A stretch of DNA of 32,291 nt, taken from positions 1-32,291 of the IMG/VR virus record IMGVR_UViG_2925939204_000003. One strand, written 5' to 3'. Source of the stretch: a virus (lineage: Duplodnaviria > Heunggongvirae > Uroviricota > Caudoviricetes). The notes beneath the pieces were generated by a model. That model was not told the DNA's origin, searched no databases, and saw only the letters and a list, made by a program, of their open reading frames with translations. Below, piece after piece: positions 1 through 32,291 of this stretch. How positions within the stretch are numbered: position 1 is the first letter of the stretch; each line of letters begins with the position of its first letter. The position numbers and the translations under genes are program-made.

Positions 1-798
1 TTAATGAACATTCGTCGCCGAAAACGAGTCTGTATCATTAGCGTGATGCAGTCTCTGCAAAGGATCTTGTTGATAAAATTGGCAGAAACGTTGCCACAAT
101 GAAGGGAAACGAGGAGCAAAAAGTTCTGGGGCGCTAAAGAAATATTCAGAAAGTACGGCAAAACATTCAGCAGGATCGCTGGCTGCATAAGCATCAATGC
201 TCGCCGCATTCTCGCCAACCAATTCGATTTCTTCCTGAATGTTGTTCATTGCAGCATGAAGATCGTGTTCCCAGCCAGCAACCTCACGCAACGGAATAAA
301 GGGAACTCCGCTGGCGCGATCGCCGTTACGGGTGTCCAGCTTATGAGCGACTTCATGAATAATCAGGTTAAAACCAGAAGCATCAAAAGAATCTTGTATA
401 TCCAACCAGTTCAAAACGATAGGCCCTTGCTGCCAGCTCTGACCTGACTGAACAATACGTTGGTTATGCACCAGACCGATATCGTCTTCCCATTCATCAT
501 CGACCACAAATGGCGCAGGATAAATTAAGACTTCATGAAAACCATCCAGCCATTCCAGTCCTAACTCCAGAACGGGTAGGCAAAATAGAAGTGCTATCCG
601 GCAGCTTCTTAATGAATCCAGTTCAAAGCCCTGTAAAGGAACAAGCCGCTTTTGCTGTAAAAAACGTTCGGCAAGAGTGACTAATTTGCTTTGTTCCTGT
701 TCCGTCAGACACGTTAAAAGGGGGATCGATAGTGCTTCCTGCCAGGGAAGGGCAGTTTGATGTGCTGATTCTTGTACTTTCCAGGGCCACTTAATCAT
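1..798 (-). CDS. mtfA: MtfA (Mlc titration factor A, zinc-dependent peptidase family); host gene
   Basis: ORF 1..837 minus; product begins at internal MIKWPWK giving 265 aa, the known MtfA length; HEVAH zinc-peptidase motif present. Confidence 0.8.
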
Positions 799-891
799 CG
801 TTTTGCTCGCAAACTCGTCACTTGAACAAAATTGCACGGACAGGGACTGTTAAAATGCCAAATTTCCTGGCATCATGGCAACCATCTGAAC

Positions 892-981
892 GGAGAGATG
901 CCGGAGCGGCTGAACGGACCGGTCTCGAAAACCGGAGTGGGGGCAACTCCACCGGGGGTTCAAATCCCCCTCTCTCCGCCA
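892..981 (+). tRNA. serU: tRNA-Ser (anticodon CGA), 90 nt with long variable arm
   Basis: GGAGAGA acceptor stem pairs with TCTCTCC, then GCCA; anticodon loop CUCGAAA; GGTTCAAATCC T-arm. Confidence 0.85.
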
Positions 982-1026
982 AAATTCAATCACTTACACA
1001 TCATTAAGTCAGTGACAAAAATCACA

Positions 1027-1063
1027 CTTGGAATTACTTGGAATATTTTCTTGGAATATTTTC
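1027..1063. repeat. Direct repeats CTTGGAAT x3, including tandem 13-bp TTGGAATATTTTC x2, overlapping the integrase stop; candidate arm-type Int binding sites in attL
   Basis: Copies at 1027, 1037 and 1050 seen directly. Confidence 0.45.
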
Positions 1064-2059
1064 AGGTAACGGGACATCAAGTGTTGGTGAAACTTTAACC
1101 TTCCTGTCATAGATTAGCACTTGCCCTTCGGTTTTGTGACCAGAGAAAAGTTGCTTATCCCGGCTGCTTCCTTCATAGTCTGAAATTCCTTTCGCCTTCA
1201 GATCATGAAAGGTGAAGTCGGTTAAAATACCTGAAATTTTGCCTGCGCGATTTCTTGCTTCTACCCACATTTCGTTAAAGCCTTTGTACATATATCGGTT
1301 GCCGTATTGATTGCTGATTACATAGGCGGATGTTGGTAACTGTTTTGCTTTTTCGATCGCCGCCTGTAATCGTGGACTCCATGCTTTTATCTGTTTTTTC
1401 CCTGTTTTCCCTTGCTGGATAAAGATCCCGTCGTTTCCAATCTGCTCCCATTTCAGCGATAACACATCGGAAACCCTCGCTGCACACAGATAGGCAATTT
1501 CCATTGCGATAAAAACAGGAAGAGGTGCAACGCTTAATACTGCCTGGTATTCTTTGTCGGTTACATATCGTTCGCGGTTTTTGGCCTTGAATTTACTTAC
1601 ACCTGCACATGGGTTAGCCTTCACGTACCCTCGCTCATACCCCCAACTGTAAACACGGGACATACTGCTTTTTTCATGGTTGGCTTGCGTTTTACTTTGC
1701 TCCCCTCTTTTGTCCATGTATCGACGGATGTGTTCTGGTTTTATGGAATCCGCTGGTACCTTACTGAATACGGCAAGCAACTTTTTTTGATGTTGCAGAT
1801 AATCTTTTTGTGTTCTTGGACTAAGGTCACTGTAATAGGCGCTGGCGAGGAATTTTTCCCACAAGCGACCGAATGTTATTGCACGATCGCGATTATCTAC
1901 AGTTTCCTCATACTTTTTCCATAAAGCAGCTAAACCATCCTTGATGGCGGTTAGTGTGACAGATTCTCTGGATGTTGGTTTCCATACATAACTATATTTA
2001 TTTGGGTATACATTTGGAGGTAATTTTTCGTGTTCAGGATTTTTCCTTCGTCTTCCCAT
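1034..2059 (-). CDS. int: Tyrosine recombinase, phage integrase (lambda Int-like)
   Basis: 341 aa ORF adjacent to tRNA; C-terminal catalytic region with HxxK..GH..Y arrangement (FTFHDLKAKG, SGHKTEGQVLIYDRK). Confidence 0.85.
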   Translation of the reverse strand: MGRRRKNPEHEKLPPNVYPNKYSYVWKPTSRESVTLTAIKDGLAALWKKYEETVDNRDRAITFGRLWEKFLASAYYSDLSPRTQKDYLQHQKKLLAVFSKVPADSIKPEHIRRYMDKRGEQSKTQANHEKSSMSRVYSWGYERGYVKANPCAGVSKFKAKNRERYVTDKEYQAVLSVAPLPVFIAMEIAYLCAARVSDVLSLKWEQIGNDGIFIQQGKTGKKQIKAWSPRLQAAIEKAKQLPTSAYVISNQYGNRYMYKGFNEMWVEARNRAGKISGILTDFTFHDLKAKGISDYEGSSRDKQLFSGHKTEGQVLIYDRKVKVSPTLDVPLPENIPRKYSK

Positions 2060-2262
2060 CAGATCGCACCAAAATTCGGCTCTACCTCGCGTGGTGGTAA
2101 AGTTTTATTGCAGGTAAATAGATCCCGGCTGACAATCGGTTTGCCACTACGATTGGTATAGAACGGAAGCCCGTTTTCCATTAACCATTTTCGCTGGTGG
2201 CTTGCATATTTGCAGCCCGTTAATATTAGCAATTCATCTTCGGTTAAAAATAAGCTGCTCAT
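2059..2262 (-). CDS. xis: Excisionase-like small DNA-binding protein
   Basis: 67 aa ORF directly upstream of int, stop overlapping int start (ATGA); position typical of xis. Confidence 0.6.
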   Translation of the reverse strand: MSSLFLTEDELLILTGCKYASHQRKWLMENGLPFYTNRSGKPIVSRDLFTCNKTLPPREVEPNFGAI

Positions 2263-2280
2263 AGCTATATCTCATAACCG

Positions 2281-2306
2281 CCGCTAACTATATACGGTTA
2301 GCGGCA
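2281..2306. promoter_or_regulatory. 9-bp inverted repeat GCCGCTAAC-N8-GTTAGCGGC between exonuclease gene and xis
   Basis: Perfect inverted repeat seen in sequence; no U-tract on either strand, so more likely a protein site than an intrinsic terminator. Confidence 0.3.
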
Positions 2307-2320
2307 ATTAGGGTTGAACA

Positions 2321-4762
2321 TTAAAAATCAGCCTGACTCGGGATCAGTTTTTGCCAGATAGCTGAAACGTATTTTGCCTGGTAACGAGCGTCATCAAGTG
2401 CATTATGGCGCTCACCTTCGAATGGAATAGCCGTTCTGGCATCGAAGTCTATGGCTTTCCCCAGCTCAACGATTGTGCGTACATCGCGATCGTTGTAGTA
2501 ACGCCACGGGCAGGTGATCCCCTGCCGTTCGTATGAACGGCGCAAAATCGTGTTGTCGAAGTTGGCTCCATTTCCCCAGACCTGAACAAAAAATTCACCG
2601 GAGTTTTCGTCGATAAATTCCCGCAATTGTAACAGTGCATCATCTAACGGGATTTCATCGGTCATAATGGCAGATTGCGCTTCGCGTGATTGCTTAAGCC
2701 ACCATTTAATGGTGTCCCGATCAATGACTCCGCCAGCAGTTTCCAGATCGATAGTCTTACTAAATTCCGGTCCCACATCTCCGGTTTGCGGATCGAAAAA
2801 TATTGCACCTATTGAGATGATCGGGGCATCAGGATTTTTTCCCATGGTTTCAAGGTCGATCATTAGATGGTCACACGTCCTGCTGGTGGATGTGATTTCT
2901 TGATGACCGTTCACCTTAATTGAGTGATCTGCCGTCTCGCCAGTTTCATTATCGCTATCGTGATGCTGATTGCCGCCAGTGTTCTCCTTGTGTGGATGTT
3001 CAGAGCCTTCCATTTTCTCCGGATCATTTTCCTGAACTTCAACCTGATTCTCTTCATCGAATGTTTCCTGGTATGTTGCGTCGCCCATCACCGCGCCACA
3101 ATCAGGGCAGTTGCCGCCACCGCTCTGACCGCAGGCGGTGCTGACTTTTTCCGGTTCCTGTTGCGCTACTGGTTCGGATTGTTTCGTTTCTGGCTCGTTT
3201 TGTAACGCATTTGGGCTGTTTTGTTCCGCTTTTTGGTCGTTCCGTTCCGATTCATGCTGGTTCTGGTTCACAGAATCGCGAGTCTGGATCCCCTTGACCC
3301 ATTTCGGATCATTAGGGTCGCTAATCCCCTCAACAAATTCACCACGCGATACAGCAAGTAACTTATCGGCGTCAGGCTGGCTGATATTGGCTGTCTGCAT
3401 AATTTTGTTTACTTCGTCAGCGGTGACTTTTACTTGGTTAGCGGAACTCACCTGCGACTGAGCATCCAGCGACTGCGCGTTCTGGCCATGTTCAGTTGTA
3501 TCCGGTTCCATTGTTTCAGTTGTTGCCTGTTCACCTGCCATTGCGTCAGATGGTTGTGGTTTTTCTTCTTCTGTTTCACGCTCAGTAACCACCTCGCGGT
3601 TAATTTCTTCCAGGATATCTTTTTCCGGCGTATGCCGGGCAGCTGTGAGAGTTTCCTTGCTGGGGTTCTCGTGATCAGTTTCCGTCAAATAGGCGTTGAT
3701 ATACCCCTGAAGGCGTCCCGGGTAGTGATAAAATTCAGGGTGTGCGCTTCGGATAAGTGCAAAAATAGCGGCGCGGGAATAGTCCAGAATACCCGGGGTT
3801 GCACGAAGTGCTGCGGACCATTCTTTGAACGGACTTTCTTTGTTCAGGACTACTTCTTTTGCGCGACGATAAACGCTGCCCGGAATTTCATAAATATTAA
3901 AATCCATCGGAAGTGTGGCTGCTGCAATCTCCACATCCAGTGTGTCGAGGGTGTGTACTAAATTCGGATTGCGATCGGTTTTGTTCCCACCGCCAGCATT
4001 AGCACCGGAAGCCGTGCGGGTGATGCGTGAAACACGATTTCCTTTCATCCACTCTTTTGTCAGCAGACCCCGATCAGTGTAGTCAGCGTCCAGGTATGCT
4101 TCGAAAAAAGCAGTTATTAGTCCCAGGTCTGAATTACCAGGATTAGGGAAAACTTTGTCAGTGTCACGAACCAGTTTGTGGAGGTCGCGAATCTCCAGCG
4201 AGTCGAGCAGACTGGTTTTATGCGAAATAGCCAGGGCAGTAACAGCCGGTAGTTCTTCAGCCCGTGCAATGTGTAATGCCTGGAGTTCGTCGCGTGAAAC
4301 GTGCGTTACTGGTTTTTCGCTGCCGTGTTGAGCAAGCCAACGAATGGGCAGTTCCTGACCGGAGACAGGCAGAAGCATGCTCTCCTCAATCTCAGTCATG
4401 TCTTCGCCGTTGATGTTGGTATTGTCAGTGCTGGCTGGTTTGTCCTGAACAGAGGGGGAAGGGCCGATAAATGTCATTGTGATGCCATCTTTCCCGCCTT
4501 TTTCATAGCGGTTGCAGAATTCAGTATCAAACACGCCTTCTGGCGGAAGGTCGTCAACAACGGGCAAATTGACGCGGACGGGTTTTTTAAAGTCGTCTTC
4601 ATCATAATCGTTGTCATCCATTGCGGTAATGCAGCGGGAGATTGCAACAGATAATTTTTTTGCTGTAGTCCAGTAAAAACCACCTTTAATTCCCAGGCGT
4701 TTTCTTACTTTGTCATTTTTTGCTTCGCAATATAGTGCAAATTCTTCTTTATCAGTGCTCAT
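2321..4762 (-). CDS. Large early-operon protein with C-terminal DEDDh-type 3'-5' exonuclease domain (position of the Qin ydfE/exonuclease gene)
   Basis: 813 aa; C-terminal [19 protein letters not shown] and [13 protein letters not shown] resemble DnaQ-like exo motifs I-III; N-terminal two-thirds acidic/Q-rich, low complexity; SD GAGGT upstream. Confidence 0.6.
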
Positions 4763-4855
4763 TATTGGTAAACCTCATCACAGATTTAAGGGTGAACAAA
4801 TCTCTGCCATTGCTGACATATAAGAATGAAACTGGATATTTATTACGGTGCTGTT

Positions 4856-5047
4856 TTAAAATCCTGCCGGGATTTCGTTATTATCCTGGTGAATAACTTT
4901 ATCGACCGGATAACAGTTGCCTGGAATTTTCTGTTCGGTTGCTGCTGCCATACATTCCTGCTTTGTTCTGTGAACACTGACTGCAATATCAACTGGCTCT
5001 CCGGAAACAAGAAAAACCGTCAGAATAAGTGCAAATACTGGATTCAT
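4856..5047 (-). CDS. ydfD: YdfD-like small membrane protein (63 aa)
   Basis: Internal start MNPVFALILTVFLVSG with hydrophobic N-terminus; start overlaps dicB stop (ATGA); matches Qin operon order. Confidence 0.55.
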   Translation of the reverse strand: MNPVFALILTVFLVSGEPVDIAVSVHRTKQECMAAATEQKIPGNCYPVDKVIHQDNNEIPAGF

Positions 5048-5232
5048 TGTGCACATCCTTTTGGCATCAGACGTAAACGGGCCAGCATTGAAACAATGCA
5101 TACTTTATTTAATAACTCCCGTTCGTGTTTTCTTTTGTTAATGGCATCTTCAGTAAATACAGGATTACTGATAGTGACACCAATTTCAAAACAACCTTCA
5201 GACGTATTAACGTTTGGTAATAACGTTTTCAT
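5044..5232 (-). CDS. dicB: Cell division inhibitor DicB (62 aa)
   Basis: MKTLLPNVNTSEGCFEIGVTISNPVFTEDAINKRKHERELLNKVCIVSMLARLRLMPKGCAQ matches recalled DicB nearly residue for residue. Confidence 0.75.
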   Translation of the reverse strand: MKTLLPNVNTSEGCFEIGVTISNPVFTEDAINKRKHERELLNKVCIVSMLARLRLMPKGCAQ

Positions 5233-5401
5233 TATCGCGCCCTCAACAATGAGTTTTGTGATGCGGTGCCTGGTGCCTCCAGGTGACGTTAACCAGTTAA
5301 CAATTAACGCCGGATACAGAGAATCCACCCATAACACTGTTTTTGGTTTTAACTGTTCCGCGTGCGCTTAGCCGCATTCACCGCATCACAAAATTCACTT
5401 T

Positions 5402-5459
5402 AAAAAGGGCGGCAGAGCAGTCACGGAGTAAAACTGATACCGCCAAACGTCACCAGAAA
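5402..5459 (-). ncRNA. dicF: DicF small RNA (53 nt, 5407..5459) plus 3' U-tract of its intrinsic terminator
   Basis: Reverse complement reads UUUCUGGUGACGUUUGGCGGUAUCAGUUUUACUCCGUGACUGCUCUGCCGCCC then UUUUU; lies between ydfC and dicB as in Qin. Confidence 0.8.
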
Positions 5460-5799
5460 ATTGATAACAGAGGGCGTTGCAGCGGGGTTGTCACTTAAGC
5501 GTATGGTCAACCTGACAACCCGGTGTCCTCAACGGGGAAGGAATAACCCCGCCATACTTACCGCCGCGCCATTTCGCGGAGTGCCACAACCGGAAGCGCA
5601 CGGTCGACGAAAATTTAACGACAGGCTATCTATGAACCAGCTACCTCGCCGTGCGCTTTCGCGTTATGGTCTGACTTTTCAGGGAAATATCCTTTCAGTA
5701 AACTGTCAGTGCCGGATGCTCACCCGTGTCCGGCGCACGCACTCCACCTCACCCGTGGAGAACTCCTTAATTACCAACCTTAGCTTCGTTGGTTAGCTA

Positions 5800-6018
5800 T
5801 TAACGCGGGTATGTAATCATTCTGGCAATGCTTAATGCCGCTGCTTTTTCCAGATTGGTGATATCCTGCTCCAGAGCGGACAGATTTTCAGCCTGCTTAG
5901 CCCTGGCTTCATTAGCCCATTTCAGATCCTGCGCTGCATTAATTTTCTGGCGCATCCACTCATAAAGTTCATCATCGGTATAGTCTGGCGCGATTATGAC
6001 GGGTTCTCGTTTCTGCAT
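5800..6018 (-). CDS. ydfC: YdfC-like protein (72 aa)
   Basis: 72 aa ORF at the expected position upstream of DicF. Confidence 0.6.
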   Translation of the reverse strand: MQKREPVIIAPDYTDDELYEWMRQKINAAQDLKWANEARAKQAENLSALEQDITNLEKAAALSIARMITYPR

Positions 6019-6047
6019 ACTGATTCCTCGCGGTGCTACTTCGCTTA

Positions 6048-6176
6048 TCAGCCGTTAGATTTTGCCGAGCTGGAAAGCGCCTGTTTAAACTCACTGAAGC
6101 TGAGAGCTTCTTCGCCTTCGGCAAGGCCTTCGAAGTATTCTTCGTAAGCCTTTTCCATGATTGTGTCGAAATCCAT
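6048..6176 (-). CDS. ydfB: YdfB-like small protein (42 aa)
   Basis: Hand translation: MDFDTIMEKAYEEYFEGLAEGEEALSFSEFKQALSSSAKSNG; below the 60-aa ORF-track cutoff; sits between ydfA stop and ydfC. Confidence 0.55.
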   Translation of the reverse strand: MDFDTIMEKAYEEYFEGLAEGEEALSFSEFKQALSSSAKSNG

Positions 6177-6177
6177 A

Positions 6178-6333
6178 TCACTCACCTGAGTTTCTTTCCA
6201 GCCAGCGACGGGCACCATTTTCGGTTTTAAACGTTTTGCTTTTGGTATACGTCATCGCGGTGAACGTACCGTCCTGGTTGGGGAACACGCCACATACCAG
6301 AGATTCGCTGTTGCCAAGATCGATAGTATCCAT
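6178..6333 (-). CDS. ydfA: YdfA-like small protein (51 aa)
   Basis: Internal start MDTIDLGNSESLVCGVFPNQDGTFTAMTYTKSKTFKTENGARRWLERNSGE within ORF 6178..6414. Confidence 0.6.
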   Translation of the reverse strand: MDTIDLGNSESLVCGVFPNQDGTFTAMTYTKSKTFKTENGARRWLERNSGE

Positions 6334-6514
6334 GCTGACCTCATTTCCCCTTAACGCCGGGGTAGCGGAACAAAAACCTGCTGCATAGTTATTAAAGTTG
6401 AACCCTGCCGTCATGTTCTTACGCCTCGGGCTGGCTACTTAACCCCTGACCACTGCCTGGTAACTCGAAGTATTGCCCTGCATTCTGTGGGGCGGGGTGG
6501 GTTGGTATGCCGTT

Positions 6515-6534
6515 AAGGTAACAAGAGTTACCTT
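6515..6534. promoter_or_regulatory. Left operator candidate: palindrome AAGGTAAC-AAGA-GTTACCTT (core GTAAC-N4-GTTAC) with overlapping leftward promoter (-35 TTGACT on minus strand)
   Basis: Same GTAAC-N4-GTTAC core occurs twice in the repressor/cro intergenic region. Confidence 0.5.
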
Positions 6535-6575
6535 TCGAGTCAATACGATGTTGCAAAAGGTACATTTGAGAGCGT

Positions 6576-6600
6576 GAAAAACCCGCAATGAATGCGGGTT
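6576..6600 (-). terminator. Intrinsic terminator downstream of repressor gene
   Basis: Minus strand reads AACCCGCA-ttcat-TGCGGGTT followed by TTTTC. Confidence 0.6.
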
Positions 6601-6605
6601 CTGAC

Positions 6606-7280
6606 TCAGTCTAAGTATTGATGTATTTGTGAAACTTTACCTTTAATGGTGTAACCACCATTCAGTTCGATGGGTTTGTAAAGCGGATTCAGTGACAACA
6701 GATAGATGTTTGGTCCGTCAATCGCAACTTTTTTTAGTGTTACGTTTGGCGTTCCTTCCAATTGGATTAAGATTATTTTTCCCACCAGTTCTCTAATGTT
6801 ACTTGAGCATGGTGTGATCAGCACGGTAGATCCATCGGGGATGGTTGGGAGGCCGTTAGAGTTTGTCATCGCATCTCCCTCAACATGCAATAAAAAAGAG
6901 TTTTCAGCGGTTTTTGTCATGACATCAACCCAATTCTTAATGCCAGGAATCTCGGTTACTGGACAACTCATATCCCAATAACCAGCCTGTTCCCACGTTA
7001 AAACGGGCAACCGGGCGATGTTGTCACTAATGTAAAGATACTGATTCAGACGCAGATCATCGGTTTTATCGTGACCGTCCTTTCCATAAAGAATCCATTC
7101 AGGAGATTTGGAAAGCAATTTTGACAGTAGATGCAAATTCTCACCGTCAGGTTTTGAAGAGCCATTTTCCCATTTTGTTACGGATACACGAGATATGCCG
7201 ATTGCTTTCGCAACCTGCTGTTGGGTTAATCCAACGTCTTTTCGACGATTCCGAATACGTTCGCTGATAGTGTTTTTCAT
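6606..7280 (-). CDS. Prophage repressor, P22 C2 / lambda CI type (N-terminal HTH, C-terminal S24 LexA-like peptidase domain)
   Basis: N-terminus MKNTISERIRNRRK..LTQQQVAKAIGISRVSVTKWENG aligns with recalled P22 C2; S24 domain in C-terminal half; start set at M34 of the track ORF because the upstream extension is TTG-initiated and runs through the operators. Confidence 0.8.
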   Translation of the reverse strand: MKNTISERIRNRRKDVGLTQQQVAKAIGISRVSVTKWENGSSKPDGENLHLLSKLLSKSPEWILYGKDGHDKTDDLRLNQYLYISDNIARLPVLTWEQAGYWDMSCPVTEIPGIKNWVDVMTKTAENSFLLHVEGDAMTNSNGLPTIPDGSTVLITPCSSNIRELVGKIILIQLEGTPNVTLKKVAIDGPNIYLLSLNPLYKPIELNGGYTIKGKVSQIHQYLD

Positions 7281-7294
7281 GTAACCAATGTTAC
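7281..7294. promoter_or_regulatory. Operator GTAAC-CAAT-GTTAC abutting repressor start codon (OR3-like; PRM -10 TAACAT inside it, leaderless arrangement)
   Basis: Perfect 5-bp half-sites with 4-bp spacer immediately upstream of the ATG. Confidence 0.5.
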
Positions 7295-7315
7295 CACCAA
7301 GTGATGTTGCTATGG

Positions 7316-7321
7316 TTGACA
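7316..7321 (+). promoter_or_regulatory. Candidate PR -35 hexamer TTGACA for the cro-like gene
   Basis: Consensus -35 seen; no convincing -10 at 17-bp spacing, so promoter assignment is tentative. Confidence 0.35.
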
Positions 7322-7328
7322 TTGCTAT

Positions 7329-7342
7329 GTAACTATTGTTAC
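7329..7342. promoter_or_regulatory. Operator GTAAC-TATT-GTTAC in repressor/cro intergenic region
   Basis: Second copy of the same palindrome, 48 bp from the first. Confidence 0.5.
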
Positions 7343-7371
7343 TCTCCTGCTCGAAATAACAGGAGAGTTTT

Positions 7372-7587
7372 ATGTTCAAAGATGATGTTCTGCGCTATTT
7401 CAAAAAAAAGCGACTAGTAGCTGAGGCTCTTGGAATTTCACATGTGGCTGTTGTGCGGTGGCAAGCAGTTATTCCCAAACTTCGCGCAATGGAACTGGAT
7501 GAAATTACTAACGGTGAATTGAAATACAACCCAGAACTTTACAAGAAGCAGGATAGCACCTCGAACGAAGGAAAGAATGATTCATGA
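7372..7587 (+). CDS. Cro-like small HTH regulator (YdaS-like)
   Basis: 71 aa, divergent from repressor, SD AGGAGA upstream; HTH-like LVAEALGISHVAVVRW. Confidence 0.6.
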   Translation: MFKDDVLRYFKKKRLVAEALGISHVAVVRWQAVIPKLRAMELDEITNGELKYNPELYKKQDSTSNEGKNDS

Positions 7588-8009
7588 AAATCAAGCATGA
7601 ACACATCCGCATGGCGATGAATGCCTGGGCGCATCCGGACGGCGAAAAAGTACCGGCTGCGAAAATTACCAAAGCGTATTTCGAGCTGGGAATGACGTTC
7701 CCGGAACTGTATGACGACAGCCATCCGGAAGCCCTGGCTCGCAATACCCAGAAAATTTTCCGCTGGGTAGAGAAAGACACCCCTGATGCAGTTGAAAAAA
7801 TTCAGGCGTTGTTACCAGCGATCGAAAAGGCAATGCCACCTTTGCTGGTGGCCAGAATGCGCAGCCACAGTTCAGCTTATTTTCGGGAGCTGGTGGAGAC
7901 GCGGGAGCGACTGGTGAGAGACGCTGATGATTTTGTCGCAGTGGCAATCGCCGGTTTCAATCAGATGAACCGTGGTGGCCCGGCAGGAAATGCTGTGGCA
8001 GTACATTGA
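7584..8009 (+). CDS. YdaT-like regulatory protein (CII-position)
   Basis: 141 aa starting MKIKHEHI; start overlaps cro-like stop (ATGA). Confidence 0.5.
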   Translation: MKIKHEHIRMAMNAWAHPDGEKVPAAKITKAYFELGMTFPELYDDSHPEALARNTQKIFRWVEKDTPDAVEKIQALLPAIEKAMPPLLVARMRSHSSAYFRELVETRERLVRDADDFVAVAIAGFNQMNRGGPAGNAVAVH

Positions 8010-8080
8010 CTGACAATAGCCATATCGAATCGCTTCCGGCAACTCGTGAGTAAAAAGATTCGGTATCAGAAGAGGTGAGT

Positions 8081-9151
8081 ATGGCTAACGCTTGGCTCAG
8101 ATTATGGCATGACATGCCAAATGACCCTAAGTGGCGAACAATTGCCAGGGTGTCAGGGCAGCCAATTGCAACAGTGATGGCAGTGTATATCCACCTCCTG
8201 GTGAGCGCGTCACGAAATGTCACGCGAGGTCACATTGATGTCACGACAGAAGATTTAGCAAGTGCGCTCGACGTGACAGAAGAGGTAATTGATTCAATTT
8301 TGCAGACGATGCAGGGGCGGGTACTTGATGGTGATTTAATCACTGGATGGGAAAAACGCCAGGTGCTTAAAGAGGACAACGGCAATATTTCGCAAACCGC
8401 AAAATCTCCGGCAGAGCGCAAGAGGGCGCAGCGAGAGAGGGAAAGAAAGCGGGAACAAAATGGCGATTGTCACGGCGCGTCACGAAATGTCACGCACATG
8501 TCACGACGAGTCACGACAGATAAAGATACAGATAAAGATACAGATCAAGAAGATCAAAACACTATGGTCCATGGCGTAAAAAACGCCACGAACCAGGCAG
8601 GGGATGTTCAGACCGTCAATCCTGGTCAGCCAGCAGGCACGACACCGGAAGCCGATTCAGCGTATGCGCTGAAAGCCGATTCGGGCGCTGTGCAGCAGGT
8701 GATGACCCCAAGGCCGGAGCAATCACACCAACTGCAGCAGCCTGAAGCCGATTCCGCCATTCAGCGGGAAGCCGATCGGGTAGTCCCGGAAAACACCGGG
8801 CTGTCTGTGGGACGAGTGGATTATCCGGATGTGTTCGAACAGGTCTGGCGGGAGTACCCGTTGCGTGCCGGAGCAAACCCGAAGAAATCCGCTTTCAGTG
8901 CCTGGAAGGCCAGATTACGCGAGGGGGTGCCACCAGAGGCCATGCTGGATGGCGTGAGGCGTTACGCAAGATACTTGGCGGCTACCGGGAAAACGGGAAC
9001 GGAATTTGTTCAGCGAGCGACGACGTTTTTTGGACCGGACCGGAATTTTGAGAACCCCTGGTTGCTCCCGGTAAGCGGCACGAACAACCAGCGTTGTGTG
9101 AATCATATTTCTGAACCGGATAACGAAATTCCGCCGGGCTTCAGGGGGTAA
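8081..9151 (+). CDS. Replication initiator (lambda O-like organisation with origin inside the gene)
   Basis: Early-right position; iteron clusters and AT-rich tract inside ORF; D/K/T-rich linker DKDTDKDTDQEDQ; ATG 8081 with SD AGAGGTGAG preferred over GTG 8075. Confidence 0.55.
   Translation: MANAWLRLWHDMPNDPKWRTIARVSGQPIATVMAVYIHLLVSASRNVTRGHIDVTTEDLASALDVTEEVIDSILQTMQGRVLDGDLITGWEKRQVLKEDNGNISQTAKSPAERKRAQRERERKREQNGDCHGASRNVTHMSRRVTTDKDTDKDTDQEDQNTMVHGVKNATNQAGDVQTVNPGQPAGTTPEADSAYALKADSGAVQQVMTPRPEQSHQLQQPEADSAIQREADRVVPENTGLSVGRVDYPDVFEQVWREYPLRAGANPKKSAFSAWKARLREGVPPEAMLDGVRRYARYLAATGKTGTEFVQRATTFFGPDRNFENPWLLPVSGTNNQRCVNHISEPDNEIPPGFRG
8209..8245. repeat. Iteron cluster 1: four GTCACG/GTCACA repeats at about 10-bp spacing
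   Basis: Repeats at 8209, 8219, 8229, 8240. Confidence 0.55.
8469..8560. repeat. Iteron cluster 2 (five GTCACG repeats) followed by AT-rich tract with direct repeat GATAAAGATACA x2; putative replication origin
   Basis: Repeats at 8469, 8479, 8489, 8500, 8510, then AT-rich 8518..8560. Confidence 0.55.
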
Positions 9152-9191
9152 GTGTTAATTTCTGGTCATGAGGTAATTTTCAGGAGGACTT

Positions 9192-9617
9192 GTGGCAAAA
9201 GTTTTTACACAAGAAGAGCGGGAAAAAATTAAAGGGCAGGTTGTTGAACTCGTACGCCGGAGTGGGCGCGAGACGTTACGGCAACTGGAAGCCAAGACAG
9301 GTGCGACAAGATATCTGATGAGCGTTCTTGCCAGAGAGCTGGTTGCCAGTGGCGATGTATACAACTCTGGTTACGGGTTATTCCCGTCTGAACAGGCGCG
9401 TAAGGACTGGCAAAATGCCCGCAAAAAACTCTCAAGGGCAAAGGTGAAGAAACCTGCAGTGGTTGATCCGGACCTTATCTGGTCGTTACCAGACGGCGAA
9501 ATACGCCGCTACGACAGGCGCCTGAATATAATCTGTCGCGAGTGCCGGAAGAGCGAAGCTATGCAGCGTGTACTGGCATTTTATCAAGGAAATGTTAGGT
9601 ATTTTAGACGTTACTAG
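9192..9617 (+). CDS. Hypothetical protein
   Basis: 141 aa ORF, GTG start with strong SD AGGAGG; no family recognised. Confidence 0.45.
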   Translation: MAKVFTQEEREKIKGQVVELVRRSGRETLRQLEAKTGATRYLMSVLARELVASGDVYNSGYGLFPSEQARKDWQNARKKLSRAKVKKPAVVDPDLIWSLPDGEIRRYDRRLNIICRECRKSEAMQRVLAFYQGNVRYFRRY

Positions 9618-9770
9618 ATTAAAGAGCATTAGTTCAGATGTGAATTGACATTTTCATGGCGCAGGGTAGAGCCAGCGTGGTTGTCCGCTTTGCGTCAAAA
9701 CCAGATATTACCAGATTTAGACATATATTCCCGATAGCCCTGCTCTGATGCTACACTCTGTGCTATTTTC

Positions 9771-10457
9771 ATGACCCCAATAAAAATATTTATGACTATT
9801 GCTGATTTCAAACGGCCTAAATTGGAGCTCCCAAACGGGGCAAACAAACTACTACTGCACTCTTGCTGTGCTCCATGTTCCGGTGAAGTGATGGAGGCGC
9901 TTCAGGCCTCGGGAATCGACTACACCATCTTTTTCTACAACCCGAACATTCATCCTCAGAAAGAGTATTTAATTCGTAAGGATGAAAATATTCGCTTTGC
10001 TGAACAACACGGCGTGCCGTTTATCGATGCTGATTACGACACCGACAACTGGTTTGAACGTGCCAAAGGAATGGAATGGGAGCCTGAGAGGGGGATCCGT
10101 TGTACCATGTGTTTTGACATGCGTTTTGAGCGGACAGCGTTGTACGCTGCTGAAAATGGTTTCAGTGTGATCAGCAGTTCACTGGGCATTTCACGCTGGA
10201 AAAATATGCAGCAGGTTAACGAGTGTGGGCGGCGAGCTGTTGCGCATTATCCGGGTATGGTGTACTGGGATTATAACTGGCGCAAGCAGGGCGGCTCGTC
10301 CCGTATGATTGAAATCAGCAAGCGCGAAAAATTCTATCAGCAGGAATATTGTGGCTGTGTGTATTCTCTGCGCGATACCAATCTACACCGCAAATCTCAG
10401 GGACGCCCTCTTATCAAAATTGGCCAACTCCACTACGGAAAAGAAGAGAAGGAGTGA
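9771..10457 (+). CDS. DUF208 family protein, epoxyqueuosine reductase QueH-like
   Basis: Motifs [44 protein letters not shown] match recalled QueH Cys pattern; start may be the second Met (9792). Confidence 0.6.
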
Positions 10458-10584
10458 TTTTATGGATCACCTTTCTGATTGATTTCATATTGGCGAGGTG
10501 ACGTGAGTTAAGTAGAATGGCTGCGGGTGCTTGAGGCTATCTGTCTCAGGCATGAACACTGAAAGGCAGATAGAGAAAAGCCCC

Positions 10585-10646
10585 AGTTAACATTACGCGT
10601 CCGGCAAGACGCTTAACATTAATCTGAGGCTCAATCTATGAACGGC
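10585..10646 (-). ncRNA. Predicted Sok-like antisense RNA of the hok locus
   Basis: Minus-strand promoter -35 TTGCCT (10676..10681) and -10 TAACCT (10653..10658) at 17-bp spacing, placed as in plasmid R1 hok/sok; extent of RNA approximate. Confidence 0.3.
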
Positions 10647-10694
10647 AAATCTAGGTTAGCCTCTTACGTGCCGAAAGGCAAGGAGAAGCAGGCT

Positions 10695-10850
10695 ATGAAG
10701 CAGCAAAAGGCGATGTTAATCGCCCTGATCGTCATCTGTTTAACCGTCATTGTGACGGCACTGGTAACGAGGAAAGACCTCTGCGAGGTACGAATCCGAA
10801 CCGGCCAGACGGAGGTCACTGTCTTCACAGCTTACGAACCTGAGGAGTAA
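10695..10850 (+). CDS. hok: Hok-family type I toxin (51 aa)
   Basis: MKQQKAMLIALIVICLTVIVTALVTRKDLCEVRIRTGQTEVTVFTAYEPEE matches Hok (HokD/RelF-like); SD AAGGAGAAG; conserved upstream leader motif TAGCCTCTTAC. Confidence 0.75.
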   Translation: MKQQKAMLIALIVICLTVIVTALVTRKDLCEVRIRTGQTEVTVFTAYEPEE

Positions 10851-10993
10851 GAGACCAGGCGGGGGAGAAATCCCTCGCCACCTCTGATGTGTCAGGCATC
10901 CTCAACGCACCCGCACTTAACCCGCTTCGGCGTTTTTTCCGTTGATTAACTCTAGTTATTAGAGAACCGAACTTTTATTGATGGGGCAGGGAG

Positions 10994-11386
10994 ATGAAGA
11001 AACTTGTTTTAGTCGCAGGTGTAATGATTGCAACAGTAATGTTGGGAGGGTGTGCAGCAAAGGTCGATCCAGCGTTGAAAGCAGAAGCAATGAAGCCACT
11101 AACATGTAATGATGAAAAGCAATGTGACTTTTATTGGAAACGAGCGCAATTCTGGTTGGCTAATAATTCCTCATGGAAAATTCAAACGGCGACAGACACG
11201 CTAATTTCCACTTATAATCCCTCTCCAAATAGTCCATTCCTCGCTTATCAGGTGAGTAAAATGCCAAATGAAGATGGATCCTCAAGAATTTTCATCAAGC
11301 CTTTTTGCGATAATATGTTTGGCTGTCAACCAAACCCCTATCAGGCAGTTGTTTCCTTTAAAAACTTCGTTAAAACAGGGCAGTAG
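10994..11386 (+). CDS. Putative lipoprotein, unknown function (cargo gene)
   Basis: Signal peptide with lipobox MLGG-C; AT-rich relative to neighbours. Confidence 0.6.
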   Translation: MKKLVLVAGVMIATVMLGGCAAKVDPALKAEAMKPLTCNDEKQCDFYWKRAQFWLANNSSWKIQTATDTLISTYNPSPNSPFLAYQVSKMPNEDGSSRIFIKPFCDNMFGCQPNPYQAVVSFKNFVKTGQ

Positions 11387-11585
11387 TGTATAGCTTGGAC
11401 GATAAATTATTAGTGAAAACGCCGTAAACCCTCACCCAATGTGGACTAAGTCTATCAAACATGACTGTGATGATTAGTCCGTAGTTGTTGCCTATGAAAT
11501 CTGGATTGAGTCAGGGTTTAATCCAATAATTATTCTATCGTTCCTTTACAAGTCCGGTATATTACTTTCAGTTTGTTTTAGCATA

Positions 11586-11610
11586 CCCGCTTCGGCGGGT
11601 TTTGTTTTTT
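11586..11610 (+). terminator. Intrinsic terminator
   Basis: CCCGC-TTCG-GCGGG followed by TTTTGTTTTTT. Confidence 0.6.
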
Positions 11611-11682
11611 CCTGGCATTCTGGTTTACAATTCGCACGCCAGCCTGAACAACTGGCACCTGCTGCGCCAGCAGAGACAACCG

Positions 11683-11961
11683 ATGGCGCACGATACCAAA
11701 TTACACAATTCTGATGATTCTGCCGTCTTTGCCAGCAGGCACGGGCGGCGTTCCCGCACTTTCAAATCTGACTGGTTCCAGCATGACCCATGTACTGAAG
11801 AACAGGCCGAATGGCTAATTCATAACTATCGCAGACGCGGATACGAGATTAAGAAAGCCCTCAGCCTCGATTATCGTCACTGGATAATCTATGTCAGGCT
11901 CCCTTATTCCGAACGCCCACCGCGCCCATCCCGCACATACCAGCAACGGATCTGGAGGTAA
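11683..11961 (+). CDS. Hypothetical protein, translationally coupled to downstream DUF968 gene
   Basis: ORF 11602..11961; internal Met chosen; stop 2 nt before downstream GTG start; start uncertain. Confidence 0.35.
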   Translation: MAHDTKLHNSDDSAVFASRHGRRSRTFKSDWFQHDPCTEEQAEWLIHNYRRRGYEIKKALSLDYRHWIIYVRLPYSERPPRPSRTYQQRIWR

Positions 11962-11962
11962 C

Positions 11963-13012
11963 GTGCGGATATTACTTCGACCTGTTCTGGTACCGGAACT
12001 CGGGCTGGTGGTCCTTAGGCCGGGCCGTGAATCCATGCAAGTATTTCATAACCCTCGAGTGCTGGTGGAGCCTGAACCGAAAAGCATGCGCGGTCTGCCG
12101 TCCGGAGTCGTCCCTGCCGTTCGCCAGCCGCTGGCGGAGGATAAATCATTACTGCCATTTTTCAGCGATGAGCGGGTGATTCGTGCTGCTGGCGGCGCTG
12201 GGGCACTGTCTGACTGGCTGTTGCGTCATGTCAAATCCTGCCAGTGGCCTCATGGTGACTATCATCACAGTGAAATCGTCATACATCGTTACGGTACCGG
12301 CGCGATGGTGTTGTGCTGGCACTGCGACAACCAGTTGCGTGACCAGACATCCGAATCACTCGGGCAACTTGCTCATCAAAACCTGTCAGCATGGATGATT
12401 GACGTCATACGCCATGCAATGAATGGCACGCAGGAGCGGGAATTGTCGCTGGCTGAATTATCCTGGTGGGCGGTCTGCAATCAGGTGGCGGACGCGCTTC
12501 CGGAGGCAGTATTACGTCGTTCTCTGGGGTTACGTGCGGAAAAAATCCGCTCCTTGTACCGCGAAAGCGACATCGTACCGGGAGAGCAGACCGCCACCAG
12601 CATACTGAAGCAGCGCACAAAAAATCTTGCGCCGTTGCCTCATGCCCACCAGCAACAGAACCCACCACAGGAAAAGACGGTGGTATGCATCACCGTTGAT
12701 CCGGAGTCTCCGGAATCTTTCATGAGGCGACCTAAACGTCGCCGTTGGGTAAATGAGAAATATACGCGCTGGGTGAAGACACAGCCGTGTGCGTGTTGTG
12801 GTCAGCCAGCCGACGATCCCCATCACCTGATTGGTCACGGTCAGGGAGGGATGGGAACAAAGGCCCACGATATTTTCACGCTACCGTTGTGCCGGGAACA
12901 TCACAACGAACTTCATGCGGATCCGCTGGCGTTCGAAGAAAAGCATGGTTCCCAGGTTGATTTAATTTTTCGTTTTCTTGATCACGCCTTTGCAACCGGC
13001 GTGCTCGGGTAA
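11963..13012 (+). CDS. DUF968 family phage protein (YdfU-like) with C-terminal HNH-like Cys/His motif
   Basis: GTG start with SD GGAGG gives 349 aa; C-terminal CACCGQPADDPHH..CREHHNELH; upstream part of the track ORF overlaps the previous gene. Confidence 0.55.
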   Translation: MRILLRPVLVPELGLVVLRPGRESMQVFHNPRVLVEPEPKSMRGLPSGVVPAVRQPLAEDKSLLPFFSDERVIRAAGGAGALSDWLLRHVKSCQWPHGDYHHSEIVIHRYGTGAMVLCWHCDNQLRDQTSESLGQLAHQNLSAWMIDVIRHAMNGTQERELSLAELSWWAVCNQVADALPEAVLRRSLGLRAEKIRSLYRESDIVPGEQTATSILKQRTKNLAPLPHAHQQQNPPQEKTVVCITVDPESPESFMRRPKRRRWVNEKYTRWVKTQPCACCGQPADDPHHLIGHGQGGMGTKAHDIFTLPLCREHHNELHADPLAFEEKHGSQVDLIFRFLDHAFATGVLG

Positions 13013-13024
13013 AAGAGGTTACTG

Positions 13025-13384
13025 ATGCGTATAGAGTTTGTTTTGCCTTATCCGCCGACGGTGAATACTTACTGGCGACGTCGTGGCAACACATATTTTG
13101 TATCAAAAGTCGGTGAGCGTTATCGCCGTGATGTGGCACTAATTGTTCGCCAGCAGCGGTTGAAATTAAACCTGTCCGGAAGGCTGGCAATAAAAATTAT
13201 TGCAGAGCCACCGGATAAGCGCCGCCGCGACCTGGACAATATCCTGAAGGCACCACTGGATGCGCTGACGCATGCCGGACTTCTCATAGACGACGAGCAG
13301 TTTGATGAAATCAATATTGTGCGCGGACTGCCTGTTCCTGGTGGTCGGCTGGGGATAAAAATCACAGAACTGGAGTGCGCATGA
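13025..13384 (+). CDS. rusA: Holliday junction resolvase RusA
   Basis: 119 aa with RRRDLDN catalytic motif, LPxPPSxN N-terminus and GGRL C-terminal motif. Confidence 0.8.
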   Translation: MRIEFVLPYPPTVNTYWRRRGNTYFVSKVGERYRRDVALIVRQQRLKLNLSGRLAIKIIAEPPDKRRRDLDNILKAPLDALTHAGLLIDDEQFDEINIVRGLPVPGGRLGIKITELECA

Positions 13385-14070
13385 ATAACCAGTATTTACA
13401 GTTTGTGCGTGAGCAGCTCATTATCGCTACCGCTGATTTGAGTGGGGCAACAAAAGGTCAGCTTGAAGCCTGGCAGGAGAATGCCATGTTTGATACAGGG
13501 CGTTACAGGCGTAAAAAAATCCGGTACCACGATGAAGTGACTGGAAGAATGATAACGCGGGATAGTCCACCGATACCGGGAAAACAATCACTGGCGAAAG
13601 GCTCATCAATTGCTCTGGTAAGTCAGGTTGAGTTTTCGACATCATCATGGCGACGGGCAGTTCTGTCTCTTGAAGAACATCATAAAGCCTGGTTGTTGTG
13701 GTGTTACAGCGGGAGTATTTGTTGGGAATATCAGATCGCGATAACACAGTGGGCGTGGAATGAATTTAATACTCAATCCGGTACCAGAAAAATTGCAGGG
13801 AAAACGCAGGAACGCCTGAAAAAATTAATCTGGCTGGCGGCGCAGGCAGTAAAAGCAGAACTTTTTGGTGGGGAAGGTTATGAATACCAGGAGCTGGCAT
13901 TACTGGCGGGAGTGACAACTAAAAACTGGTCCAAAACATTTACTCGTCACTGGGTTGCAATGAAACACATTTTTCACCGACTTGATAGTGAGGCTTTATT
14001 GTTTGTAATGAGAACACGTTCAAAACAAAAGGCGGCATTTTCAAAGCAAAGTGTTGCAAAAGTAGATTGA
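13381..14070 (+). CDS. Putative late-gene regulator at the Q antiterminator position
   Basis: Positional only: directly downstream of rusA, start overlaps rusA stop, immediately upstream of pR'/tR'-like elements and lysis genes; no recognised Q motif. Confidence 0.45.
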   Translation: MNNQYLQFVREQLIIATADLSGATKGQLEAWQENAMFDTGRYRRKKIRYHDEVTGRMITRDSPPIPGKQSLAKGSSIALVSQVEFSTSSWRRAVLSLEEHHKAWLLWCYSGSICWEYQIAITQWAWNEFNTQSGTRKIAGKTQERLKKLIWLAAQAVKAELFGGEGYEYQELALLAGVTTKNWSKTFTRHWVAMKHIFHRLDSEALLFVMRTRSKQKAAFSKQSVAKVD

Positions 14071-14082
14071 AAGGCATATATT
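14054..14082 (+). promoter_or_regulatory. Candidate late promoter pR': -35 TTGCAA, 17-bp spacer, -10 TATATT
   Basis: Near-consensus sigma70 promoter spanning the end of the Q-position gene. Confidence 0.5.
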
Positions 14083-14135
14083 TCATGCAAATCTGATATT
14101 TTGCCGATTTTGTACGTGATGGCAAAAGCAAACAA

Positions 14136-14160
14136 AACCCGCCCACAAGCGGGTTTTTTG
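14136..14160 (+). terminator. Intrinsic terminator (tR'-like)
   Basis: AACCCGC-ccacaa-GCGGGTT followed by TTTTTT, about 55 nt downstream of the candidate pR' start. Confidence 0.6.
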
Positions 14161-14264
14161 TGCCACTTATCTCGGATAGACATGGTGAATGCGCTGGTGG
14201 AGGAGATAAGGGTGATTTTTGAATGCTTGCAACATTGATTTCGTAACGTTATTATCCTGCGCCC

Positions 14265-14340
14265 GGCCCTTTAGCTCAGTGGTGAGAGCGAGCGACTCAT
14301 AATCGCCAGGTCGCTGGTTCAAATCCAGCAAGGGCCACCA
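14265..14340 (+). tRNA. tRNA-Ile2 (anticodon CAU, lysidine type; ileX/ileZ-like)
   Basis: Clean cloverleaf; anticodon loop CUCAUAA; close to recalled E. coli ileX sequence. Confidence 0.8.
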
Positions 14341-14341
14341 G

Positions 14342-14418
14342 CCGCCACTAGCTCATCAGGAAAGAGCGTCAACCCTTTAAGTTGAGTGTGCGAGGTTCGA
14401 GTCCCCGGTGGCGGTCCA
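14342..14418 (+). tRNA. tRNA-like gene, anticodon ambiguous (loop CCUUUAA, nominal UUU); possibly degenerate
   Basis: Acceptor, D and anticodon stems pair; position 33 is C not U; one A-C mismatch in T-stem. Confidence 0.45.
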
Positions 14419-14420
14419 GT

Positions 14421-14496
<76 letters not shown>

Positions 14497-14499
14497 TAT

Positions 14500-14574
<75 letters not shown>

Positions 14575-14580
14575 GTTAGA

Positions 14581-14626
14581 GTCTTTCAGTCTGCGATGAT
14601 GGGAAATCCCGGAGTGACTGAAAGAC
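14581..14626 (+). other. Hairpin: 11-bp perfect inverted repeat GTCTTTCAGTC / GACTGAAAGAC with 24-nt loop containing an inner GGGA/TCCC stem
   Basis: Seen directly, just after tRNA-Gly. Confidence 0.5.
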
Positions 14627-14633
14627 GTTTAAG

Positions 14634-14706
14634 TTATGAATGATCGCCTTTTTTTGCAAAATTGCTGTGCAGAAATACTAACCTTCGGGCAGGCGATCAT
14701 TCATAA
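14634..14706 (+). other. 15-bp perfect inverted repeat TTATGAATGATCGCC / GGCGATCATTCATAA separated by 43 nt
   Basis: Seen directly in non-coding region between tRNAs and holin. Confidence 0.5.
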
Positions 14707-14866
14707 GCACTCTGCTTTTATTCCGATTAACTGTGGGTGGTTTGTTGGATAGAGTGCTTTCCTTTCTGTATATATCGTTTCGCCCGCTTTTGCGGTTTTT
14801 TCTTTTCAAATCCCTTTCATTTCTCAGTGTAAAACTACGCCATCCGTTATTTGCGGAGGTGAGGCT

Positions 14867-15082
14867 ATGAAATCCATGGACAAAATTTCAACGGGCATTG
14901 CCTACGGCACCTCCGCAGGCAGTGCTGGCTACTGGTTTTTACAGTGGCTTGATCAGGTCAGTCCGTCACAGTGGGCTGCGATTGGTGTACTGGGGAGTCT
15001 GGTTCTGGGCTTCCTGACTTATCTGACAAATCTGTACTTCAAAATCAGAGAAGACAAGCGTAAGGCTGCACGGGGAGAGTAA
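14867..15082 (+). CDS. S: Class II holin, phage 21 S21 pinholin type, dual-start (antiholin from M1, holin from M4 at 14876)
   Basis: [29 protein letters not shown].. matches recalled S21; two TM segments; Met-Lys-Ser-Met dual start. Confidence 0.8.
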
Positions 15083-15086
15083 TTCA

Positions 15087-15401
15087 ATGACTCAAAACTA
15101 TGAACTGATTGTGAAAGGGATCCGCAATTTTGAGAATAAAGTTACGGTAACTTTAGCGTTACGGGACAAAAAACGCTTTGACGGTGAAATTTTTGGCTTG
15201 GACATCTCGCTGGACCGTGTTGAAGGTGCCGCGCTGGAGTTTTATGAGGCAGCAGCCAGAAGGAGCATCAGACAGGTCTTCCTGGATGTTGCTGCCGGGT
15301 TATGTGAAGGGGACGAGCTGTTGCCAGAAACGCGCCCCTGTTCAGAGGCGCGGTATACCATAAAAATTAACAGTTCTGATAACTCGATTACAGGTTGTTA
15401 G
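15087..15401 (+). CDS. Hypothetical protein inserted between holin and endolysin
   Basis: 104 aa ORF with SD GGAGAG 8 nt upstream; no recognised family. Confidence 0.5.
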   Translation: MTQNYELIVKGIRNFENKVTVTLALRDKKRFDGEIFGLDISLDRVEGAALEFYEAAARRSIRQVFLDVAAGLCEGDELLPETRPCSEARYTIKINSSDNSITGC

Positions 15402-15456
15402 CTTTTTGCAGTTGGCTTTCCAGTATCTTTCATTGGTAGCATCCTGATAAATATCC

Positions 15457-15990
15457 ATGAGCGCAAAAATCAAATACGGCCTGTCAGCTGCTGTTCTGGC
15501 GCTGATTGCTGCAGGCGCGTCTGCTCCTCAAATACTTGACCAGTTTCTGGATGAAAAAGAGGGTAACCACACTACGGCATACCGCGATGGTTCCGGTATA
15601 TGGACCATCTGTCGTGGTGCCACAATGGTGGATGGTAAGCCCGTCATACCGGGAATGAAGCTGTCGAAGGAAAAATGCGACCAGGTTAACGCTATTGAAC
15701 GTGATAAGGCGCTGGCATGGGTGGAGCGCAATATTAAAGTACCACTGACCGAACCACAGAAAGCGGGTATAGCGTCATTCTGTCCCTATAACATTGGCCC
15801 CGGTAAGTGTTTCCCGTCGACGTTTTATAAGCGGCTGAATGCCGGTGATCGTAAGGGCGCATGCGAGGCGATTCGCTGGTGGATAAAAGATGGTGGGCGC
15901 GATTGCCGCATACGTTCAAATAACTGCTATGGACAGGTTATTCGTCGTGACCAGGAAAGCGCATTAGCCTGTTGGGGGATAGATCAGTGA
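15457..15990 (+). CDS. R: SAR (signal-anchor-release) endolysin, lysozyme family
   Basis: N-terminal Ala/Gly-rich segment [17 protein letters not shown] followed by lysozyme-like domain; pairs with pinholin. Confidence 0.8.
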
Positions 15991-16454
15991 GCAGAGTCGC
16001 AGCGATTATTTATACTCTGGTTATCTGCACCATCGTCTGCCTGTCGTGGGCGGTCAATCATTACCGTGATAACGCCATCGCCTACAAAGAACAGCGTGAT
16101 AAAAAAGTCAGTGAGCTGAAGCAGGCGACTGCCACCATCGCTGACATGCAACAGCGTCAGCGTGATGTTGCTGCGCTCGATGCAAAGTACTCGAGAGAAT
16201 TAGCCAATGCGAAAGCTGAAAATGAAACTCTGCGCGCTGATGTTGCCGCTGGTCGTAAGCGCCTGCGGGTCAATGCCAGTTGCTCCGCAGCCGTGCGTGA
16301 AGCCACCGGACCCACCAGCGTGGATAATGCAACCAGCCCCCGACTGGCAGACACCGCTGAACGGGATTATTTCACCCTCAGAGAACGGTTGATGACGATG
16401 CAGAAGCAACTGGAAGGGGCACAGCTATACATTCGTGAGCAATGTCTCAGATAA
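15987..16454 (+). CDS. Rz: Rz-like inner-membrane spanin
   Basis: GTG start overlapping endolysin stop (GTGA) with SD GGGGGA; N-terminal TM then coiled-coil-like region. Confidence 0.7.
16207..16392 (+). CDS. Rz1: Rz1-like outer-membrane lipoprotein spanin embedded in Rz in +1 frame
   Basis: Lipobox VVSA-C and Pro-rich mature region; entirely inside Rz. Confidence 0.65.
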
Positions 16455-16594
16455 AAAACGGCCAAGGATAATCCGCTAAAGATTCGCCGGTGGCGAAAGA
16501 GAGCCAAGGTGTCAACCTACGCTATTACTTATGATAATGCAACAGACGAAGCGGGACATTCAGGTGCATAACAAAGCGTGGCAGGTGAACTGCA

Positions 16595-16622
16595 AACCTG
16601 AAAAGGCGCAAAAATCTGCGCC
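16595..16622 (-). terminator. Intrinsic terminator downstream of GNAT gene (minus strand)
   Basis: GGCGCA-gattt-TGCGCC followed by TTTTCAGGTTT on minus strand. Confidence 0.5.
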
Positions 16623-16632
16623 AGAATGGTAG

Positions 16633-17118
16633 TTATTTTGTGGTTTTGAAAAGTTTCATGTACTGATTGATAGGTTTTCCTGAGTAAGAATCTGTCCCTG
16701 GCTCAGGAGTATCAGATAAAACTTTTGCAGCTAATTTGTTGGAGGCTTGATTACCAACCCCGACAATAGCCTCTACATAGAATTCATTGAAGGAATTTCT
16801 AAATCCGTATTGCATTTCTTCAATGCTGGCGATGAGAAGTTGAGTACCGATGCCTTGCGCTTTATATTCATCGGCTACTGCATAGCCAACGCCAAAGCAT
16901 GGTTTACCTTCAACAAACTCTGCAGGGACATATATAGCAACACCTTTAACATTTTCTCCTTCAAAGAATGCATAAGTAAACCGTGGCGTACCCTCTGCAT
17001 CATCCAAAAGCACCTTCATATTTGGGTGAACTATGCATGGTGAAGGCTTAATCAGACCATTAGAAAAGGCGTATTGAAAACTAATTAATGAGTCTGTTGG
17101 ATCAACGAGTTCTGGCAT
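16633..17118 (-). CDS. GNAT family N-acetyltransferase (cargo gene, opposite strand)
   Basis: 161 aa; acetyl-CoA binding motif AQGIGTQLL; AT-rich; flanked by AT-rich intergenic DNA. Confidence 0.6.
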   Translation of the reverse strand: MPELVDPTDSLISFQYAFSNGLIKPSPCIVHPNMKVLLDDAEGTPRFTYAFFEGENVKGVAIYVPAEFVEGKPCFGVGYAVADEYKAQGIGTQLLIASIEEMQYGFRNSFNEFYVEAIVGVGNQASNKLAAKVLSDTPEPGTDSYSGKPINQYMKLFKTTK

Positions 17119-17362
17119 TTTGAGTCCTATGTATTTTGATATAAGCGATTCAACATACTACTTTCTTACGTTTAATTCTTTAACATTAACGAGCCAGGAT
17201 ACGAAATTTTGAAAAAGAGTAAAGTTTTTAATAATTCATTCAAAGCATATCGCATGTGCACATCTAAGAAAGGCTTTCAGCTGTGAGCCTGGGTAAACCG
17301 TAAACTTTCGGCGACTCTGCCGTGCGACAGGTTCACGTCTAACATGTCTAAAAGGAAGAGTT

Positions 17363-17563
17363 ATGAAGTTTCAGGCCGCTAAACTGTATCGTGGTAAACA
17401 TTTCGCAGGGTATGGGATTGCAGTTGATGGTGAGTTACTGGAAGGGCAGCTTTCCGCCAGGACAGAGTCACGCGGAGGCGAGCCACCAACAGTCACTGTG
17501 ACTTTCAGACTGACAGCAGAACATATCGAGAATCAGCCCGTCATTCAACTGAACAGGGGGTGA
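17363..17563 (+). CDS. Hypothetical small protein
   Basis: 66 aa with SD AAGGAAG; no family recognised. Confidence 0.45.
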   Translation: MKFQAAKLYRGKHFAGYGIAVDGELLEGQLSARTESRGGEPPTVTVTFRLTAEHIENQPVIQLNRG

Positions 17564-17570
17564 GGTATTT

Positions 17571-18122
17571 ATGCCATCACGAATCCCACGCGCCTGCCGT
17601 AAGCGTGGATGTGCAGGTACAACCACAGACAGTTCTGGTTACTGCGATAAACATCGTGGCGAAGGATGGGTACAGCATCAACGCGGACTGAGCCGCCACC
17701 AGCGTGGCTACTTCCTGCACTGTTACCGTCAGTTAATGAGGATAGATGTGATGACTAAAAATATCCGTAATCTGGCACTGGCAGCGATGTCGGGGTTTCG
17801 CCATAAAACTGTTGATGTGCCTGAATGGGAAGGGGCAACGGTTGTATTACGGGAACCTTCTGCAGAAGCCTGGTTGCGCTGGCAGGAGATCGTTAAAGCA
17901 AAAGATGATGAGACACCGTTATCCGTTGCGGAGCTCGCCCGCCGAAATCTGGAAGCGGATGTTGAACTGTTCATCGATGTTCTGTGTGATACCGGACTGC
18001 AACCTGTATTTTCAGTGGATGATCGTGAACAGGTGATTGCCGTGTATGGCCCGGTGCATGCGCGGCTTCTTCGGCAGTCTCTGGAACTGATCAGTGATGC
18101 CGGCGAGGTTAAAAAAAAGTAG
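17571..18122 (+). CDS. Tail assembly chaperone G-like, with N-terminal Cys-rich extension; alternative start 17751
   Basis: Directly upstream of tape measure; ends in slippery A-AAA-AAG then TAG; both 17571 (SD GGTGAGG) and 17751 (SD GAGGA) are plausible starts. Confidence 0.55.
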   Translation: MPSRIPRACRKRGCAGTTTDSSGYCDKHRGEGWVQHQRGLSRHQRGYFLHCYRQLMRIDVMTKNIRNLALAAMSGFRHKTVDVPEWEGATVVLREPSAEAWLRWQEIVKAKDDETPLSVAELARRNLEADVELFIDVLCDTGLQPVFSVDDREQVIAVYGPVHARLLRQSLELISDAGEVKKK

Positions 18123-18424
18123 CGCTTCCGGGGATGCGTTTTCTGATGATGCTGGCGCTCAGGATGGGGCGCACATTGTCAGAGTTACGCCGGGAAATGT
18201 CCGCATCAGAAATCATGATGTGGGCAGAGTTTGACAGGTTCAGCCCGCTGGGGGACGAACGGGCTGATATCCGGGCTGCCCAGATTGTTTCAGCTGTTTA
18301 CGGTGCGCAGGGGGTCAAAGTGCCACTGAATGATGCGCTTCTTCAGTGGGAGAAGGAGCAGACAGAAGGCGTATCAGATCCATTTGCTGGACTGGAAAAC
18401 GCGCTTTTAATAGTGTCTCAGTGA
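17571..18424 (+). CDS. Tail assembly chaperone GT-like fusion made by programmed -1 frameshift at 18113..18119
   Basis: The -1 frame is open from the slippery site through ORF 18134..18424, mirroring lambda G/GT. Confidence 0.5.
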
Positions 18425-18432
18425 GTCAACAT

Positions 18433-18458
18433 AACCGCTTCGGCGGTTTTTTTTCGTC
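18433..18458 (+). terminator. Terminator-like hairpin between GT and tape measure genes
   Basis: AACCGC-TTCG-GCGGTT followed by TTTTTTTT. Confidence 0.45.
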
Positions 18459-18464
18459 CGGAGA

Positions 18465-21400
18465 ATGAGTGTGGCGACATTACGTGAACTGATTATTAAA
18501 ATCTCGGCAAATTCCCGGTCATTCCAGTCAGAGATCTCCCGGGCTTCGCGTATGGGGCAGGATTACTACCGTACCATGCAGAACGGAGGCCGGCAGTCCG
18601 CTGCTGCATCCCGTGAAATGCGGCGTGCACTGGCAGAAGTGACGGATCAGATAAATACAGCTAAATCTTCGGCACTAAACATGGCGGGGGCATTTGCCGG
18701 GGCTTTTGCTACCGGTCATCTTATTTCTCTCGCCGATGAGTGGAATTCAGTAAATGCCCGTCTGAAGCAGGCCTCACAGTCCAGTGATGATTTTCAGTCA
18801 TCACAGCGTGAATTAATGGCGATCAGCCAGAGAACGGGGACGGCTTTTTCTGATAACGCCAGCCTTTTTGCCCGCTCTGCAGCTTCCATGCGGGAGTATG
18901 GTTACAGTTCTGAGGAGGTACTGAAAGTCACCGAGGCGATCTCCACGGGCCTGAAATTATCCGGTGCCAGTACAGCAGAAGCCAGTTCGGTGATCACGCA
19001 GTTCAGTCAGGCTCTGGCGCAGGGAGTGCTGCGCGGTGAAGAGTTTAACTCGGTGAATGAGAACGGCGATCGTGTTATTCGTGCTCTGGCTGCGGGAATG
19101 GGAGTTGCCCGTAAGGATCTGAAGGCCATGGCGGATAACGGAAAGTTGACCGCCGATAAGGTTGTTCCTGCACTGATTAGTCAGCTTGGGGCATTACGTG
19201 ATGAATATGCGGCAATGCCTGATACGGTTTCATCCTCTGCAACCAAAGTTGAAAACGCCTTTATGGCCTGGGTTGGTGGTGCGAACGAGGCAAGCGGAGT
19301 GACGAAGACGCTCTCCGGTGTGCTGAATGGTCTTGCAGGCAATATTGACACCGTGGCAACCGCTGCCGGTGCTCTGGTTGCCGTCGGGGTAGCCCGATAT
19401 TTTGGCAATATGGCGTCGTCTGCTGGATCTGCAACTGCCGGATTAATTACTGCAGCCAGAAACGAAGTGGCTCTTGCTGAAGCGCAACTTCGGGGGACAC
19501 AGATAGCAACCGCCAGGGCGCGTGCGGCGGTTTATCGTGCGCAACAGGCGGTTGTTGCTGCTCGCGGTACCGAAAGGCAGGCCGCAGCAGAAGCGAAGCT
19601 GACAGCTGCCCAGGCGTCACTTACCCGTAATATTGCGGCCAGAACAGCGGCACAGACAACGCTGAATACTGTCACGTCAGTGGGGAGTCGTCTGTTAAGT
19701 GGTGCGCTGGGGTTGGTTGGTGGTGTGCCGGGACTCGTCATGCTGGGGGCGACGGCCTGGTACACGATGTATCAGAATCAGGAGCAGGCCAGAGAATCTG
19801 CACGCCAGTATGCCGCAACAATCGACGAAATTCGCCAGAAAACGTCGGCAATGTCGCTTCCTGAAGCGTCAGATAATGAGGAAAAGACGCGGCAGGCACT
19901 TGATGAGCAAAACAGGTTAATTGACGAGCAGAAAAGTAAGATTAAATCCTTACAGGAAAAAATTGCTGGCTATCAGTATGTGCTGGCAAACCCGGGCTGG
20001 ACAACCGATAACGGTTTTATGATTAACCACATGACGTCGGTAAAAACTGTCACAGAAGGGCTTGCAGAAGCAACAAATCAACTGGCAGTTGAACAGTCCC
20101 GTCTCACACAAATGCAGGGCAAAGCGCAATCCATTCAGGATGTGCTTGCCGGGCTGGAGGAGCGACGGGTGGCGTTGATCCGTCAACAGGCCGCGGAACA
20201 AAACAAAGCGTATCAGTCCCTGTTGATCATGAATGGGCAGCATACCGAGTTTAATCGCCTTCTCGGGCTCGGTAATGAATTACTTCAGCAGCGACAGGGG
20301 CTGGTGAATGTACCGTTACGGCTACCACAGGCAACCCTGGATGATAAACAGCAGACTGCACTGAATAACAGCGAGCGCGAACTGGCTCTGTCCCGCCTGA
20401 AGGGGGAAGCCCGTGAGCGTGCCCGCCTGGGTTATGCTGCGGATGATCTCGGCTTTGTGGGAGAGGCGTATCAGACAGCCAGACAGAATTATATCAATAA
20501 CTCACTGGATGCCTGGCGAAATAACCAGGCAAATAAACCCAAAGCGCATAAAAAGACCGAAGCGGAAAAAACAGAAGATATTTATAAACGGCTGATTAAA
20601 CAGCAAAAAGAACAAATAGCACTGGCAGGGCAGAATACTGAACTGGCTAAGATGAAATATCAGGTCAGTCAGGGCGAATTATCAACCCTGTCAGAAGCGC
20701 AGAAAAAAACGCTTTTGCAGAATGCAGCACTCATCGACCAGAAAAAGATTCGTGAGCAGCTTGCTGCGTATGAAAGCAGCCTGGCGGACAGTAATGCCAG
20801 TGCCCGGGCATCTGACGAAGCGCAGTTGCTGGGATATGGTGAAGGCTCACGGATGCGTGAACGACTCCAGGAAATGTGGAGTATCCGGCAGGCGTTTGAG
20901 CAGAAAAATAACGAGCTGCTGAGACAGTATCAGGCCGGAGAAATTGAAGAAGCTCTGTGGAAACAGGAGAAAGAACTGAATAAAAAATATCTGGAAGAGC
21001 GTCTCAGCGATCAGCAGGATTATTATGCAAAGGCCGATGCTTTACGTAATAACTGGAATGCCGGACTCCAGGAGGGACTGACCAACTGGGCAGACAGTGC
21101 CACCGATTATGCTTCACAGGCGGCAGATGCTGTCGTTTCCACGATGGACGGGCTGGTATCAAATATTTCCGATGCACTGGCCGGGAATGTTGTGGACTGG
21201 AGGAACTGGGGGAGTTCAGTTCTCCGGGAAGTTTCAAAAATTCTGATGAATGCAGCCATTGTTAACGGACTGAAATCACTCTCCGGTGCCGGAGGGTGGC
21301 TTGGTACGGTCGGCGGATGGATTTCGGGGGCAGTGGCAAACGCAAAAGGTGGTGTTTACACATCGGCAAATCTGAGTGCTTACAGTAACACTATTGTGGA

Positions 21401-21698
21401 TACACCGACGTATTTTGCTTTTGCGAAAGGTGCCGGGTTGATGGGCGAGGCCGGGCCCGAAGCAATCATGCCACTGACACGGGCAGCGGACGGCTCTCTT
21501 GGGGTCAGGGCCATTGGAAATGTGAATGGTGGCGGTGGATTTGTTTATTCTCCCGTGTATCACATCAGCATTCAGAATCAAGGGAGCAATGGCGAGATAG
21601 ATGCGCGCTCAGCCAGGGGACTGGTGGATCTGATCGACAGCAGGGTTGTGTCAATTATGCAGTCATCGCGTCGGGATGGAGGATTGTACAGTGCCTGA
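18465..21698 (+). CDS. Tail tape measure protein (lambda H-like)
   Basis: 1077 aa, coiled-coil-rich, C-terminus RRDGGLYSA like lambda H; start could be GTG 18471 (better SD spacing). Confidence 0.85.
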   Translation: MSVATLRELIIKISANSRSFQSEISRASRMGQDYYRTMQNGGRQSAAASREMRRALAEVTDQINTAKSSALNMAGAFAGAFATGHLISLADEWNSVNARLKQASQSSDDFQSSQRELMAISQRTGTAFSDNASLFARSAASMREYGYSSEEVLKVTEAISTGLKLSGASTAEASSVITQFSQALAQGVLRGEEFNSVNENGDRVIRALAAGMGVARKDLKAMADNGKLTADKVVPALISQLGALRDEYAAMPDTVSSSATKVENAFMAWVGGANEASGVTKTLSGVLNGLAGNIDTVATAAGALVAVGVARYFGNMASSAGSATAGLITAARNEVALAEAQLRGTQIATARARAAVYRAQQAVVAARGTERQAAAEAKLTAAQASLTRNIAARTAAQTTLNTVTSVGSRLLSGALGLVGGVPGLVMLGATAWYTMYQNQEQARESARQYAATIDEIRQKTSAMSLPEASDNEEKTRQALDEQNRLIDEQKSKIKSLQEKIAGYQYVLANPGWTTDNGFMINHMTSVKTVTEGLAEATNQLAVEQSRLTQMQGKAQSIQDVLAGLEERRVALIRQQAAEQNKAYQSLLIMNGQHTEFNRLLGLGNELLQQRQGLVNVPLRLPQATLDDKQQTALNNSERELALSRLKGEARERARLGYAADDLGFVGEAYQTARQNYINNSLDAWRNNQANKPKAHKKTEAEKTEDIYKRLIKQQKEQIALAGQNTELAKMKYQVSQGELSTLSEAQKKTLLQNAALIDQKKIREQLAAYESSLADSNASARASDEAQLLGYGEGSRMRERLQEMWSIRQAFEQKNNELLRQYQAGEIEEALWKQEKELNKKYLEERLSDQQDYYAKADALRNNWNAGLQEGLTNWADSATDYASQAADAVVSTMDGLVSNISDALAGNVVDWRNWGSSVLREVSKILMNAAIVNGLKSLSGAGGWLGTVGGWISGAVANAKGGVYTSANLSAYSNTIVDTPTYFAFAKGAGLMGEAGPEAIMPLTRAADGSLGVRAIGNVNGGGGFVYSPVYHISIQNQGSNGEIDARSARGLVDLIDSRVVSIMQSSRRDGGLYSA

Positions 21699-22032
21699 GC
21701 CTGAAGTTTTTAACTGGATCCCCCGTGAGGGGATGGAGACGACACGAAAGCCATCAGTTATTACGGTAAAGTTTGGTGACGGATATGAACAGCGACGGGC
21801 TGGTGGTCTGAATGCGGATCTGAAAACGTTTAAACCGGTATTTCGTGTCACAGATGAATATTCCCGTGCCGCGCTGGACAGTTTTTTATCCCGTCATGCC
21901 GGGATTCGTGCTTTTTTGTGGCGTCCGCCAAAACACAACAGGACTGTCCGGGTTGTCTGCAGGGAGTGGAGCATTTCGGATAATACCATGTATACCGATT
22001 TTAACTGTACCTTTGAAGAGGTCACTCACTGA
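21691..22032 (+). CDS. Minor tail protein M
   Basis: FNWIPREGMETTRKPSVITVKFGDGY aligns with recalled lambda M N-terminus; GTG start overlapping tape measure stop. Confidence 0.75.
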   Translation: MPEPEVFNWIPREGMETTRKPSVITVKFGDGYEQRRAGGLNADLKTFKPVFRVTDEYSRAALDSFLSRHAGIRAFLWRPPKHNRTVRVVCREWSISDNTMYTDFNCTFEEVTH

Positions 22033-22730
22033 TGCAGGATATACAGCAGGAAACACTCAATGAGTGCACTAAAACGGAGCAATCCGCGCTGGTCGTGCTC
22101 TGGGAAATTGATCTGACAGAGGTCGGCGGAGATCGTTATTTCTTCTGTAATGAGCAGAACGAAAAAGGTGAACCAGTCACCTGGCAGGGGCGGCAGTATC
22201 AGGCTTATCCCATTCAGGGAAGCGGATTTGAGATGAACGGCAAAGGAGCCAGTGCAAGGCCAACGCTTAAAGTCTCTAATCTGTACGGCATGGTCACCGG
22301 GATGGCGGAAGATCTGCAGAGTCTGGTCGGCGGAACGGTGGTCCGGCGTAAGGTTTACGCCCGTTTTCTGGATGCGGTGAACTTCGTCAACGGAAACAGT
22401 GACGCCGATCCGGAGCAGGAGGTGATCAGCCGCTGGCGCATCGAACAGTGCAGCGAACTGAGCGCGGTCAGTGCCTCTTTTGTGCTGTCCACACCGACGG
22501 AAACGGACGGTGCTGTTTTTCCGGGGCGCATCATGCTGGCCAACACCTGCACCTGGATCTACCGCGGCGATGAGTGCGGTTATGATGGCCCGGCGGTCGC
22601 GGATGAATATGACCAGCCAACGTCCGATATCACGAAGGATAAATGCAGCAAATGCCTGAGTGGTTGCAAGTTCCGCAATAACGTCGGCAATTTTGGCGGC
22701 TACCTTTCCATTAACAAACTTTCGCAGTAA
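22032..22730 (+). CDS. Minor tail protein L
   Basis: 232 aa like lambda L; start overlaps M stop (TGATG); C-terminal Cys cluster. Confidence 0.85.
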   Translation: MQDIQQETLNECTKTEQSALVVLWEIDLTEVGGDRYFFCNEQNEKGEPVTWQGRQYQAYPIQGSGFEMNGKGASARPTLKVSNLYGMVTGMAEDLQSLVGGTVVRRKVYARFLDAVNFVNGNSDADPEQEVISRWRIEQCSELSAVSASFVLSTPTETDGAVFPGRIMLANTCTWIYRGDECGYDGPAVADEYDQPTSDITKDKCSKCLSGCKFRNNVGNFGGYLSINKLSQ

Positions 22731-22734
22731 ACCC

Positions 22735-23478
22735 ATGACAGAGACAGAATCAGCGATTCTGGCGCACGCCCGGCGATGTGCGCCAGCGGAGTCGTGCGGC
22801 TTCGTGGTGAGAACGCCGGAGGGGGACAGATATTTTTCCTGCGTGAATATCTCCGGTGAGCCGGAGGCGTATTTCCGGATGTCGCCGGAGGACTGGCTGC
22901 GTGCACAAATGCAGGGGGAGGTTGTGGCACTGGTCCACAGCCACCCCGGTGGTCTGCCCTGGCTGAGTGAGGTCGACAGGCGGCTGCAGGTGCAGAGTGA
23001 TTTGCCGTGGTGGCTGGTCTGCCGGGGGGCGATTCACAAGTTCCGCTGTGTGCCACATCTTACCGGGCGGCGCTTTGAGCACGGGGTGACGGACTGTTAC
23101 ACGCTGTTCCGGGATGCATACCATCTGGCGGAAATTGAGATGCCGGATTTTTATCGCGGGGATGACTGGTGGCGTAACGGCCAGAATCTCTATCTTGACA
23201 ATATGGAGGCGACTGGTTTTTACCGTGTCGCACTGACAGAGGCGCAGCCGGGCGATGTGCTGCTGTGCTGTTTTGGTTCATCGGTGCCGAATCATGCCGC
23301 CATTTACTGCGGCGACGGCGAGCTGCTGCACCATATTCCTGAACAACTGAGCAAACGAGAGAGGTATACCGACAAATGGCAGCGACGCACACACTCCCTC
23401 TGGCGTCACCGGGCATGGCACGCATCTGCCTTTACGGGAATTTACAACGATTTGGTCGCCGTATCGACCTTCGTGTGA
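22735..23478 (+). CDS. Tail assembly protein K (JAB/MPN plus NlpC/P60-like)
   Basis: HSHPGG motif and high similarity to recalled lambda K; start MTETESAIL. Confidence 0.8.
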   Translation: MTETESAILAHARRCAPAESCGFVVRTPEGDRYFSCVNISGEPEAYFRMSPEDWLRAQMQGEVVALVHSHPGGLPWLSEVDRRLQVQSDLPWWLVCRGAIHKFRCVPHLTGRRFEHGVTDCYTLFRDAYHLAEIEMPDFYRGDDWWRNGQNLYLDNMEATGFYRVALTEAQPGDVLLCCFGSSVPNHAAIYCGDGELLHHIPEQLSKRERYTDKWQRRTHSLWRHRAWHASAFTGIYNDLVAVSTFV

Positions 23479-24023
23479 AAACGGGGGCCGAAGCCATCCG
23501 GGCGCTGGCCATGCAGATCCCGGCGTTTCGTCAGAAACTGAGTGACGGCTGGTATCAGGTACGGATTGCCGGGCGTGATGCAGGTGAAACCGAATTGTCT
23601 GCCCGTCTTAATGAGCCGCTGGCAAATGGTGCCGTGATCCACATCGTTCCGCGTCTGGAGGGGGCCAAAAGTGGCGGTGTGTTTCAGGCGGTGCTGGGTG
23701 CGGCGCTGATTGCGGTGGCATGGTGGAACCCTGTGGGCTGGCTGGGGGCCGCGGCTGTATCGGGTATGTATGCAGCAGGGGCCAGTATGATCCTGGGTGG
23801 TGTGGCGCAGATGCTGGCACCGAAAGCCAGGACGCCCACGGCAGCCAGTACAGATAACGGCAAACAGAACACGTATTTCTCGTCACTGGATAACATGGTT
23901 GCCCAAGGCAATGTTCTGCCCGTTCTGTACGGTGAAATGCGTGTGGGGTCGCGGGTGGTATCTCAGGAGATCAGCACGGCAGATGAAGGTGATGGTGGTC
24001 AGGTTGTGGTGATTGGTCGCTGA
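23376..24023 (+). CDS. Tail assembly protein I
   Basis: N-terminus MAATHTLPLASPGMARICLYG and C-terminus GDGGQVVVIGR match recalled lambda I; overlaps K by about 100 nt. Confidence 0.75.
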   Translation: MAATHTLPLASPGMARICLYGNLQRFGRRIDLRVKTGAEAIRALAMQIPAFRQKLSDGWYQVRIAGRDAGETELSARLNEPLANGAVIHIVPRLEGAKSGGVFQAVLGAALIAVAWWNPVGWLGAAAVSGMYAAGASMILGGVAQMLAPKARTPTAASTDNGKQNTYFSSLDNMVAQGNVLPVLYGEMRVGSRVVSQEISTADEGDGGQVVVIGR

Positions 24024-24083
24024 TGCAAAATGTTTTATGTGAAACCGCCTCCGGGCGGTTTTGTCGTTTATGGAGCGTGAGGA

Positions 24084-27000
24084 ATGGGTAAAGGCAGCAG
24101 TAAGGGGCATACCCCGCGCGAAGCGAAGGACAACCTGAAGTCCACGCAGTTGCTGAGTGTGATTGATGCCATCAGCGAAGGGCCGATTGAAGGTCCGGTG
24201 GACGGATTAAAAAGTGTGCTGCTGAACAGTACGCCAGTGCTGGACAGTGATGGGAATACCAACATCGCCGGTGTCACGGTGGTGTTCCGGGCTGGTGAGC
24301 AGGAGCAGACTCCGCCGGAGGGATTTGAATCCTCCGGCTCCGAGACGGTGTTGGGTACGGAAGTGAAATACGACACGCCGATCACCCGCGCCATCACGTC
24401 GGCAAACATCGACCGACTGCGCTTTACCTTCGGTGTGCAGGCACTGGTGGAAACCACCTCAAAGGGGGACCGGAATCCGTCGGAAGTTCGCCTGCTGGTT
24501 CAGATACAGCGTAATGGTGGCTGGGTGACGGAAAAAGACATCACCATTAAGGGCAAAACCACCTCGCAGTATCTGGCCTCGGTGGTGGTGGATAACCTGC
24601 CGCCGCGCCCGTTTAATATCCGGATGCGCAGAATGACGCCGGACAGCACCACAGACCAGCTGCAGAACAAAACGCTCTGGTCGTCATACACCGAAATCAT
24701 CGATGTGAAACAGTGCTACCCGAACACGGCACTGGTCGGCGTGCAGGTGGACTCGGAACAGTTCGGCAGCCAGCAGGTGAGCCGTAATTATCATCTTCGC
24801 GGGCGCATTCTGCAGGTGCCGTCGAACTATAACCCGCAGACGCGGCAATACAGCGGTATCTGGGACGGAACGTTTAAGCCAGCATACAGCAACAACATGG
24901 CCTGGTGTCTGTGGGATATGCTGACCCATCCGCGCTACGGCATGGGGAAGCGTCTCGGTGCGGCGGATGTGGACAAATGGGCGCTGTATGTCATCGGCCA
25001 GAATTGCGACCAGTCGGTGCCGGATGGCTTTGGTGGCACGGAGCCGCGCATCACCTGTAATGCCTGGCTGACCACACAGCGCAAGGCGTGGGATGTTCTC
25101 AGTGATTTCTGCTCGGCGATGCGCTGTATGCCGGTATGGAACGGGCAGACGCTGACGTTCGTGCAGGACCGACCGTCGGATAAGGTGTGGACCTATAACC
25201 GCAGTAATGTGGTGATGCCGGATGATGGCGCGCCGTTCCGCTACAGCTTCAGTGCCCTGAAGGACCGTCATAATGCCGTTGAGGTGAACTGGATTGACCC
25301 GGATAACGGCTGGGAGACGGCGACAGAGCTTGTTGAAGATACGCAGGCCATTCTCCGTTACGGTCGTAACGTCACGAAGATGGATGCCTTTGGCTGTACC
25401 AGCCGGGGGCAGGCGCACCGCGCCGGGCTGTGGCTGATTAAAACGGAACTACTGGAAACGCAGACCGTGGACTTCAGCGTGGGTGCGGAAGGGCTTCGCC
25501 ATGTGCCGGGCGATGTCATTGAAATCTGCGATGATGACTATGCGGGGATCAGCACCGGCGGGCGCGTGCTGGCGGTGAACAGCCAGACCCGGACGCTGAC
25601 GCTCGACCGTGAAATCACGCTGCCATCCTCCGGTACCACGCTGATAAGCCTGGTTGACGGAAGTGGCAATCCGGTCAGCGTGGAGGTCCAGTCCGTCACC
25701 GACGGCGTGAAGGTAAAAGTGAGCCGTGTTCCTGACGGCGTTGCCGGATACAGCGTATGGGGGCTGAAGCTGCCGACGCTGCGCCAGCGCCTGTTCCGCT
25801 GCGTGAGTATCCGTGAGAACGACGACGGCACGTATGCCATCACCGCCGTGCAGCATGTACCGGAAAAAGAAGCCATCGTGGATAACGGGGCGCACTTTGA
25901 CGGCGACCAGAGCGGCACGGTGAATGGTGTCACGCCGCCAGCGGTGCAGCACCTGACCGCCGAAGTCACCGCAGACAGCGGGGAATACCAGGTGCTGGCG
26001 CGCTGGGATACGCCGAAGGTGGTGAAGGGCGTGAGCTTTATGCTTCGCCTGACCGTGGCCGCCGATGACGGCAGTGAGCGGCTGGTCAGCACGGCCCGGA
26101 CGACGGAAACCACTTACCGCTTCAGGCAACTGGCGCTGGGGCGTTACACGCTGACGGTCCGGGCGGTAAATGCCCGGGGACAGCAGGGCGATCCGGCGTC
26201 GGTATCGTTCCGGATTGCCGCCCCGGCAGCGCCGTCGCGGATTGAGCTGACGCCGGGCTATTTTCAGATAACCGCCACGCCGCATCTTGCGGTTTATGAT
26301 CCGACGGTACAGTTTGAGTTCTGGTTCTCGGAAAAGCGGATTGCGGATATCAGGCAGGTTGAAACCACAGCACGCTATCTTGGCACGGCGCTGTACTGGA
26401 TAGCCGCCAGTATCAATATCAGGCCGGGCCATAATTATTATTTTTACGTTCGCAGTGTGAACACCGTTGGCAAATCGGCATTCGTGGAGGCTGTTGGTCA
26501 GCCGAGTGATGACGCATCCGGCTATCTGAATTTTTTCAAAGGCGAGATAGGGAAAACCCATCTGGCTCAGGAGCTGTGGACGCAGATTGATAACGGTCAG
26601 CTTGCGCCTGACCTGGCTGAAATCAGGACATCCATTACGGATGTCAGCAATGAAATCACACAGACCGTCAATAAGAAACTGGAAGACCAGAGTGCAGCGA
26701 TCCAGCAGATACAGAAGGTTCAGGTTGATACAAATAATAATCTGAACAGCATGTGGGCTGTGAAGCTGCAGCAGATGCAGGACGGACGCCTTTATATCGC
26801 GGGTATCGGTGCCGGTATTGAGAACACCCCCGACGGCATGCAGAGTCAGGTGCTGCTGGCGGCAGACAGGATTGCGATGATTAATCCTGCAAATGGCAAC
26901 ACAAAACCGATGTTTGTTGGTCAGGGTGATCAGATATTCATGAATGAAGTGTTCCTGAAATATCTGACGGCTCCGACCATTACCAGCGGCGGTAATCCTC

Positions 27001-27563
27001 CTGCATTTTCCCTGACACCGGACGGGCGGCTGACGGCGAAAAATGCCGATATCAGCGGTAACGTGAATGCGAACTCCGGGACGCTCAACAACGTCACGAT
27101 TAACGAGAACTGTCGGGTTCTGGGAAAATTGTCCGCCAACCAGATTGAAGGCGATCTCGTTAAAACAGTGGGCAAAGCTTTCCCCCGGGACTCCCGTGCA
27201 CCGGAACGGTGGCCATCAGGGACCATCACCGTCAGGGTTTATGACGATCAGCCGTTTGACCGGCAGATTGTTATTCCGGCGGTGGCATTCAGCGGCGCTA
27301 AACATGAGCGGGAGAATAACGATATTTATTCGTCATGCCGCCTGATAGTACGGAAAAACGGTGCTGAAATTTATAACCGTACCGCGCTGGATAATACGCT
27401 GATTTACAGTGGTGTTATTGATATGCCAGCTGGTCGCGGCCACATGACGCTGGAGTTTTCGGTGTCATCATGGCTGGTAAATGACTGGTATCCCACAGCA
27501 AGTATCAGCGATTTGCTGGTTGTGGTGATGAAGAAAGCCACCGCAGGCATCAGTATTCGTTGA
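24084..27563 (+). CDS. Central tail fibre / host specificity protein J
   Basis: 1159 aa, N-terminus [26 protein letters not shown] like lambda J. Confidence 0.9.
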
Positions 27564-27584
27564 AATTGTTATAACCCATATAAG

Positions 27585-27608
27585 GGCGCCAGAAATGGCG
27601 CCTTTTTT
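27585..27608 (+). terminator. Intrinsic terminator after J
   Basis: GGCGCC-agaaat-GGCGCC followed by TTTTTT. Confidence 0.65.
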
Positions 27609-27632
27609 ATTGCAGAAAAGCGAGAGGTAATT

Positions 27633-28232
27633 ATGCGTAAAGTTTGTGCAGCCATTTTGTCCGCAGCCATCTGTCTGGCCGTATCCGGTGCGCCTGCATG
27701 GGCGTCTGAGCAGCAGGCCACGCTGAGCGCAGGGTATCTTCATGCCCGTACGAACGCTTCCGGCAGCGATAATCTGAACGGGATTAACGTGAAATACCGT
27801 TATGAGTTTACGGACACGCTGGGGCTGATTACGTCATTCAGTTATGCCAACGCTGAAGATGAGCAAAAAACGCATTACAGCGATACCCGCTGGCATGAGG
27901 ATTCCGTGCGTAATCGCTGGTTCAGCGTGATGGCGGGGCCGTCTGTGCGCGTGAATGAATGGTTCAGCGCGTATGCGATGGCGGGTATGGCTTACAGCCG
28001 TGTGTCGACTTTCTCCGGGGATTATCTCCGCGTAACTGACAACAAGGGGAAAAAGCACGATGTGCTGACCGGAAGTGATGACGGTCGCCACAGCAACACG
28101 TCTCTGGCGTGGGGAGCTGGCGTGCAGTTTAACCCGACCGAATCCGTGGCCATTGATGTCGCTTATGAAGGCTCCGGCAGTGGTGACTGGCGCACTGACG
28201 GGTTCATCGTGGGTGTTGGTTATAAATTCTGA
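27633..28232 (+). CDS. lom: Lom-like outer membrane protein (Ail/Lom family)
   Basis: Signal peptide; C-terminus YEGSGSGDWRTDGFIVGVGYKF matches recalled lambda Lom. Confidence 0.85.
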   Translation: MRKVCAAILSAAICLAVSGAPAWASEQQATLSAGYLHARTNASGSDNLNGINVKYRYEFTDTLGLITSFSYANAEDEQKTHYSDTRWHEDSVRNRWFSVMAGPSVRVNEWFSAYAMAGMAYSRVSTFSGDYLRVTDNKGKKHDVLTGSDDGRHSNTSLAWGAGVQFNPTESVAIDVAYEGSGSGDWRTDGFIVGVGYKF

Positions 28233-28259
28233 TTAGCCAGGTAACACAGTGTTATGACA

Positions 28260-28285
28260 GCCCGCCGGTTCAGGCGGGCTTTTTT
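28260..28285 (+). terminator. Intrinsic terminator after lom
   Basis: GCCCGCC-ggttca-GGCGGGC followed by TTTTTT. Confidence 0.7.
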
Positions 28286-28296
28286 GTGGGGTGAAT

Positions 28297-31200
28297 ATGG
28301 CAGTAAAAATTTCAGGTGTACTGAAAGACGGCACAGGAAAACCGGTACAGAACTGCACAATCCAGCTGAAAGCAAAACGTAACAGTACCACGGTGGTGGT
28401 GAACACGCTGGCCTCAGAAAATCCGGATGAAGCCGGGCGTTACAGCATGGACGTTGAGTACGGTCAGTACAGCGTTATTTTGTTGGTGGAGGGATTCCCG
28501 CCGTCACATGCCGGGACCATCACCGTGTATGAAGATTCTCAACCCGGTACGCTGAATGATTTTCTCGGTGCCATGACGGAGGATGATGCCCGTCCGGAGG
28601 CACTGCGCCGCTTTGAACTGATGGTGGAAGAGGTGGCGCGTAACGCGTCCGCAGTGGCGCAGAACACAGCAGCCGCGAAGAAGTCAGCCAGCGATGCCAG
28701 CACATCAGCCCGTGAGGCGGCAACCCATGCGACTGATGCTGCAGGCTCAGCACGTGCAGCCAGCACATCAGCCGGGCAGGCCGCGACGTCGGCTCAGTCA
28801 GCGTCTTCCAGCGCAGGAACGGCATCAACAAAGGCTACTGAAGCATCAAAAAGTGCTGCCGCTGCAGAGTCCTCAAAAAGCGCGGCAGCTACCAGTGCCA
28901 GTGCCGCGAAAACGTCAGAAACGAATGCGGCAGCGTCACAAAAATCTGCAGCCACTTCTGCATCCACCGCGACCACGAAAGCGTCAGAAGCTGCCACCTC
29001 AGCCCGGGATGCGGCGGCCTCAAAAGAGGCAGCGAAATCATCAGAAACGAGCGCAGCCTCGAGCGCCAGCAGCGCAGCTTCCTCGGCAACGGCGGCAGGA
29101 AATTCCGCGAAGGCGGCAAAGACGTCCGAGACGAACGCCAGGTCTTCTGAAACGGCAGCGGGACAGAGTGCCTCAGCTGCGGCAGGCTCAAAAACAGCGG
29201 CTGCATCATCTGCCAGTGCCGCGTCAACAAGTGCCGGGCAGGCCTCAGCCAGTGCCACCGCTGCCGGAAAGTCGGCAGAAAGTGCTGCATCGTCTGCTTC
29301 AACAGCCACAACGAAGGCTGGCGAAGCCGCTGTACAGGCCAGCGCAGCAGCGAGGTCAGCTTCCGCAGCGAAGACATCCGAGACGAACGCGAAAGCGTCG
29401 GAAACCAGCGCAGAATCCTCAAAAACGGCTGCCGCATCATCCGCCAGTTCGGCGGCGTCATCGGCATCATCGGCGTCTGCTTCAAAAGATGAGGCGACCA
29501 GACAGGCGTCAGCAGCGAAGGGCAGCGCCACGACGGCATCCACAAAGGCGACAGAGGCTGCTGGCAGTGCGACAGCGGCAGCACAGAGCAAAAGTACGGC
29601 AGAATCCGCAGCAACGCGCGCTGAGACAGCGGCAAAACGGGCAGAGGATATTGCATCCGCCGTGGCGCTTGAGGATGCGAGCACGACGAAAAAGGGGATA
29701 GTACAGCTCAGCAGTGCGACCAACAGCACTTCCGAGTCACTGGCGGCAACGCCAAAGGCAGTAAAAGCAGCCTATGACAATGCAGAGAAACGTCTGCAGA
29801 AAGACCAGAACGGCGCTGATATACCCGATAAGGTACGCTTCCTGAACAACATTAACGCGGTCAGTAAAACAGACTTTGCTGATAAGCGTGGTATGCGTTA
29901 TGTGCGGGTTAACGCTCCTGCAGGTGCAACATCTGGAAAATATTACCCTGTTGTTGTTATGCGTTCTGCTGGCTCAGTAAGCGAACTGGCATCAAGGGTC
30001 ATTATCACCACGGCAACGCGAACCGCAGGCGATCCGATGAATAACTGCGAGTTTAACGGATTTGTTATGCCTGGTGGCTGGACTGACAGGGGGCGTTATG
30101 CTTATGGAATGTTCTGGCAATATCAAAACAATGAACGAGCCATCCACTCAATAATGATGAGTAATAAGGGCGATGATTTGCGCTCTGTGTTCTATGTTGA
30201 TGGCGCTGCTTTCCCTGTTTTTGCGTTCATCGAAGATGGCCTGTCAATATCCGCACCTGGTGCTGATCTCGTTGTTAATGATACGACCTATAAGTTTGGG
30301 GCAACAAATCCAGCGACTGAATGTATCGCGGCGGACGTTATCCTTGATTTTAAGAGTGGGCGTGGTTTTTATGAGTCCCATTCGTTAATCGTTAACGATA
30401 ACTTGTCGTGCAAAAAACTTTTTGCCACAGACGAAATTGTAGCGCGTGGTGGTAATCAGATTCGAATGATAGGTGGGGAGTATGGTGCATTATGGCGTAA
30501 TGATGGCGCTAAAACTTACCTGCTGCTTACCAATCAAGGTGATGTTTATGGTGGCTGGAATACATTAAGACCGTTTGCTATTGATAACGCAACCGGCGAA
30601 CTGGTTATTGGAACCAAACTGTCCGCAAGTCTGAACGGTAATGCATTAACAGCAACAAAGCTGCAAACGCCAAGACTGGTTTCTGGTGTTGAGTTTGATG
30701 GTTCCAAAGATATTACTTTAACCGCCGCGCATGTGGCTGCTTTTGCCAGAAGGGCAACGGATACATATGCCGATGCGGATGGTGGCGTTCCCTGGAATGC
30801 CGAATCAGGCGCTTATAATGTCACCCGCTCTGGCGACAGCTATATTCTGGTTAACTTCTATACCGGAGTCGGAAGTTGCCGGACCCTGCAGATGAAGGCG
30901 CATTACAGAAATGGTGGTCTGTTCTACCGTTCTTCAAGAGATGGCTATGGTTTTGAGGAAGACTGGGCAGAAGTTTATACCTCGAAAAATCTTCCACCAG
31001 AAAGCTACCCAGTCGGCGCACCAATCCCGTGGCCATCAGATACCGTTCCGTCTGGTTATGCCCTGATGCAGGGGCAGACTTTTGACAAATCTGCCTACCC
31101 GAAACTTGCTGCCGCTTATCCGTCAGGCGTGATCCCTGATATGCGTGGCTGGACGATTAAGGGCAAACCTGCCAGTGGTCGTGCCGTATTGTCTCAGGAA

Positions 31201-31710
31201 CAGGACGGCATTAAATCGCACACCCACAGCGCCAGCGCATCCAGTACGGATTTGGGGACGAAAACCACATCGTCGTTTGATTACGGCACTAAATCCACGA
31301 ATAACACCGGGGCGCATACGCACAGTCTGAGTGGCTCTACGGGGTCTGCCGGTGCTCATACTCATGGTAATGGTATTCGTTGGCCAGGAGGCGGCGGTTC
31401 TGCGTTAGCATTTTATGATGGCGGTGGGTTCACTTATGTCAAGGATTCACAGTATCAAGTAAGCCCGGGGACTTCTTCCAGTAGATCGTATTATCAACGT
31501 ATTCAGACACAGTCAGCAGGTGCTCATACCCACTCGCTGTCTGGTACTGCAGCAAGTTCTGGCGCACATGCACATACTGTAGGTATTGGTGCGCATACGC
31601 ACTCGGTTGCGATTGGCTCACATGGACACACCATCACCGTTAACGCTGCTGGTAACGCGGAAAACACCGTCAAAAACATCGCATTTAACTATATTGTGAG
31701 GCTCGCATAA
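28297..31710 (+). CDS. stf: Side tail fibre protein Stf
   Basis: N-terminus [26 protein letters not shown] and C-terminus [18 protein letters not shown] match recalled lambda Stf; central Ala/Ser-rich repeats; His-x-His repeats near C-terminus. Confidence 0.85.
28650..29650 (+). repeat. Ala/Ser/Thr-rich low-complexity coding repeats within stf (AAKTSETNA motif x3)
   Basis: Repeated peptide and nucleotide motifs; source of long shadow ORFs on both strands. Confidence 0.6.
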
Positions 31711-32291
31711 TGGCATTCAGAATGAGTGAACAAGCACGGACCATAAAAATTTATAACCTGCTGGCCGGAACTAATGAATTTATTGGTGAAGGTGACGCAT
31801 ATATTCCGCCTCATACAGGTCTGCCTGCAAACAGTACCGATATTGCACCGCCAGATATTCCGGCAGGCTTCGTGGCTGTTTTCAACAGTGATGAGGCATC
31901 GTGGCATCTCGTTGAAGACCATCGTGGTAAAACGGTCTATGACGTGGCTTCCGGCGACGCGTTATTTATTTCTGAACTCGGCTCATTACCGGAAAATGTC
32001 ACCTGGTTATCCCCGGAAGGGGAGTTTCAGAAGTGGAACGGCACAGCCTGGGTGAAAGATGCAGAAGCAGAAAAACTGTTCCGGATCCGGGAGGCGGAAG
32101 AAACAAAAAACAGCCTGATGCAGGTAGCCAGCGAGCATATTGCGCCGCTTCAGGATGCTGCAGATCTGGAAATTGCAACGGAGGAAGAAACCTCATTGCT
32201 GGAAGCCTGGAAAAAGTATCGGGTGTTGCTGAACCGTGTTAATACAACAACTGCACCGGATATTGAATGGCCAGTAGCACCTATAGGGTAA
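31710..32291 (+). CDS. tfa: Tail fibre assembly protein Tfa
   Basis: [37 protein letters not shown] matches recalled lambda Tfa; start overlaps stf stop (TAATG). Confidence 0.85.

Follow-up and report, generated by a model that had tools for sequence, protein, structure and literature searches.

Qin-like operons encode DicF and DicB, and the present locus raises the question whether DNA damage can release them when the operon lies next to a CI-type repressor. An earlier note on this DNA had assumed an active S24 autopeptidase in the repressor, which would cleave itself with RecA* during the SOS response, turn on PL and lead to DicF/DicB-dependent filamentation. Our analysis covered the whole stretch of 32,291 nt (the window). 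It indicates that the Qin-like dicBF early-left operon of this structurally defective prophage is probably controlled by a CI-type repressor that is blind to SOS. The host element is a Qin-related lambdoid prophage of Escherichia coli, located at the tRNA-Ser gene by mtfA, with 8 kb of head and tail genes missing and an integrase that is annotated as frameshifted.

The operon consists of the following elements:
6178-6333, minus strand: ydfA, first gene of the operon, 51 aa (Pfam DUF1391, E=2.9e-27)
6048-6176, minus strand: ydfB, 42 aa, identical to K-12 YdfB, a RefSeq CDS
5800-6018, minus strand: ydfC, 72 aa, identical to K-12 YdfC, a RefSeq CDS
5407-5459, minus strand: DicF sRNA, 53 nt (Rfam RF00039, full model, 76.7 bits against a gathering score of 48, E=1.8e-15)
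5402-5444, minus strand: intrinsic terminator formed by the DicF 3′ hairpin (5408-5444) and a U-run (5402-5406)
5044-5232, minus strand: dicB, intact, 62 aa (Pfam DicB, E=2e-39, full profile 1-62)
4856-5047, minus strand: ydfD, 63 aa (Pfam DUF1482, E=1.5e-24), a CDS in the RefSeq annotation of identical DNA
2321-4762, minus strand: exonuclease, 813 aa, distal gene of the early-left operon (PHROG exonuclease families)

The gene order of the Qin dicB operon, which the earlier note had recognized, was borne out. All elements it had named were found on the minus strand where it had placed them, and Qin of K-12 aligned with window positions 6371-4771 in a single ungapped alignment of 1,601 nt with 96.4% identity, spanning ydfA-ydfB-ydfC-dicF-dicB-ydfD. 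Base-by-base identification of DicF was likewise correct (53/53 identical to K-12 dicF). The RNA fold of its terminator reaches −22.2 kcal/mol (z=−3.45), a stability equalled by none of 200 shuffles, and expression of dicB would have to depend on transcription read-through of this terminator. YdfA differs from its K-12 counterpart at 2 of 51 residues. Inactivating changes in DicB, named in the earlier note as evidence that would count against it, were looked for and none was found: 60 of 62 residues are identical to K-12 DicB, the exchanges being Q35H and I44V, and the reading frame contains neither a stop codon nor a frameshift. YdfD shares 56 of 63 residues with the K-12 protein, which has been called a lysis protein. 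The exonuclease, with Pfam matches to Exonuc_VIII in its N-terminal region (aa 57-189, E=1.7e-35) and to the Rv2179c-like 3′-5′ exonuclease (aa 632-803, E=6.7e-68), is the intact counterpart of the Qin pseudogene ydfE. In the RefSeq annotation of EBJ003, whose DNA is identical, the genes are listed as LexA family protein, DUF1391, YdfB, YdfC, DicB and DUF1482. Homology to Qin ends about 38 nt upstream of ydfA, which shows that promoter, operators and immunity genes belong to a different module. The operon itself is ordinary; the repressor variant has previously gone unremarked.

The repressor gene and its critical codon are located as follows:
6606-7280, minus strand: CI/C2-type repressor, 224 aa (238 aa from the alternative ATG at 7322, the RefSeq start)
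6870-6872, minus strand: GCG codon of the nucleophile position, giving Ala137 (the sister allele has TCA for Ser)

The protein contains an HTH_3 domain (E=2.5e-16) and a Peptidase_S24 domain (E=1.3e-16). In the N-terminal domain it shares 54% identity with DicA and about 40% with P22 C2. The predicted model (pLDDT 82.5) matches structures of lambda CI, LexA and P22 C2, with a target-normalised TM of 0.78 and an rmsd of 2.3 for the lambda CI C-terminal domain 1kca. These data support a P22 C2/lambda CI-type repressor with an HTH and a full S24-fold C-terminal domain. The protein is not DicA, as the earlier note had stated, and the difference from Qin extends to the whole promoter, operator and immunity module. 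Of the S24 autopeptidase domain claimed there, the fold was confirmed but not the autopeptidase. Ala99-Gly100 and Lys183 are kept, whereas Ala137 replaces the nucleophilic Ser. The motif reads GDAM, and its Ala pairs with Ser149 of GNSM in the lambda repressor 3bdn in the HMMER alignment and with LexA Ser119 in the MAFFT alignment.

In an alignment of 78 homologues with the query, lambda CI and LexA (81 sequences in all), this position is Ser in 74 sequences and Ala in five, the query among them; Ala is encoded by GCG or GCA as opposed to TCA for Ser. Ala occurs in all sampled full-length members of three clusters (P0001, P0002 and P0005) and Ser in all sampled members of the sister clusters P0003 and P0006. 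The Ala-type clusters, one from E. coli and Escherichia albertii, a second from E. coli and one from Salmonella, are mutually only 70-89% identical. Presence of Ala in every sampled member of three clusters argues for a fixed natural allele and not an error. Between Ala and Ser alleles the C-terminal domain has a dN/dS of 0.05 at a dS of 0.82, indicating that the domain is still functional. No conserved Ser close to the nucleophile position could take over its role; four residues downstream, the Salmonella Ala allele has Pro instead of Ser. The exchange of Ser for Ala at the nucleophile, reported by Slilaty and Little in 1987, is the classic non-cleavable mutation. Structural matches of the repressor include Ser-to-Ala LexA proteins (1jhh, LexA S119A; 6a2s, S160A; 8s7g, S125A); in such solved structures the exchange serves to trap uncleaved LexA. 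Because the nucleophilic Ser is replaced by Ala137, RecA*-stimulated self-cleavage of the repressor is expected to be impossible, and hence DNA damage is not expected to derepress PL directly.

The repressor is part of a lambda-like switch, for which the following features were found:
7372-7587, plus strand: Cro-type regulator, 71 aa, divergent from the repressor (Pfam P22_Cro, E=6.5e-16)
7584-8009, plus strand: YdaT, 141 aa, CII analogue (PHROG CII-like activator)
6515-6543, minus strand: predicted PL-type promoter (TTGACT, 17 nt, TACCTT)
7316-7345, plus strand: predicted PR promoter (TTGACA, 18 nt, TACTCT)
6518-6531, no strand: predicted operator OL1, perfect palindrome in the PL spacer and over the −10
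6550-6563, no strand: OL2, a tentative, possibly weak operator with three mismatches, 32 bp from OL1
7281-7294, no strand: predicted operator OR3, perfect palindrome immediately next to the repressor ATG (7280)
7306-7319, no strand: OR2, a tentative, possibly weak operator over the PR −35
7329-7342, no strand: predicted operator OR1, perfect palindrome over the PR −10
6577-6600, minus strand: intrinsic terminator right after the repressor stop codon (hairpin of −18 kcal/mol, z=−4.23, followed by UUUUU)

The Cro-type regulator matches P22 Cro (1rzs, E=3.5e-11) and is 38% identical to DicC, and YdaT is near-identical to PDB 3c4r (E=1.8e-90) and to YdaT 8bt1 (E=1e-81). The predicted operator is the 14-bp perfect palindrome GTAAC-N4-GTTAC, which is present without mismatch only at 6518, 7281 and 7329. 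Allowing up to one mismatch, five matches were found compared with 0.51 expected, a number reached in none of 100 shuffles. All three perfect copies are confined to the two control regions, and their positions are kept in six related loci of E. coli and Salmonella; that of OR3 is conserved in loci L007-L012. The OR1 sequence (GGTAACAATAGTTACAT) is shared without change by Ser-type loci of E. coli and Ala-type loci of Salmonella. OR2 has four mismatches here and three in relatives and lies 23 bp from OR1 and 25 bp from OR3; a site as weak as OL2 occurs with the same 32-bp spacing in L007. Both promoters, like OR2, were read from the sequence and were absent from the list of a generic sigma-70 scan. 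Their −10 hexamers are weak, and PL was missed because its −10 matches at only three of six positions. PL with its operator is kept in the Ser-type loci L007-L009 despite different flanks, and all related loci keep the PR −35 TTGACA. The terminator at 6577-6600 is predicted to separate the repressor transcript from PL.

Could DNA damage reach PL by another way? The repressor might be inactivated in trans, either by a LexA-controlled antirepressor from another prophage of the same cell, as in Gifsy-type crosstalk, or by a co-resident Ser-type homologue cleaving at Ala-Gly; DNA damage would then still raise DicF and DicB in some strains. Across the Ala alleles, Ala-Gly and Lys183 show almost perfect conservation, which is unexpected if catalysis were simply dead and leaves room for trans cleavage by a Ser-bearing partner. 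Intermolecular cleavage by LexA and CI in vitro was reportedly described by Kim and Little in 1993, and E. coli does have a Ser-type allele whose operators are identical. This allele is rare, however, with at most eight complete genomes in the 80-90% identity band compared with 693 for the Ala type, and the repressor gene has a median of one place per genome and two copies in almost no genome. Antirepressors are known to control non-cleavable lambdoid repressors, namely DicA by Rem (PMC10448788) and, reportedly, those of Gifsy phages (PMC3121763). In the 32-kb window, however, neither a Rem-like antirepressor nor a credible LexA box was found: with a LexA matrix built from generally known sites, no site had a heterology index below 7.4, and just two, located within mtfA and queH, fell below 10. 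Thus, no SOS-to-repressor route is evident within the window, and the annotation of the EBJ003 prophage, an intact version of the element, lists no antirepressor at all. Taken together, indirect coupling appears unlikely. The SOS release of DicF and DicB that the earlier note had expected is unsupported for this locus, but it could still hold for the Ser-keeping sister allele of strain ST130 (L015), whose operon has a diverged DicB and in which DicF was not detectable.

It is less likely still that the exchange is simply one more lesion of a decaying prophage, without selected consequence and with dicBF as a silent passenger. Decay of the element is seen from the lost head and tail genes and the integrase. 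At 95% identity or more, 693 of 5,426 complete E. coli genomes carry the repressor gene. It adjoins an identical DicF in the examples checked from ST131 and O111; in the former the Q gene is frameshifted, and in the latter an IS element sits in the exonuclease gene. No other inactivating change was seen in the repressor, DicB or DicF, however, and fixation of Ala across such diverged clusters from three taxa, together with the strong purifying selection on the C-terminal domain, speaks against neutral loss. So does the neighbour-joining tree, in which two Ser/Ala events are needed. An active autopeptidase, despite the Peptidase_S24 match, the conserved cleavage-site and general-base residues and the RefSeq name 'LexA family protein', is hardly tenable with Ala at the nucleophile position in the window and in every sampled cluster member, no nearby substitute and an exchange that is the standard non-cleavable one.

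We therefore favour control of the operon by an SOS-blind repressor. A repressor dimer would bind the palindromes OL1 at PL, OR1 at the PR −10 and OR3 at its own start, possibly with weaker operators in between as in lambda, and the S24-fold C-terminal domain may be retained for dimerisation and cooperative binding. Direct SOS coupling, missing at the level of the sequence, would presumably be missing in function as well. Derepression might result from a RecA-independent flip of the CI/Cro/YdaT switch or from a factor in trans. By analogy with K-12 work on identical or near-identical genes, the derepressed transcript would yield YdfA, YdfB and YdfC, and DicF would be freed by its own terminator or cut out by RNase E and RNase III, while read-through transcripts would provide DicB, YdfD and the exonuclease. 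DicF would repress ftsZ and other mRNAs and DicB would redirect MinC to the septum, resulting in filamentation.

Among the closest known systems is dicA-dicC-dicBF of the cryptic prophage Qin in K-12 (Bejar et al., 1988; Ragunathan et al., 2023, PMC10448788). It has the same gene order and an identical DicF, and there too the repressor gene shares its strand with the operon and a Cro-like gene is divergent. For both repressors, insensitivity to RecA-mediated cleavage has been predicted or shown, but DicA (135 aa) has neither an S24 domain nor Ala-Gly, whereas the window repressor lacks only the Ser. Furthermore, the window has no Rem antirepressor gene at the corresponding position and YdaT in place of YdfX/YdfW. 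At dicBp of Qin, mitomycin C is no inducer, and a bistable DicA/DicC switch turns on spontaneously and independently of RecA (PMC10448788). The PaaR2/YdaS/YdaT switch of CP-933P in E. coli O157:H7 is also bistable and unaffected by mitomycin C (Jurenas et al., 2021, PMC8630535). It shares with the window the lambda-like arrangement, a CI-like repressor and YdaT as CII analogue, but PaaR2 is without any peptidase motif and is co-transcribed with a ParE2 toxin-antitoxin pair, whereas the window keeps the S24 domain, has no such pair after the repressor and has a P22_Cro-type Cro instead of YdaS. Gifsy-type lambdoid repressors (Lemire et al., 2011, PMC3121763) are reportedly likewise uncleaved in SOS, but they are short and depend on identified LexA-controlled antirepressors, whereas the window showed neither an antirepressor nor a credible LexA box. 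The phages Tritos, mEp460_ev081, vB_EcoS-689R5 and vB_EcoS-813R8 have the same early-left operon from ydfA to the exonuclease with DicF, which scored 72-77 bits against Rfam in L003, L004 and L006, the three that were scanned, adjoining a CI/Cro/YdaT-type immunity region. Among phage records, none has a repressor exceeding 60% identity to that of the window: Tritos has an HTH-only protein of 139 aa, mEp460_ev081 a DicA-like one of 135 aa, 689R5 an S24-like domain with Thr for Ser and without Ala-Gly, and 813R8 an S24 domain with Ser and Lys. The window repressor corresponds in residue, substitution and fold to LexA S119A and lambda CI S149A; those proteins were engineered, whereas the Ala described here is natural.

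The contents of the operon were compiled from the ORF list and from Pfam and Rfam family scans and form a co-linear block on the minus strand, as follows.

Repressor and dicBF operon genes
6606-7280 (or from a start at 7322), minus strand: repressor of 224 or 238 aa; Pfam HTH_3 (E=2.5e-16) and Peptidase_S24 (E=1.3e-16)
6178-6333, minus strand: ydfA, DUF1391
6048-6176, minus strand: ydfB, identical to K-12 YdfB
5800-6018, minus strand: ydfC, identical to K-12 YdfC
5407-5459, minus strand: DicF sRNA; Rfam RF00039, 76.7 bits (gathering score 48), E=1.8e-15
5044-5232, minus strand: dicB, intact, 62 aa; Pfam DicB PF05358 over the full-length profile (E=2e-39)
4856-5047, minus strand: ydfD, DUF1482
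2321-4762, minus strand: exonuclease of 813 aa

The RefSeq annotation of the identical DNA in E. coli strain EBJ003, which carries an 8-kb-longer version of this prophage, agrees with these gene calls. With the K-12 dicA-dicB region as reference, Qin ydfA to ydfD aligned with positions 6371-4771 of the window as a single ungapped block of 1,601 nt with 96.4% identity, and the genes ydfA-ydfB-ydfC-dicF-dicB-ydfD are co-linear on one strand as in the Qin-type dicBF operon. DicF is identical to its K-12 counterpart (53/53) and ends in a 3′ hairpin and U-run (RNA folding, -22.2 kcal/mol, z=-3.45). These data fully confirm the Qin gene order and the base-by-base recognition of DicF proposed in the earlier note. 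DicB, for which inactivating changes had been considered there, matches K-12 DicB at 60 of 62 residues with two conservative differences (Q35H and I44V), and YdfD matches at 56 of 63. Given the identity to the characterized K-12 genes, expression of the operon would be expected to block division, with DicF acting on ftsZ mRNA and DicB together with MinC (PMC5069750). The locus belongs to the dicBF operon family, and the operon itself is ordinary and already annotated. Homology to Qin ends about 38 nt upstream of ydfA; the immunity region is therefore a different module from that of Qin.

The repressor was aligned to lambda repressor (3bdn) using HMMER. Ala is placed opposite lambda Ser149 (‘llhvEGDAMtnsng’ against ‘fwlevEGNSMtaptg’), while the scissile site (‘eqAGyw’) lies opposite ‘vqAGmf’, that is, lambda Ala111-Gly112, and ‘tLKKv’ lies opposite ‘tFKKl’, which includes lambda Lys192. 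A MAFFT alignment of the repressor, lambda CI, LexA and 78 database homologues returned the same columns, with Ser at the nucleophile position in 74 sequences and Ala in five, including the query. In the numbering of the 224-aa form, these residues are Ala99-Gly100, Ala137 and Lys183, of which Ala137 aligns with LexA Ser119 and Lys183 with LexA Lys156. An AlphaFold model of the repressor (pLDDT 82.5) matched full-length lambda repressor and LexA C-terminal domains. The target TM was 0.78 (rmsd 2.3) for the lambda C-terminal domain (1kca), the target-normalised TM was 0.96 for the P22 C2 N-terminal domain, and the engineered LexA proteins S119A, S160A and S125A were among the structural matches. 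The features of the self-cleaving S24 family are present as regards the HTH, the S24 beta-fold, the Ala-Gly linker and the Lys general base; the Ser of the G-x-S-M motif is absent (G-D-A-M). As modelled, the fold is intact and the nucleophile alone is missing. The short repressor type of Gifsy and DicA, which has no S24 domain, was not matched, a full-length S24-fold domain being present.

Slilaty and Little reportedly showed in 1987 that an exchange of Ser for Ala at the nucleophile abolishes autodigestion as well as RecA-mediated cleavage in LexA and lambda CI. For the repressor studied here, both RecA*-stimulated and alkaline self-cleavage are predicted to be absent, and the protein appears to be a member of the S24 family by structure and not by catalysis. 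The contrast drawn earlier between DicA of Qin and an S24 autopeptidase repressor thus holds for the anatomy, since the S24 fold is complete, and fails for the autopeptidase, since Ala137 stands in place of Ser. The same residue at the nucleophile position contradicts the expectation that SOS derepression releases DicF and DicB. Another Ser near the motif was considered as a substitute nucleophile and rejected; the same position is occupied by Pro in the Salmonella Ala allele.

The control region contains the elements of a lambda-type CI/Cro switch, namely a divergent cro-type gene, repeated palindromes over PR and PL and a CII-type regulator, YdaT.

Elements of the control region (promoters are predicted and read from the sequence)
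6515-6543: predicted PL, TTGACT-17-TACCTT, OL1 lying within the spacer and overlapping the -10
7316-7345: predicted PR, TTGACA-18-TACTCT, with OR1 at the same relative place as OL1 in PL
7372-7587, divergent from the repressor: P22-type Cro (P22_Cro, E=6.5e-16; matches P22 Cro 1rzs)
7584-8009, divergent, downstream of cro: YdaT, near-identical to the solved YdaT structures 3c4r and 8bt1; CII-like activator by PHROG

The 14-bp palindrome GTAAC-N4-GTTAC occurs in three perfect copies in the 32-kb window (6518-6531, 7281-7294 and 7329-7342), all of them in the two control regions. When one mismatch was allowed, five matches were found compared with 0.51 expected, a number that was reached in no shuffle. 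OR3 directly adjoins the repressor ATG. The candidate middle operators are weak; OR2 is spaced 23 bp from OR1 and 25 bp from OR3, and OL2 lies 32 bp from OL1. In six related E. coli and Salmonella loci the relative positions of the operators and the -35 of PR are conserved and the flanking sequence has diverged. The GTAAC-N4-GTTAC sites are probably bound by the repressor. A strong hairpin (-18 kcal/mol, z=-4.23) followed by a U-run is located right after the stop codon of the repressor. A generic promoter and terminator scan of the window listed neither PL and PR nor the two terminators (3′ of DicF and after the repressor); the promoters are based on sequence reading and conservation, the terminators on folding.

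The start of the repressor is ambiguous. With the RefSeq ATG at 7322 (238 aa), OR3 and a portion of the PR -35 fall within the coding sequence; an alternative ATG at 7280 (224 aa) directly follows OR3, and both lengths occur in the database. The stretch from the PR -10 to the start of cro contains an inverted repeat with perfect arms, CTCCTG-N10-CAGGAG (7344-7365), which takes in the cro Shine-Dalgarno sequence and could be a leader hairpin or a protein-binding site.

Two further routes by which SOS might act on the operon, LexA boxes and an antirepressor, were considered. The motif CTGT-N8-ACAG with at most one mismatch was found at 17 sites in the window versus 10.9 expected. When the 32-kb window was scanned by heterology index, with a matrix made from known sites of E. 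coli, no credible LexA box was found inside the prophage; the best indices were 7.4 in mtfA, at a site without the CTG, and 9.6 in queH. The PR-leader site at 7345-7364 was rejected as a LexA box (heterology index 15.1). In repressor modules of the Gifsy and DicA type, the small cognate antirepressor usually lies behind a LexA box. Rem fulfils this function towards DicA in K-12 (PMC10448788). A tblastn search of the window with K-12 Rem gave a best E of 0.44, and the rem segment of Qin is without a DNA counterpart in the window between hokD and the DUF968 gene. No antirepressor is annotated in the intact prophage of EBJ003 from the integrase to the tail-fibre assembly gene; a factor encoded in another part of the genome may still act on the repressor. 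The position of rem in Qin (3152-3403 of the K-12 Qin locus L013) corresponds to 10851-11700 of the window, where unrelated ORFs of unknown function are located, including one of 130 aa at 10994-11386 (PHROG 16082).

The sampled sequences argue that Ala137 is an allele and not an error. GDAM was present in 15/15 sampled members of the query cluster (E. coli and E. albertii), in which one sequence occurs on at least 1,000 contigs, in 9/9 full-length sequences of another E. coli cluster (89% identical) and in 15/15 members of a Salmonella cluster (70% identical). Ala is fixed across the sampled members of the Ala clusters P0001, P0002 and P0005. Two other clusters, a sister cluster from E. coli (88% identical) and one from Enterobacter (66% identical), had GDSM in every sampled member. 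The nucleophile codon is GCG in the window, GCA in Salmonella and TCA in the Ser allele, and Ser and Ala are separated by one transversion. Comparison of the C-terminal domain between Ala and Ser alleles gave a dN/dS of 0.05 at a dS of 0.82, indicating that this domain is still constrained, and the Ala-Gly site and the Lys are retained in nearly all Ala-type sequences, with one A-to-V exception. In a neighbour-joining tree, which carries no support values and may be affected by recombination, the Ser cluster is nested in the Ala group; this topology requires two Ser/Ala events.

Of 5,426 complete E. coli genomes, 693 (approximately one in eight, ST131 and O111 strains included) contain the repressor gene with at least 95% identity. 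Nearly as many (664) contain at least 80% of the 3-kb stretch comprising the repressor and dicBF. The band of 80-90% identity, which contains the Ser allele, comprises at most eight complete E. coli genomes. In an O25b:H4 (ST131-type) strain, whose prophage lies beside ompW, and in an O111:NM strain, the Ala repressor immediately precedes a DicF of identical sequence and a DicB gene. The finding of repressor and dicBF at differing integration sites indicates that the module moves between prophages. In E. coli ST130 (positions 4484-6717 of locus L015), the Ser allele is followed first by ydfA, then by an unrelated gene of 124 aa and by a DicB whose C-terminus has diverged; its operators, like those of the related Ser-type locus L007, are the same as in the Ala type. 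DicF was not found in this Ser-type sister locus, the best ungapped alignment having 27 mismatches and Rfam giving no match to it at E<=1; upstream of dicB there is only a match to STnc100 below the threshold.

To learn whether phages with this repressor are inducible, 50,697 phage records were searched at 60% identity or more, and none carried it. Phages with a dicBF operon have other repressors. That of phage Tritos (139 aa) consists of an HTH only and that of mEp460_ev081 (135 aa) is DicA-like, whereas vB_EcoS-689R5 (L004, 3412-4056) encodes an S24-like repressor with DDTM (Thr for Ser) and without Ala-Gly, and vB_EcoS-813R8 (L018, 3545-4144) an S24 repressor with Ser and Lys and, by eye, Ala-Ser at the Ala-Gly position. 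Non-canonical S24 domains may be common among dicBF-carrying phages. No paper on the vB_Eco-R phages was found in the literature searched.

The prophage in the window is cryptic, because it has lost 8,060 bp that are present in the near-identical prophage of EBJ003 and because its integrase is annotated as frameshifted. The deletion (junction at 17708-17710, within 17571-18122) takes part of the HNH endonuclease gene, the terminase, portal, protease, capsid, connectors and the major tail protein, and its junction creates a fused ORF from the start of HNH and the tail assembly chaperone; this junction was in none of the complete E. coli genomes searched. The integrase (1009-2059), beside tRNA-Ser (892-981), is a frameshifted pseudogene in the identical EBJ003 annotation, and the longest integrase ORF in the window has 341 aa. 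The cargo includes a homologue of the epoxyqueuosine reductase QueH (9771-10457), a hok/sok type I toxin-antitoxin system (10525-10850; Rfam sok, 111.9 bits) and, on the opposite strand between the lysis and packaging genes, a GNAT acetyltransferase (16633-17118). Four tRNA genes were predicted by ARAGORN downstream of the Q antiterminator (14265-14574), with a CAT anticodon (tRNA-Ile according to RefSeq), Lys-TTT, Thr-TGT and Gly-TCC. At the right end of the window, a full-length Rfam IS009 match (225.6 bits) is located within the tail-fibre assembly gene (32053-32251).

What is new here is apparently a widespread natural CI allele without the serine nucleophile that has not been described; literature searches for natural nucleophile-less CI repressors and for SOS induction of dicB gave work on Qin, CP-933P and Gifsy and not the Ala allele, which is not proof of absence. 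The dicBF operon is toxic on expression. Database labels such as ‘LexA family’ or ‘S24 peptidase’ invite the wrong conclusion, drawn also in the earlier note, that the repressor is SOS-inducible. The missing nucleophile alters what experiments on filamentation under antibiotics and on prophage induction should show in these lineages: neither DicF nor DicB is expected to be released from the locus by quinolones or mitomycin C.

Only tentatively, and with considerable doubt, can Ala137 be regarded as an ‘ind-minus’ immunity allele that is under natural selection and not a product of decay, with one defined nucleotide domesticating the prophage. At the nucleophile codon, one T-to-G change, which may have happened twice (in E. 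coli and in Salmonella), would then have turned an SOS-inducible CI into an SOS-blind one, while DNA binding, oligomerization, the Ala-Gly loop and the Lys would all be preserved. Such an allele might still dock into RecA filaments or be a substrate for trans-cleavage. If this were true, both the prophage and its toxic dicBF operon would be locked in by the Ala allele, and the host would be protected against homoimmune Ser-type phages by a trans-dominant immunity that withstands DNA damage. That the allele has reached about 13% of complete E. coli genomes, ST131 and O111 included, compared with the rare Ser sister, would then be a case of domestication. The natural pair of Ser and Ala alleles with identical operators could be used to probe selection for lost inducibility during prophage domestication.

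The locus combines a dicBF operon and a CI/C2 fold lacking the nucleophile Ser with conserved operators and with Cro and YdaT as partners. In the mechanism that we propose, the repressor would be SOS-blind, and derepression would be RecA-independent or proceed via a trans factor. The control differs from that of Qin, where DicA is a 135-aa HTH-only protein in contrast to the 224- or 238-aa repressor with its S24-fold C-terminal domain; the N-terminal domain of the repressor shares 54% identity with DicA and Cro 38% with DicC, and a Rem homologue was not found in the window. In Qin, dicBp is governed by a bistable DicA/DicC switch together with Rem; it is not induced by mitomycin C and is switched on spontaneously without RecA (PMC10448788, PMC5069750). 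Similarly, the PaaR2/YdaS/YdaT system of CP-933P is bistable and unresponsive to mitomycin C (PMC8630535). By analogy, because both of these systems are bistable and do not respond to mitomycin C, the locus described here probably works like Qin and CP-933P.

Follow-up and report, generated by a model that had tools for sequence, protein, structure and literature searches.

The closest described systems to the locus considered here are the switches of phages lambda and P22, the DicA/DicC region of the Qin prophage and the YdaS/YdaT module of prophage CP-933P in E. coli O157:H7. In lambda, cI and cro are divergent and flank a tripartite OR of about 70 bp, with a further set of operators at PL, past where cI ends; between OR3 and the cI ATG there are 10 bp, and OR2 is centred at -42. 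In Qin, DicA and DicC control the dicB operon, ydfA(DUF1391)-ydfB-ydfC-DicF-dicB, which runs leftward, and DicA is not known to have an S24 domain. P22 uses symmetric operators with four central bases that its repressor does not contact (PMC4267663). In CP-933P, Cro-like and YdaT genes follow PR, with OM, the operator of YdaT, lying where the cro-like gene ends (PMC9986795), while paaR2, the repressor gene and CI analogue there, is in an operon with the toxin-antitoxin genes paaA2-parE2; the operators are 18-bp palindromes with the consensus half GTTTAGTAA, and four inverted repeats have been described (PMC8630535).

Architecture of the locus and comparison with known switches

The window, meaning the whole 32,291-bp stretch of DNA analyzed, is an E. 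coli Qin/Rac-like lambdoid prophage. Across the switch, Pfam identifies a repressor gene with HTH_3 and Peptidase_S24 domains on the minus strand, a divergent cro of the P22_Cro family on the plus strand, and a YdaT-family gene. We consider it very likely that this region is the lysis-lysogeny switch of the prophage, laid out on the P22 c2/cro plan and working through the binding and mechanism proposed below. Its features are listed here from left to right, with bit scores from a position weight matrix (PWM) trained on the OR1 and OR3 sites of 11 loci only, the window's own OR1 and OR3 being 2 of the 22 training sites.

6515..6543, minus strand: predicted PL, -35 TTGACT at 6543..6538, 17-bp spacer, -10 TACCTT at 6520..6515, read from the sequence
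6518..6531: OL1, predicted perfect operator GTAACAAGAGTTAC, overlapping the PL spacer and -10; exact match, 22.6 bits
6550..6563: OL2, GTTGCAAAAGGTAC, predicted as a weak operator; its distance from OL1 is 32 bp, and it lies just upstream of the PL -35; PWM 9.6 bits
6577..6600, minus strand: intrinsic terminator of the repressor gene, hairpin AACCCGCA/TGCGGGTT then a U-run, recognized as an inverted repeat plus T-run
6606..7280, minus strand: CI-like repressor, 224 aa, HTH_3 and Peptidase_S24, recognition helix SRVSVTKWE
7281..7294: OR3, predicted perfect operator GTAACCAATGTTAC, adjoining the repressor ATG; exact match, 23.1 bits
7306..7319: OR2, predicted degenerate middle operator GTTGCTATGGTTGA (TCAACCATAGCAAC on the cI-sense strand), overlapping the PR -35
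7316..7345, plus strand: predicted PR, -35 TTGACA at 7316-7321, 18-bp spacer, -10 TACTCT at 7340-7345, read from the sequence
7329..7342: OR1, predicted perfect operator GTAACTATTGTTAC with an all-A/T centre, between the PR -35 and -10; exact match, 19.9 bits
7341..7368, plus strand: 9-bp perfect inverted repeat ACTCTCCTG-N10-CAGGAGAGT, arms at 7341-7349 and 7360-7368
7372..7587, plus strand: cro, 71 aa, P22_Cro family (Pfam E 6.5e-16), recognition helix ISHVAVVRW
7577..7594: YdaT-type operator ATGATTCATGAAAATCAA, differing from TTGATT-N6-AATCAA at one position, where cro stops and ydaT starts
7584-8009: YdaT, near-identical to solved YdaT structures (E 1.8e-90 to PDB 3c4r, 1e-81 to 8bt1)

The locus resembles P22 in the N-terminal domain of its repressor, which is closest to the solved N-terminal domain of P22 c2 (E 2.6e-12), in the family of its cro, and in its symmetric operators with 5+4+5 cores, an OR start-to-start spacing of 23/25 bp and an OR3 reaching the repressor ATG. 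In Emek, a phage of P22 immunity, the cores lie at -64, -41 and -16 as against -62, -39 and -14 here, 2 bp closer to the ATG, and where the P22-type OR3 holds TAAGAT, OR3 of the window holds the corresponding TAACAT. The specificity, however, is not that of imm P22: the P22 half-site is TTAAG and the helix SNVAISQWE, whereas here they are GTAAC and SRVSVTKWE, and since the half-sites differ the phages should be heteroimmune and fall into different immunity groups. Further differences are that two OL sites are detected here against three candidates in the P22-type region, that YdaT takes the place of C1/CII, that no N-like gene follows PL, and that the catalytic Ser is Ala here.

With lambda the locus shares the divergent cI/cro pair, the tripartite OR of similar length and the further operators at PL, past where cI ends, but the 17-bp lambda operators are unrelated in sequence to the 14-bp cores found here, OR3 of the window covers the -10 and adjoins the ATG, and lambda Ser149 is replaced by Ala. 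The Cro-like and YdaT genes after PR are shared with CP-933P, and where cro and ydaT meet there is a site of the TTGATT-N6-AATCAA type, in the place of OM; within the window ATGATTCATGAAAATCAA is the only match to this motif with at most one mismatch. CP-933P differs in its paaR2 operon, the window having an HTH plus S24 repressor instead, and in O157 genomes the PL leader is the only part of the window that is matched. The leftward operon is the same as that of Qin, whereas the regulator is a CI-type HTH plus S24 protein with other operators.

The full immunity module was found in 701 of 5,426 complete E. coli genomes (about 13%), including ST131-type strains. DNA common to other prophages (3,707 genomes) stops at about 6510, directly beside OL1 and PL, and this marks the module boundary. 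A nucleotide search of isolated phages matched the PL-leader segment only and did not find the immunity module; the best isolated-phage repressor is 43.5% identical. Phages AH07, ZF40 and vB_EcoS-733R5, together with APSE-like prophages, are members of the immunity group.

A probable operator motif in the immunity region

The exact motif GTAAC-N4-GTTAC (GTAACNNNNGTTAC) occurs three times in the window, at 6518-6531, 7281-7294 and 7329-7342, where about 0.03 copies would be expected by chance (our own arithmetic), and none of 100 dinucleotide-preserving shuffles of the window gave any match. In 150 kb of host chromosome there was no exact copy, and with one mismatch there were four against about four expected; among 94 non-redundant related viral contigs (933 kb in total), no exact copy lay outside the OR and OL zones. 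A sequence-only reading of this DNA had reported three perfect copies, one inside a 20-bp palindrome at the start of the leftward operon and two between repressor and cro, and had proposed that they form the operator set of the repressor/cro module. The copies are exact at 6518, 7281 and 7329; the first lies in an inverted repeat at 6515-6534, an 8+4+8 palindrome AAGGTAAC-AAGA-GTTACCTT, and the latter two (7281-7294 and 7329-7342) lie in the gap between repressor and cro, given a repressor start at 7280. The proposal that they are operators agrees with their fixed positions in relatives and with covariation with both recognition helices, but the set was incomplete, as two weak sites, OR2 (7306-7319) and OL2 (6550-6563), had been missed.

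Around the 14-bp core we infer an extended operator consensus, CATGTAAC-AATT-GTTACATG. The motif GTAAC-N4-GTTAC has no description in the searchable literature, where motif strings matched only an unrelated HcpR regulon paper; papers on ZF40 dealt only with Aca2 and anti-CRISPRs, and the literature search yielded nothing usable on P22 PRM geometry.

Conserved geometry and covariation across relatives

About 40 related loci were examined individually, from several genera and with repressors 29-99% identical, and in these the OR sites are fixed at -62, -39 and -14 from the repressor ATG, with one to three sites at PL. Twelve loci that we aligned (repressors 41-89% identical) have OR1, OR2 and OR3 starting at just these positions without indels, and the same OR geometry recurs in 16 further genomes and 94 viral contigs; operator positions stay constant while the flanking DNA diverges. 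OR1 lies 48 bp from OR3 in all relatives and is present with at most one mismatch in 92 of the 93 viral loci that reach its position; OR3 is present in at least 119 viral contigs, and its junction with the ATG is kept in nearly all relatives, one having a 3-nt gap. We rejected a recent 48-bp duplication as the origin of OR1 and OR3: the DNA flanking one is unlike that flanking the other, and different genera keep the same arrangement.

The fifth base of the half-site covaries with one residue of the recognition helix, the one that precedes the invariant Trp, and does so for CI and for Cro. GTAAC is accompanied by ...TKWE in CI and ...RW in Cro; GTAAG (Halomonas, Ferrimonas) or TTAAG (P22) by ...TQWE and ...(Q/L)W; and GTAGG (mEp390) by ...TGWE and ...GW. 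We take the three copies of GTAAC-N4-GTTAC to be, almost certainly, where repressor and Cro bind in a lambda/P22-type switch.

Because the weak OR2 adds to OR1 and OR3, the predicted OR is tripartite, as in P22 and lambda. OR2 matches the core at six of ten positions and ranks 32nd of 32,272 window positions by PWM, at the expected place; it sits at -39..-26 in all 12 aligned loci, and its right half follows the specificity of the locus, being GTTAC in AH07, 733R5 and locus L013 and CCTAC in mEp390. The order in which the sites are filled is not readable from sequence, since OR3 matches the consensus as well as OR1 does; by analogy with the P22 repressor, which favours A/T-rich non-contacted operator centres (PMC4267663), OR1 with its A/T-only centre should be the strongest site. 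The start of PR is predicted at about 7352, and the PR equivalents of relatives have TTGACA with TACCTT, TACCCT or TACATT at identical coordinates.

As read from the same comparison, OL is bipartite, with OL1 over PL and the weak OL2 upstream of the PL -35. OL2 ranks fourth of 32,272 window positions, at its expected position, and in relatives the second OL site lies 31-35 bp upstream of OL1. The OL1 equivalent overlies TTGAC(A/T)-N17-TAC(C/A)TT after the cI terminator in most relatives examined; in the Salmonella locus L008, no such site was found. A GC-rich hairpin with a T-run likewise follows the repressor stop in most relatives examined. Transcription from PL, predicted to start at about 6508, would enter ydfA(DUF1391)-ydfB-ydfC-DicF-dicB-exo.

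A consensus promoter and terminator scan of 6300-7700 called no sigma-70 promoter and one terminator-like site, inside the repressor gene. Matches to consensus are weak, and PR, PL and PRM were consequently assigned by conservation; PL was missed because its -10 agrees with the consensus at only three of six positions, while the pair TTGAC(A/T)/TAC(C/A)TT is conserved in relatives. We also considered the conserved PL leader (6390-6510) as an antiterminator RNA like put of HK022, and rejected this: its sequence does not resemble the immunity region of HK022, its fold is no stabler than that of shuffles (z = +1.1), and RNAalifold returned only a 3-bp invariant hairpin without covariation. Rfam gave no match at the gathering threshold in 6150-7450, and at a permissive E-value threshold only chance-level ones (Trp_leader, E 0.1; TLS-PK6; Mu-gpT-DE).

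A probable leaderless repressor promoter

The repressor ATG (7280-7278, MKNTISERIR...) is directly adjoined by the site at 7281-7294, which on the minus strand reads G-TAACAT-TGGTTAC-ATG, with TAACAT at 7293..7288, 7 nt before A7280. No Shine-Dalgarno (SD) sequence precedes the ATG; positions -14..-1 are the operator GTAACATTGGTTAC itself, with no AGGAG-like element. A TAnnnT hexamer lies inside OR3 in 12 of 12 loci, and the combination of an operator abutting the ATG and a TAnnnT -10 within it is kept in different orders of Gammaproteobacteria. The sequence-only reading had pointed to the site at the ATG and the TAACAT within it, correctly, and had suggested a leaderless, autoregulated PRM; the abutment, the absent SD and the TAnnnT in OR3 support such a promoter, which would be negatively autoregulated. 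If the mRNA starts at A7280, the centre of OR2 falls near -32.5, over the would-be -35, and since this is not -42 a lambda-style activation of PRM from OR2 is doubtful. Leaderless precedents are lambda cI and paaR2 of CP-933P (PMC8630535).

Alternative explanations

The arrangement at PRM depends on where the repressor starts, and RefSeq/PGAP places the start at ATG 7322, 14 codons upstream of 7280, giving a protein of 238 aa. On that annotation 7281-7294 would be intragenic, 7329-7342 would be the only true intergenic operator and the mRNA would not be leaderless. The extension frame is open in five relatives, and gene callers assign 238-240 aa to the closest homologues, but as protein the extension is poorly conserved (IATSLGG, ITTPLSS, MVTHLGG, KVTRISC, EGTQKPS) while the remainder is 66-89% identical. 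The ATG at 7322 is formed by the complement of the PR -35 (TTGACAT), and locus L011 has GTG in its place; no SD precedes it, AGGAG coming no nearer than 22 nt. Homologues that share 42-52% identity have lengths of 215-221 aa and begin at MK..., and the operator adjoins the ATG also in Halomonas, Ferrimonas and P22-type phages. We regard a start at 7322 as unlikely; the comparative evidence favours 7280, and 7322 is a probable start-codon misannotation in RefSeq. Another alternative concerns the 9-bp inverted repeat, which the sequence-only reading had found to span the cro SD and thought able to sequester it in RNA. The repeat is indeed perfect and its right arm holds the SD (AGGAG 7361-7365; cro ATG 7372), a perfect 9-bp repeat within about 100 bp is improbable by chance (about 0.01 expected, our own estimate), and RNA from 7338 folds to -13.3 kcal/mol (z = -2.1). 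Its left arm (7341-7349), however, overlaps the discriminator and the predicted PR -10 (7340-7345), a -10 conserved in relatives, so that a transcript from about 7352 should lack this arm, and RNA folded from 7352 is without the hairpin and leaves most of the SD unpaired. Nor is the pairing conserved: the repeat is absent from the closest relatives not of the E. coli type (L002, L005, L008 and L011), whose operators are the same and whose cro is related, it is imperfect in L015 and L016 and in the common E. coli allele (left arm ACCCTTCTG or ACCCTTCTA), and only 16 of 693 E. coli genomes have it perfect. That a hairpin in the PR transcript hides the SD and controls Cro translation is thus unsupported and seems very improbable; the repeat is a rare, lineage-private allele outside the conserved switch, and probably unimportant.

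The operators themselves might be bound by Cro or another factor only, and not by the S24 repressor, or might be elements of promoters or of DNA structure whose conservation has nothing to do with recognition by a protein. Parts of the sites do coincide with promoter hexamers (TAACAT in OR3, and the TAC of the PR and PL -10), and covariation with the sites is as good for Cro as for CI, so that it cannot by itself tell the two proteins apart. Yet in distant loci the recognition helix of CI shows independent covariation, the palindromic halves outside the promoter hexamers are equally conserved, and the N-terminal domain of P22 c2, the closest solved relative, binds equivalently placed P22-type sites. 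With these observations, either explanation seems very unlikely, and binding by both repressor and Cro is the reading adopted below.

Proposed mechanism and possible role as a silencer

In the mechanism we propose, dimers of the CI-like repressor, and of Cro, would recognise the 14-bp cores GTAAC-N4-GTTAC, the HTH reading the outer five bases and the central four probably being read indirectly. In a lysogen the repressor would fill OR1 (plus OR2) and OL1 (plus OL2), and this occupancy would shut off cro-ydaT-replication rightward and ydfABC-DicF-dicB-exo leftward. Repressor mRNA would have its 5' end at the AUG, or only a few nucleotides away, and so be leaderless; it would come from a presumably weak PRM with the -10 TAACAT, a TG upstream of it and no recognisable -35, and repressor or Cro at OR3 would block PRM, resulting in negative autoregulation.

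The C-terminal domain of the repressor aligns to lambda CI and keeps the Ala-Gly cleavage site (EQAGYW) and the Lys (TLKKV), but the catalytic Ser is Ala (GDAM, residue 137, aligned to Ser149 in GNSM of lambda). The Ser/Lys dyad needed for RecA-stimulated self-cleavage, and for SOS induction through it, is therefore incomplete. Among 78 homologues the nucleophile is Ser in 72 and Ala in 4, and all copies of the window-type repressor have Ala. Speculatively, and as something less likely than not, one may see in this E. coli lineage a locked, SOS-blind silencer, with a CI-type protein doing the work of DicA in a prophage that has been domesticated. Such a repressor would have kept its DNA-binding domain, dimerisation fold and cleavage site and lost the protease nucleophile (Ser137Ala), the strong OR3 over the leaderless promoter would hold its level steady, and the chief task left to it would be silencing of the PL operon, with the cell-division inhibitors DicB and DicF, whether or not DNA is damaged. 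If so, the locus would not be a working lysis-lysogeny switch.

Meaning for the immunity group

The architecture is of the ordinary lambda/P22 type and already known, and what is undescribed in the searchable literature is the DNA specificity; the general understanding of such switches is unchanged, and the locus stands as a well-behaved example. The half-sites and helices form a natural specificity series for P22-type HTH domains, with K/R before the Trp paired with C, Q with G, and G in mEp390 with its GTAGG. With the operator code GTAAC-N4-GTTAC comes a full predicted map of sites for an immunity group often met in E. coli and widely distributed among phages of Enterobacterales, and this map permits heteroimmunity to be predicted from sequence.

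Prophage Context and Distribution

The stretch belongs to a lambdoid prophage whose insertion adjoins mtfA/tRNA-Ser, and E. coli EBJ003 (NZ_CP086334) is a 100% match over the queried 1.2-kb immunity region, 6400-7600. A Qin-type operon lies left of the repressor, comprising DUF1391/ydfA, ydfB, ydfC, the DicF sRNA, dicB and an 813-aa exonuclease. In EBJ003 the integrase gene carries an annotated frameshift (6610-7660 of locus L001, equal to about 1009-2059 here), which suggests a defective, non-excising prophage. The annotated genes and the Rfam gathering-score matches are as follows.

5407-5458, minus strand: DicF sRNA, in the PL operon (Rfam match)
6606-7280, minus strand: repressor, 224 aa, HTH_3 and Peptidase_S24
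7372-7587, plus strand: cro, P22_Cro family
7584-8009, plus strand: YdaT-family gene
10525-10700: sok antitoxin RNA, adjoining hokD (Rfam match)
14265-14571: four prophage tRNA genes, clustered downstream of the Q antiterminator gene (Rfam matches)
32053-32251: IS009 RNA, at the right end of the window (Rfam match)

At 98% identity or more, the module (6400-7600) is carried by 701 of 5,426 complete E. coli genomes, while its first ~110 bp alone (6400-6510, the PL leader) are common to a further ~3,000, placing a mosaic junction immediately beside OL1 and PL. Identity to the repressor falls off gradually among its homologues, from 99% to about 40%, and no repressor in the isolated-phage collection is more than 43.5% identical to this one.

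A Conserved Set of Probable Operators

The sequence-only reading had described three perfect copies of GTAAC-N4-GTTAC, the left one inside a longer palindrome, and these were confirmed: GTAACNNNNGTTAC occurs exactly three times in the window, at 6518 (OL1), 7281 (OR3) and 7329 (OR1), with the left site embedded in an 8+4+8 palindrome (6515-6534). None of 100 dinucleotide-preserving shuffles gave an exact match (expectation ~0.03 by our own arithmetic). With up to two mismatches allowed, the window holds 16 matches against 9.1 expected, thus only the perfect sites stand out. The motif is not frequent at random positions, as no exact site was found in 150 kb of host DNA, sampled at three places elsewhere on the chromosome (one-mismatch sites: 4, about 4 expected). 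In 94 related, non-redundant viral contigs (933 kb in total), no exact site falls beyond the OR or OL zones.

The comparison covered loci of close homologues (repressors 89, 88, 70 and 66% identical), of farther ones from Hamiltonella, Arsenophonus and Yersinia (52, 52 and 47%), and of phages AH07, ZF40, mEp390 and vB_EcoS-733R5. Aligned from the repressor ATG, the 12 loci show no indel at all: OR1 lies at -62 to -49, OR2 at -39 to -26 and OR3 at -14 to -1, and the GTAAC/G(T/G)TAC halves are kept in the relatives while their flanks diverge. The same layout was seen in all 16 extra loci from a scan of one genome per species, the genera of which include Yersinia, Buttiauxella, Kosakonia, Rahnella, Erwinia, Edwardsiella and Celerinatantimonas. 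An exact 20-mer of OR3 plus ATGAAA is present in at least 119 IMG/VR contigs, and of the 93 non-redundant contigs that reach the OR1 position, 92 have OR1 (at most one mismatch) 48 bp from OR3.

A PWM built from OR1 and OR3 of 11 loci, with OL1 left out of training, ranked the three perfect sites highest in the window (23.1, 22.6 and 19.9 bits). Rank 4 of 32,272 positions fell to GTTGCAAAAGGTAC at 6550-6563 (9.6 bits), the predicted OL2, 32 bp from OL1, where a further OL site lies in relatives. The position expected for OR2 (7306-7319) ranked 32, and its core matches at only 6 of 10 positions in this lineage. A direct repeat, TGATGTTGCTATG / TGACATTGCTATG (7302-7314 and 7317-7329, 15 bp apart), runs across OR2 and the PR -35; it may be a remnant of operator duplication or a functional element.

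Predicted Promoters and the Probable Start of the Repressor

PR (reading into cro) and PL (reading into the leftward ydfA-dicB operon) were predicted together with a terminator. The consensus scanner called none of the three, so that the calls rest on conservation.

7316-7345, plus strand: PR, -35 TTGACA (7316-7321), 18-bp spacer, -10 TACTCT (7340-7345)
6543-6515, minus strand: PL, -35 TTGACT (6543..6538), 17-bp spacer, -10 TACCTT (6520..6515)
6577-6600: repressor terminator before PL, hairpin and U-run

In relatives the PR -10 is TACCTT, TACCCT or TACATT. Because the operators sit between and over the hexamers, their binding should occlude RNA polymerase.

RefSeq/PGAP starts the repressor at ATG 7322 (WP_069067232.1, EBJ003), 14 codons before the conserved MK... 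start, which would put OR2 and OR3 inside the coding sequence. This is probably a systematic misannotation, and we favor 7280, since the 14 extra codons show no conservation as protein, ATG 7322 is only the PR -35 plus T read on the opposite strand (GTG in the relative L011), inspection found no SD upstream of it, more distant homologues are 215-221 aa long, and an operator also abuts the ATG in Halomonas, Ferrimonas and P22-type phages.

With 7280 as the start, an SD has no space. From the OR3 core into the start codon the sequence reads G-TAACAT-TGGTTAC-ATG, and the TAnnnT hexamer inside OR3 is kept in 12 of 12 loci, though its last two bases fall in the “free” centre; a TG one base upstream resembles an extended -10, and is found in only 5 of the 12. 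Lambda cI and CP-933P paaR2 are leaderless by experiment (PMC8630535). The absence of SD room and the kept hexamer support a leaderless or near-leaderless repressor mRNA with its -10 covered by OR3, an arrangement that would give negative autoregulation; the leaderless, autoregulated PRM proposed earlier is well supported by comparison. With +1 at A7280, OR2 is centred near -32.5. In lambda OR2 is centred at -42, and lambda-style activation of PRM is therefore doubtful here.

Which Proteins Probably Read the Sites

The half-site covaries with both CI and Cro, the key residue directly preceding the invariant recognition-helix Trp.

Recognition-helix residues and operator half-sites by class
Window and its class: CI ...TKWE; Cro ...RW; half-site GTAAC
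Halomonas (L038) and Ferrimonas (L039), sites upstream of 1201: CI ...TQWE; Cro ...LW / ...QW; GTAAG-N4-CTTAC
P22-type: CI ...SQWE; Cro ...SQW; TTAAG-N4-CTTAA
mEp390 (L019 1420-1500): CI ...TGWE; Cro ...SGW; GTAGG-N4-CCTAC

mEp390, Halomonas and Ferrimonas share the -62/-39/-14 architecture of the window with different half-sites, and the right half of OR2 follows class as well (GTTAC in AH07, 733R5 and the relative L013; CCTAC in mEp390). The half-site follows one recognition-helix residue in both CI and Cro, a natural specificity series, and we infer that a basic residue makes chemical sense as the partner of C at base 5 (G opposite). P22 c2 is the closest solved structure to the repressor N-terminal domain; P22 repressor makes no contact with the four bases at the centre of its operators (PMC4267663). 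In the P22-immunity region of phage Emek the OR cores lie at -64, -41 and -16 from the c2 ATG, an identical 23/25 bp spacing offset by 2 bp, which makes the window a P22-architecture switch of different specificity. Fixed positions in relatives and covariation with both helices leave the proposed operator set well supported at the sequence level.

The S24 nucleophile Ser is replaced by Ala at repressor residue 137 (GDAM, GGA GAT GCG ATG, 6870-6881, aligning to lambda CI GNSM Ser149), and we therefore predict that the repressor does not cleave itself and is SOS-blind. Both the Ala-Gly cleavage site and the catalytic Lys are intact. Among 78 homologues this position is Ser in 72 and Ala in 4; Ala is found in all window-type E. 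coli and viral copies, and also in an 89%-identical E. coli relative and a 70%-identical one from Salmonella.

The Inverted Repeat, Candidate YdaT Site and PL Leader

The 9-bp inverted repeat (7341-7349/7360-7368), which is perfect, had been proposed to sequester the cro SD in RNA. That proposal is not supported: the predicted PR -10 and discriminator overlap its left arm, which a transcript from about 7352 would lack, and RNA folded from 7352 forms no inverted-repeat hairpin and leaves the SD mostly unpaired. None of the four nearest relatives outside the E. coli type has the repeat, and ACCCTTCTG or ACCCTTCTA forms the left arm in the common E. coli allele. Of 693 genomes, only 16 match the 57-nt segment at 100% identity, and 599 show one or two differences. 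The perfect repeat is therefore a private allele rather than an element of conserved control, and two substitutions may have made it perfect. If a leftward PRE-type transcript were made, the minus-strand repeat would fold more strongly in it (-17.4 kcal/mol, z = -6.7).

One mismatch separates ATGATTCATGAAAATCAA (7577-7594) from TTGATT-N6-AATCAA, the experimentally defined YdaT operator. It lies exactly where cro stops and ydaT starts, and occupies the same place as OM in CP-933P (PMC9986795). This site, and the near-identity of the YdaT protein (7584-8009) to the solved PDB 3c4r and 8bt1, imply a putative PRE-like leftward promoter under YdaT control.

The PL leader (6390-6510, minus strand), a stretch about 110 bp long just downstream of PL, is common to ~3,700 of 5,426 E. 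coli genomes of different immunity types. Pantoea phage AH07 and a prophage of Arsenophonus also carry its core motif, AAGTAGCC(A)GCCCGAGGCGTAAGAA, and Pectobacterium phage ZF40 has a variant of it. The leader has no Rfam match and no significant fold, and no N gene lies downstream of PL in the window. An HK022 put-like element was considered and rejected, since the leader does not resemble the HK022 immunity region, where the put sites should lie.

Taken by its sequence, the module would represent a new immunity specificity within the known lambda/P22 kind of switch, which is not surprising, but useful for annotation and for the prediction of heteroimmunity.

Follow-up and report, generated by a model that had tools for sequence, protein, structure and literature searches.

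A probable intragenic replication origin with two iteron arrays in a Qin-type Escherichia coli prophage

Where would replication start in a lambdoid prophage whose initiator gene itself carries two arrays of repeated DNA? This question is raised by a member of the Caudoviricetes (IMG/VR record IMGVR_UViG_2925939204_000003), the whole 32,291-nucleotide stretch of which was analysed and is referred to here as the window. An earlier note on this DNA had read two clusters of repeats and a following AT-rich tract, all inside the initiator gene, as an origin of replication. That reading is now strongly supported by the conservation of the layout among relatives, selection at the DNA level, the concerted change of the repeat core, the retention of AT-rich codons and the presence of a mosaic junction. 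The replicon is almost certainly a Qin/lambdoid-type E. coli prophage with its origin embedded in its own initiator gene. Judged on sequence, positions 8205-8560 probably constitute that origin, made up of iterons and an unwinding element and presumably bound by the N-terminal domain that the same gene encodes. The features of the region are collected in Table 1.

Table 1. Coordinates of the initiator gene, its domains and the elements of the putative origin (window positions).
Feature	Position	Strand	Details or basis
Replication initiator gene, 356 aa	8081..9151	+	Full-length PHROG 3729 match
N-terminal winged-helix domain (aa 1-92), presumed iteron-binding	8081..8356	+	Alignment-based AF2 model
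Iteron array 1	8209..8245	+	GTCACG at 8209, 8219, 8240; degenerate GTCACA at 8229
Inverted core, single copy	8272..8277	-	CGTGAC on + strand; encodes D-V-T of ALDVTE
Iteron array 2	8469..8515	+	GTCACG at 8469, 8479, 8489, 8500, 8510
AT-rich tract, presumed DNA unwinding element	8516..8560	+	ACAGATAAAGAT x2, then ACAGATCAAGAAGATCAAAAC
Mosaic (recombination) junction	8538..8556		N-domain-plus-origin module vs interchangeable C-terminal modules
Inverted repeat (hairpin-forming), right of AT tract	8565..8595		Terminator-like scan, - strand
C-terminal helical domain (aa 245-330), presumed helicase/primosome-recruiting	8813..9070	+	pLDDT 91-98
DnaT-like C-terminal tail (aa 336-356, RCVNHISEPDNEIPPGFRG)	9086..9148	+	phmmer
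DUF977 / Ren-like (LygF) gene, 141 aa	9192..9617	+	Pfam DUF977, PHROG 142

Iteron arrays and the adjoining AT-rich tract

The two GTCACG clusters are spaced by about one helical turn, as had been claimed: both the sequence and a pattern scan give unit spacings of 10/10/11 bp in array 1 and 10/10/11/10 bp in array 2. The block common to both arrays, previously described as nearly identical, turned out with a repeat finder to be an exact 21-bp match, GCGCGTCACGAAATGTCACGC, at 8205-8225 and 8475-8495. A chance origin of the repeats is excluded by shuffle statistics. Nine of the 21 copies of GTCACG/CGTGAC in the window fall inside 310 bp, while the densest core cluster in 2000 dinucleotide-preserving shuffles had a mean of 1.95 and a maximum of 5 copies. 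Adjacent plus-strand pairs at a distance of 10 or 11 bp occur five times in the window (shuffles: mean 0.006, maximum 1), and any other hexamer of the window forms at most one such pair. The scan for other GTCACG arrays that the earlier note had suggested was run on the window, and none was found outside the initiator gene.

Immediately after array 2, the repeat finder located an exact ACAGATAAAGAT direct repeat at 8516-8539, which bears out the claim of an AT-rich tract with a 12-bp repeat behind the second cluster. The GC content of this tract drops to 0.33, and it includes two GATC sites (8543 and 8552). No duplex in the initiator gene or in the whole Cro-to-DUF977 operon is less stable than the 40-mer at 8520-8559, which is within the top 0.07% of the 40-mers of the window for instability. 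The inverted repeat at 8565-8595 folds as DNA with -8.7 kcal/mol (z = -3.1; equalled by 2 of 200 shuffles), and its participation in the origin is uncertain. At a similar offset, the L002-type variant of the gene shows in the alignment a different palindrome, CGCGCACGTGCGCG.

At the protein level, the arrays are translated into the two near-duplicate segments followed by a linker that had been noticed before, namely SASRNVTRGH and GASRNVTHMS, then TDKDTDKDTDQEDQ, which is encoded by the AT-rich tract. Array 1 encodes the loop SRNVTRGHIDVT, located between helices 29-45 and 56-63 and modelled with lower confidence in the alignment-based AF2 prediction, and array 2 encodes the first part of the disordered linker.

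Other scans of the region were negative. DicF (5407-5458) and sok (10525-10700), the only Rfam elements of the window, lie outside 7300-9700, and the consensus of a DnaA box or of an IHF site does not occur in 7900-9300. An internal promoter or terminator was rejected, as the sole promoter-like match (8493-8466, minus strand) consists of iteron cores and the count of such matches is below the shuffle expectation.

The initiator protein and known intragenic origins

The initiator matches PHROG 3729 ('replication initiation protein') over its full length with an E value of 1e-256. RefSeq places its start at the ATG at 8081, with an alternative GTG at 8075. The gene occupies the place of lambda O, downstream of CI/Cro/cII-like genes, and its names in the sources are 'phage replisome organizer', 'DNA replication protein O' and 'Primosomal protein I'. 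The single-sequence AF2 model reached a pLDDT of only 45, and the domain map was taken from the alignment-based model instead, which predicts a winged-helix N-domain and, with confidence, a helical C-domain, the two being joined by a disordered linker. The predicted N-domain fold appears to resemble the N-terminal domain of DnaD and plasmid RepA, its presumed recognition helix, EEVIDSILQTM, is acidic, a point against the mechanism proposed below, and fold matches in BFVD include 'replisome organizer' and phage DnaD-like proteins. The C-domain, which holds the conserved core YPxRAGxNPK...ATGKTGTEFVxQAxTFFGPD, matches PHROGs labelled 'DnaD-like helicase loader', 'primosomal protein' and 'replication protein'. 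A Foldseek search of the PDB with the full-length model returned nothing significant, and a PDB profile search with the C-domain returned nothing meaningful and no DnaT chain. In phage phiSTEC1589-Stx1c, the same C-domain is joined to a different N-domain, and the repeat finder detects no comparable array in this type of initiator.

The initiator is a winged-helix protein similar to a 'replisome organiser' and not a homologue of lambda O. Neither the initiator nor 39 relatives of its N-domain have any Pfam match at E <= 0.01, and consequently none to the lambda O family; the name 'DNA replication protein O' is a depositor's label only. Membership of PF09681, the Pfam family of phage replisome organisers of the SPP1 G38P type, was also rejected: the isolated N-domain aligns to positions 1-119 of 121 with 16.4 bits (E 0.009), below the gathering cut-off of 23.3, none of the 39 relatives matches this family, and no loader or helicase genes lie immediately downstream.

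The design of an origin inside the initiator gene is well established for lambda O and ori-lambda, for gene 18 of P22 and phage L, and for SPP1 gp38 and oriL (PMC6022878, PMC8022706, PMC6316719). In lambda, as in the reading proposed here, the origin is placed at the junction between the N- and C-domains, and the sites of the initiator have on their right side an AT-rich region that unwinds and whose translation is a linker tolerant of deletions (PMC6022878). In this group of phages, the iteron sequence is phage-specific and travels with the N-domain, as it does here, and the phage L origin consists of six 11-bp repeats (PMC8022706). SPP1 gp38 binds direct repeats of oriL within gene 38, beside an AT-rich unwinding element (PMC6316719). 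G38P, as this organiser is also called, has two domains and binds DNA through the N-terminal one, an organisation also predicted for the initiator studied here. The sequence hallmarks of an origin of the ori-lambda kind (intragenic repeats, an adjoining AT tract, a location at the domain boundary and a lineage-specific repeat) were found at this locus, which adds a well-supported case to a known design and is no new kind of system.

The initiator protein and the repeats are nonetheless different from those of lambda. The lambda origin has four contiguous iterons of 18-19 bp, each of them internally dyad-symmetric and occupied by a dimer, whereas the prophage has asymmetric 6-bp cores every 10-11 bp, grouped in two arrays separated by about 230 bp. 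One of these arrays falls within the coding part for the fold, and no P-type loader gene comes next. Contrary to this prophage, SPP1 has genes for a loader (gp39) and a helicase (gp40) of its own, and the hosts of the SPP1 organiser are Firmicutes instead of Proteobacteria. RepA_N initiators, such as RepA of pSK41/pTZ2162 and of the Vibrio cholerae PLE, serve plasmid or satellite replicons and not a temperate phage, and membership of this family was discarded because neither the initiator nor its relatives show a sequence match. [quoted passage not shown] No description of a GTCACG-iteron origin or of this initiator family was found in the open-access literature; the papers on Stx phages that define 'Eru' types classify replication modules and do not treat their origins.

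In the mechanism proposed, the winged-helix N-domain would bind the GTCACG cores as monomers arranged head to tail, which the period of 10-11 bp would align along the same side of the DNA. Both arrays (8209-8245 and 8469-8515) would be bound alike, with the roughly 230 bp between them possibly looped or wrapped in the nucleoprotein complex, which would destabilise the adjoining (GATAAA/GATACA)n tract (8516-8560). The C-domain and the DnaT-like tail would then bring in the host machinery, either DnaB-DnaC or the restart primosome PriA/PriB/DnaT, and it is this recruitment that is proposed to let the phage dispense with a loader gene of its own. An origin placed in the part that encodes the linker would make the N-domain and its sites a single inherited specificity module, and the C-terminal modules would be swapped through recombination immediately beyond the right end of the AT tract. 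The location of the iterons inside the gene makes their co-inheritance with the N-domain automatic and, taken alone, is no proof of binding.

Conservation of the repeats and of the AT-rich tract

The comparison included 28 relatives from other proteobacteria. The two-array layout is found at the same gene positions in gamma-, beta- and alpha-proteobacterial relatives with 43-87% protein identity. Array 1 occupies the same position in at least 19 distant relatives, and other variants of E. coli and E. albertii have two extra units in it (a 21-bp insertion). The position of array 2 holds 3-6 units in the relatives, and the inverted core is kept at the homologous position in many of them. The arrays are the old two-array architecture of the whole initiator family and no product of a recent duplication. 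The distance between them, from last core to first core, varies from about 219 to 247 bp, so that no fixed helical phasing is evident.

The 19 genes with the GTCACG type of repeat contain 155 units, which are distributed over all three reading frames (47/64/44), with an invariant core and spacers that hold only 0.1-0.5 bit. Codons inside the cores are fixed (Val GTC in 64 of 64, Ser TCA in 47 of 47 and Thr ACG in 57 of 64 cases), whereas their usage outside the cores of the same genes is mixed. Among the E. coli variants, every core is kept while the spacers change, including, in array 2, frame-shifting indels of +1 and -1. Cores in all frames, fixed codons and free spacers together indicate a DNA feature and not a protein repeat, and in these alignments selection on the arrays is shown to act on DNA rather than on protein. 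A motif at the level of the peptide (SRNVT and similar), which the two near-duplicate segments might suggest, can be given practically no credence, and neither can a low-complexity artefact, since the units encode SR, VT or GH depending on the frame and synonymous positions within the cores do not vary; the protein-repeat explanation is ruled out on these grounds.

A second line of evidence is the concerted change of the core, which depending on the lineage is GTCACG, GTAACG or CGAACG and is always identical in both arrays of a gene. Genes that are 82% identical in DNA have GTCACG in one and GTAACG in others at positionally homologous units, and in L023, where the direct units are GTAACG, the inverted copies have likewise switched to CGTTAC. 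Within Pseudomonas, three relatives carry GTCACG (L012, L022 and L025) and one carries CGAACG (L027), and the core also varies among the relatives from Enterobacterales. In a subgroup from Erwinia, Pantoea and Enterobacter, an additional unit falls on the codons for the first turn of the presumed recognition helix, and a His in this turn is replaced by Asn exactly where the core GTCACG becomes GTAACG.

These observations also bear on the identity of the binding protein. A host factor, or a cII/YdaT-like or Cro-like regulator, could in principle bind the repeats, and a YdaT-like gene does lie upstream of the initiator in all E. coli and E. albertii variants examined. Such a binder is nevertheless very unlikely, for homologues of the YdaT-like, Cro, CI and DUF977 neighbours are absent from 26 of the 28 distant loci, which keep the arrays, and a conserved host factor is hard to reconcile with the differences of the core within Pseudomonas and within Enterobacterales. 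The N-domain is thus the one partner that the repeats always have. Phages mEp460 and HannyBb have an unrelated initiator of the same design, with mid-gene iterons, an A-rich tract, the tail and no loader.

The AT-rich tract bears a comparable signature. Over 25 genes, the ratio of GAT to GAC codons in the 36 nt after the last iteron is 72:2, against 231:284 elsewhere, and that of AAA to AAG is 59:11, against 192:181 elsewhere. One relative has a tract with a GC content of 0.28 within a gene of 0.69, which shows AT-rich codons being retained in opposition to the GC content of the genome, and the (GATAAA)n motif of the DNA persists even when it is read in another frame.

The tract also marks the mosaic junction: partial matches in E. 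coli genomes stop at query position 464 or start at 482, and in the alignment with L002 and L003 homology is lost directly after ACAGATAAAGATACAGATAAAGA. For this reason, it has been considered whether the iterons and AGATAAAGATA are a 'linker' at a module boundary, kept for homologous recombination among lambdoid phages, given that homology between the E. coli mosaic variants stops exactly at the end of the tract. This is most improbable, because it would account neither for the period of 10-11 bp and the constant 6-bp cores between freely varying spacers, nor for the change of the core in both arrays at once, nor for the conservation in distant genomes without common flanking modules; crossovers at this point are, on the other hand, an expected by-product of a conserved origin.

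Another explanation is that the arrays serve as regulatory initiator sites only, while strand opening and replisome assembly take place elsewhere in the phage genome. Autoregulation or a transcription roadblock, copy control by handcuffing, and titration or exclusion of related phages are the roles envisaged. Iteron plasmids combine an origin with control iterons, a layout that the two separated arrays resemble, and array 1 sits 230 bp from the AT tract, inside the fold-coding region. Moreover, up to 5 copies of the initiator gene occur per E. coli genome, which makes cross-talk between prophages plausible. Both this scheme and the roles assigned to it are regarded as unlikely. Array 2 adjoins the strongest duplex-instability site of the operon, the tract is maintained at the DNA level family-wide, as an unwinding element would need and a pure operator would not, the window offers no second location with a GTCACG array, and the homologous position is the origin itself in lambda, P22/L and SPP1 (PMC6022878, PMC8022706, PMC6316719). 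Within the origin that is preferred here, array 1, being in the fold-coding part, could still have a regulatory rather than a minimal-origin role.

The distribution of the gene is wide. It is present over at least 80% of its length in 1646 of 5426 complete E. coli genomes (~30%), this initiator type is also found in isolated temperate phages, and relatives occur across the Proteobacteria. RefSeq labels it mostly as 'hypothetical protein', and its N-domain has no Pfam family. The GTCACG core, the two arrays and the (GATAAA)n tract provide annotators with a recognisable signature, and the combination of initiator and putative intragenic origin would offer experimenters a compact cis/trans replicon to work on, with GTCACG, GTAACG and CGAACG as natural variants for studying how the specificity between initiator and iteron changes.

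The DnaT-like tail and helicase loading

Over its final 22-24 residues (SEPDxxIPPGFRG), the initiator is nearly identical to the flexible tail at the C-terminus of E. coli DnaT (primosomal protein I; PMC5778457). The phmmer matches of the tail are the extreme C-termini of the DnaT chains 6aep, 2ru8 and 9zbt, the initiator and E. coli DnaT (chain 2ru8) agreeing at 14 of their final 22 positions, and the tail corresponds to positions 156-179 of 179 in the NCBIfam DnaT model. The similarity is restricted to this segment: the initiator lacks the N-terminal oligomerisation domain of DnaT, and PF17948, the three-helix ssDNA-binding domain of DnaT, gives no match in it and is present only in sister variants of the L002/L006 type. 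Among homologues of the C-domain, only the enterobacterial versions have the tail, which was found on at least three unrelated C-domains. In DnaT, the tail is flexible and comprises 20 residues (PMC5778457). DnaT is recruited via PriA and PriB by fork structure and not by sequence-specific sites, and the recruitment of DnaB/DnaC was left open in the same study (PMC13377028). No binding partner of the tail was found in the open-access literature.

The gene that follows the initiator is no helicase loader, as the earlier note had pointed out for the 141-aa ORF at this place. It matches Pfam DUF977 (E 1.6e-28) and PHROG 142, 'Ren-like exclusion protein', and the annotation of the identical prophage contains no gene for a helicase, a loader or a primase. 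The integrase of that prophage is frameshifted, for which reason this copy may not be inducible.

In many relatives, the genes downstream of the initiator are P-like, DnaC-like or DnaB genes. Downstream of initiators with the tail there is either a DnaC-like gene or no loader, never a P-type gene, whereas those without it are mostly followed by a gene of the lambda P family; this association is based on ~8 tail-bearing cases, which phylogenetically do not count as independent. The pattern suggests that tail-bearing initiators use the host helicase-loading machinery directly, and it bears on how phages without a loader capture the host helicase and on what the tail does in DnaT.

From these observations, two ideas can be put forward jointly, and only tentatively. 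The first is that the DnaT-like tail is a portable recruiting motif, by which unrelated enterobacterial phage initiators would plug into host DnaC-DnaB or PriA/PriB/DnaT; if this is true, it would define a loader-less lambdoid replication module and assign a function to the tail of DnaT itself. The second is that array 1 couples site and reader. Part of the winged-helix domain, with R/N/H/T residues among others, is translated from this array, so that a single mutation of the site could alter the reading head as well.

The absence of a loader is real and stable. The DUF977 neighbour follows the initiator in 77 of 80 IMG/VR loci, a scan with the C-domain that gave near-identical E. coli loci only and informs on constancy and not on diversity, and the same neighbour is found after the initiator in phages Tritos, mEp460 and HannyBb.

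Repeat arrays and AT-rich tract in the initiator gene

The two clusters of GTCACG repeats at helical-turn spacing, which the earlier note placed inside the initiator ORF, are both present (see the table), and its near-identical 20-bp core corresponds to an exact 21-bp block common to both arrays. The 12-bp direct repeat described past the second cluster was also found: array 2 runs directly into ACAGATAAAGAT, present twice, and then into more A-rich DNA. Nine GTCACG fall in the densest 310-bp cluster, against a mean of 1.95 and a maximum of 5 over 2000 dinucleotide-preserving shuffles, and five adjacent pairs are separated by 10-11 bp (shuffle mean 0.006, maximum 1). One 40-mer of the AT-rich tract is the least stable duplex of the gene and of the entire early-right operon, and is among the top 0.07% of the window.

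Coordinates of the features in and around the initiator gene
Feature	Position	Strand	Remarks
DUF1482/YdfD-like small protein	4856-5047	-	early-left operon; longest ORF 4856-5101
DicF sRNA	5407-5458	-	upstream of dicB; Rfam, 76.7 bits
LexA/S24-type repressor	6606-7379	-	
P22-Cro-like gene	7372-7587		
cII/YdaT-like gene	7584-8009		
Initiator	8081-9151		356 aa
Common block, copy 1	8205-8225		identical to copy 2
Array 1, GTCACG	8209, 8219, 8240	+	GTCACA at 8229
Inverted GTCACG	8272		one copy
Array 2, GTCACG	8469, 8479, 8489, 8500, 8510	+	
Common block, copy 2	8475-8495		
Least stable 40-mer	8520-8559		
Inverted repeat	8565-8595		directly right of AT-rich tract
36-nt direct repeat	8645-8680, 8741-8776		96 bp apart, 75% identical
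DUF977 gene	9192-9617		
QueH epoxyqueuosine reductase gene	9771-10457		early-right region; Pfam E 1e-65
sok antitoxin RNA	10525-10700	+	overlaps hokD/mok leader; Rfam, 111.9 bits

The inverted repeat next to the tract has a DNA fold of -8.7 kcal/mol (z = -3.1), and the E. coli mosaic variant of type L002 carries another palindrome, CGCGCACGTGCGCG, which is perfect and lies at a comparable offset. In ori-lambda, too, a palindrome stands right of the AT-rich region. The hairpin at 8565-8595 may be part of the putative origin or lie outside it.

Conservation of the repeats and of the tract among relatives

The cores lie in all three reading frames and therefore encode S-R, V-T or G-H depending on the register. 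The relatives used for comparison were 28 loci from other species, matched on the N-terminal 160 residues of the initiator, with hosts that include Escherichia albertii, Serratia, Rahnella, Pantoea, Erwinia and Enterobacter, as well as Pseudomonas, Bordetella, Acidovorax, Chromobacterium, Aquitalea and Sphingomonas. In 19 GTCACG-type genes, 155 units are distributed over the frames as 47/64/44, with an invariant core and 4-5 bp spacers holding almost no information. Codons wholly within cores are fixed (GTC 64/64, TCA 47/47, ACG 57/64), while the same amino acids elsewhere in those genes use all synonymous codons. In E. coli variants with 84-88% DNA identity, all array 2 cores are retained and the spacers differ, including a +1/-1 indel pair which shifts the frame between two cores (SRNVTHMS to SRICHDMS); their array 1 has two additional whole units in a 21-bp insertion. 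The repeat is a DNA signal and not a protein signal.

The same holds for the AT-rich tract, which is maintained at the DNA level. Across 25 genes, the 36 nt past the last array 2 unit have a GC content of 0.14-0.47 whatever the genome (0.28 in L018, against 0.69 for its gene), and codon choice in the tract differs from that elsewhere for Asp (GAT:GAC 72:2 versus 231:284) and Lys (AAA:AAG 59:11 versus 192:181). The motif (C/T)AGATAA(A)GATAA is retained despite being read in another frame, as LDKIREE, DRLDKRRVDKE or PQIREDKK instead of DKDKDK. This pattern would be the signature of a putative unwinding element within a sequence-tolerant linker. The linker of lambda O is likewise deletion-tolerant: with in-frame deletions in the AT-rich region the protein stays functional in trans (PMC6022878).

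Array positions in the gene are the same in nearly all relatives (~nt 117-181 and ~nt 377-476); the two-array architecture is old. The core varies by lineage, being GTCACG in most, GTAACG in L020, L023, L028 and L030, and CGAACG in L027 and L029, and is identical between both arrays of any one gene. This concerted change is clearest in an Erwinia/Pantoea/Enterobacter trio with 82% DNA identity, where one gene has GTCACG at the positions at which the homologous units of the two others read GTAACG; in L023 the inverted copies have also switched, from CGTGAC to CGTTAC. Such homogenisation of dispersed units is expected if a single protein reads them all. Since 26 of the 28 loci lack conserved neighbour genes, and cores differ among relatives within the same host genus, the N-domain, rather than a neighbour or host factor, would by exclusion be the constant partner of the repeats and their putative binder.

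Three loci (L020, L023 and L024) carry an extra iteron unit at gene nt ~224 (alignment columns 104-109), in the part that codes for the presumed recognition helix at its first turn (TER[H/N]V), with His for a GTCACG core and Asn for GTAACG. The C-to-A core change is silent in frame 0, replaces His by Asn in frame 1, and in frame 2 yields a TAA stop, which bars GTAACG-type genes from placing units in that frame. No recognisable hexamer arrays were found in L031 (a Ventosimonas MAG) and L026, both from genomes of 34% GC, where either the iterons have diverged past recognition or the arrangement is different. L031 carries (GATAAA)8 at the position of array 2 and the tract (3375-3422).

Modular initiator, DnaT-like tail and absence of a loader gene

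PHROG 3729 (replication initiation protein) matches the initiator over its full length. Further matches are to replisome organizer PHROGs in the N-terminal half, and to those of DnaD-like helicase loaders and primosomal proteins in the C-terminal half. No Pfam family was found for it. An AF2 model built with an alignment of 64 homologues predicts with confidence an N-domain (aa 1-92) with a helix-turn-helix and a beta wing, whose predicted recognition helix is acidic, followed by a basic helix (110-126), a disordered region (131-243), a confident helical C-domain (245-330) and a less ordered tail. The gene is matched in 2698 of 5426 E. coli genomes, over at least 80% of its length in 1646, and partial matches span gene positions 1-464 or 482-1075. 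Homology in the alignment stops directly past the 12-bp repeats (~8540). In other prophages, the N-domain and candidate origin are fused to PF17948, a DNA-binding domain of the DnaT type, with a lambda-P-family gene next, and in phiSTEC1589-Stx1c the C-domain of the window is joined to a different N-domain and followed by a DnaC-like gene. Lambda follows the same logic, its N-module being specific to the origin and its C-module to the loader.

Up to five places match the gene in some E. coli genomes, and the origins of prophages that share a host could therefore show cross-talk or incompatibility. The 36-nt repeat, located in the disordered linker and present in three copies in phiSTEC1589-Stx1c (L004 2497-2610), encodes PEADSA...(K/R)(A/E)ADS motifs and may represent a repeated short protein-binding motif.

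As the earlier note had stated, no helicase-loader gene comes next. DUF977 follows, an order shared with phage Tritos and, among 80 IMG/VR loci carrying this C-domain, with 77. The identical prophage in strain EBJ003 encodes neither a helicase nor a loader or primase; the absence of the loader gene is real. In its last 22-24 residues the initiator matches host DnaT at the C-terminal tail, which has been described as flexible, 20 residues long and attached to the three-helix DNA-binding domain (PMC5778457). Only enterobacterial versions of the C-domain homologues have this tail, and it is found on at least three unrelated C-domains. One belongs to the 321-aa initiator of mEp460/HannyBb, unrelated to that of the window, which has DUF977 directly next and no loader gene. 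This gene, common to mEp460_ev081 and HannyBb, holds in mEp460_ev081 a mid-gene array of five ~23-bp repeats spaced by 23-24 bp and then A-rich 12-mers (L114 2928-3099).

Tail-bearing initiators lack a loader in the window, L015, mEp460 and HannyBb, and are followed by a DnaC-like gene in L004, L023 and, weakly, L030; tail-less ones mostly have a P-family gene downstream, or else DnaB or a primase-helicase. Because this sample is small and its cases are not phylogenetically independent, we propose only tentatively, at somewhat below even chances, that the tail is a handle for a DnaC-dependent host pathway, by way of the PriA/PriB/DnaT primosome or of DnaB-DnaC without an intermediary. For DnaT, PMC13377028 leaves the manner of DnaB/DnaC recruitment open. 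The DUF1482/YdfD-like protein ends in ...VIHQDNNEIPAGF, which resembles the initiator tail EIPPGFRG, and may for this reason be a second prophage protein addressing the same host partner.

Known intragenic origins and the prophage setting

Intragenic origins are established for lambda O/ori-lambda, P22 and L gene 18, and SPP1 gp38/oriL (PMC6022878, PMC8022706, PMC6316719), and RepA_N plasmids are of the same kind in protein logic (PMC7145576). The window contains a further case of this design, well supported as annotation, with a putative origin whose array 1, a set of candidate sites, may serve either the origin proper or control. In contrast to lambda O, the initiator belongs to another family with an N-domain lacking a Pfam model. 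It differs from known intragenic origins in its 6-bp asymmetric cores in helical register, in the two arrays ~230 bp apart, one of them in the fold-coding part of the gene, and in its loader-less C-module with a DnaT tail. A search covering open-access text found no description of this candidate origin. The case would not surprise a phage replication specialist, and offers two testable side leads beyond annotation.

The window is an E. coli prophage of the Qin/lambdoid type. The gene order around the initiator, which continues past DUF977 with QueH, hokD/sok, DUF968, RusA and Q, indicates that the 356-aa protein occupies the position of lambda O. The chromosome of E. coli strain EBJ003 matches the initiator gene (8075-9151) with 100% identity, and there the prophage adjoins tRNA-Ser and mtfA; since its integrase is annotated as frameshifted (L001 4935-5985), that copy may be unable to excise. 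Several E. coli prophages (L001, L002) conserve QueH at this place directly past DUF977, and it has the look of phage cargo with a role in tRNA modification. DicF and sok are both typical Qin-type prophage cargo.

Follow-up and report, generated by a model that had tools for sequence, protein, structure and literature searches.

A queH gene in the cargo region of Escherichia coli lambdoid prophages: a probable route to cobalamin-independent queuosine formation

Queuosine (Q) is made in Escherichia coli by way of FolE, QueDECF, Tgt and QueA, and it is confined to the tRNAs with GUN anticodons, namely those for Asn, Asp, His and Tyr (PMC9508795). The pathway ends with the conversion of epoxyqueuosine (oQ) to Q, and the E. 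coli enzyme for this step, QueG, is cobalamin-dependent (PMC4646009; PMC11841063). QueH is the recognized cobamide-independent alternative (PMC6461909): it is a functional analogue of QueG, with the same reaction in the same pathway (PMC4646009) but an unrelated fold and cofactor. The oQ/Q step can be dynamic during infection, since phage infection of Shewanella induces queG, by which oQ is shifted to Q (bioRxiv 10.64898/2026.03.05.709803). Phages also carry genes from the queuosine/archaeosine pathway, but the products of these, FolE, QueC/D/E and DpdA, make preQ0-type bases for the modification of phage DNA, and Hutinet et al. in 2019 reported no homologues of QueA, QueG or QueH from the viruses that they analysed (PMC6884629). 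A literature search for prophage- or phage-borne QueH yielded no paper on the subject, and no experiment on the prophage copy described below.

The window that we have analysed (the whole stretch of 32,291 nucleotides) is a lambdoid prophage lying beside mtfA and integrated at a tRNA-Ser(CGA) gene. Among its genes is one for a QueH-like protein; compared with the phages that make 7-deazaguanine bases, this prophage carries only the last, tRNA-specific step of the pathway, and no DNA-modification partners are annotated in it. The identification as such is already known: the DNA of this region is identical to RefSeq sequence whose product, WP_000150294.1, is called 'epoxyqueuosine reductase QueH', the same name is used in UniRef, and the family has solved structures. 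Judging from sequence comparisons and a predicted structure, the gene very probably encodes a bona fide QueH, an accessory function of lambdoid prophages that would remove the need for B12 at the end of Q synthesis.

The first-pass annotation placed the gene at 9771..10457 on the + strand, and an ORF of 228 aa does run from an ATG to a stop codon between these positions. All four of the Cys-rich motifs that had been quoted for its product are also found, at residues 27-37, 54-62 (FFYNPNIHP), 110-115 (RCTMCF) and 193-196 (YCGC). While the stop codon and the motifs stand, the start does not: it is the second ATG, at 9792, that is conserved as the start, and the true CDS is most likely 9792..10457, with 221 aa. 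We prefer this start because it is the one used by RefSeq for WP_000150294.1 (221 aa, same coordinates), because the N-termini of close homologues line up with the Met at 9792 and lack the seven-codon extension, because strain TUM14759, whose allele is divergent, has ATT instead of the first ATG and, after it, a TAA in the same frame, and because the seven codons 5' of 9792 are poorly conserved when six prophage alleles are aligned. The elements of the gene are the following, with residues in the numbering of the 228-aa reading.

9771..9791, + strand: seven in-frame codons before 9792, where the gene had earlier been started; probably untranslated (allele alignment, homologues).
9792..10457, + strand: queH CDS (epoxyqueuosine reductase QueH, PF02677), 221 aa plus stop (Pfam, PDB 7lc5, RefSeq, AF2 model).
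9858..9878, + strand: codons for H-S-C-C-A-P-C, including Cys32, Cys33 and Cys36, a putative N-terminal metal-site motif aligned to H7, C9, C10 and D13 of Thermotoga maritima QueH.
10101..10112, + strand: codons for C-T-M-C (Cys111, Cys114), a pair aligned to the CxxC of T. maritima QueH.
10350..10358, + strand: codons for C-G-C (Cys194, Cys196), conserved in the family and in T. maritima.

The DUF208 membership claimed for the product is borne out by a profile search against Pfam, in which PF02677 (QueH) is matched over its whole length (profile positions 1-174 of 175) with E=1.1e-65 and a score of 221.5 bits versus a cut-off of 23.5, much more than chance could produce. PF02677, or IPR003828, is the QueH family, formerly DUF208. 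When the sequence is compared with the PDB, the T. maritima QueH chains 7lc5, 9dco and 9d86 are matched at E ~1e-21 (7.8e-22 for 7lc5) over residues 27-203, with 31-34% identity. The seven cysteines that hardly vary in the family (C32, C33, C36, C111, C114, C194 and C196) are all kept. Conservation was assessed with 150 diverse representatives, one per 50%-identity cluster, aligned to the query: Cys111 is a cysteine in 139 of the aligned representatives and Cys114 in 135, while Cys194 and Cys196 are kept in 85-86 of the ~87 representatives whose sequences extend over them. At position 36, 117/121 representatives have Cys and 4/121 have Asp, with Asp13 of T. maritima among these four. Cys32 and Cys36 align to C9 and D13 of T. 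maritima, and two deposited QueH structures are mutants at these residues (9D86 is C9S, 9DCO is D13N); the roles suggested here for individual residues as metal ligands derive from conservation and from the names of such mutant entries in the PDB.

The predicted structure points in the same direction. With 42 sequences as input, AlphaFold2 gives a model with a mean pLDDT of 77.7 and a pTM of 0.80, whose moderate confidence reflects the shallow alignment. In a Foldseek search of the PDB its top five matches are the QueH entries 7lc5, 7lc7, 9d86, 9deu and 9dco, at probability 1.00; the best of them, 7LC5, is superimposed with a TM score of 0.79 by target and 0.65 by query (rmsd 3.2 Å over 179 columns), and the matches that come next, TtuA and LarE-type PP-loop proteins, are far weaker. 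The prophage protein thus resembles T. maritima QueH (7LC5, 7LC7, 9DEU) in family, predicted fold and the CC...CxxC...CxC pattern. It differs in the low level of identity given above, in the presence of Cys36, the residue of the family majority, in place of Asp13, and at its two ends, where, as in proteobacterial QueH, it has a short N-terminal extension and a tail of ~25 aa that is basic at the C-terminus. Overall the assignment to QueH is supported by sequence and model. No NCBIfam model (no equivalog) matches the protein; in PHROGs it falls in phrog_3217, labelled 'unknown function', whose profile begins at residue 41 and so omits the CCAPC motif.

The closest relatives at the species level are the QueH proteins of E. 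albertii (100% identity), Scandinavium (92%), Kluyvera (91%) and Enterobacter (88-90%), followed by those of Erwinia (about 86%), Providencia (about 84%) and many other Enterobacterales. Identity is still 75-81% with the proteins of Pseudomonas, Stenotrophomonas, Sphingomonas and Neisseriaceae, and we conclude that this QueH subfamily evolves very slowly. A few related records have odd titles (Bacillus subtilis SK7B5, an 'Avacidaminococcus' MAG), a sign of contamination or transfer. The queH genes of Providencia, Erwinia, Photorhabdus, Enterobacter and Scandinavium are surrounded by ordinary chromosomal genes and not by phage DNA, for example purL and two-component genes in Erwinia, tmcA in Providencia, and icd/rluE in Enterobacter. 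The chromosomal QueH of the Enterobacterales is therefore a near-identical protein, of the same length and with all the invariant residues, found in housekeeping surroundings wherever these were examined, whereas the gene of the window occupies a prophage cargo slot. Most likely the prophage queH goes back to a chromosomal copy in a different member of the Enterobacteriaceae. The sequences that precede the chromosomal orthologues show no alignment with the DNA 5' of the prophage gene, and no co-captured promoter was found in this comparison.

Among six prophage and phage alleles dN/dS ranges from 0.04 to 0.09 with dS up to 0.45; relative to three chromosomal orthologues (Erwinia, Providencia, Photorhabdus) synonymous sites are saturated. 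By this measure the protein is under strong purifying selection, and the combination of large dS with small dN/dS indicates a long residence in the lambdoid gene pool under such selection, which counts both against a decaying passenger and against a changed function.

The distribution of the gene is also informative. All but one of 5426 complete E. coli genomes (5425) have a chromosomal queG, in agreement with the earlier remark that E. coli normally uses QueG, so QueH adds to QueG and does not replace it. A queH CDS is found in 994 of the 5426 genomes (984 at >=80% coverage), intact and nearly always in single copy, and on every E. coli record listed it is annotated as a normal CDS, 'epoxyqueuosine reductase QueH'. 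Since the present prophage (>=80% of its first 25 kb) occurs in only 187 genomes, queH must be spread over several different prophages. The 90%-identity cluster of the protein has 2308 members, named QueH in E. coli, Shigella, Enterobacter and Klebsiella, and at least 191 viral contigs in IMG/VR encode a relative. Only one isolated phage is known to us to have the gene at >=90% identity, Escherichia phage HannyBb, the sole such record among 50,697 phage records; its product, encoded at 5001-5687 of the locus examined, has 95% aa identity and is annotated as 'hypothetical protein'.

The description of the locus as prophage cargo holds well, as queH lies between conserved phage modules. From the left, the genes are the integrase, an exonuclease, dicB/DicF, the repressor/cro pair, YdaT, a replication gene and the DUF977 gene, after which comes queH; to its right are hok/sok, a lipoprotein ORF, DUF968, rusA, Q, four tRNAs, and the lysis, terminase, head and tail genes. 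Around queH, this agrees with the context that the first-pass annotation had given. The features nearest to the argument are listed here.

9192..9617, + strand: DUF977 gene, which keeps its place to the left of queH from one lambdoid prophage to another (Pfam PF06163, E=1.6e-28).
10525..10850, + strand: hok/sok type I toxin-antitoxin, the right neighbour here and variable in other prophages (Rfam sok, 111.9 bits, at 10525-10700; Pfam HOK_GEF, E=2.4e-22).
14265..14574, + strand: four phage tRNAs with anticodons CAU, UUU, UGU and UCC (ARAGORN, Rfam tRNA).

The lipoprotein ORF between hok and the DUF968 gene (10994-11386, 130 aa) has a lipoprotein signal with an LGGC lipobox (…MLGGC…) and no match in Pfam or PADLOC. 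The tRNA cluster (Ile/Met-Lys-Thr-Gly) directly follows the Q antiterminator gene. Its first member, at 14265-14340, is Met(CAT) according to ARAGORN and tRNA-Ile according to RefSeq; presumably it is a lysidine-modified tRNA of the Ile2 type. The cluster does lie downstream of queH, as had been noted, but a functional link between the two was rejected: none of the four anticodons is GUN, and since Q is found only in tRNAs with such anticodons, the phage tRNAs are not substrates of QueH.

In the prophages that we compared, queH always follows the DUF977 gene, while the replication modules and the right neighbours differ; on the right side there can be hokD, a KwaB-like gene pair, an NgoMIV-type restriction-modification system or a DUF1971 gene. 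In many lambdoid phages similarity to the window sets in only at the first base past the queH stop codon, and in phage mEp460 an unrelated, uncharacterised reverse-strand gene occupies the same place. These observations define a variable cargo slot. The gene is dispensable: of phages that are otherwise related, some have it and others fill the slot with different cargo. The region just to the right of DUF977/queH looks like a hot spot for cargo or defence genes, of which three occupants can be given as examples.

3875-5514 of the locus in another lambdoid prophage: KwaB-like pair, after DUF977/queH.
3851-5861 of the locus in another lambdoid prophage: NgoMIV restriction endonuclease and cytosine methyltransferase, after DUF977/queH.
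1642-2991 of the mEp460 locus, - strand: gene for a 449-aa protein, after DUF977.

As a QueH, the product of this cargo of the early-right, nin-like region in prophages of E. coli and its relatives would be a [4Fe-4S]-plus-iron enzyme that forms Q34 by reduction of the epoxide in oQ34, its substrates being the tRNAs for Asn, Asp, His and Tyr with oQ at position 34; we infer the binding of the cluster and of iron, the oQ-to-Q activity, the timing of expression and the beneficiary. To our knowledge E. coli cannot synthesize cobalamin de novo. Because the QueG that nearly all E. coli strains possess needs this cofactor, a QueH would make Q formation B12-independent and free the last step of the pathway from an external supply of the vitamin, in the lysogen, during growth of the phage, or in both.

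Who gains from this is less clear than what the enzyme probably does, and the benefit of Q over oQ to a carrier is conjectural. Tentatively, we suggest that queH could be a lysogenic-conversion gene, by which queuosine-tRNA maturation in the lysogen is made independent of the supply of cobalamin; in a bolder variant of this idea, the state of the anticodon set by QueH would alter susceptibility to tRNA-targeting toxins or defence nucleases. Somewhat doubtful, though worth serious consideration, is the alternative that queH serves the phage and not the lysogen: it would be transcribed only in the lytic phase, from the early rightward promoter, and would quickly turn the oQ-tRNA of the host into Q-tRNA, either to adjust how phage genes are translated or to oppose a response of the host. 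The enzyme would be unchanged, and only the beneficiary and the timing would differ.

Expression bears directly on this choice. The gene is on the same strand as, and lies within, the early operon that extends from the replication genes to Q, and consensus scans for sigma-70 promoters and for terminators call none for queH; unless it has a promoter of its own, its transcription would be that of the early rightward operon, as expected if it serves the phage. The scan does report a + strand match at 10490-10518, just 5' of hok/sok, which may be the promoter of the latter. One upstream element deserves mention.

9741..9757, + strand: candidate promoter, an upstream block common to all prophage alleles, CTCTGATGCTACACT, with an extended -10-like TGcTACACT at 9749-9757.

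This block, which can also be written CTCTGATGCTACAC(T), is the sole upstream stretch still common to the most divergent allele (in TUM14759 its last base is A). It was not called by the consensus promoter scan, and from its sequence we regard it as a candidate promoter for queH and nothing more. There is no preQ1, cobalamin or other riboswitch 5' of the gene in Rfam searches of the whole window at gathering thresholds or of 9560-9860 at E<=1, and folding of the 183-nt upstream region reveals no notable structure (z=-1.1).

The presence of queH in the free-living phage HannyBb and the response of the oQ/Q ratio to infection in Shewanella (bioRxiv 10.64898/2026.03.05.709803) would also fit a gene that acts on behalf of the phage. 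On the other hand, at >=90% identity the gene is rare in sequenced virions (1/50,697 records) and common in prophages, and most related lambdoid phages are without it and have other cargo in the slot. Codon usage offers no encouragement either: the NAU fraction of NAU/NAC codons is 0.55-0.61 in the prophage genes that were scored, which are mostly early and nin-region genes with a few from the lysis region, the 12 genes from HNH/terminase on (head, tail) having been left out because the window and the reference locus are out of register after ~17570. Such values are unremarkable relative to E. coli averages, and thus the scored genes have no special reason for needing Q.

A second alternative concerns the enzyme itself. 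The first-pass annotation had asked whether this is a true QueH or a repurposed Fe-S enzyme, that is, a protein of QueH fold whose target would not be oQ-tRNA but, for example, a modified base in DNA, or an anticodon whose modification changes the sensitivity to tRNA-cleaving toxins or defence nucleases. The neighbourhood lends some color to this idea, as an NgoMIV-type restriction-modification system or a KwaB-like protein sits directly 3' of queH in other prophages, hok/sok is in the region, and the slot in mEp460 holds the uncharacterised reverse-strand gene. However, QueH has no match in PADLOC, nor have the five neighbouring proteins that were searched with it, and none of the partners used in 7-deazaguanine DNA modification (DpdA, Tgt, QueC/D/E) is annotated in the prophage. 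The protein retains every family-invariant residue and 78-92% identity to the housekeeping, chromosomal QueH of other Proteobacteria, and its dN/dS is as low as that expected for an unchanged function. The conserved cysteines, this identity, a dN/dS of ~0.05 and the existing names in RefSeq and UniRef lead us to lean strongly to a true QueH, and to consider a new target highly unlikely.

Least probable of all is that queH is a neutral passenger, brought in by illegitimate recombination and spread by the spread of prophages alone with no selected function in E. coli, as its redundancy with queG (5425/5426 genomes) and its position in a mosaic, often exchanged region might suggest: strong purifying selection (dN/dS 0.04-0.09 over dS up to 0.45), a frame intact in ~984 genomes and a normal CDS in every record examined all argue to the contrary.

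With queH regarded as a genuine epoxyqueuosine reductase gene, the finding is, in our view, correct and ordinary in kind, of modest weight, and provides a natural handle on the oQ-versus-Q question. A phage vehicle would be spreading a B12-independent isozyme through a species whose core enzyme needs B12, a situation that parallels the MetE/MetH pair. Since selection is strong despite the apparent redundancy, the queH+ and queH- lysogens that occur in nature are a simple means of studying whether Q functions differently from oQ. If the gene does act in lysogenic conversion, its upkeep alongside QueG in ~18% of E. coli would imply a real effect on fitness of having Q instead of oQ where B12 is limiting, for instance in the gut or in the course of an infection. 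Phage resources miss queH at present: PHROG 3217 is of 'unknown function', the HannyBb protein is 'hypothetical', and the 2019 survey reported none in its viruses.

A few observations concern the rest of the prophage. In the left arm, the DicF antisense RNA is recognized by Rfam at 5407-5458 on the - strand, adjoining dicB, and the integrase ORF (1034-2059, 341 aa) is open in the window and annotated as frameshifted in the reference strain EBJ003. The loss of register between the window and EBJ003 after ~17570, from the HNH/terminase region on, points to an indel. Between the lysis genes and terminase there is a gene for a GNAT acetyltransferase (~16633-17118, - strand), likely another moron, and near the right end of the window Rfam reports a full-length match to the RNA family 'IS009' at 32053-32251 on the + strand.

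Follow-up and report, generated by a model that had tools for sequence, protein, structure and literature searches.

Does a hok gene that stands apart from relBE belong to a complete toxin-antitoxin cassette, and is it unusual in doing so? The question is raised by a 51-residue reading frame on the plus strand (10695–10850) of a 32,291-nucleotide viral sequence assigned to the Caudoviricetes (IMG/VR record IMGVR_UViG_2925939204_000003; the whole stretch is hereafter called the window). A sequence-only reading had described a Hok-family gene in a hok/sok-type locus with a leader of its own, and had singled out the lack of relBE linkage and an in-frame upstream start as oddities. Our analysis leaves little doubt that positions 10490–10938 hold a full hok/mok/sok type I toxin-antitoxin cassette, intact and of the hokD/hokW lineage. 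This is an ordinary copy of a known system, close homologues of which have been characterised experimentally.

The toxin gene and its prophage setting

The toxin gene, preceded by the Shine-Dalgarno (SD) sequence AGGAG at 10681–10685, matches Pfam HOK_GEF (PF01848) over the entire profile (positions 1–42 of 42, E = 2.4e-22) and PHROG 251, ‘MokW-like host killing’ (2.1e-32). These matches place the product, as claimed from the sequence alone, in the Hok/Gef family of small proteins (∼50 residues) with an N-terminal transmembrane helix and a conserved domain. It is identical to K-12 HokD/RelF at 50 of 51 residues and to HokW of 933W at 46 of 51, and RefSeq names the identical sequence ‘type I toxin-antitoxin system toxin HokD’ (WP_000813260.1). 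HokD scored toxic in a survey assay; a bioRxiv survey cites reports that the chromosomal hokA, hokB and hokC do not confer post-segregational killing, so activity of the cassette in the window is not to be assumed. TadA editing of a UACG at Hok codon 47 was considered and rejected, local folding having given no convincing tRNA-like hairpin.

A locus 100% identical to that of the window is present in E. coli EBJ003 (RefSeq record), where hokD alone is named and mok, Sok and the mRNA elements are absent from the annotation. The coordinates given here complete that annotation and have little importance beyond it. The EBJ003 prophage that carries this copy is lambdoid and inserted next to tRNA-Ser and mtfA; its gene order is repressor, cro, YdaT-like, replication, DUF977, QueH, hok, lipoprotein, DUF968, RusA, Q, tRNAs and lysis, which puts the cassette in the nin-like part of the early-right operon and in the same orientation. 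Its immediate neighbours in the window are the QueH gene upstream (9771–10457, plus strand; Pfam QueH, 1.1e-65) and a small lipoprotein-like gene downstream (10994–11386). We are highly confident that the cassette forms a self-contained moron and that its carrier is a lambdoid E. coli prophage of the Qin/Rac-like kind, in whose early-right (nin-like) region it resides. At a coverage of at least 80% it is found in 3924 of 5426 complete E. coli genomes (∼72%), at a median of 2 and a maximum of 9 places per genome, and in 74 phage records; in all, some 12,000 copies are spread over 4934 E. coli genomes.

The prophage in the window is morphogenesis-defective. An ORF at 17571–18122 combines 47 HNH endonuclease residues with a tail assembly chaperone, and the window lacks what EBJ003 has between the two, namely terminase, portal, protease and capsid genes; the deletion junction is spanned by none of the complete E. 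coli genomes in our collection. As the prophage is defective in this way, the role in progeny release shown for hokW cannot apply as such to the window, and prophage stabilisation, or a share in killing upon derepression, are plausible roles here.

Promoter, leader and a predicted RNA switch

A single sigma-70-like site was returned by a consensus scan of 10300–11100. This hok promoter (10490–10518, plus strand) has a −35 element TTGGCG (10490–10495), a 17-nt spacer and a −10 element TAGAAT (10513–10518). Across loci, conservation of the cassette begins at the −10 and includes the start site, while the −35 sits in the otherwise diverged flank with its TTG kept; at least four of the six TTGACA positions are matched in 39 of 72 sequences, against about 17% expected by chance. 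Immediately downstream, the Rfam model RF01794 matches over its full length at 10525–10700 (176 nt; 111.9 bits against a gathering score of 59, E = 4.7e-26), so that the conserved structure of a hok mRNA leader is present and the proposal of a hok/sok-type locus with its own leader is upheld. RF01794 is called the ‘sok’ model, but we rejected the match as proof of the antisense gene, because it falls on the strand that encodes hok and stops at the hok AUG; what it supports is the hok mRNA leader rather than Sok. If position 1 of this match is taken as the 5' end, the predicted full-length hok mRNA runs from 10525 to 10938 on the plus strand (∼414 nt) and would fold with a minimum free energy of −158.2 kcal/mol (z = −5.3 against shuffles), its 5' end pairing with its 3' end. 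The 3' end, inferred from a T-run, is uncertain because the terminator is degenerate.

The sequence-only reading had proposed a comparison with characterised loci for the elements fbi, tac and ucb, and folding located all three in agreement with the model for plasmid R1; all RNA structures described here for the cassette are thermodynamic predictions. On the plus strand, the translational activator element (tac), GGGUGCUUGAGG, is at 10525–10536; the upstream complementary box (ucb), AAGCCCC, an anti-SD of mok, at 10578–10584; the mok SD region, GAGGCU, at 10626–10631, 7–12 nt upstream of the mok ATG; the downstream complementary box (dcb), which is the motif TAGCCTCTTAC, at 10657–10667, with its pairing part at 10658–10663; and the fold-back inhibitory element (fbi), CCUCAACGCACCC, at 10900–10912, complementary to tac with one bulged C at 10906. 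In the full-length fold tac is predicted to pair with fbi in a 12-bp helix, a long-range lock of the 5' end onto the 3' end, while the mok SD would be held by ucb (10579–10584). When the mRNA was truncated at four 3' end-points between 10886 and 10897, all four predicted folds paired 10525–10532 of tac with ucb (10578–10584) and moved the mok SD from ucb to dcb (10658–10663). In R1, the full-length mRNA is locked by tac and fbi with ucb over the mok SD, and 3' trimming strips fbi to give tac/ucb and mok SD/dcb pairing, the translatable, Sok-accessible form (PMC9841398); the predicted folds of the window reproduce this switch. A stem-loop in the 3' UTR, GGCGGGGGA/UCCCUCGCC (10858–10879, plus strand), is present in both the full-length and the truncated folds and is likely, by analogy, to be the stop point for 3' exonucleolytic processing.

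The long-range helix is not peculiar to the window. Of 22 diverse loci, which come from Escherichia, Kluyvera, Citrobacter, Pantoea, Erwinia and Photorhabdus, 20 can form it, and the end of fbi is then 58–70 nt past the hok stop. Across 13 distinct sequences 96% of the tac/fbi cells are paired, against 29–63% when the partners are slid, although the 3' partners were taken by a best-duplex search, which biases this count toward pairing. Compensatory changes (U-A to C-G, G-C to A-U) occur at three tac/fbi pairs.

The motif TAGCCTCTTAC, which had been noted from the sequence as conserved in the leader, does lie at 10657–10667, inside the RF01794 match, and occurs once in the window. By itself we rejected it as a significant motif, since 23 of 100 shuffles of the 32 kb contained at least one match with at most one mismatch. 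Its assignment as dcb follows from the pairing of 10658–10663 with the mok SD in all truncated folds. The stretch has an entropy near zero over 70 loci and falls in the only part of the cassette that also matches R1-type plasmid hok loci at the DNA level; on the other strand it comprises the spacer of the Sok promoter and the edge of its −10.

The position of the gene in an operon suggests another way in which hok could be expressed, mainly by read-through from pR past QueH, as in relB-relE-relF, and not from its own promoter under the control of Sok. The gene is co-oriented with the cro, replication, QueH, DUF968, RusA and Q genes, our scan found no terminator-like site in the QueH-hok gap, and hokD of K-12 is co-transcribed with relBE as relBEF (PMC3598666). 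Against this, conservation of the cassette sets in at the hok −10 and start site whatever gene lies upstream, a TTG-type −35 is found at the right spacing in most contexts, and a switch of the R1 type needs tac at the 5' end, where the RF01794 match starts exactly (10525). Moreover, in 933W both hokW and sokW RNAs have been seen on northern blots, with hokW mRNA present before induction (PMC8621323). We therefore consider it very unlikely that read-through is the main route to hok and favour expression from the cassette's own promoter, to which read-through may be added during induction. Such read-through could conceivably interfere with the convergent Sok promoter and so cause loss of Sok on induction; since the 933W locus sits elsewhere in its prophage, we keep this as speculation.

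Predicted Sok antisense RNA and its probable promoter

The Sok gene, its promoter and its fold are recognisable by homology to the verified sokW. Transfer of the sokW coordinates annotated in AF125520 predicts a 71-nt antisense RNA on the minus strand (10646–10576), which matches sokW at 65 of 71 nt; the six mismatches all fall within the first 10 nt. It would overlap the start of mok by 9 nt, as sokC does mokC in K-12, and its predicted fold (−29.9 kcal/mol, z = −4.9) leaves 14 nt of the 5' end unpaired, ahead of a long hairpin and a U-tail. The minus-strand promoter claimed in the sequence-only reading is present by sokW homology at 10681–10653, with a −35 element TTGCCT (10681–10676), the 17-nt spacer TTCGGCACGTAAGAGGC and a −10 element TAACCT (10658–10653). 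A generic consensus scan of 10300–11100 found no minus-strand promoter; it missed this one because TAACCT fits the consensus at only three of six positions. The stretch is identical to that of 933W, where the promoter-less construct of Takada et al. (primer YO-421), in which the same −10 hexamer was changed, silenced sokW and unleashed HokW toxicity (PMC8621323). The assignment thus draws on homology to the tested sokW promoter and not on consensus strength, and we treat the site in the window as the probable Sok promoter.

The mok reading frame

The mok reading frame (10638–10850, plus strand) has 70 codons. Its ATG lies 57 nt upstream of that of hok, with its own SD at 10626–10631, in frame with hok and ending at the same stop codon. 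The earlier description of an in-frame ATG at 10638 giving a 70-residue product agrees with the list of ORFs, and the out-of-frame Mok that it gives for R1 is in line with an R1-type plasmid locus, where mok starts 58 nt upstream and out of frame. Its view of the in-frame arrangement as an oddity does not stand. In a survey of 128 usable loci, drawn from one-genome-per-species contigs, viral contigs and annotated records, 110 have an SD-preceded ATG 57 nt upstream and in frame, six have one 58 nt upstream and out of frame, and in 12, three relBE-linked copies among them, no mok start was found; these counts are not independent, because the 80 viral contigs are close relatives. An in-frame mok is also found in 933W (mokW/hokW) and in K-12 mokC/hokC, as well as in Photorhabdus, Pantoea, Erwinia and Citrobacter. 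The curated K-12 annotation has both states, with a common stop codon for mokC and hokC but not for mokB and hokB. Out-of-frame mok is the state of R1-type plasmids, of K-12 mokB and, owing to a 1-nt insertion, of a minority of prophage copies.

A ribosome that starts at mok in the window must produce a 70-residue protein, and it might be argued that this Mok-Hok fusion, a longer toxin with distinct properties, is the relevant product and the 51-residue Hok secondary. The wide occurrence of the in-frame, SD-preceded ATG at −57, from Escherichia to Photorhabdus and Erwinia, speaks for such a fusion. It is at odds with the frame-shifted copies, however. In a Rac-type phage copy 93% identical to the window a single inserted T puts mok out of frame, and near-identical copies with a 1-nt insertion (L006, L012, L014, L015, L028 and L029 of our survey) have kept the hok ORF together with a long, overlapping mok ORF. 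What is conserved of the 19-residue extension, RLASYVPKGKEKQA, falls on dcb, the Sok promoter and the hok SD, whereas mok codons 2–5, which are free of these elements, form the most variable stretch of the cassette. HokW, furthermore, is toxic when expressed from its own ATG (Takada et al. 2021, PMC8621323). We consider it highly improbable that the fusion is the relevant product, and take the 51-residue Hok as the toxin. The frame-shifted copies, the overlap of RLASYVPKGKEKQA with RNA and DNA elements and the variability of codons 2–5 together indicate that the translation of mok is selected, and not the sequence of the Mok peptide, which argues for selection on the extension at the RNA or DNA level rather than the protein level.

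relBE linkage

The sequence-only reading had contrasted the window with Qin, where hokD belongs to the relBE operon, and both halves of this comparison are accurate. In K-12 Qin relB-relE lies upstream of hokD, co-transcribed with it, and hokD follows directly without a leader or sok; in the window hok stands after the QueH gene, with 237 nt between the end of QueH and the hok ATG and the full leader in place. No relBE was found upstream of hok in the window by our survey of contexts, nor is any annotated in the identical RefSeq copy. What is exceptional, though, is linkage and not its absence, relE lying upstream of hok in only four of about 125 loci. QueH is upstream in 12; most surveyed loci have other upstream genes, and the usual downstream neighbour is DUF968 or rem.

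Homology between K-12 and the window starts only at 10681, at the hok SD, relB-relE replacing everything upstream. The relBE genes have been described as a secondary insertion into an ancestral hokD of ∼70 codons (PMC6379469). Because the promoter, tac, ucb, Sok and the mok start are all replaced in K-12, the window has the arrangement that the literature calls ancestral, and K-12 Qin is a derived rearrangement. The window is thus the un-rearranged state of a locus split by relBE in K-12 Qin, and is useful for comparing the two.

The 3' end of the cassette

The cassette ends in a degenerate intrinsic terminator, ACCCGCTTCGGCG followed by TTTTTT (10920–10938, plus strand). In most loci the canonical terminator is ACCCGC-TTCG-GCGGGT with a U-run (−12 to −15 kcal/mol); in the window the sequence is ACCCGCTTCGGCGTTTTTT, with the GGG replaced by T's, leaving a 3-bp stem. 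A terminator scan found none at the 3' end of the cassette or between QueH and hok; the former result is explained by the alignment, which shows a mosaic junction where other sequence has taken the place of the canonical hairpin's descending arm. The degenerate variant occurs in six of 93 loci, and since all six have the same lipoprotein gene downstream, a recombination junction lies inside the terminator. This change may shift the actual 3' end, and with it the rate at which fbi is removed, and offers a small lead on how 3'-end formation tunes activation.

A damaged terminator in a prophage without terminase, portal and capsid genes invites the reading that the cassette is intact in sequence yet functionally silent, a relic like the chromosomal hok loci of K-12, in a decaying prophage, that would kill under no natural condition. 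Decay of such loci does occur: one surveyed copy with the same allele (L056) has the mok ATG changed to ATA, and K-12 hokC is adjoined by IS186 and without fbi. The elements that are broken in dead copies are nevertheless intact here, namely the promoter, tac, ucb, the mok SD and ATG, dcb, the hok ORF, fbi and the Sok promoter, and identical or near-identical copies recur across several genomes and viral contigs. Terminator damage is unlikely to be disabling, as 933W is also without a canonical terminator yet functional, its hokW-sokW being active from the native prophage position (PMC8621323). On this balance a silent relic seems unlikely, and we prefer the reading of an intact cassette.

Proposed mechanism

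Taken as a whole, the hok/mok/sok mechanism set out below very probably applies to the cassette of the window; its first four steps are predictions from sequence and folding that match the R1 paradigm, and the fifth is drawn from homologues. The constitutive promoter at 10490–10518 would give rise to the ∼414-nt hok mRNA from 10525, which, with tac paired to fbi and ucb over the mok SD, would be neither translated nor bound by Sok. Slow 3' trimming to the stem-loop at 10858–10879 would then remove fbi, allowing tac to re-pair with ucb and the mok SD with dcb (TAGCCTCTTAC) in a translatable, Sok-accessible form. From the opposite strand the promoter at 10681–10653 would supply an unstable Sok of ∼71 nt, starting near 10646, whose 5' tail would bind the mok start region, block mok translation and mark the duplex for RNase III. 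Lacking independent access to ribosomes, hok would be translated only when ribosomes read mok; initiation at the in-frame mok start would give a 70-residue N-extended Hok, and the unfolding of the hok SD would give the 51-residue form. If the supply of Sok stopped, because the element was lost or the prophage induced (as in hokW-sokW), Hok would enter the inner membrane and depolarise the cell, leading to death or lysis.

A variable patch in the Sok tail

Within a near-invariant cassette only 10631–10651 is strongly variable. The patch comprises the spacer between the mok SD and ATG and mok codons 2–5; on the other strand it corresponds to the unpaired 5' tail of Sok, and on the mRNA to the top of the target hairpin. 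Some 90 prophage copies show at least eight alleles, of which the window has the second commonest. It is possible, if doubtful, that the patch is under diversifying selection that yields ‘specificity classes’ of non-cross-reacting copies; were this so, the several hok/sok prophages of a genome (median 2, up to 9 copies) could each be addictive independently. Alternatively, the patch is merely the least constrained part of the cassette. The two genomes compared each contain co-resident copies with three different Sok-tail alleles, but this supports no inference, because different alleles are expected by chance at these allele frequencies. The allele-specific tail is a small lead on cross-talk between co-resident prophage hok/sok copies.

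Comparison with known systems

The closest of the named systems is hokW-mokW-sokW of 933W/Sakai Sp5 (AF125520), likewise in a lambdoid prophage, with 92.8% DNA identity over 10505–10922 of the window. The geometry is the same: mokW (213 nt) and hokW (156 nt) have a common stop, and the 71-nt sokW overlaps the mokW start by 9 nt. The hairpin, terminator and promoter of Sok are identical in the two, and the five of 51 residues at which Hok and HokW differ are all C-terminal. In the Sok 5' tail and mok codons 2–5, by contrast, six of 10 nt differ, so that cross-neutralisation between the window and 933W is not assured. The sequence downstream of fbi is also unlike, and the 933W locus lies near the far end of its prophage, beside the very large ORF L0134, whereas that of the window is in the early-right region. 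The experiments suggested in the sequence-only reading have in essence been done on this 93%-identical hokW-sokW. Transcribed from its own promoter, sokW neutralises HokW, with a partial dependence on RNase III and Hfq; on prophage induction sokW is lost and HokW accumulates in the inner membrane; and deletion of the hokW-sokW locus halves phage release (PMC8621323).

The hokD (relF) gene of K-12 Qin has a 3' UTR, fbi and canonical terminator homologous to the corresponding region of the window, and similar downstream genes (DUF968/ydfU and a Q-type antiterminator). It differs in having relB-relE in place of the promoter, tac, ucb, the Sok gene and the mok start. The E. coli hokC (gef)-mokC-sokC locus resembles the window in its in-frame mokC (69 codons), which has its stop in common with hokC, and in a leader that matches RF01794, with ∼75% DNA identity to the window. 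Unlike the window, however, it is a core-chromosome locus beside nhaA and not part of a prophage, its leader hairpin is shorter, and in K-12 and related strains an IS element (IS186 in K-12) lies downstream and the fbi partner is missing.

The last system compared is hok-mok-sok (parB) of plasmid R1; HokW, the close homologue of the toxin in the window, is only 44% identical to R1 Hok (PMC8621323). The logic predicted for the window is the same, with tac/fbi, ucb, dcb, mok-coupled translation and a Sok in the form of a tailed hairpin, and DNA-level conservation between the window and R1-type plasmid loci extends from dcb to the hok SD. In these loci mok lies 58 nt upstream of hok and out of frame, and is annotated by PGAP as DUF5431, against 57 nt and in frame in the window; and the R1 locus is plasmid-borne, with a proven role in post-segregational killing.

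Sequence variation within the cassette

Comparison of prophage copies of the hok/mok/sok cassette reveals that variation is concentrated in a hypervariable patch at window 10631-10651, which differs strongly between copies while the rest of the cassette is near-invariant. The patch takes in the spacer between the SD and ATG of mok as well as codons 2-5 of this frame, and corresponds to the 5' tail of the predicted antisense RNA Sok together with the top of its target hairpin. Among the approximately 90 prophage copies at least eight patch alleles can be distinguished, with the allele of the window present in 12 copies and differing from sokW, the characterised homologue of phage 933W/Sp5, at 6 of 10 nucleotides.

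The window's patch allele is also carried by a locus at ∼2944 of IMGVR_UViG_2695420597_000005, whose Hok is 100% identical but in which the mok start reads ATA rather than ATG, and whose 3' end has diverged beyond the fold-back inhibitory element (fbi). Judged by its sequence, this locus looks like a natural mok-less copy that is probably silenced.

The hok leader and its annotation

The Rfam family RF01794 matches window 10525-10700 on the hok-sense strand, with the match ending at the hok AUG. Although named 'sok antitoxin', RF01794 therefore models the hok leader, and automatic annotation from it would assign Sok to the wrong strand. The same family identifies hok leaders (131–133 bits) in two loci of our survey, L048 (2550-2697) and L050 (2662-2689), from Erwinia sp. 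CGal63 and Kalamiella sp.; here a CRISPR array (Rfam CRISPR-DR4) precedes the leader, which starts ∼95 nt past the array's final repeat, so that the hok/sok locus immediately adjoins the array.

Genes flanking the cassette

Directly upstream of hok in the prophage lies the gene for the epoxyqueuosine reductase QueH (9771-10457), which occupies this position in 12 of ∼125 hok loci. On the downstream side, the hok intrinsic terminator (10920-10938) is without its descending arm (GGCGGGTTTTT becoming GGCGTTTTTT), and this loss coincides exactly with the point at which a 130-residue gene (10994-11386; PHROG 16082, function unknown) is joined, a junction seen in 6 of 93 loci in all. The product of this gene looks lipoprotein-like from an LGGC motif spotted by eye, and read-through transcription from hok into it is possible.

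The surrounding prophage

The sRNA DicF is encoded on the minus strand at 5407-5458 (Rfam RF00039, 76.7 bits), and homologues of dicB, ydfC and ydfB are annotated close to it in the identical RefSeq copy, marking the prophage as Qin-like. The Q antiterminator is followed downstream by four tRNA genes (14265-14574), one with a CAT anticodon and then Lys-TTT, Thr-TGT and Gly-TCC; the first is called Met by ARAGORN but Ile by RefSeq, the latter implying a lysidine-modified CAT anticodon. Rfam RF02111 (IS009) is matched over its full length at 32053-32251 (225.6 bits), at the window's right end and within or beside the tail-fibre region.

In a fused ORF at 17571-18122, the N-terminal 47 residues of an HNH endonuclease run into a tail assembly chaperone, with the junction near 17708. 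In E. coli EBJ003 these two genes are separated by those for terminase, portal, protease and capsid, which the window prophage lacks, leaving it unable to make heads. This junction was not found in any complete E. coli genome of the collection.

Hok codon 47

Codon 47 of Hok is UAC and is followed by G (10833-10836), giving a UACG motif, around which local folding yielded no convincing tRNA-like hairpin. UACG is the motif recognised by TadA, and a recent preprint reports that the hokC, hokD and hokE mRNAs undergo A-to-I editing, converting this Tyr to Cys, as in hokB.

Follow-up and report, generated by a model that had tools for sequence, protein, structure and literature searches.

In lambdoid phages, including phage 82, the late promoter pR' is constantly active and its transcripts are terminated at once in lysogeny, which yields a short RNA (PMC7547250). 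Three families of the Q antiterminator are recognized that are mutually unrelated in sequence: PF06323, PF03589 (lambda Q), and PF06530 (Q21) (PMC7171158). In the lambda pR'-qut-tR' region, the late promoter is constitutive and has a Q-binding element (QBE) between its -35 and -10 hexamers. Polymerase pauses close to the promoter in a sigma70-dependent manner, and a terminator follows immediately, which gives the short 6S RNA. The QBE of 82 pR' also sits between -35 and -10 (PMC4914094). 82 pR' further has a -10-like pause element that is nearer to TATAAT than that of lambda and includes an extended -10 (TG), followed by GCC at +15-17 and an AT-rich stretch at +18-25 (PMC5001585). Pauses occur at +25/+26, with U at +25 and, relative to the pause, G at -11 and none at -10 (PMC5001585).

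StxS, a short RNA of Shiga-toxin phages, results from early termination at tR' just past a constitutive pR' and is an Hfq-dependent regulator (PMC7547250). It is processed from a longer precursor. IsrJ is a Northern-verified RNA of the Salmonella prophage Gifsy-1 (PMC2330248). It is 74 nt long and ends in a Rho-independent terminator; its 5' end was mapped by primer extension, and from a plasmid it is expressed by its own promoter (PMC2330248; PMC4825925). Transcription of IsrJ in lysogens is high in every condition tested (10.1101/787010), and an isrJ deletion mutant shows reduced invasion and effector translocation (PMC2330248).

The window analyzed here, a whole stretch of 32,291 nucleotides, contains E. 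coli chromosome (mtfA, tRNA-Ser) followed by a lambdoid prophage. The early part of the prophage encodes an integrase, an exonuclease, and DicF, followed by an S24-type repressor, Cro, and YdaT. QueH, hok/sok, a DUF968 protein, and RusA precede the Q gene, after which come four tRNAs, a lysis cassette, and tail genes. Terminase and head genes are absent from the prophage. E. coli AR_0128 is 100% identical to the window at positions 1-17710 and again at 22985-31150, where the AR_0128 stretch that was compared ends. At least 80% of the segment 13381-14600 is found in 898 of 5,426 complete E. coli genomes, or about one in six.

We conclude that positions 14054-14162 very probably constitute the late-gene control region (pR' with an embedded qut site, then tR') of a phage-82-type lambdoid prophage. 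The features on which this assignment draws, and those that surround them, are as follows.

13381-14070, plus strand: Q antiterminator gene of the Q82 family (229 aa), with its TGA stop at 14068-14070
14054-14059, plus strand: pR' -35 hexamer TTGCAA, within the octamer TTGCAAAA (14054-14061) and inside the last Q codons
14058-14076, plus strand: putative QBE (-31 to -13), located from the 82 pR' work (PMC4914094)
14077-14082, plus strand: pR' -10 hexamer TATATT (-12 to -7), near-invariant among relatives
14089, plus strand: predicted transcription start (+1), seven bases past the -10 and uncertain by about 3 nt
14094-14105, plus strand: predicted sigma70-dependent pause element, matching published 82 pR'
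14094-14095, plus strand: TG, extended -10 (+6/+7)
14097-14102, plus strand: TATTTT, -10-like (+9 to +14)
14103-14105, plus strand: GCC (+15 to +17)
14106-14113, plus strand: AT-rich stretch GATTTTGT (+18 to +25)
14113-14114, plus strand: predicted site of the promoter-proximal pause (+25/+26), where the AT-rich stretch ends, with T at +25 (14113)
14099-14127, plus strand: possible leader hairpin UUUUGCC...GGCAAAA in the minimum-energy fold, its 5' arm overlapping the pause element
14134-14159, plus strand: intrinsic terminator tR' (hairpin and T-run), with a predicted RNA 3' end at about 14159-14162
14227-14255, plus strand: second sigma70-like promoter, TTGCAA-17-TATTAT, from the promoter scan
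14265-14574, plus strand: four tRNA genes which, together with the promoter at 14227-14255, are the first cargo 3' of tR'
14867-16454, plus strand: lysis cassette of class II holin, DUF1327 protein, lysozyme, and Rz (Pfam accessions PF04971, PF07041, PF00959, and PF03245; PGAP)

The original prediction described the upstream protein as 231 aa long and without a recognizable Q motif. The protein matches Pfam family PF06323 (E 1.3e-89, residues 4-220 on profile positions 1-217 of 220), which is its sole Pfam family at E <= 0.01; neither lambda Q (PF03589) nor Q21 (PF06530) gave a match. Its identity to phage 82 Q (record X92588) is 78.2% across all 229 residues, and with the Q82-like protein of phage 434 it shares 73%; PGAP names an identical gene ‘bacteriophage antitermination protein Q’. 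A sequence search of a PDB copy with the Q protein returned no structure of detectable sequence similarity. By homology, the upstream gene product is a true, full-length Q82-family antiterminator. Its most likely start is the ATG at 13381 (229 aa, MNNQYL...), which overlaps the rusA stop codon and matches the start in all annotated homologues, and not the GTG at 13375 that would give 231 aa.

The predicted promoter is present in the sequence, with TTGCAA at 14054-14059 and TATATT at 14077-14082 separated by 17 bp; its description as near-consensus was too generous. The two hexamers match the consensus at 4/6 and 5/6 positions (9/12), and a promoter scan recovered 15 sites of this 9/12 type in 12 kb compared with 12.5 +/- 4.2 in shuffles. 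By themselves, the hexamers stand at chance level, and their meaning comes from position and conservation. The promoter had also been placed after the Q gene. This holds for the -10, which the stop codon TGA (14068-14070) precedes, and fails for the -35, which lies inside the last Q codons.

We put +1 at 14089 because GCC then falls on +15-17 and U on +25, as published for 82 pR'. With this start, the window fits each feature of 82 pR' stated in the text of the papers, in exact register. Record X92588 of authentic phage 82 reaches no further than the Q stop; downstream comparison relies on the near-identical PhiR47_2 and on the positions given in the papers' text. In all four loci that it matches, the Rfam isrJ model starts 3 nt before the 82-register +1 (at 14086 in the window), which leaves the start site uncertain by 2-3 nt. 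Full-text literature searches with promoter and leader sequence strings returned nothing relevant.

The resemblance to phage 82 thus begins with a shared Q family (78% identity) and an identical -35 octamer, TTGCAAAA, seen at the 3' end of phage 82 Q (TTGCAAAACTGGATTAA). By the published positions, the extended -10-like pause element, GCC at +15-17, and U+25 have a common register in the two systems, and phage 82 has a terminator within about 75 nt, as here. The leader differs from that of 82-like phages from +18 on, and the downstream cargo of the window, unlike that of phage 82, consists of four tRNAs. Phage 434, whose Q is annotated as Q82-like, conserves the -35, the -10, and the pause element. 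The 434 pause element reads TG-g-TATGTT and is followed by GTA rather than GCC, the leader is about 20 nt shorter with its T-run at +47, and no tRNAs come after it. Lambda follows the same logic with a Q from the unrelated family PF03589, in contrast to PF06323 here. In lambda, the -10-like element lies nine bp nearer to the start and the pause falls at +16/17 (PMC5001585), and termination occurs at +193 (PMC4914094) compared with about +72 predicted here.

Conservation was assessed in an alignment of 12 phages and prophages of E. coli, Enterobacter, Klebsiella, and Salmonella (Q identity 57-92%). Conservation counts were taken over 58 unique sequences from all fetched loci, five of which have lost 1 nt, so that their upstream columns are shifted. 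A genome-contig scan contributed four close loci and a viral-contig scan contributed relatives with 77-99% Q identity; diversity was supplied by individually retrieved phage records. Among the 53 of 58 relatives free of the indel, one sequence differs from TTGCAAAA, at one position, and the -10 is near-invariant. The octamer is invariant in the 12-phage alignment. T+6, T+9, A+10, T+14, and T+25 are invariant in all 58 unique relatives, and G+7 is present in 57.

The 52 bp from -35 to +17 are conserved as a unit and form the best-conserved DNA of the region across E. coli, Klebsiella, Enterobacter, and Salmonella phages. Identity to diverged phages is 77-87% in this block, compared with 55-67% in the flanking Q-coding DNA and about 36% from +18 on. 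In Gifsy-1, an isrK-c4-anrP module is inserted between Q and the block, and the -35 is no longer inside Q. The Gifsy-1 block keeps 77% identity while its flanks are unrelated (20-28%). Because identity in the block is far above that of the flanks and is kept in Gifsy-1 apart from Q, the unit under selection is, as judged from these comparisons, the qut site made up of promoter, spacer, and pause element, and not protein-coding sequence. The conserved cis unit of Q82-type phages can be defined as -35 to +17, followed by an interchangeable terminator.

The spacer that contains the putative QBE is unusually conserved in the 12-phage alignment, and its variants track Q clades. Relatives with Q at least 94% identical carry GTAGATTG, the 82-like group carries CTGGATTA, and the Klebsiella group carries CCGAACTG. 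This pattern is consistent with a cognate QBE, and plain co-divergence would give the same pattern. Between the window and the 82-like spacer, 14 of 19 positions of the putative QBE are identical. The specificity of Q could therefore differ from that of 82-like phages, given the five differences.

The tR' hairpin reads AAAACCCGC-CCACAA-GCGGGTTTT (14134-14157) and overlaps a six-T run at 14154-14159. Its stem (14134-14142 and 14149-14157) consists of five G-C and four A-U pairs, with a G+C core at 14138-14142 and 14149-14153 and a loop at 14143-14148. The strong intrinsic terminator that had been predicted is borne out, as the 35-nt segment 14128-14162 folds at -14.8 kcal/mol and none of 200 shuffles is as stable. 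The predicted distance of about 55 nt also agrees, measured from the end of the -10 hexamer to the G+C core of the stem (14138). The T-run begins at +66, so the predicted terminated RNA is about 72 nt long, longer than the roughly 60 nt first proposed and counted from +1 at 14089. The pR'-qut-tR' logic itself is supported by the Q82 family assignment, the 82 pR' register, the conserved block, and the 74-nt IsrJ made from the Gifsy-1 homologue.

A terminator scan reported tR' solely on the minus strand, likely because maximal extension of the stem consumes the T-run. On the plus strand, the 5-bp G+C stem that leads into TTTTTTGT makes a canonical terminator. A minus-strand reading was set aside, as no credible converging minus-strand gene ends there.

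The terminator hairpin is interchangeable among relatives. Nearly all of their distinct leaders have a hairpin directly followed by a T-run, which starts between +47 and +83 and mostly between +64 and +75. At least seven unrelated stem sequence types occupy this position, including CCCGC/GCGGG, CCTGTC/GGCAGG, GCCCGAGG/CCTTGGGC, GCCCGAAG/CTTTGGGC, and GCCTCGC/GCGGGGC. The third of these belongs to the 82-like PhiR47_2 and is unrelated to the CCCGC/GCGGG stem of the window. The depositors of phage 434 annotated the equivalent hairpin there as a terminator. In the E. coli subtype of the terminator, pairing holds in 97% of cells and one compensatory double change (CG to UA) is seen; formal covariation is weak, as 44 of 500 shuffles equal it. 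Replacement of the whole hairpin between subtypes is a stronger argument than covariation within one.

The leader hairpin at 14099-14127 was also considered. It is not significant in the window alone (z -0.9; 35 of 200 shuffles fold equally well). Comparable leader hairpins of other sequence are present in relatives and in the Rfam isrJ consensus.

The RNA predicted from this promoter resembles IsrJ in position and sequence. Positions 14086-14158 of the window align with the Rfam isrJ model (RF01393) over model positions 1-75 of 75, with 24.5 bits and an E value of 0.007-0.045. The gathering threshold of 37 bits is reached by Gifsy-1 (100 bits), Enterobacter phage CobraSix (63 bits), and a Klebsiella phage (57 bits), and is not reached by the window. 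IsrJ and the window share a pR'-type promoter start, the 5' sequence UG(C/U)AAAUCUGAUAU, two hairpins, and a U-tail, and their lengths are 74 nt and, as predicted, about 72 nt. The 5' 14 nt and the terminator position are common to both, whereas the window has other sequence in the middle 24 nt and in the terminator stem. In Gifsy-1, unlike the window, the isrK-c4-anrP module separates the element from Q. Given a match that runs end to end below threshold with its middle replaced, we class the window element, on alignment grounds, as a positional homologue of IsrJ and not as a member of the Rfam isrJ family.

A match to Rfam isrK (22.7 bits, sub-threshold) was rejected as homology, since it reflects generic hairpin and terminator features. 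The isrK of Gifsy-1 has a different promoter and sequence and is part of a P1-like c4/ant module.

The likeness to IsrJ raises the question of whether the element is mainly a small regulatory RNA gene of the IsrJ or StxS kind, constitutive in the lysogen and trans-acting, with its late-switch role secondary or lost. The end-to-end alignment with the isrJ model, the above-threshold scores of the Enterobacter and Klebsiella homologues, the phenotype of the isrJ deletion mutant (PMC2330248), and the StxS precedent (PMC7547250) all speak for such a role, as does a prophage that lacks head genes yet retains an intact control region. The score of the window itself, 24.5 bits against a threshold of 37, speaks against it. 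So does the distribution of conservation, which is concentrated in the DNA-level signals from -35 to +17 and collapses in the RNA body, the pattern of a qut site and not of a conserved seed or scaffold. We therefore regard a primarily regulatory RNA as rather unlikely. We would give a similarly low chance to the more specific proposal that the constitutive pR' RNA of about 72 nt is a divergent IsrJ-type riboregulator, carried by about one-sixth of complete E. coli genomes and, like StxS in Shiga-toxin phages, targeting host mRNAs in trans. Among the systems compared, Hfq binding and targets have been demonstrated for StxS only. A small RNA role would be an added function and is compatible with the late-switch explanation.

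Two further readings concern the promoter. The hairpin might merely end the early Q transcript, with the upstream hexamers a chance match that has no promoter activity. The 9/12 match does occur at chance frequency, and the terminator begins 64 nt past the Q stop codon, a position at which one would likewise expect a terminator that closes an operon. Chance, however, does not fit a -35, -10, TG, TAnnnT, and T+25 that are near-invariant across phages with 57-99% Q identity, a block that is kept in Gifsy-1 apart from Q, or an RNA 5' end that maps to the homologous position in IsrJ, and we find this reading highly improbable. The other possibility is that the second sigma70-like site at 14227-14255 is the true late promoter and the first site is irrelevant. 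This second site has an equal 9/12 score and equal spacing, and lies upstream of the tRNAs and lysis genes. Yet the site and the first tRNA are conserved with the upstream region of ileZ (tRNA-Ile) in Stx2 phages, which have an unrelated Q, and homology to these phages begins at its -35. The site is also missing from Q82-type relatives without the tRNA cluster, is followed by no -10-like pause element, and has no terminator before the tRNA, which begins about 3 nt past the expected start site. The second site is, by these comparisons, the tRNA module's own promoter and not pR', and there is very little chance that it is the late promoter instead.

The late-control reading thus predicts the following sequence of events. 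Host sigma70 RNA polymerase would start constitutively at about 14089. Sigma70 would then re-bind the TG-n-TATTTT sequence (+6 to +14), and the complex would pause at +25/+26 (14113/14114). Without Q, polymerase would resume and terminate at the hairpin and U-tract at 14134-14159, which would release the RNA of about 72 nt. Once Q82-family protein has accumulated, it would bind DNA between -35 and -10 and engage the paused complex, making it terminator-resistant. Transcripts would then extend past tR' into the tRNA cluster and on through the lysis and tail genes. By homology to phage 82 and other lambdoid phages, this locus is expected to show pausing, Q binding, and Q-dependent readthrough.

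The genomic order is consistent with such a switch, as Q (13381-14070), the element (14054-14162), and the holin, lysozyme, and Rz genes (14867-16454) lie on one strand in that order. The lysis cassette genes would be the first late protein genes to need readthrough of tR'. Since terminase and head genes are lacking, the switch may no longer serve virion production.

The element is an uncharacterized but typical member of the phage 82 late-control family, a textbook system, and these findings leave the understanding of Q antitermination unchanged. For a very common family of E. coli prophages, they place the late-switch promoter, pause element, pause site, and terminator to the base; none of these elements carried an annotation in the public records examined. 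What is mildly new is only that IsrJ-type RNAs are identified as Q82-type pR' leaders, a link that we did not find in the literature examined. That the terminated leader of the Q82-type late promoter in Gifsy-1 is none other than IsrJ, the Salmonella ‘virulence sRNA’, is better supported than the riboregulator proposal for the window RNA. If so, an isrJ deletion would also take out the qut site of the prophage, which suggests that isrJ deletion phenotypes should be reconsidered in the light of the prophage late switch.

DNA 3' of the terminator differs between otherwise identical relatives, which carry tRNAs, other cargo, or a holin at this position. Q, pR', and tR' thus travel as a module. 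The tRNA genes of the window have counterparts downstream in Stx phages, including the same ileZ-type tRNA. Stx phages show no DNA similarity upstream of the tRNA module, and the megablast match begins at window position 14212.

The Salmonella small RNA IsrJ (Rfam RF01393) occupies the same place as the short leader of the phage-82-type late promoter pR'. The coincidence is seen at three of the fetched comparison loci:

3015-3121 of L008 (prophage Gifsy-1, NC_010392.1), IsrJ and pR' leader
957-1030 of L009, IsrJ and pR' leader
938-1016 of L014, IsrJ and pR' leader

At each, the -35, -10 and pause element lie immediately 5' of IsrJ or at its 5' end. Gifsy-1 has approximately 840 bp between the antiterminator gene Q and the pR'/IsrJ block because an isrK/c4-like/anrP module intervenes. 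We did not find this connection stated in the literature searched.

A possible leader hairpin is present in the window at 14099-14127, with a 5' arm that overlaps the pause element. Leaders of the 82-like, 434 and Klebsiella types, as well as the Rfam isrJ consensus, have hairpins of differing sequence at the same position. Judged on the window sequence by itself, the hairpin is no better than shuffled versions (35/200).

Some E. coli and Shigella prophage copies of the region (L003, L004 to L006 and L067-type loci) seem to have decayed. In one, the -10 reads TATATC, the pause element reads TACTTT, and the terminator (CCGC/GCGG) is weak. Elsewhere, a single nucleotide is missing between the -10 and +1, or the terminator stem carries a mismatch (CCCTC). 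In the close relative PPompW, a G breaks the terminator T-run.

The pR' -35 also overlaps a minus-strand repeat, TTGCAACACTTTGC (14046-14059), that matches the CII-site consensus TTGC-N6-TTGC. Phage 434 has, at the aligned position, an annotated CII site with a paQ -35. The cII position of the window prophage is held by a YdaT-family gene (7584-8009), and the TTGC repeat is not retained in the Klebsiella and Enterobacter relatives. The repeat may be a mere codon by-product.

Downstream of the late terminator tR' lie tRNA genes and a second promoter:

14227-14255, sigma70-like promoter (TTGCAA-17-TATTAT) with its 3' end 9 nt ahead of the first tRNA
14265-14574, four tRNA genes separating tR' from the holin gene

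ARAGORN identifies the tRNAs as Met(CAT), Lys(TTT), Thr(TGT) and Gly(TCC); PGAP instead calls the CAT tRNA a lysidine-type tRNA-Ile. This tRNA shares 93% identity with the ileZ of Stx phages. Since the 14227-14255 promoter is also conserved upstream of ileZ in Stx2 phages bearing a different Q, the tRNA cluster has the look of an independent unit, carrying its own promoter and placed under tR'. PPompW carries Met/Lys/Arg tRNAs in place of the window's set. A 10-bp inverted repeat (ATGATCGCCT ... AGGCGATCAT, 41-nt gap) lies at 14640-14700, and the interval between the tRNAs and holin contains a hairpin resembling a weak terminator (CCGC-TTTT-GCGG, then six T, 14784-14801).

A sequence search of a PDB copy with the window's Q82-family protein (13381-14067) returned no similar chain (best E 0.5, to unrelated proteins). 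As judged by this search, the Q82 family has no solved relative.

The window also has matches to other Rfam RNAs, each above threshold, and prophage cargo genes:

5407-5458, minus strand, DicF
9771-10457, epoxyqueuosine reductase QueH homologue, cargo in the early-right region
10525-10700, plus strand, sok, accompanied by a hok-type ORF (10638-10850)
16633-17118, minus (opposite) strand, GNAT acetyltransferase, cargo between Rz and the tail genes
32053-32251, plus strand, IS009

Terminase, portal, capsid and major tail genes are all missing from the window prophage. At 17571-18122, a tail-assembly-chaperone gene is joined in frame to the initial 140 nt of a gene for an HNH endonuclease (junction 17710/17711), and the fused ORF has a Pfam match from residue 61 only. 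E. coli AR_0128 is identical to the window on both sides of this junction; it retains the HNH and terminase genes but lacks the portal-to-K genes.

Follow-up and report, generated by a model that had tools for sequence, protein, structure and literature searches.

A predicted family of structured RNAs beside prophage tRNA genes in the late-operon leader of lambdoid phages

What lies between the last tRNA gene and the holin gene of this lambdoid prophage, and does it belong with the tRNAs upstream or with the lysis genes downstream? The stretch of DNA analyzed here (the window) comprises 32,291 nt of a Caudoviricetes record (IMGVR_UViG_2925939204_000003), and the interval in question spans positions 14575–14866. 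The initial annotation had offered three readings for it: a small RNA transcribed late, an element that attenuates the lysis genes, or a scar left behind by lost cargo. Upstream, on the + strand, lie the Q ORF (13375–14070, antitermination protein Q according to the RefSeq annotation at the identical locus), a pR′-like late promoter that overlaps the end of the Q gene (14054..14082, TTGCAA-17-TATATT, from a consensus scan), and a tR′-like terminator hairpin (14128..14163, an inverted repeat, –19.3 kcal/mol, z = –3.2) that would end a short pR′ transcript of ~72 nt. The late promoter and tR′ are context outside the element itself; sub-threshold Rfam matches to isrK and isrJ fall in the tR′-like region (14086–14159). 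A predicted sigma-70-type promoter (14227..14255, +, TTGCAA-17-TATTAT) follows, separated by nine G+C-rich nucleotides (cctgcgccc) from an array of four tRNAs (14265..14574, +; identified by ARAGORN, Rfam tRNA and RefSeq): a CAU tRNA of the ileZ type, labeled tRNA-Ile in RefSeq, then Lys-UUU, Thr-UGU, and Gly-UCC. At the other end, the holin ORF (14867–15082) is preceded by a 5′ leader (14807..14866, +) with the SD sequence GGAGGTG. This leader co-varies with the holin gene and not with the hairpin modules described below, and its final 34 nt on their own match other genomes at 100%.

Three hairpins abut one another on the + strand of the interval. The 11-bp perfect inverted repeat reported after tRNA-Gly (arms 14581–14591 and 14616–14626, 24 nt between them) begins 6 nt past the tRNA end at 14574 and belongs to HpA (14581..14626), which has 11+2 bp, an internal GGG/CCC mini-stem, and a conserved loop (CUGCGAUGAUGGG...CCCGGAGUG). 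A second repeat, described as 15 bp with a spacing of 43 nt, exists and is perfect, but it measures 16 bp with a spacing of 41 nt (arms 14634–14649 and 14691–14706); it is the basal stem of HpB (14634..14706), above which stand an apical stem (14651–14658 with 14668–14675, loop AAAUUGCUG) and a CC-UUCG-GG side hairpin (14682–14689). A large third hairpin, HpC (14707..14757), had been overlooked; it combines an 8-bp basal stem (arms 14705–14713 and 14751–14759), an internal loop, and an upper helix. The small GC hairpin with a U-tract is present as well, with CCGC-UUUU-GCGG at 14784–14795 and U6CU4 to 14806. The + strand of the 292 nt folds at –95.2 kcal/mol, compared to –71.9 ± 4.9 for 200 dinucleotide shuffles (z = –4.7, 0/200 as low), and the – strand at –72.7 (z = –3.7); folded singly, the hairpins reach z scores of –4.1 (HpA), –5.1 (HpB), and –4.6 (HpC). 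The predicted RNA is almost wholly base-paired, and its sole long single-stranded stretch (14758–14783) varies between clades, unlike a classic Hfq seed.

Next, we investigated whether these structures are maintained in relatives. RNAalifold, applied to 58 distinct sequences, recovered the three hairpins, with 12 pairs altered on both sides. For HpB and HpC together, 97.8% of 2517 cells pair, compared to 36–49% after a register slide, and the covariation score is 0.263 (≤0.09 slid). Ten pairs and 167 cells are altered on both sides (at most 6 and at most 50 in a slid register), although these changes mostly divide two or three clades, so the cell counts overstate the number of independent events. 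None of 500 shuffles matched the observed paired cells, both-side-changed cells, or covariation score; the count of 10 both-side pairs, by contrast, was equaled by 165 of the 500. HpA behaves similarly among 41 distinct sequences, with 96.4% of cells pairing (41–49% slid) and five pairs altered on both sides. G:U cells exceed A·C cells by 339:19 and 115:8, and on the – strand pairing would fall to 85% and 81%. Such an excess of G:U over A·C (339:19) argues that the constraint acts on the + strand RNA. Consistent with this strand preference, a covariance model of the element (R1), which scores 150.8 bits across 14628–14764, yields 62–69 bits on the + strand and ~21 on the –. The initial annotation had named loss of the inverted repeats from related prophages as grounds for abandoning its reading; the repeats are kept, with compensatory changes, and the comparative data show the hairpins to be conserved as + strand RNA structure.

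Conservation is concentrated in two places. HpB carries UUUUnGCAAAAUUGCUGUG, nearly constant family-wide (14 columns invariant and four more at ≥90%, hence 18/19 positions), and the G/U-rich 3′ strand of the HpC upper helix, GGGUGGUUUGUUGG, reaches ≥90% conservation throughout its 14 positions, 9 of which are invariant. Both the HpB loop and the HpC strand are near-invariant though the clades are only ~76% identical overall. The 8-bp basal stem of HpC, on the other hand, varies through compensatory change: among copies of HpC that stand alone, the listed alignment contains five or more distinct basal stems and L180 adds another, and all of them pair. A boxA in the HpC internal loop was considered and rejected, the segment being the variable part of HpC. 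Likewise, the idea that HpA is a degenerate tRNA-Gly, raised by a shared GATGATG and a recombinant joint in L013, was set aside after its Smith-Waterman score was equaled by 107 of 500 shuffles.

Perfect inverted repeats, reshuffling at module junctions, and recombinant joints (L013, chimeric tRNAs) might instead point to an element that works as DNA, whether as a cruciform, a site for protein binding, a linker for recombination between mosaic modules, or a MITE-like repeat. We consider this highly improbable. The strong strand asymmetry of the wobble pairs is not expected under DNA symmetry; moreover, the modules lack target-site duplications, every copy falls within a late leader, and each of the 583 places in E. 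coli is single-context.

Could the conserved sequence encode a peptide? The statement that the interval holds no plausible ORF stands up: a 38-codon ORF (14636–14752) is intact in just 23 of 58 distinct relatives, and in the remainder it lacks the ATG or is frameshifted in the T-run, the ATG being missing throughout one clade. This frame is not conserved and was rejected as coding; the 38-aa "hypothetical protein" annotated here in two phage records is a mislabeling of the RNA. The same label, together with the cargo found at this slot in relatives, is what would favor a decayed gene or a lost-cargo scar, for example of a former toxin or moron ORF. To that reading we give almost no credence, given that the ORF is intact in a minority of variants, that its ATG is gone from a whole clade, and that conservation follows the paired RNA and not codons.

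A comparison with an Stx2 phage bears on the same point. The late-operon slot is indeed a cargo site, as the initial annotation had held: the Stx2 phage has a homologous tRNA promoter and ileZ with stx2A just downstream, and Tree et al. (2014, PMC4104026) describe the position 3′ of PR′ as one that holds morons and sRNAs. Its tRNA moron (ileZ-argN-argO before stx) shares with the window the promoter and first tRNA (94.7% identity), the 9-nt distance between them, and a related terminator (GCTCGCTTTTGCGGGC followed by a T-run). However, the Stx2 phage terminates ~15 nt after its last tRNA, without hairpin modules, whereas in the window a conserved structured RNA of ~210 nt separates the last tRNA from the terminator. 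Because the Stx2 phage shares promoter and ileZ yet terminates right after the last tRNA, the interval is not an stx-cargo scar. The suggestion of a scar is unsupported on two counts: the sequence is under structural selection, and stx in the Stx2 phage lies beyond the terminator of the tRNA unit instead of replacing the hairpins.

The modules occur in 529–539 of 5426 complete E. coli genomes (~10%), always on the chromosome and in 1 to 5 copies; lineages that carry them include ExPEC, APEC, ST131, and Shigella. E. coli strain 165 (NZ_CP020509) is 100% identical, and IHE3034 and S. flexneri are also among the carriers. Each of the 583 places in E. coli is a chromosomal prophage site with a single context. 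We also found the modules in HK639, Salmonella Fels-1, and four induced coliphages, and in prophages of Phytobacter, Enterobacter, Shigella, Yokenella, and Citrobacter. Invariably they sit in the late leader between Q and holin, co-oriented with the late operon, and in the five loci inspected for gene annotation (the window, L004, L005, L006, and HK639) the leader is closely preceded by a gene of the Q family. This distribution shows that the predicted RNA modules form a family present across the lambdoid prophages of Enterobacteriaceae.

Within this family the hairpins behave as separable units. Where HpA is missing, HpB starts 2–4 nt past the CCA; in L129, L156, and Fels-1 the upstream context is free of tRNAs, with HpB behind a moron ORF in Fels-1. 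HpC can also stand alone, directly after pR′-tR′ or directly before the RBS without a terminator of its own (L180, L204, L164); the solitary variant of L204 had no megablast match in E. coli genomes. Losses and interruptions were seen as well: L006 lacks HpC, HpB is incomplete in L117 and L168, and IS elements have inserted in L156 and L201. Recombinant joints lie in or beside hairpins (L013, chimeric tRNAs), and in HK639, L005, and L006 the adjacent tRNA has decayed yet the modules persist.

We then considered the boundaries of the element. A pattern of TTGnnn-N16–18-TAnnnT ends 9 nt (48 cases) or 10 nt (two cases) before tRNA-Ile2 in 50 of 54 distinct relatives and in 0/54 shuffles; the spacer sequence varies by lineage, and hexamers and spacing are retained. 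At the 3′ side, a G+C-rich hairpin followed by a U-tract marks a predicted intrinsic terminator (14784..14806, +, CCGC-UUUU-GCGG plus U6CU4). In the window its stem has 4 bp (–6.6 kcal/mol), a weakened allele of the family consensus GCCCGC-UUUU-GCGGGC-U4CU4 (6 bp, –13.7 kcal/mol), and it went uncalled in the consensus scan because that scan requires a 5-bp stem. Alleles across the family read GCGGGC, GCGGGT, GCGGTT, and GCGTTT, of which the window has GCGGTT. Overall, a terminator-like site lies within 130 nt past the hairpins (median 24 nt downstream) in 72 of 83 variants, compared to 12 of 83 shuffles, and 11 of the 83 have no detectable terminator. A promoter within HpB was rejected: its TTGCAA is palindromic and inspection found no conserved –10 on either strand, and the consensus scan lists none.

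Given a conserved promoter and terminator on either side, the stretch is best placed as the 3′ trailer of a unit made of promoter, tRNAs, structured RNA, and terminator. A moron (Juhala et al., 2000, cited in PMC4104026) is an autonomous promoter-cargo-terminator unit in the late operon; the window has its own predicted promoter (14227–14255) and terminator (14784–14806), set between Q-pR′-tR′ and holin. With a probability of about 0.5, we propose that 14575–14806 is the non-tRNA 3′ portion of an autonomous prophage tRNA transcription unit of this kind in the late-operon leader.

Perhaps only the terminator of such a unit matters, as a fail-safe against transcription from the tRNA promoter or a leaky pR′ into holin, with the hairpins as a hitch-hiking structured spacer that lacks any function. 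The terminator is coupled to the unit, the Stx2 phage copes with a terminator alone, and hairpins have been lost or interrupted in some lineages (L006, L117, L168, L156, L201). We nevertheless find this improbable: compensatory substitutions, the 339:19 excess of G:U over A·C, and loops kept nearly invariant from genus to genus point to purifying selection that acts on the RNA itself, and the modules outlast a decayed neighboring tRNA.

To place the RNA among known families, we scanned the whole window with Rfam 15 at the gathering threshold, which returned only tRNAs, DicF, sok, and IS009. At E values up to 10, no match across 13900–15200 was centered in 14575–14866, and two chance-level tRNA-related matches (E 3.9–4.6) fell on tRNA-Gly, one of them extending to 14585. 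These searches show that the predicted hairpin RNA matches none of the Rfam 15 families. T4 species 1 and 2 RNAs, GOLLD, and ROOL are stable, structured non-coding RNAs that stand beside phage tRNA genes and are transcribed together with them, but they belong to other phage groups and have other sizes, and the scans of the window gave no Rfam match to GOLLD or ROOL. STnc100 (RF02076) and its relative PasD resemble the element in occupying the lambdoid late-leader slot on the + strand, with a ~200-nt structured body and then a terminator, and STnc100 may likewise be present in several copies per leader. However, STnc100 has no match in the window by Rfam and no sequence or structure match to the hairpin element, and copies of it adjoin the element in the HK639, L006, L164, and Fels-1 leaders.

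The same late-leader region expresses the Pas sRNAs as well as two anti-sRNAs, AgvB and AsxR (PMC8550237; PMC4104026; bioRxiv 10.64898/2026.05.13.724894). AgvB, AsxR, PasA, and PasC of lambdoid EHEC/EPEC prophages are sRNAs whose genes occupy the moron site that separates pR′ from the lysis genes (PMC4104026; PMC8550237), but they measure 51–84 nt and have no tRNA linkage; AsxR, and PasA in E2348/69, are antisense to the late operon, unlike the + strand element. BLAST of 14050–14900 against the three E2348/69 loci of PasA, PasC, and PasD, taken by their coordinates in the PMC8550237 supplement, gave chance matches only (E ≥ 0.09), and R1 had no match in these pas loci (L007–L009). GcvB mimicry was also rejected; a 10-mer, GGTCTGCGAT (E 0.07), and TTTGCAA are all that is shared, a chance-level resemblance since many sRNAs could have been compared.

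A close analogy lies on the E. coli chromosome, where 3′ETS-leuZ is a sponge sRNA that derives by processing from the 3′ external transcribed spacer in the glyW-cysT-leuZ tRNA operon. It stands directly 3′ of the last tRNA of a polycistronic operon and ends at a Rho-independent terminator, and by analogy the hairpin RNA would be released by the same tRNA 3′-end maturation cut. In the window, HpA begins 6 nt after tRNA-Gly in an operon with a conserved predicted promoter 9 nt before its first tRNA, the CCA-G|U(U/C/A) junction after the tRNA is conserved, and the predicted 3′ end lies at the operon's intrinsic terminator, weak in the window copy. By contrast, 3′ETS-leuZ is ~50 nt, chromosomal, and little beyond terminator and short seed, whereas the hairpin element is ~230 nt, prophage-borne, and built of three large conserved hairpins. 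3′ETS-leuZ appears as "3′ESTleuZ" in the PMC8550237 supplement; in the literature searched we found nothing specific on trailer sRNAs of prophage tRNA operons or on ileZ/argN/argO promoters, and the conserved motifs did not appear there in a relevant context.

The small-RNA reading is compatible with this anatomy. Its promoter, on the evidence of sequence, is likely the tRNA promoter rather than the late promoter alone, and we take the product to be most likely a processed, stable RNA of ~230 nt. In the lysogen the unit would be transcribed from its own promoter and stop at the 14784–14806 terminator, which together with tR′ would keep holin silent. The 3′-end cut of tRNA-Gly (RNase E-type, AG|UU directly after CCA) would free a structured RNA of ~230 nt that ends in a hairpin and U-tract and should be stable. 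This RNA may act on a partner RNA or protein via UUUUnGCAAAAUUGCUGUG of HpB and GGGUGGUUUGUUGG of HpC; no complement to these motifs was present within the prophage window at ≤3 mismatches. The element would then be a phage counterpart of tRNA-operon 3′-trailer sRNAs and of the other sRNAs of the late-leader slot. Upon induction, Q-modified polymerase from pR′ would read through, and tRNA excision would turn the hairpins into the 5′ end of the lysis mRNA, so that the element may serve the late transcript in cis as well as acting in trans.

Such a cis role might be the only one, with the hairpins serving as processing and stability insulators of the late transcript at junctions between cargo segments such as tRNAs and morons and the lysis mRNA. 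In E. coli, 5′-terminal stem-loops stabilize mRNAs, and T7 uses RNase III sites. The hairpins could be RNase III or RNase E processing sites that leave protective terminal hairpins; after removal of tRNA-Gly, a 5′ hairpin would shield the lysis and morphogenesis mRNA from 5′-end-dependent RNase E decay. The leading hairpin always lies right against the 3′ end of the tRNA (HpA at 6 nt in the window, or HpB at 2–4 nt when HpA is absent), the modules occur independently at varied junctions (post-tR′, post-tRNAs, post-moron ORF in Fels-1, and post-small ORF), HpB offers a 16-bp perfect duplex, and co-orientation with the late operon is strict. The solitary HpC contexts, too, are accounted for by a leader element that works in cis no less well than by an RNA that works in trans. 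Nevertheless, a generic protective hairpin needs no long near-invariant sequences (18/19 and 14/14 positions at ≥90%), a closely following terminator is superfluous for a late-mRNA stabilizer, and the Stx2 phage excises tRNAs from a similar transcript without these hairpins. We judge a purely cis-acting insulator rather unlikely.

Attenuation of the lysis genes, the remaining proposal of the initial annotation, has support only to the extent that a terminator precedes holin; no alternative pairing was found, and in relatives of the HK639 type the element lies ~500 nt from holin.

The nascent RNA might, alternatively, act on polymerase or Rho as a put-like antiterminator or anti-Rho element that aids passage of the leader's multiple terminators. 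Like the put RNAs of HK022 and HK639, the modules are adjacent sense-strand stem-loops in an operon leader, two or three of them abutting immediately ahead of one or two terminators; in some phages HpC stands alone just past pR′-tR′ or a putative promoter, and the HK639 early operon is annotated with a putL-like antiterminator RNA. Put RNAs, however, belong to early operons, just downstream of pL and pR. Homology was rejected: R1 misses the HK639 putL-like RNA (34187–34312), with which it shows no similarity, and its single match on the 49.6-kb HK639 genome is the late-leader copy. A Q-family gene stands just upstream of the leader in the five inspected loci, and read-through from the constitutive tRNA promoter into holin and endolysin would harm the lysogen. 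Taken together, these points make a put-like role very improbable. It is doubtful, though less so, that HpA-HpC are new modular phage RNA devices that bind a specific host or phage factor through their near-invariant sequences and are neither base-pairing sRNAs nor passive stabilizers. One such device could be a decoy or inhibitor made with the phage tRNAs that counters a tRNA-targeting defense nuclease or RNase; another could be a nascent-RNA element that reprograms late-operon RNA polymerase or Rho.

Roughly a tenth of complete E. coli genomes carry the hairpin RNA, which has neither an Rfam family nor a RefSeq annotation. With it, the late-operon leader of lambdoid prophages, already known for regulators of host physiology and virulence, gains a third type of module alongside the pR′ short RNA and the STnc100/Pas sRNAs. 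Since the prophage tRNA arrays appear to be self-contained promoter-to-terminator units, lysogens probably make both the tRNAs and the hairpin RNA. Should this RNA prove stable and have a partner, it would tie phage tRNA supply to riboregulation or anti-defense; a cis mode of action would reveal how phages keep the excised tRNAs insulated from the lysis mRNA. Whichever reading holds, the family and its covariance model offer a directly testable target.

The window is an E. coli prophage, lambdoid and Qin-like. A RefSeq locus of identical sequence, in E. coli strain 165, is annotated in the order RusA, antitermination protein Q, four tRNAs, class II holin, YdfR, lysozyme RrrQ, and lysis protein. 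Rfam matches to DicF (5407–5458, – strand), sok, the hok/sok antitoxin RNA (10525–10700, + strand), and IS009 (32053–32251, + strand), together with a tRNA-Ser found by ARAGORN (892–981, + strand), fit this type of prophage and the chromosome flanking it. The end of the Q gene (ORF 13375–14070) is overlapped by a pR'-like promoter (TTGCAA-17-TATATT, 14054–14082), and in the leader downstream a strong tR' terminator hairpin (14128–14163) is the predicted end of a short transcript of ~72 nt. In Rfam this transcript matches isrK (22.7 bits) and isrJ (24.5 bits) below threshold, both in 14054–14163, which suggests a 6S/IsrK/StxS-type by-product of Q antitermination. A second promoter-like site (14227–14255) follows the tR' hairpin and precedes a tRNA array (14265–14574) of CAU (ileZ-type), Lys-UUU, Thr-UGU, and Gly-UCC; a dual-start holin gene starts at 14867. 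We also noted a hairpin at 14851–14919 (arms 14852–14861 and 14908–14917, –29 kcal/mol in context) that sequesters the SD GGAGGTG of the MKSM dual-start holin together with its two start codons; it resembles an sdi-like structure for translational control.

The initial annotation described the stretch between array and holin gene (14575–14866, hereafter the element) as structured and non-coding, and both descriptions were borne out. Three hairpins, HpA (14581–14626), HpB (14634–14706), and HpC (14707–14757), abut one another in the + strand fold, at –95.2 kcal/mol (z –4.7; 0 of 200 shuffles as good), and the – strand fold is weaker (–72.7 kcal/mol, z –3.7). Each hairpin folded alone gave a z between –4.1 and –5.1. 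The three structures described initially are present, with minor corrections: the 11-bp repeat lies at 14581–91/14616–26; the repeat given as 15 bp with 43-nt spacing is really 16 bp (14634–49/14691–706) with 41 nt between arms; and the GC hairpin with U-tract is a 4-bp CCGC/GCGG stem (14784–95) followed by U6CU4. The large hairpin at 14707–14757 had been missed. The sole notable ORF (38 codons, 14636–14752), is labeled 'hypothetical protein' in two phage records, but of 58 distinct relatives just 23 keep it intact.

Run on 58 distinct HpA-HpB-HpC sequences, RNAalifold again found HpA, HpB, and HpC, and 12 of their pairs had changed on both sides. For HpB+HpC (60 distinct sequences), 97.8% of 2517 cells were standard pairs, compared with 36–49% in slid controls, whose 3' partners were shifted by 1–3 columns. 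Both-side changes involved 10 pairs and 167 cells (at most 6 and 50 when slid), and the covariation score was 0.263 (≤0.09 when slid). In none of 500 shuffles did the number of paired cells, the number of cells altered on both sides, or the covariation score reach the HpB+HpC value; pair count and pair-type count were no higher than in shuffles (165/500 and 377/500 reached them). HpA (41 sequences) was 96.4% paired against 41–49% when slid, with five pairs changed on both sides. The number of independent covariation events is modest because most changes separate two or three clades. The wobble bias is one-sided, with G:U exceeding A·C cells by 339 to 19 in HpB+HpC and 115 to 8 in HpA, and pairing read on the – strand falls to 85% and 81%, respectively. 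The covariance model R1 scored + strand copies at 62–151 bits and their complements at ~15–22. Column by column, UUUUnGCAAAAUUGCUGUG (HpB apical 5' strand and loop) is invariant at 14 positions and ≥90% conserved at another 4, GGGUGGUUUGUUGG (HpC 3' strand) has 9 invariant positions, and CUGCGAUGAUGGG (HpA loop) has 8, the remainder of the latter two being ≥90%. All three are conserved beyond pairing needs, in clades otherwise ~76% identical.

The hairpins form the tail of a self-contained tRNA unit. TTGnnn-N16–18-TAnnnT precedes the first tRNA in 50 of 54 distinct relatives (0 shuffles), ending 9 nt (48 relatives) or 10 nt (2) before the mature tRNA 5' end; TTGCAA/G/T and TAT(T/C)AT serve as hexamers, the sequence between them is lineage-specific, and a G+C-rich stretch lies downstream. 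Behind the promoter in the window (region 14227–14264) this discriminator-like stretch reads cctgcgccc. The fixed 9-nt spacing, the discriminator-like stretch, and the 94.7% identity of this promoter to that upstream of ileZ in Stx2a phages suggest that lysogens express the prophage tRNAs, subject to growth-rate or stringent control. A terminator-like hairpin and T-run lies ≤130 nt past the last hairpin in 72 of 83 distinct variants (median 24 nt; shuffles 12/83), and is strong (≤ –9 kcal/mol) in 50 variants versus 3 in shuffles. The consensus is GCCCGC-UUUU-GCGGGC (–13.7 kcal/mol); the window carries a weakened allele (14784–14806; GCGGTT, 4 bp, –6.6 kcal/mol), relatives carry GCGGGC, GCGGGT, or GCGTTT, and the stem appears to be eroding in some lineages. 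The tRNA content of the array is variable and its last tRNA often chimeric or truncated; nevertheless, the hairpins are kept. Close relatives differ in the anticodon of the second array tRNA (window 14342–14418), which is UUU (Lys) in the window, UCU (Arg) in locus L004, AAA in L014, and unassignable in L130. Altered last tRNAs include a 'Val' with an acceptor deletion in L004, those of L005 and L006, and half a tRNA-Gly in phage HK639. The unit is thus built like a moron, from promoter, cargo, and terminator. These comparisons show the element to be a + strand structured RNA under purifying selection, flanked by a conserved promoter and a terminator. Lesser explanations are that only the terminator matters and the spacer hitch-hikes, that the element is put-like or anti-Rho, that it works at the DNA level, or that it is a gene scar; each conflicts with one test or more.

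The initial annotation placed the stretch in a cargo slot, and this holds: morons and sRNAs are well known 3' of pR'. Its proposal of a scar left by lost cargo did not hold. Stx2 phage VT2phi_272 has a homologous promoter and ileZ (94.7% identity) with the same 9-nt spacing as the window. After ileZ follow argN, argO, a terminator (GGCTCGCTTTTGCGGGCC-T6) ~15 nt past argO, and then stx2A; stx therefore lies past the tRNA-unit terminator. Hairpin modules are absent from VT2phi_272. The hairpins are an added component within the tRNA unit, not a toxin-cassette remnant.

The 292-nt element occurs in 529–539 of 5426 complete E. coli genomes, at 583–593 places, all chromosomal, ≤5 per genome, mostly >95% identical, and unannotated. 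Sequenced phages with the stretch are four induced coliphages; in HK639 the hairpins are 76% identical, and part of the stretch is present in Salmonella Fels-1. IMG/VR pattern scans returned well over 100 loci, and scanning one genome per species placed the element in Phytobacter, Enterobacter, Escherichia, Shigella, Yokenella, and Citrobacter. In all loci with inspected annotation it is flanked by a Q-type gene on one side and by the lysis genes, whose strand it shares, on the other; Q families vary across these loci. The HK639 record annotates four terminators in the late leader and no RNA feature for the element. It also annotates an 'M3-like RNA' (37910–37969) and a 126-nt 'putL-like antiterminator RNA' (34187–34312), neither of which resembles the element.

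The hairpins behave as modules. HpA is missing in L130, L134, L139, and others, where HpB begins 2–4 nt past the tRNA; HpC is missing in L006 and L164; and in L129 and L156 a small ORF, with no tRNA, precedes HpB+HpC. In Fels-1 (NC_010391, ~11.8–14.2 kb), a pseudo-tRNA and HpA are followed by the moron ORF STM0906.1n (putative secreted protein, 120 aa) and then HpB. The Fels-1 Q-holin leader has three STnc100 copies, and STnc100 shares leaders with the element in HK639, L006, L164, and Fels-1. Solitary HpC copies with extended outer stems occur in L164 (5563–5637), L180, L182, L197, L204, and L196/L210, some directly past pR'-tR' or just ahead of the first late-gene RBS. That of L180 lies directly past pR'-tR' and just ahead of an RBS, that of L204 past pR'-tR', and that of L164 past a putative promoter; the L204 locus had no megablast match in E. 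coli genomes. Their basal-stem variants all pair: GCACTCTG/TAGAGTGC, GCATCTCG/TGAGGTGC, GCACTCCG/TGGAGTGC, GCACATTAC/GTAGTGTGC, GCACATTG/CAGTGTGC, and GCACCACC/GGTGGTGTGC. IS elements lie within HpC in L156 and L201. The main rival explanation gives the hairpins a role in cis alone, as an insulator for processing and stability where cargo segments join in the Q-antiterminated late mRNA. It accounts better for solitary and terminator-less copies; however, it leaves the invariant sequences and the terminator coupling unexplained, and we consider it less likely.

We favor, at a probability of about one half, a trailer RNA with its own promoter and terminator, released at ~230 nt and acting on a specific partner. 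In the lysogen, the tRNA promoter would drive array and trailer, while the terminator and tR' would hold holin and endolysin silent. The tRNA-Gly 3'-end maturation cut, at a junction conserved as CCA-G|U(U/C/A), would then release an RNA, expected to be stable, that bears a hairpin near its 5' end and, at its 3' end, a hairpin followed by a U-tail. The loop and strand sequences, being nearly invariant, point to a specific partner. Trans and cis roles are not exclusive and may coexist. The small-RNA reading of the initial annotation stands as a candidate; its observation is confirmed and extended, and its interpretation partly supported.

3'ETS-leuZ is a trailer-derived sRNA of a stable-RNA operon. 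The rrn-operon sRNAs belong to the same class (PMC8144298), and the slot 3' of pR' encodes the anti-sRNAs AgvB and AsxR (PMC4104026), StxS (PMC7547250), and the Pas sRNAs and STnc100 (PMC8550237; bioRxiv 10.64898/2026.05.13.724894). Rfam, BLAST, and covariance-model comparisons gave no sequence or model match between the element and these known sRNAs of the slot and the trailer class. We found no paper on its motifs in a relevant context, within a literature coverage that is incomplete, so that an earlier description under another name is possible. We rate the element as an undescribed RNA family within a known class and at a known location: a solid, widespread, and unannotated family in a category already recognized.

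Follow-up and report, generated by a model that had tools for sequence, protein, structure and literature searches.

The open reading frame of 104 codons that runs from an ATG at position 15087 to position 15401 on the plus strand of the window (the whole 32,291-nucleotide stretch of Caudoviricetes DNA analysed here, IMG/VR record IMGVR_UViG_2925939204_000003) is a genuine gene and not a chance ORF. Its product, an 11.6-kDa protein with a pI of 5.0 and no transmembrane segment, is assigned with high confidence to the DUF1327/YdfR family, an assignment on which all applicable lines of evidence for membership agree. The gene, its family and its placement are already catalogued; the ORF is real but ordinary. 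Taken as a whole, the explanation that fits best is that this is the ydfR of a Qin-like defective lambdoid prophage, coding for a late accessory protein that acts on RNase E/RNA. This composite reading is tentative and falls a little short of an even call.

A DUF1327/YdfR gene in the lysis cassette

The start of the gene is closely tied to the holin gene that precedes it. A Shine-Dalgarno sequence, GGGGAGAG (15072–15079, plus strand), lies within the final holin codons, 7 nt 5' of the ATG; the holin stop codon occupies 15080–15082, and the ATG begins 4 nt beyond it. In a junction alignment of the window, phage 933W, K-12 and BP-4795, the Shine-Dalgarno and the 4-nt stop-to-start spacing are the same in 933W, where they serve the endolysin gene R. 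Among the loci that bear DUF1327, the start sits at the identical offset past the holin in every case (50/50). The first-pass annotation, which described a well-initiated ORF of 104 amino acids, is borne out: an ATG-initiated frame and a strong Shine-Dalgarno are both present.

The same annotation held that the ORF had no recognisable family, and treated it as unassigned and unusual; here it was mistaken, as the family is catalogued and very common. The Pfam model DUF1327 (PF07041) matches at 128.9 bits (E=8.3e-38, against a gathering cut-off of 25 bits), with residues 1–96 aligned to positions 1–90 of the 93 in the model. PHROG 2735 matches the ORF end to end (E=2e-54), and many E. coli chromosomes in RefSeq carry the identical 315-nt gene, annotated WP_000193292.1, ‘DUF1327 domain-containing protein’. 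The core motifs of the family (Y5, L7, G47, Y53-E54 and A57) are all present in the window protein. In an alignment of 27 sequences, the ‘YE’ pair Y53-E54 at the start of the helix is invariant down to 25% identity; Y5, L7, G47 and A57 are nearly so. Placement points the same way, with a holin 5' and an RrrQ-type lysozyme 3', as for ydfR in K-12.

Homology searches by profile and by structure, both proposed at first pass, gave different answers: the HMMs identified the family (PF07041, PHROG 2735), and the structure search returned no significant relative. Among the BFVD viral models, Foldseek with two AlphaFold models found no match with an E-value of 0.001 or lower, and none of the PDB sequences, all of which were covered by a profile search, matched at E up to 10. 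The NCBIfam scan of the ORF returned no family, and the PADLOC-DB scan for anti-phage defence returned none at E up to 1. Resemblances to a dsRBD in the fold searches and to phiKZ Dip (gp37, a phage inhibitor of the RNA degradosome) were discarded as noise. A profile search of 1.84 billion representative proteins, run without filters, showed the family to be tiny outside Enterobacteriaceae (80 clusters) and gave no tie to a larger annotated superfamily. Its taxonomic range, as read from source names, comprises Escherichia, Shigella, E. albertii, Salmonella and metagenome contigs. Truncated or fused variants are numerous in databases.

The protein divides into a conserved core (residues 1–76; 15087–15314, plus strand) and a variable C-terminal tail (residues 77–104; 15315–15398, plus strand) that ends in YTIKINSSDNSITGC. 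In the AlphaFold model, read together with the 27-sequence alignment to 25% identity, the core is predicted to form strands at residues 5–14, 18–27 and 34–43 and a helix at 50–76, with pLDDT of 80–94; the tail lies below 50 and is conserved within its own tail type. The smallest free-standing homologues are cores of 72–76 amino acids. In the E. coli group the core is joined at about residue 72–76 to many alternative tails, and proteins of 72, 103, 104, 114, 116, 174, 183, 243 and 268 amino acids occur in the loci examined. Position 37 is a glycine in the window protein and an aspartate in the close family.

Selection acts on both parts. Pairwise dN/dS in the core is 0.2–0.45 between alleles that are 54–94% identical. 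In the tail it is 0.23–0.41 against the diverged alleles L099 and L097, noisy values from few codons. These ratios point to purifying selection on core and tail alike, and it is because of them, and because homologues of 25–35% identity retain the same predicted fold, that the ORF is regarded as a genuine gene. Hydropathy predicts a soluble, cytoplasmic and acidic product: the maximum 19-residue Kyte-Doolittle value is 0.75 and the GRAVY −0.23, compared with 1.7–1.8 for the holin and for the N-terminus of the endolysin.

The position given to the ORF at first pass, between a pinholin and a SAR endolysin, is confirmed. Its 5' neighbour is an S21-type class II holin of the pinholin type, 71 amino acids long with an MKSM dual-start motif (14867–15082, plus strand; PF04971, E=1.4e-35). 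Its 3' neighbour is a 177-amino-acid endolysin of the RrrQ/933W-R type (15457–15990, plus strand; Phage_lysozyme, PF00959), with a hydrophobic, SAR-like N-terminal segment whose hydropathy peaks at residues 9–27. The endolysin start is preceded by a conserved leader, ...TCCTGATAAATATCC-ATG, which is kept across spacer variants and holds no obvious Shine-Dalgarno. The spanin genes follow. Rz lies at 15987–16454 (plus strand; PF03245, E=1.9e-49), with its start placed as in the RefSeq annotation of an identical locus, the mechanical ORF opening at 15972; the lipoprotein Rz1 is embedded in it at 16207–16392 (plus strand; PF06085, E=1.4e-18).

The wider layout fits a Q-dependent late operon, judging by position. 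The antiterminator gene Q lies upstream (13375–14070, plus strand; PF06323, E=1.3e-89) and probably drives read-through of the late operon into the lysis genes. A consensus scan gives a candidate late promoter, TTGCAA-17-TATATT (14054–14082, plus strand), and a GC hairpin with T6 forms a candidate terminator (14134–14159, plus strand); by position alone, the pair is placed like lambda pR'/tR'. Four tRNA genes follow the hairpin. On the plus strand from 14600 to 16500, holin through Rz, the consensus scan found no promoter-like or terminator-like site. Since there is no such site from holin to Rz, and Q and the pR'/tR'-like pair lie upstream, the ORF probably belongs to a Q-dependent late transcript. 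A hidden RNA element at the ORF was considered and rejected: the Rfam matches in the window are tRNAs, DicF, sok and IS009, all elsewhere than the ORF region. The prophage is Qin-like, with DicF and sok RNAs and with DUF968, RusA and Q upstream of the cassette, and a near-identical locus in strain AR_0128 is annotated with dicB, ydfB, ydfC and hokD. It has no terminase, portal or capsid genes.

Distribution and accessory status

The gene is widespread in E. coli. Megablast with the ORF found DNA matches in 4242 of 5426 complete genomes, with at least 80% of the ORF covered in 2093; matching genomes annotate the gene as ‘DUF1327 domain-containing/YdfR family protein’, and many unrelated strains have an intact, identical copy of the ORF. 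With the 75-residue core as query, tblastn found 101 deposited phage records, all of them Escherichia phages. Records with DUF1327 include H-19B, BP-4795, mEp460, many Stx1a- and Stx2c-converting phages and a few Stx2a-converting ones. In BP-4795 and mEp460 the gene again lies between S and R.

Synteny was compared across 80 IMG/VR loci, those whose S21-type holin is closest to that of the window (90% identity or more). DUF1327 stands at the identical holin junction in 50 of them and is lacking in about 28–30, so the comparison across related cassettes that had been proposed at first pass places the gene where the window has it. Interruption of the cassette is the majority state for the S21-type holin loci sampled. 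The earlier view that such cassettes ‘normally’ run uninterrupted finds an example in 933W, but has the 50 of 80 holin loci, the Qin prophage of K-12 and the 101 phage records against it. The endolysin differs with the presence of the gene: an RrrQ-type endolysin (88–100% identical) comes next in all 47 DUF1327 loci that extend far enough, and in 28 of the 30 loci without DUF1327 a different lysozyme (31–35% identical) directly follows the holin. Salmonella-type loci carry DUF1327 with another holin family (PF16080) and the same lysozyme type.

Phage 933W provides a natural variant without the gene. Its holin S is 76% identical to the window holin and its endolysin R 93% identical to the window endolysin, with no DUF1327 between them; R begins 4 nt past the S stop, behind the same GGGGAGAG-TAA motif. 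The junction being the same, DUF1327 occupies the initiation site of the ‘first gene after the holin’. Natural variants of this kind argue that the gene is dispensable for lysis. Presence/absence polymorphism, together with 933W, therefore marks it with high confidence as an accessory gene and not a component of the holin–endolysin–spanin set.

The suggestion that the gene might be a moron holds in part. Its patchy presence, its absence from 933W and the occurrence of distant copies at several unrelated late-operon junctions are moron-like, but neither a promoter nor a terminator comes with it. Classic lambdoid morons carry both, and the lysogen expresses them. The lambdoid morons, among them bor, lom and the window's GNAT gene, are likewise patchy between collinear cassettes and dispensable for the flanking function; unlike the classic ones, the DUF1327 gene uses a Shine-Dalgarno embedded in the holin and should be expressed late only.

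K-12 YdfR and its reported association with RNase E

YdfR of K-12 (b1555, UniProt P76160) lies in the Qin prophage in the order essQ-ydfR-rrrQ-rzpQ/rzoQ, the same as in the window, and both prophages carry DicF, sok/hokD, DUF968, RusA and Q. The window protein is 64% identical to YdfR overall and matches it at 58 of 72 positions (81%) in residues 1–72. The two differ at the remaining 14 core residues, where the window has G37 in place of the usual D37, and in the C-terminal tail (window codons 73–104, K-12 codons 73–103). They also differ 3' of the gene: the window has a 55-nt scar between DUF1327 and the endolysin, whereas ydfR of K-12 overlaps rrrQ by 4 nt.

An E. coli two-hybrid library screen isolated YdfR(1–72) three times (Göpel et al., RNA Biol 2026; PMC13232886). 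Its signals were stronger with RNase E constructs that hold the catalytic half, Rne(1–597) alone gave a positive result with full-length T25-YdfR, and Strep-YdfR co-purified chromosomally encoded Rne(1–598)-FLAG (PMC13232886). RNase E is the sole reported partner of YdfR, and abundant nucleic acid that withstood DNase, namely RNA, eluted together with YdfR (PMC13232886). Because the contact is documented by two-hybrid and in-vivo co-purification, without a nuclease-treated in-vitro pull-down, it is possibly RNA-bridged (PMC13232886). Overproduction of YdfR changed few transcripts and did not slow growth, and ydfR is almost silent in RNA-seq of K-12 under standard growth (PMC13232886).

T4 Srd, which binds RNase E in its N-terminal half and promotes the decay of host mRNA (Qi et al. 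2015, as cited in PMC13232886), is named as the precedent for a phage protein with this target. RapZ is a further member of the functional class of proteins that bind the N-terminal domain of RNase E (residues 1–529/598). Srd and YdfR would both be small cytoplasmic phage proteins directed at the catalytic half of RNase E, which makes Srd a possible analogue of YdfR if the YdfR–RNase E interaction is real; by this analogy, the window protein may act like Srd. The likeness has its limits. Srd is made early by a virulent phage and affects host mRNA strongly, whereas overproduced YdfR barely shifted the transcriptome. Family and structure searches with the window protein as query (Pfam, NCBIfam, PHROGs, PDB, BFVD) gave no link between the two.

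On the preferred reading, the gene would be expressed late in the Q-dependent transcript, its translation coupled to that of the holin, from a Shine-Dalgarno in the final holin codons that the endolysin uses in phages without the gene. The product would stay cytoplasmic, a moron-like passenger of the lysis cassette. Its core (residues 1–72) would bind the N-terminal catalytic half of RNase E, RNA associated with RNase E, or both; through this binding the phage might adjust RNA decay in the late phase, and the variable C-terminal tail may add specificity.

Association of the window protein itself with RNase E/RNA through its core, an activity carried over from the K-12 protein, is possible but on balance doubtful. 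One study reports the association (PMC13232886), the acidic pI is unusual for a direct RNA binder, and the core substitutions relative to K-12, G37 included, weigh against transfer of the activity to this copy. If the analogy holds, the window copy would act as YdfR does in K-12 and would matter for the phage; since head and terminase genes are missing, however, a role that benefits the phage may have ceased at this locus.

Little else has been published on the family. A literature search on DUF1327/YdfR found no study of lysis, most matches to ‘YDFR’ being a melanoma cell line. In one overexpression screen, ydfR raised the streptomycin MIC 3-fold. In a genome-wide screen, the Keio deletion of ydfR in K-12 was among the CPRG-positive envelope mutants; as ydfR and rrrQ overlap by 4 nt, a polar effect of the resistance cassette on rrrQ is suspected.

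Convergent partner genes and rival readings

The 55-nt spacer between the gene and the endolysin (15402–15456) is a deletion scar whose ends match both ends of a 367-nt spacer in the related loci L097 and L099. Comparison with these loci places the junction near 15441/15442 and the missing sequence at about 312 nt. On the minus strand, at 15398–15441, the scar retains the last 13 codons (LPMKDTGKPTAKS) and the stop codon of a convergent ORF of 79 amino acids, p79 (PHROG 21218, function unknown); this stop overlaps the DUF1327 stop. Loci L097, L098 and L101 carry the full p79. Of the 5426 E. coli genomes, 343 have the deleted, window-type junction and 102 have the undeleted form.

Convergent genes recur beside other members of the family. 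In the holin–endolysin slot, the 103/104-amino-acid forms of L097–L101 are followed by p79 with overlapping stops, 114-amino-acid forms ending in ‘…TPPKW’ by the 90-amino-acid p90 (PHROG 2411, with a strong Shine-Dalgarno), and the 72-amino-acid form of L040 by the 99-amino-acid p99 (PHROG 25324). Distant DUF1327 copies have other neighbours: in L086–L089 the gene lies between tail genes L and K, in L085 between the end of the tape-measure gene and one that is gpM-like, in L093 and L094 after a gene resembling that of tail assembly protein I, in L090 upstream of holins and in L095 right after Rz. In every distant context examined (L085–L095), a minus-strand ORF converges directly 3' of DUF1327; these ORFs belong to PHROG 25324, 18578 and 10490, all of unknown function. 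The idea that the five convergent partners form one family was dropped: comparisons among p79, p90, p93, p99 and p182 gave hhalign probabilities of 1.5% or less, a weak negative because the alignments are shallow.

This pattern could reflect either a functional gene pair or an insertion hotspot. If it is a pair, DUF1327 would normally form a two-gene moron with its convergent ORF, for example a lysogen-expressed function and a late-expressed counterpart, and the window gene would be an orphaned half whose role was reduced or lost when the partner was deleted. The convergent ORF in every distant context speaks for this, as do the three partnered variants of the slot (p79, p90 and p99) and the 13 p79 codons left at the scar. 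But the partner families share no detectable homology, as an insertion hotspot would also allow, and in-frame stops interrupt p79 in 2 of 4 distinct sequences. Partner-less forms are common as well (K-12, the 116-amino-acid forms, the window type), with dN/dS still below 0.5. An orphaned partner gene is an unlikely account of the window ORF. Less likely still is the broader notion that DUF1327 is a ‘core plus variable partner’ module, made up of an 8-kDa RNase E/RNA-binding core, swappable tails and an unrelated convergent gene.

A second alternative to a late accessory protein acting on RNase E/RNA is a regulator of lysis, which would set the time of lysis through the pinholin or through the SAR endolysin. 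The endolysin might be restrained or chaperoned by it, or might be translated less because R no longer lies behind the strong Shine-Dalgarno in the holin gene. The invariable start 4 nt past the holin stop (50/50 loci) suits such a role, and where DUF1327 is present R lies behind a leader with no evident Shine-Dalgarno. The gene also co-varies with endolysin type and not with holin type (47/47 loci with the RrrQ type, 28/30 gene-less loci with the other lysozyme), and the Salmonella-type loci combine a PF16080 holin with the same lysozyme type; co-variation with the endolysin, however, can be mere linkage. The CPRG-positive phenotype of the K-12 deletion would fit too, but it may be polar, with the cassette promoter reading into rrrQ, and overproduction of K-12 YdfR caused no growth defect (PMC13232886). 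Homologues in tail-gene clusters lie far from any lysis gene, and 933W achieves lysis with S and R of these types in the absence of the gene.

Comparison with known regulators makes a role in lysis timing improbable. Lambda S107, the S21-71 antiholin, P1 LydB, T4 RI and the Mu releasin gp25 also lie within or beside the holin–endolysin pair and are co-expressed late. Known antiholins and releasins are membrane proteins, and those listed (LydB less certainly) reside in the membrane or the periplasm, where they make contact with the holin or the SAR endolysin. The window protein, in contrast, has no hydrophobic stretch that could serve as a membrane, periplasmic or signal segment, shows no relation to them in Pfam, NCBIfam or PHROGs, and is not constantly present with its cognate holin and endolysin.

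That the gene is a functionless relic, a decaying passenger of a defective prophage with no useful product, is very improbable: a prophage without terminase, portal or capsid genes, the near absence of K-12 ydfR reads in RNA-seq under standard growth (PMC13232886) and the many truncated or fused variants would suit it, but core and tail are under purifying selection, many unrelated strains share the same intact ORF, functional phages (mEp460, BP-4795, H-19B) have kept the gene, and its Shine-Dalgarno is strong and conserved.

For the window itself little is at stake, as it holds a routinely annotated family member in its typical placement. For the family, the reach is wider: DUF1327 occurs in the prophage lysis cassettes of about 78% of complete E. 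coli genomes, including those of Stx1a- and Stx2c-converting phages (few Stx2a). Its swappable tails and the recurrent convergent ORFs provide a lead for comparative genomics. If the module of core and variable partner were true, it would be an unrecognised system in temperate enterobacterial phages, joining a lysogen-expressed cargo to a late regulator of host RNA decay, and the window would hold a degenerate copy that lost its partner through the 312-nt deletion. If the association with RNase E is real and relevant late in infection, DUF1327 would exemplify contact between a temperate phage and the catalytic half of RNase E, and the association could influence how stable late transcripts are in Stx-converting phages.

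Prophage state and the region between Q and the holin

The prophage looks defective: terminase, portal and capsid genes are absent from the window. The near-identical locus of strain AR_0128 has HNH and terminase genes, but the remaining head genes and some of those for the tail are missing. In the stretch downstream of Rz/Rz1 (positions 16455-18465), just a GNAT acetyltransferase (16633-17118, minus strand) and a 66-aa ORF precede the first tail genes, and these come immediately afterwards: a tail assembly chaperone (17571-18122), a gpT-like gene (18134-18424) and the tape measure (18465-21698). Rfam models place DicF RNA at 5407-5458 (minus strand), the sok antitoxin RNA beside a hokD-type toxin at 10525-10700 (plus strand) and an IS009 sRNA element at 32053-32251 (plus strand); the occurrence of all three in the same prophage supports its Qin-like identity.

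Between the antiterminator gene Q and the holin lie four tRNA genes (14265-14574), called by ARAGORN as Met-CAT, Lys-TTT, Thr-TGT and Gly-TCC. Because RefSeq annotates the Met-CAT gene as tRNA-Ile, it is probably of the lysidine-modified type. Stx phages carry tRNAs and the toxin genes at this same position. A GC-rich hairpin (14134-14159), 64 nt 3' of the Q stop, sits between A4 and T6 runs and could therefore terminate transcription in either direction. Upstream of it is a promoter-like site (14054-14082), a placement like that of lambda pR'/tR'.

The DUF1327 allele, the spacer and the endolysin start

Residue 37 of DUF1327 (codon at 15195-15197) is Gly in the window (FGLD), an allele shared with L023, L025 and L039; Asp (FDLD) occupies this position in almost all close members of the family. 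In the interval 15398-15456, the 55-nt spacer from the DUF1327 stop to the endolysin start, compared with related loci (L097:3309-3678 and L099:3312-3682), lacks about 312 nt and is a deletion scar. The lost segment held a convergent 79-aa ORF (PHROG 21218), whose last 13 codons persist on the minus strand. Among 5426 E. coli genomes, the deleted junction occurs in 343 and the intact form in 102.

Where DUF1327 is present, the endolysin has no strong holin-embedded Shine-Dalgarno. In 933W, a phage without DUF1327, the endolysin uses such a site; the endolysin of DUF1327 cassettes instead starts behind a conserved, AT-rich leader (15442-15456 in the window, TCCTGATAAATATCC), in which no obvious Shine-Dalgarno is found. 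This arrangement could lower or uncouple endolysin translation.

DUF1327 beyond the lysis cassette and its convergent neighbors

Free-standing DUF1327 cores of 72-76 aa are also found outside lysis cassettes (L086-L089, L085, L093-L095, L090): between tail genes L and K, 3' of a tape-measure gene, 3' of a gene resembling that for tail assembly protein I, immediately 3' of Rz, and 5' of holins adjoining a HicB-like gene. A convergent small ORF follows DUF1327 in every distant context examined (L085-L095), as it does in several variants of the holin-endolysin slot (L040, L019 and others with the endolysin at +696, and L097-L101). At least five families, apparently without relation to one another, are represented among these ORFs: 79 aa (PHROG 21218), 90 aa (PHROG 2411), 93 aa (PHROG 10490), 99 aa (PHROG 25324) and 182 aa (PHROG 18578). 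The recurrent pairing of DUF1327 with a convergent ORF could reflect either two genes that function as a pair or a hotspot for insertions.
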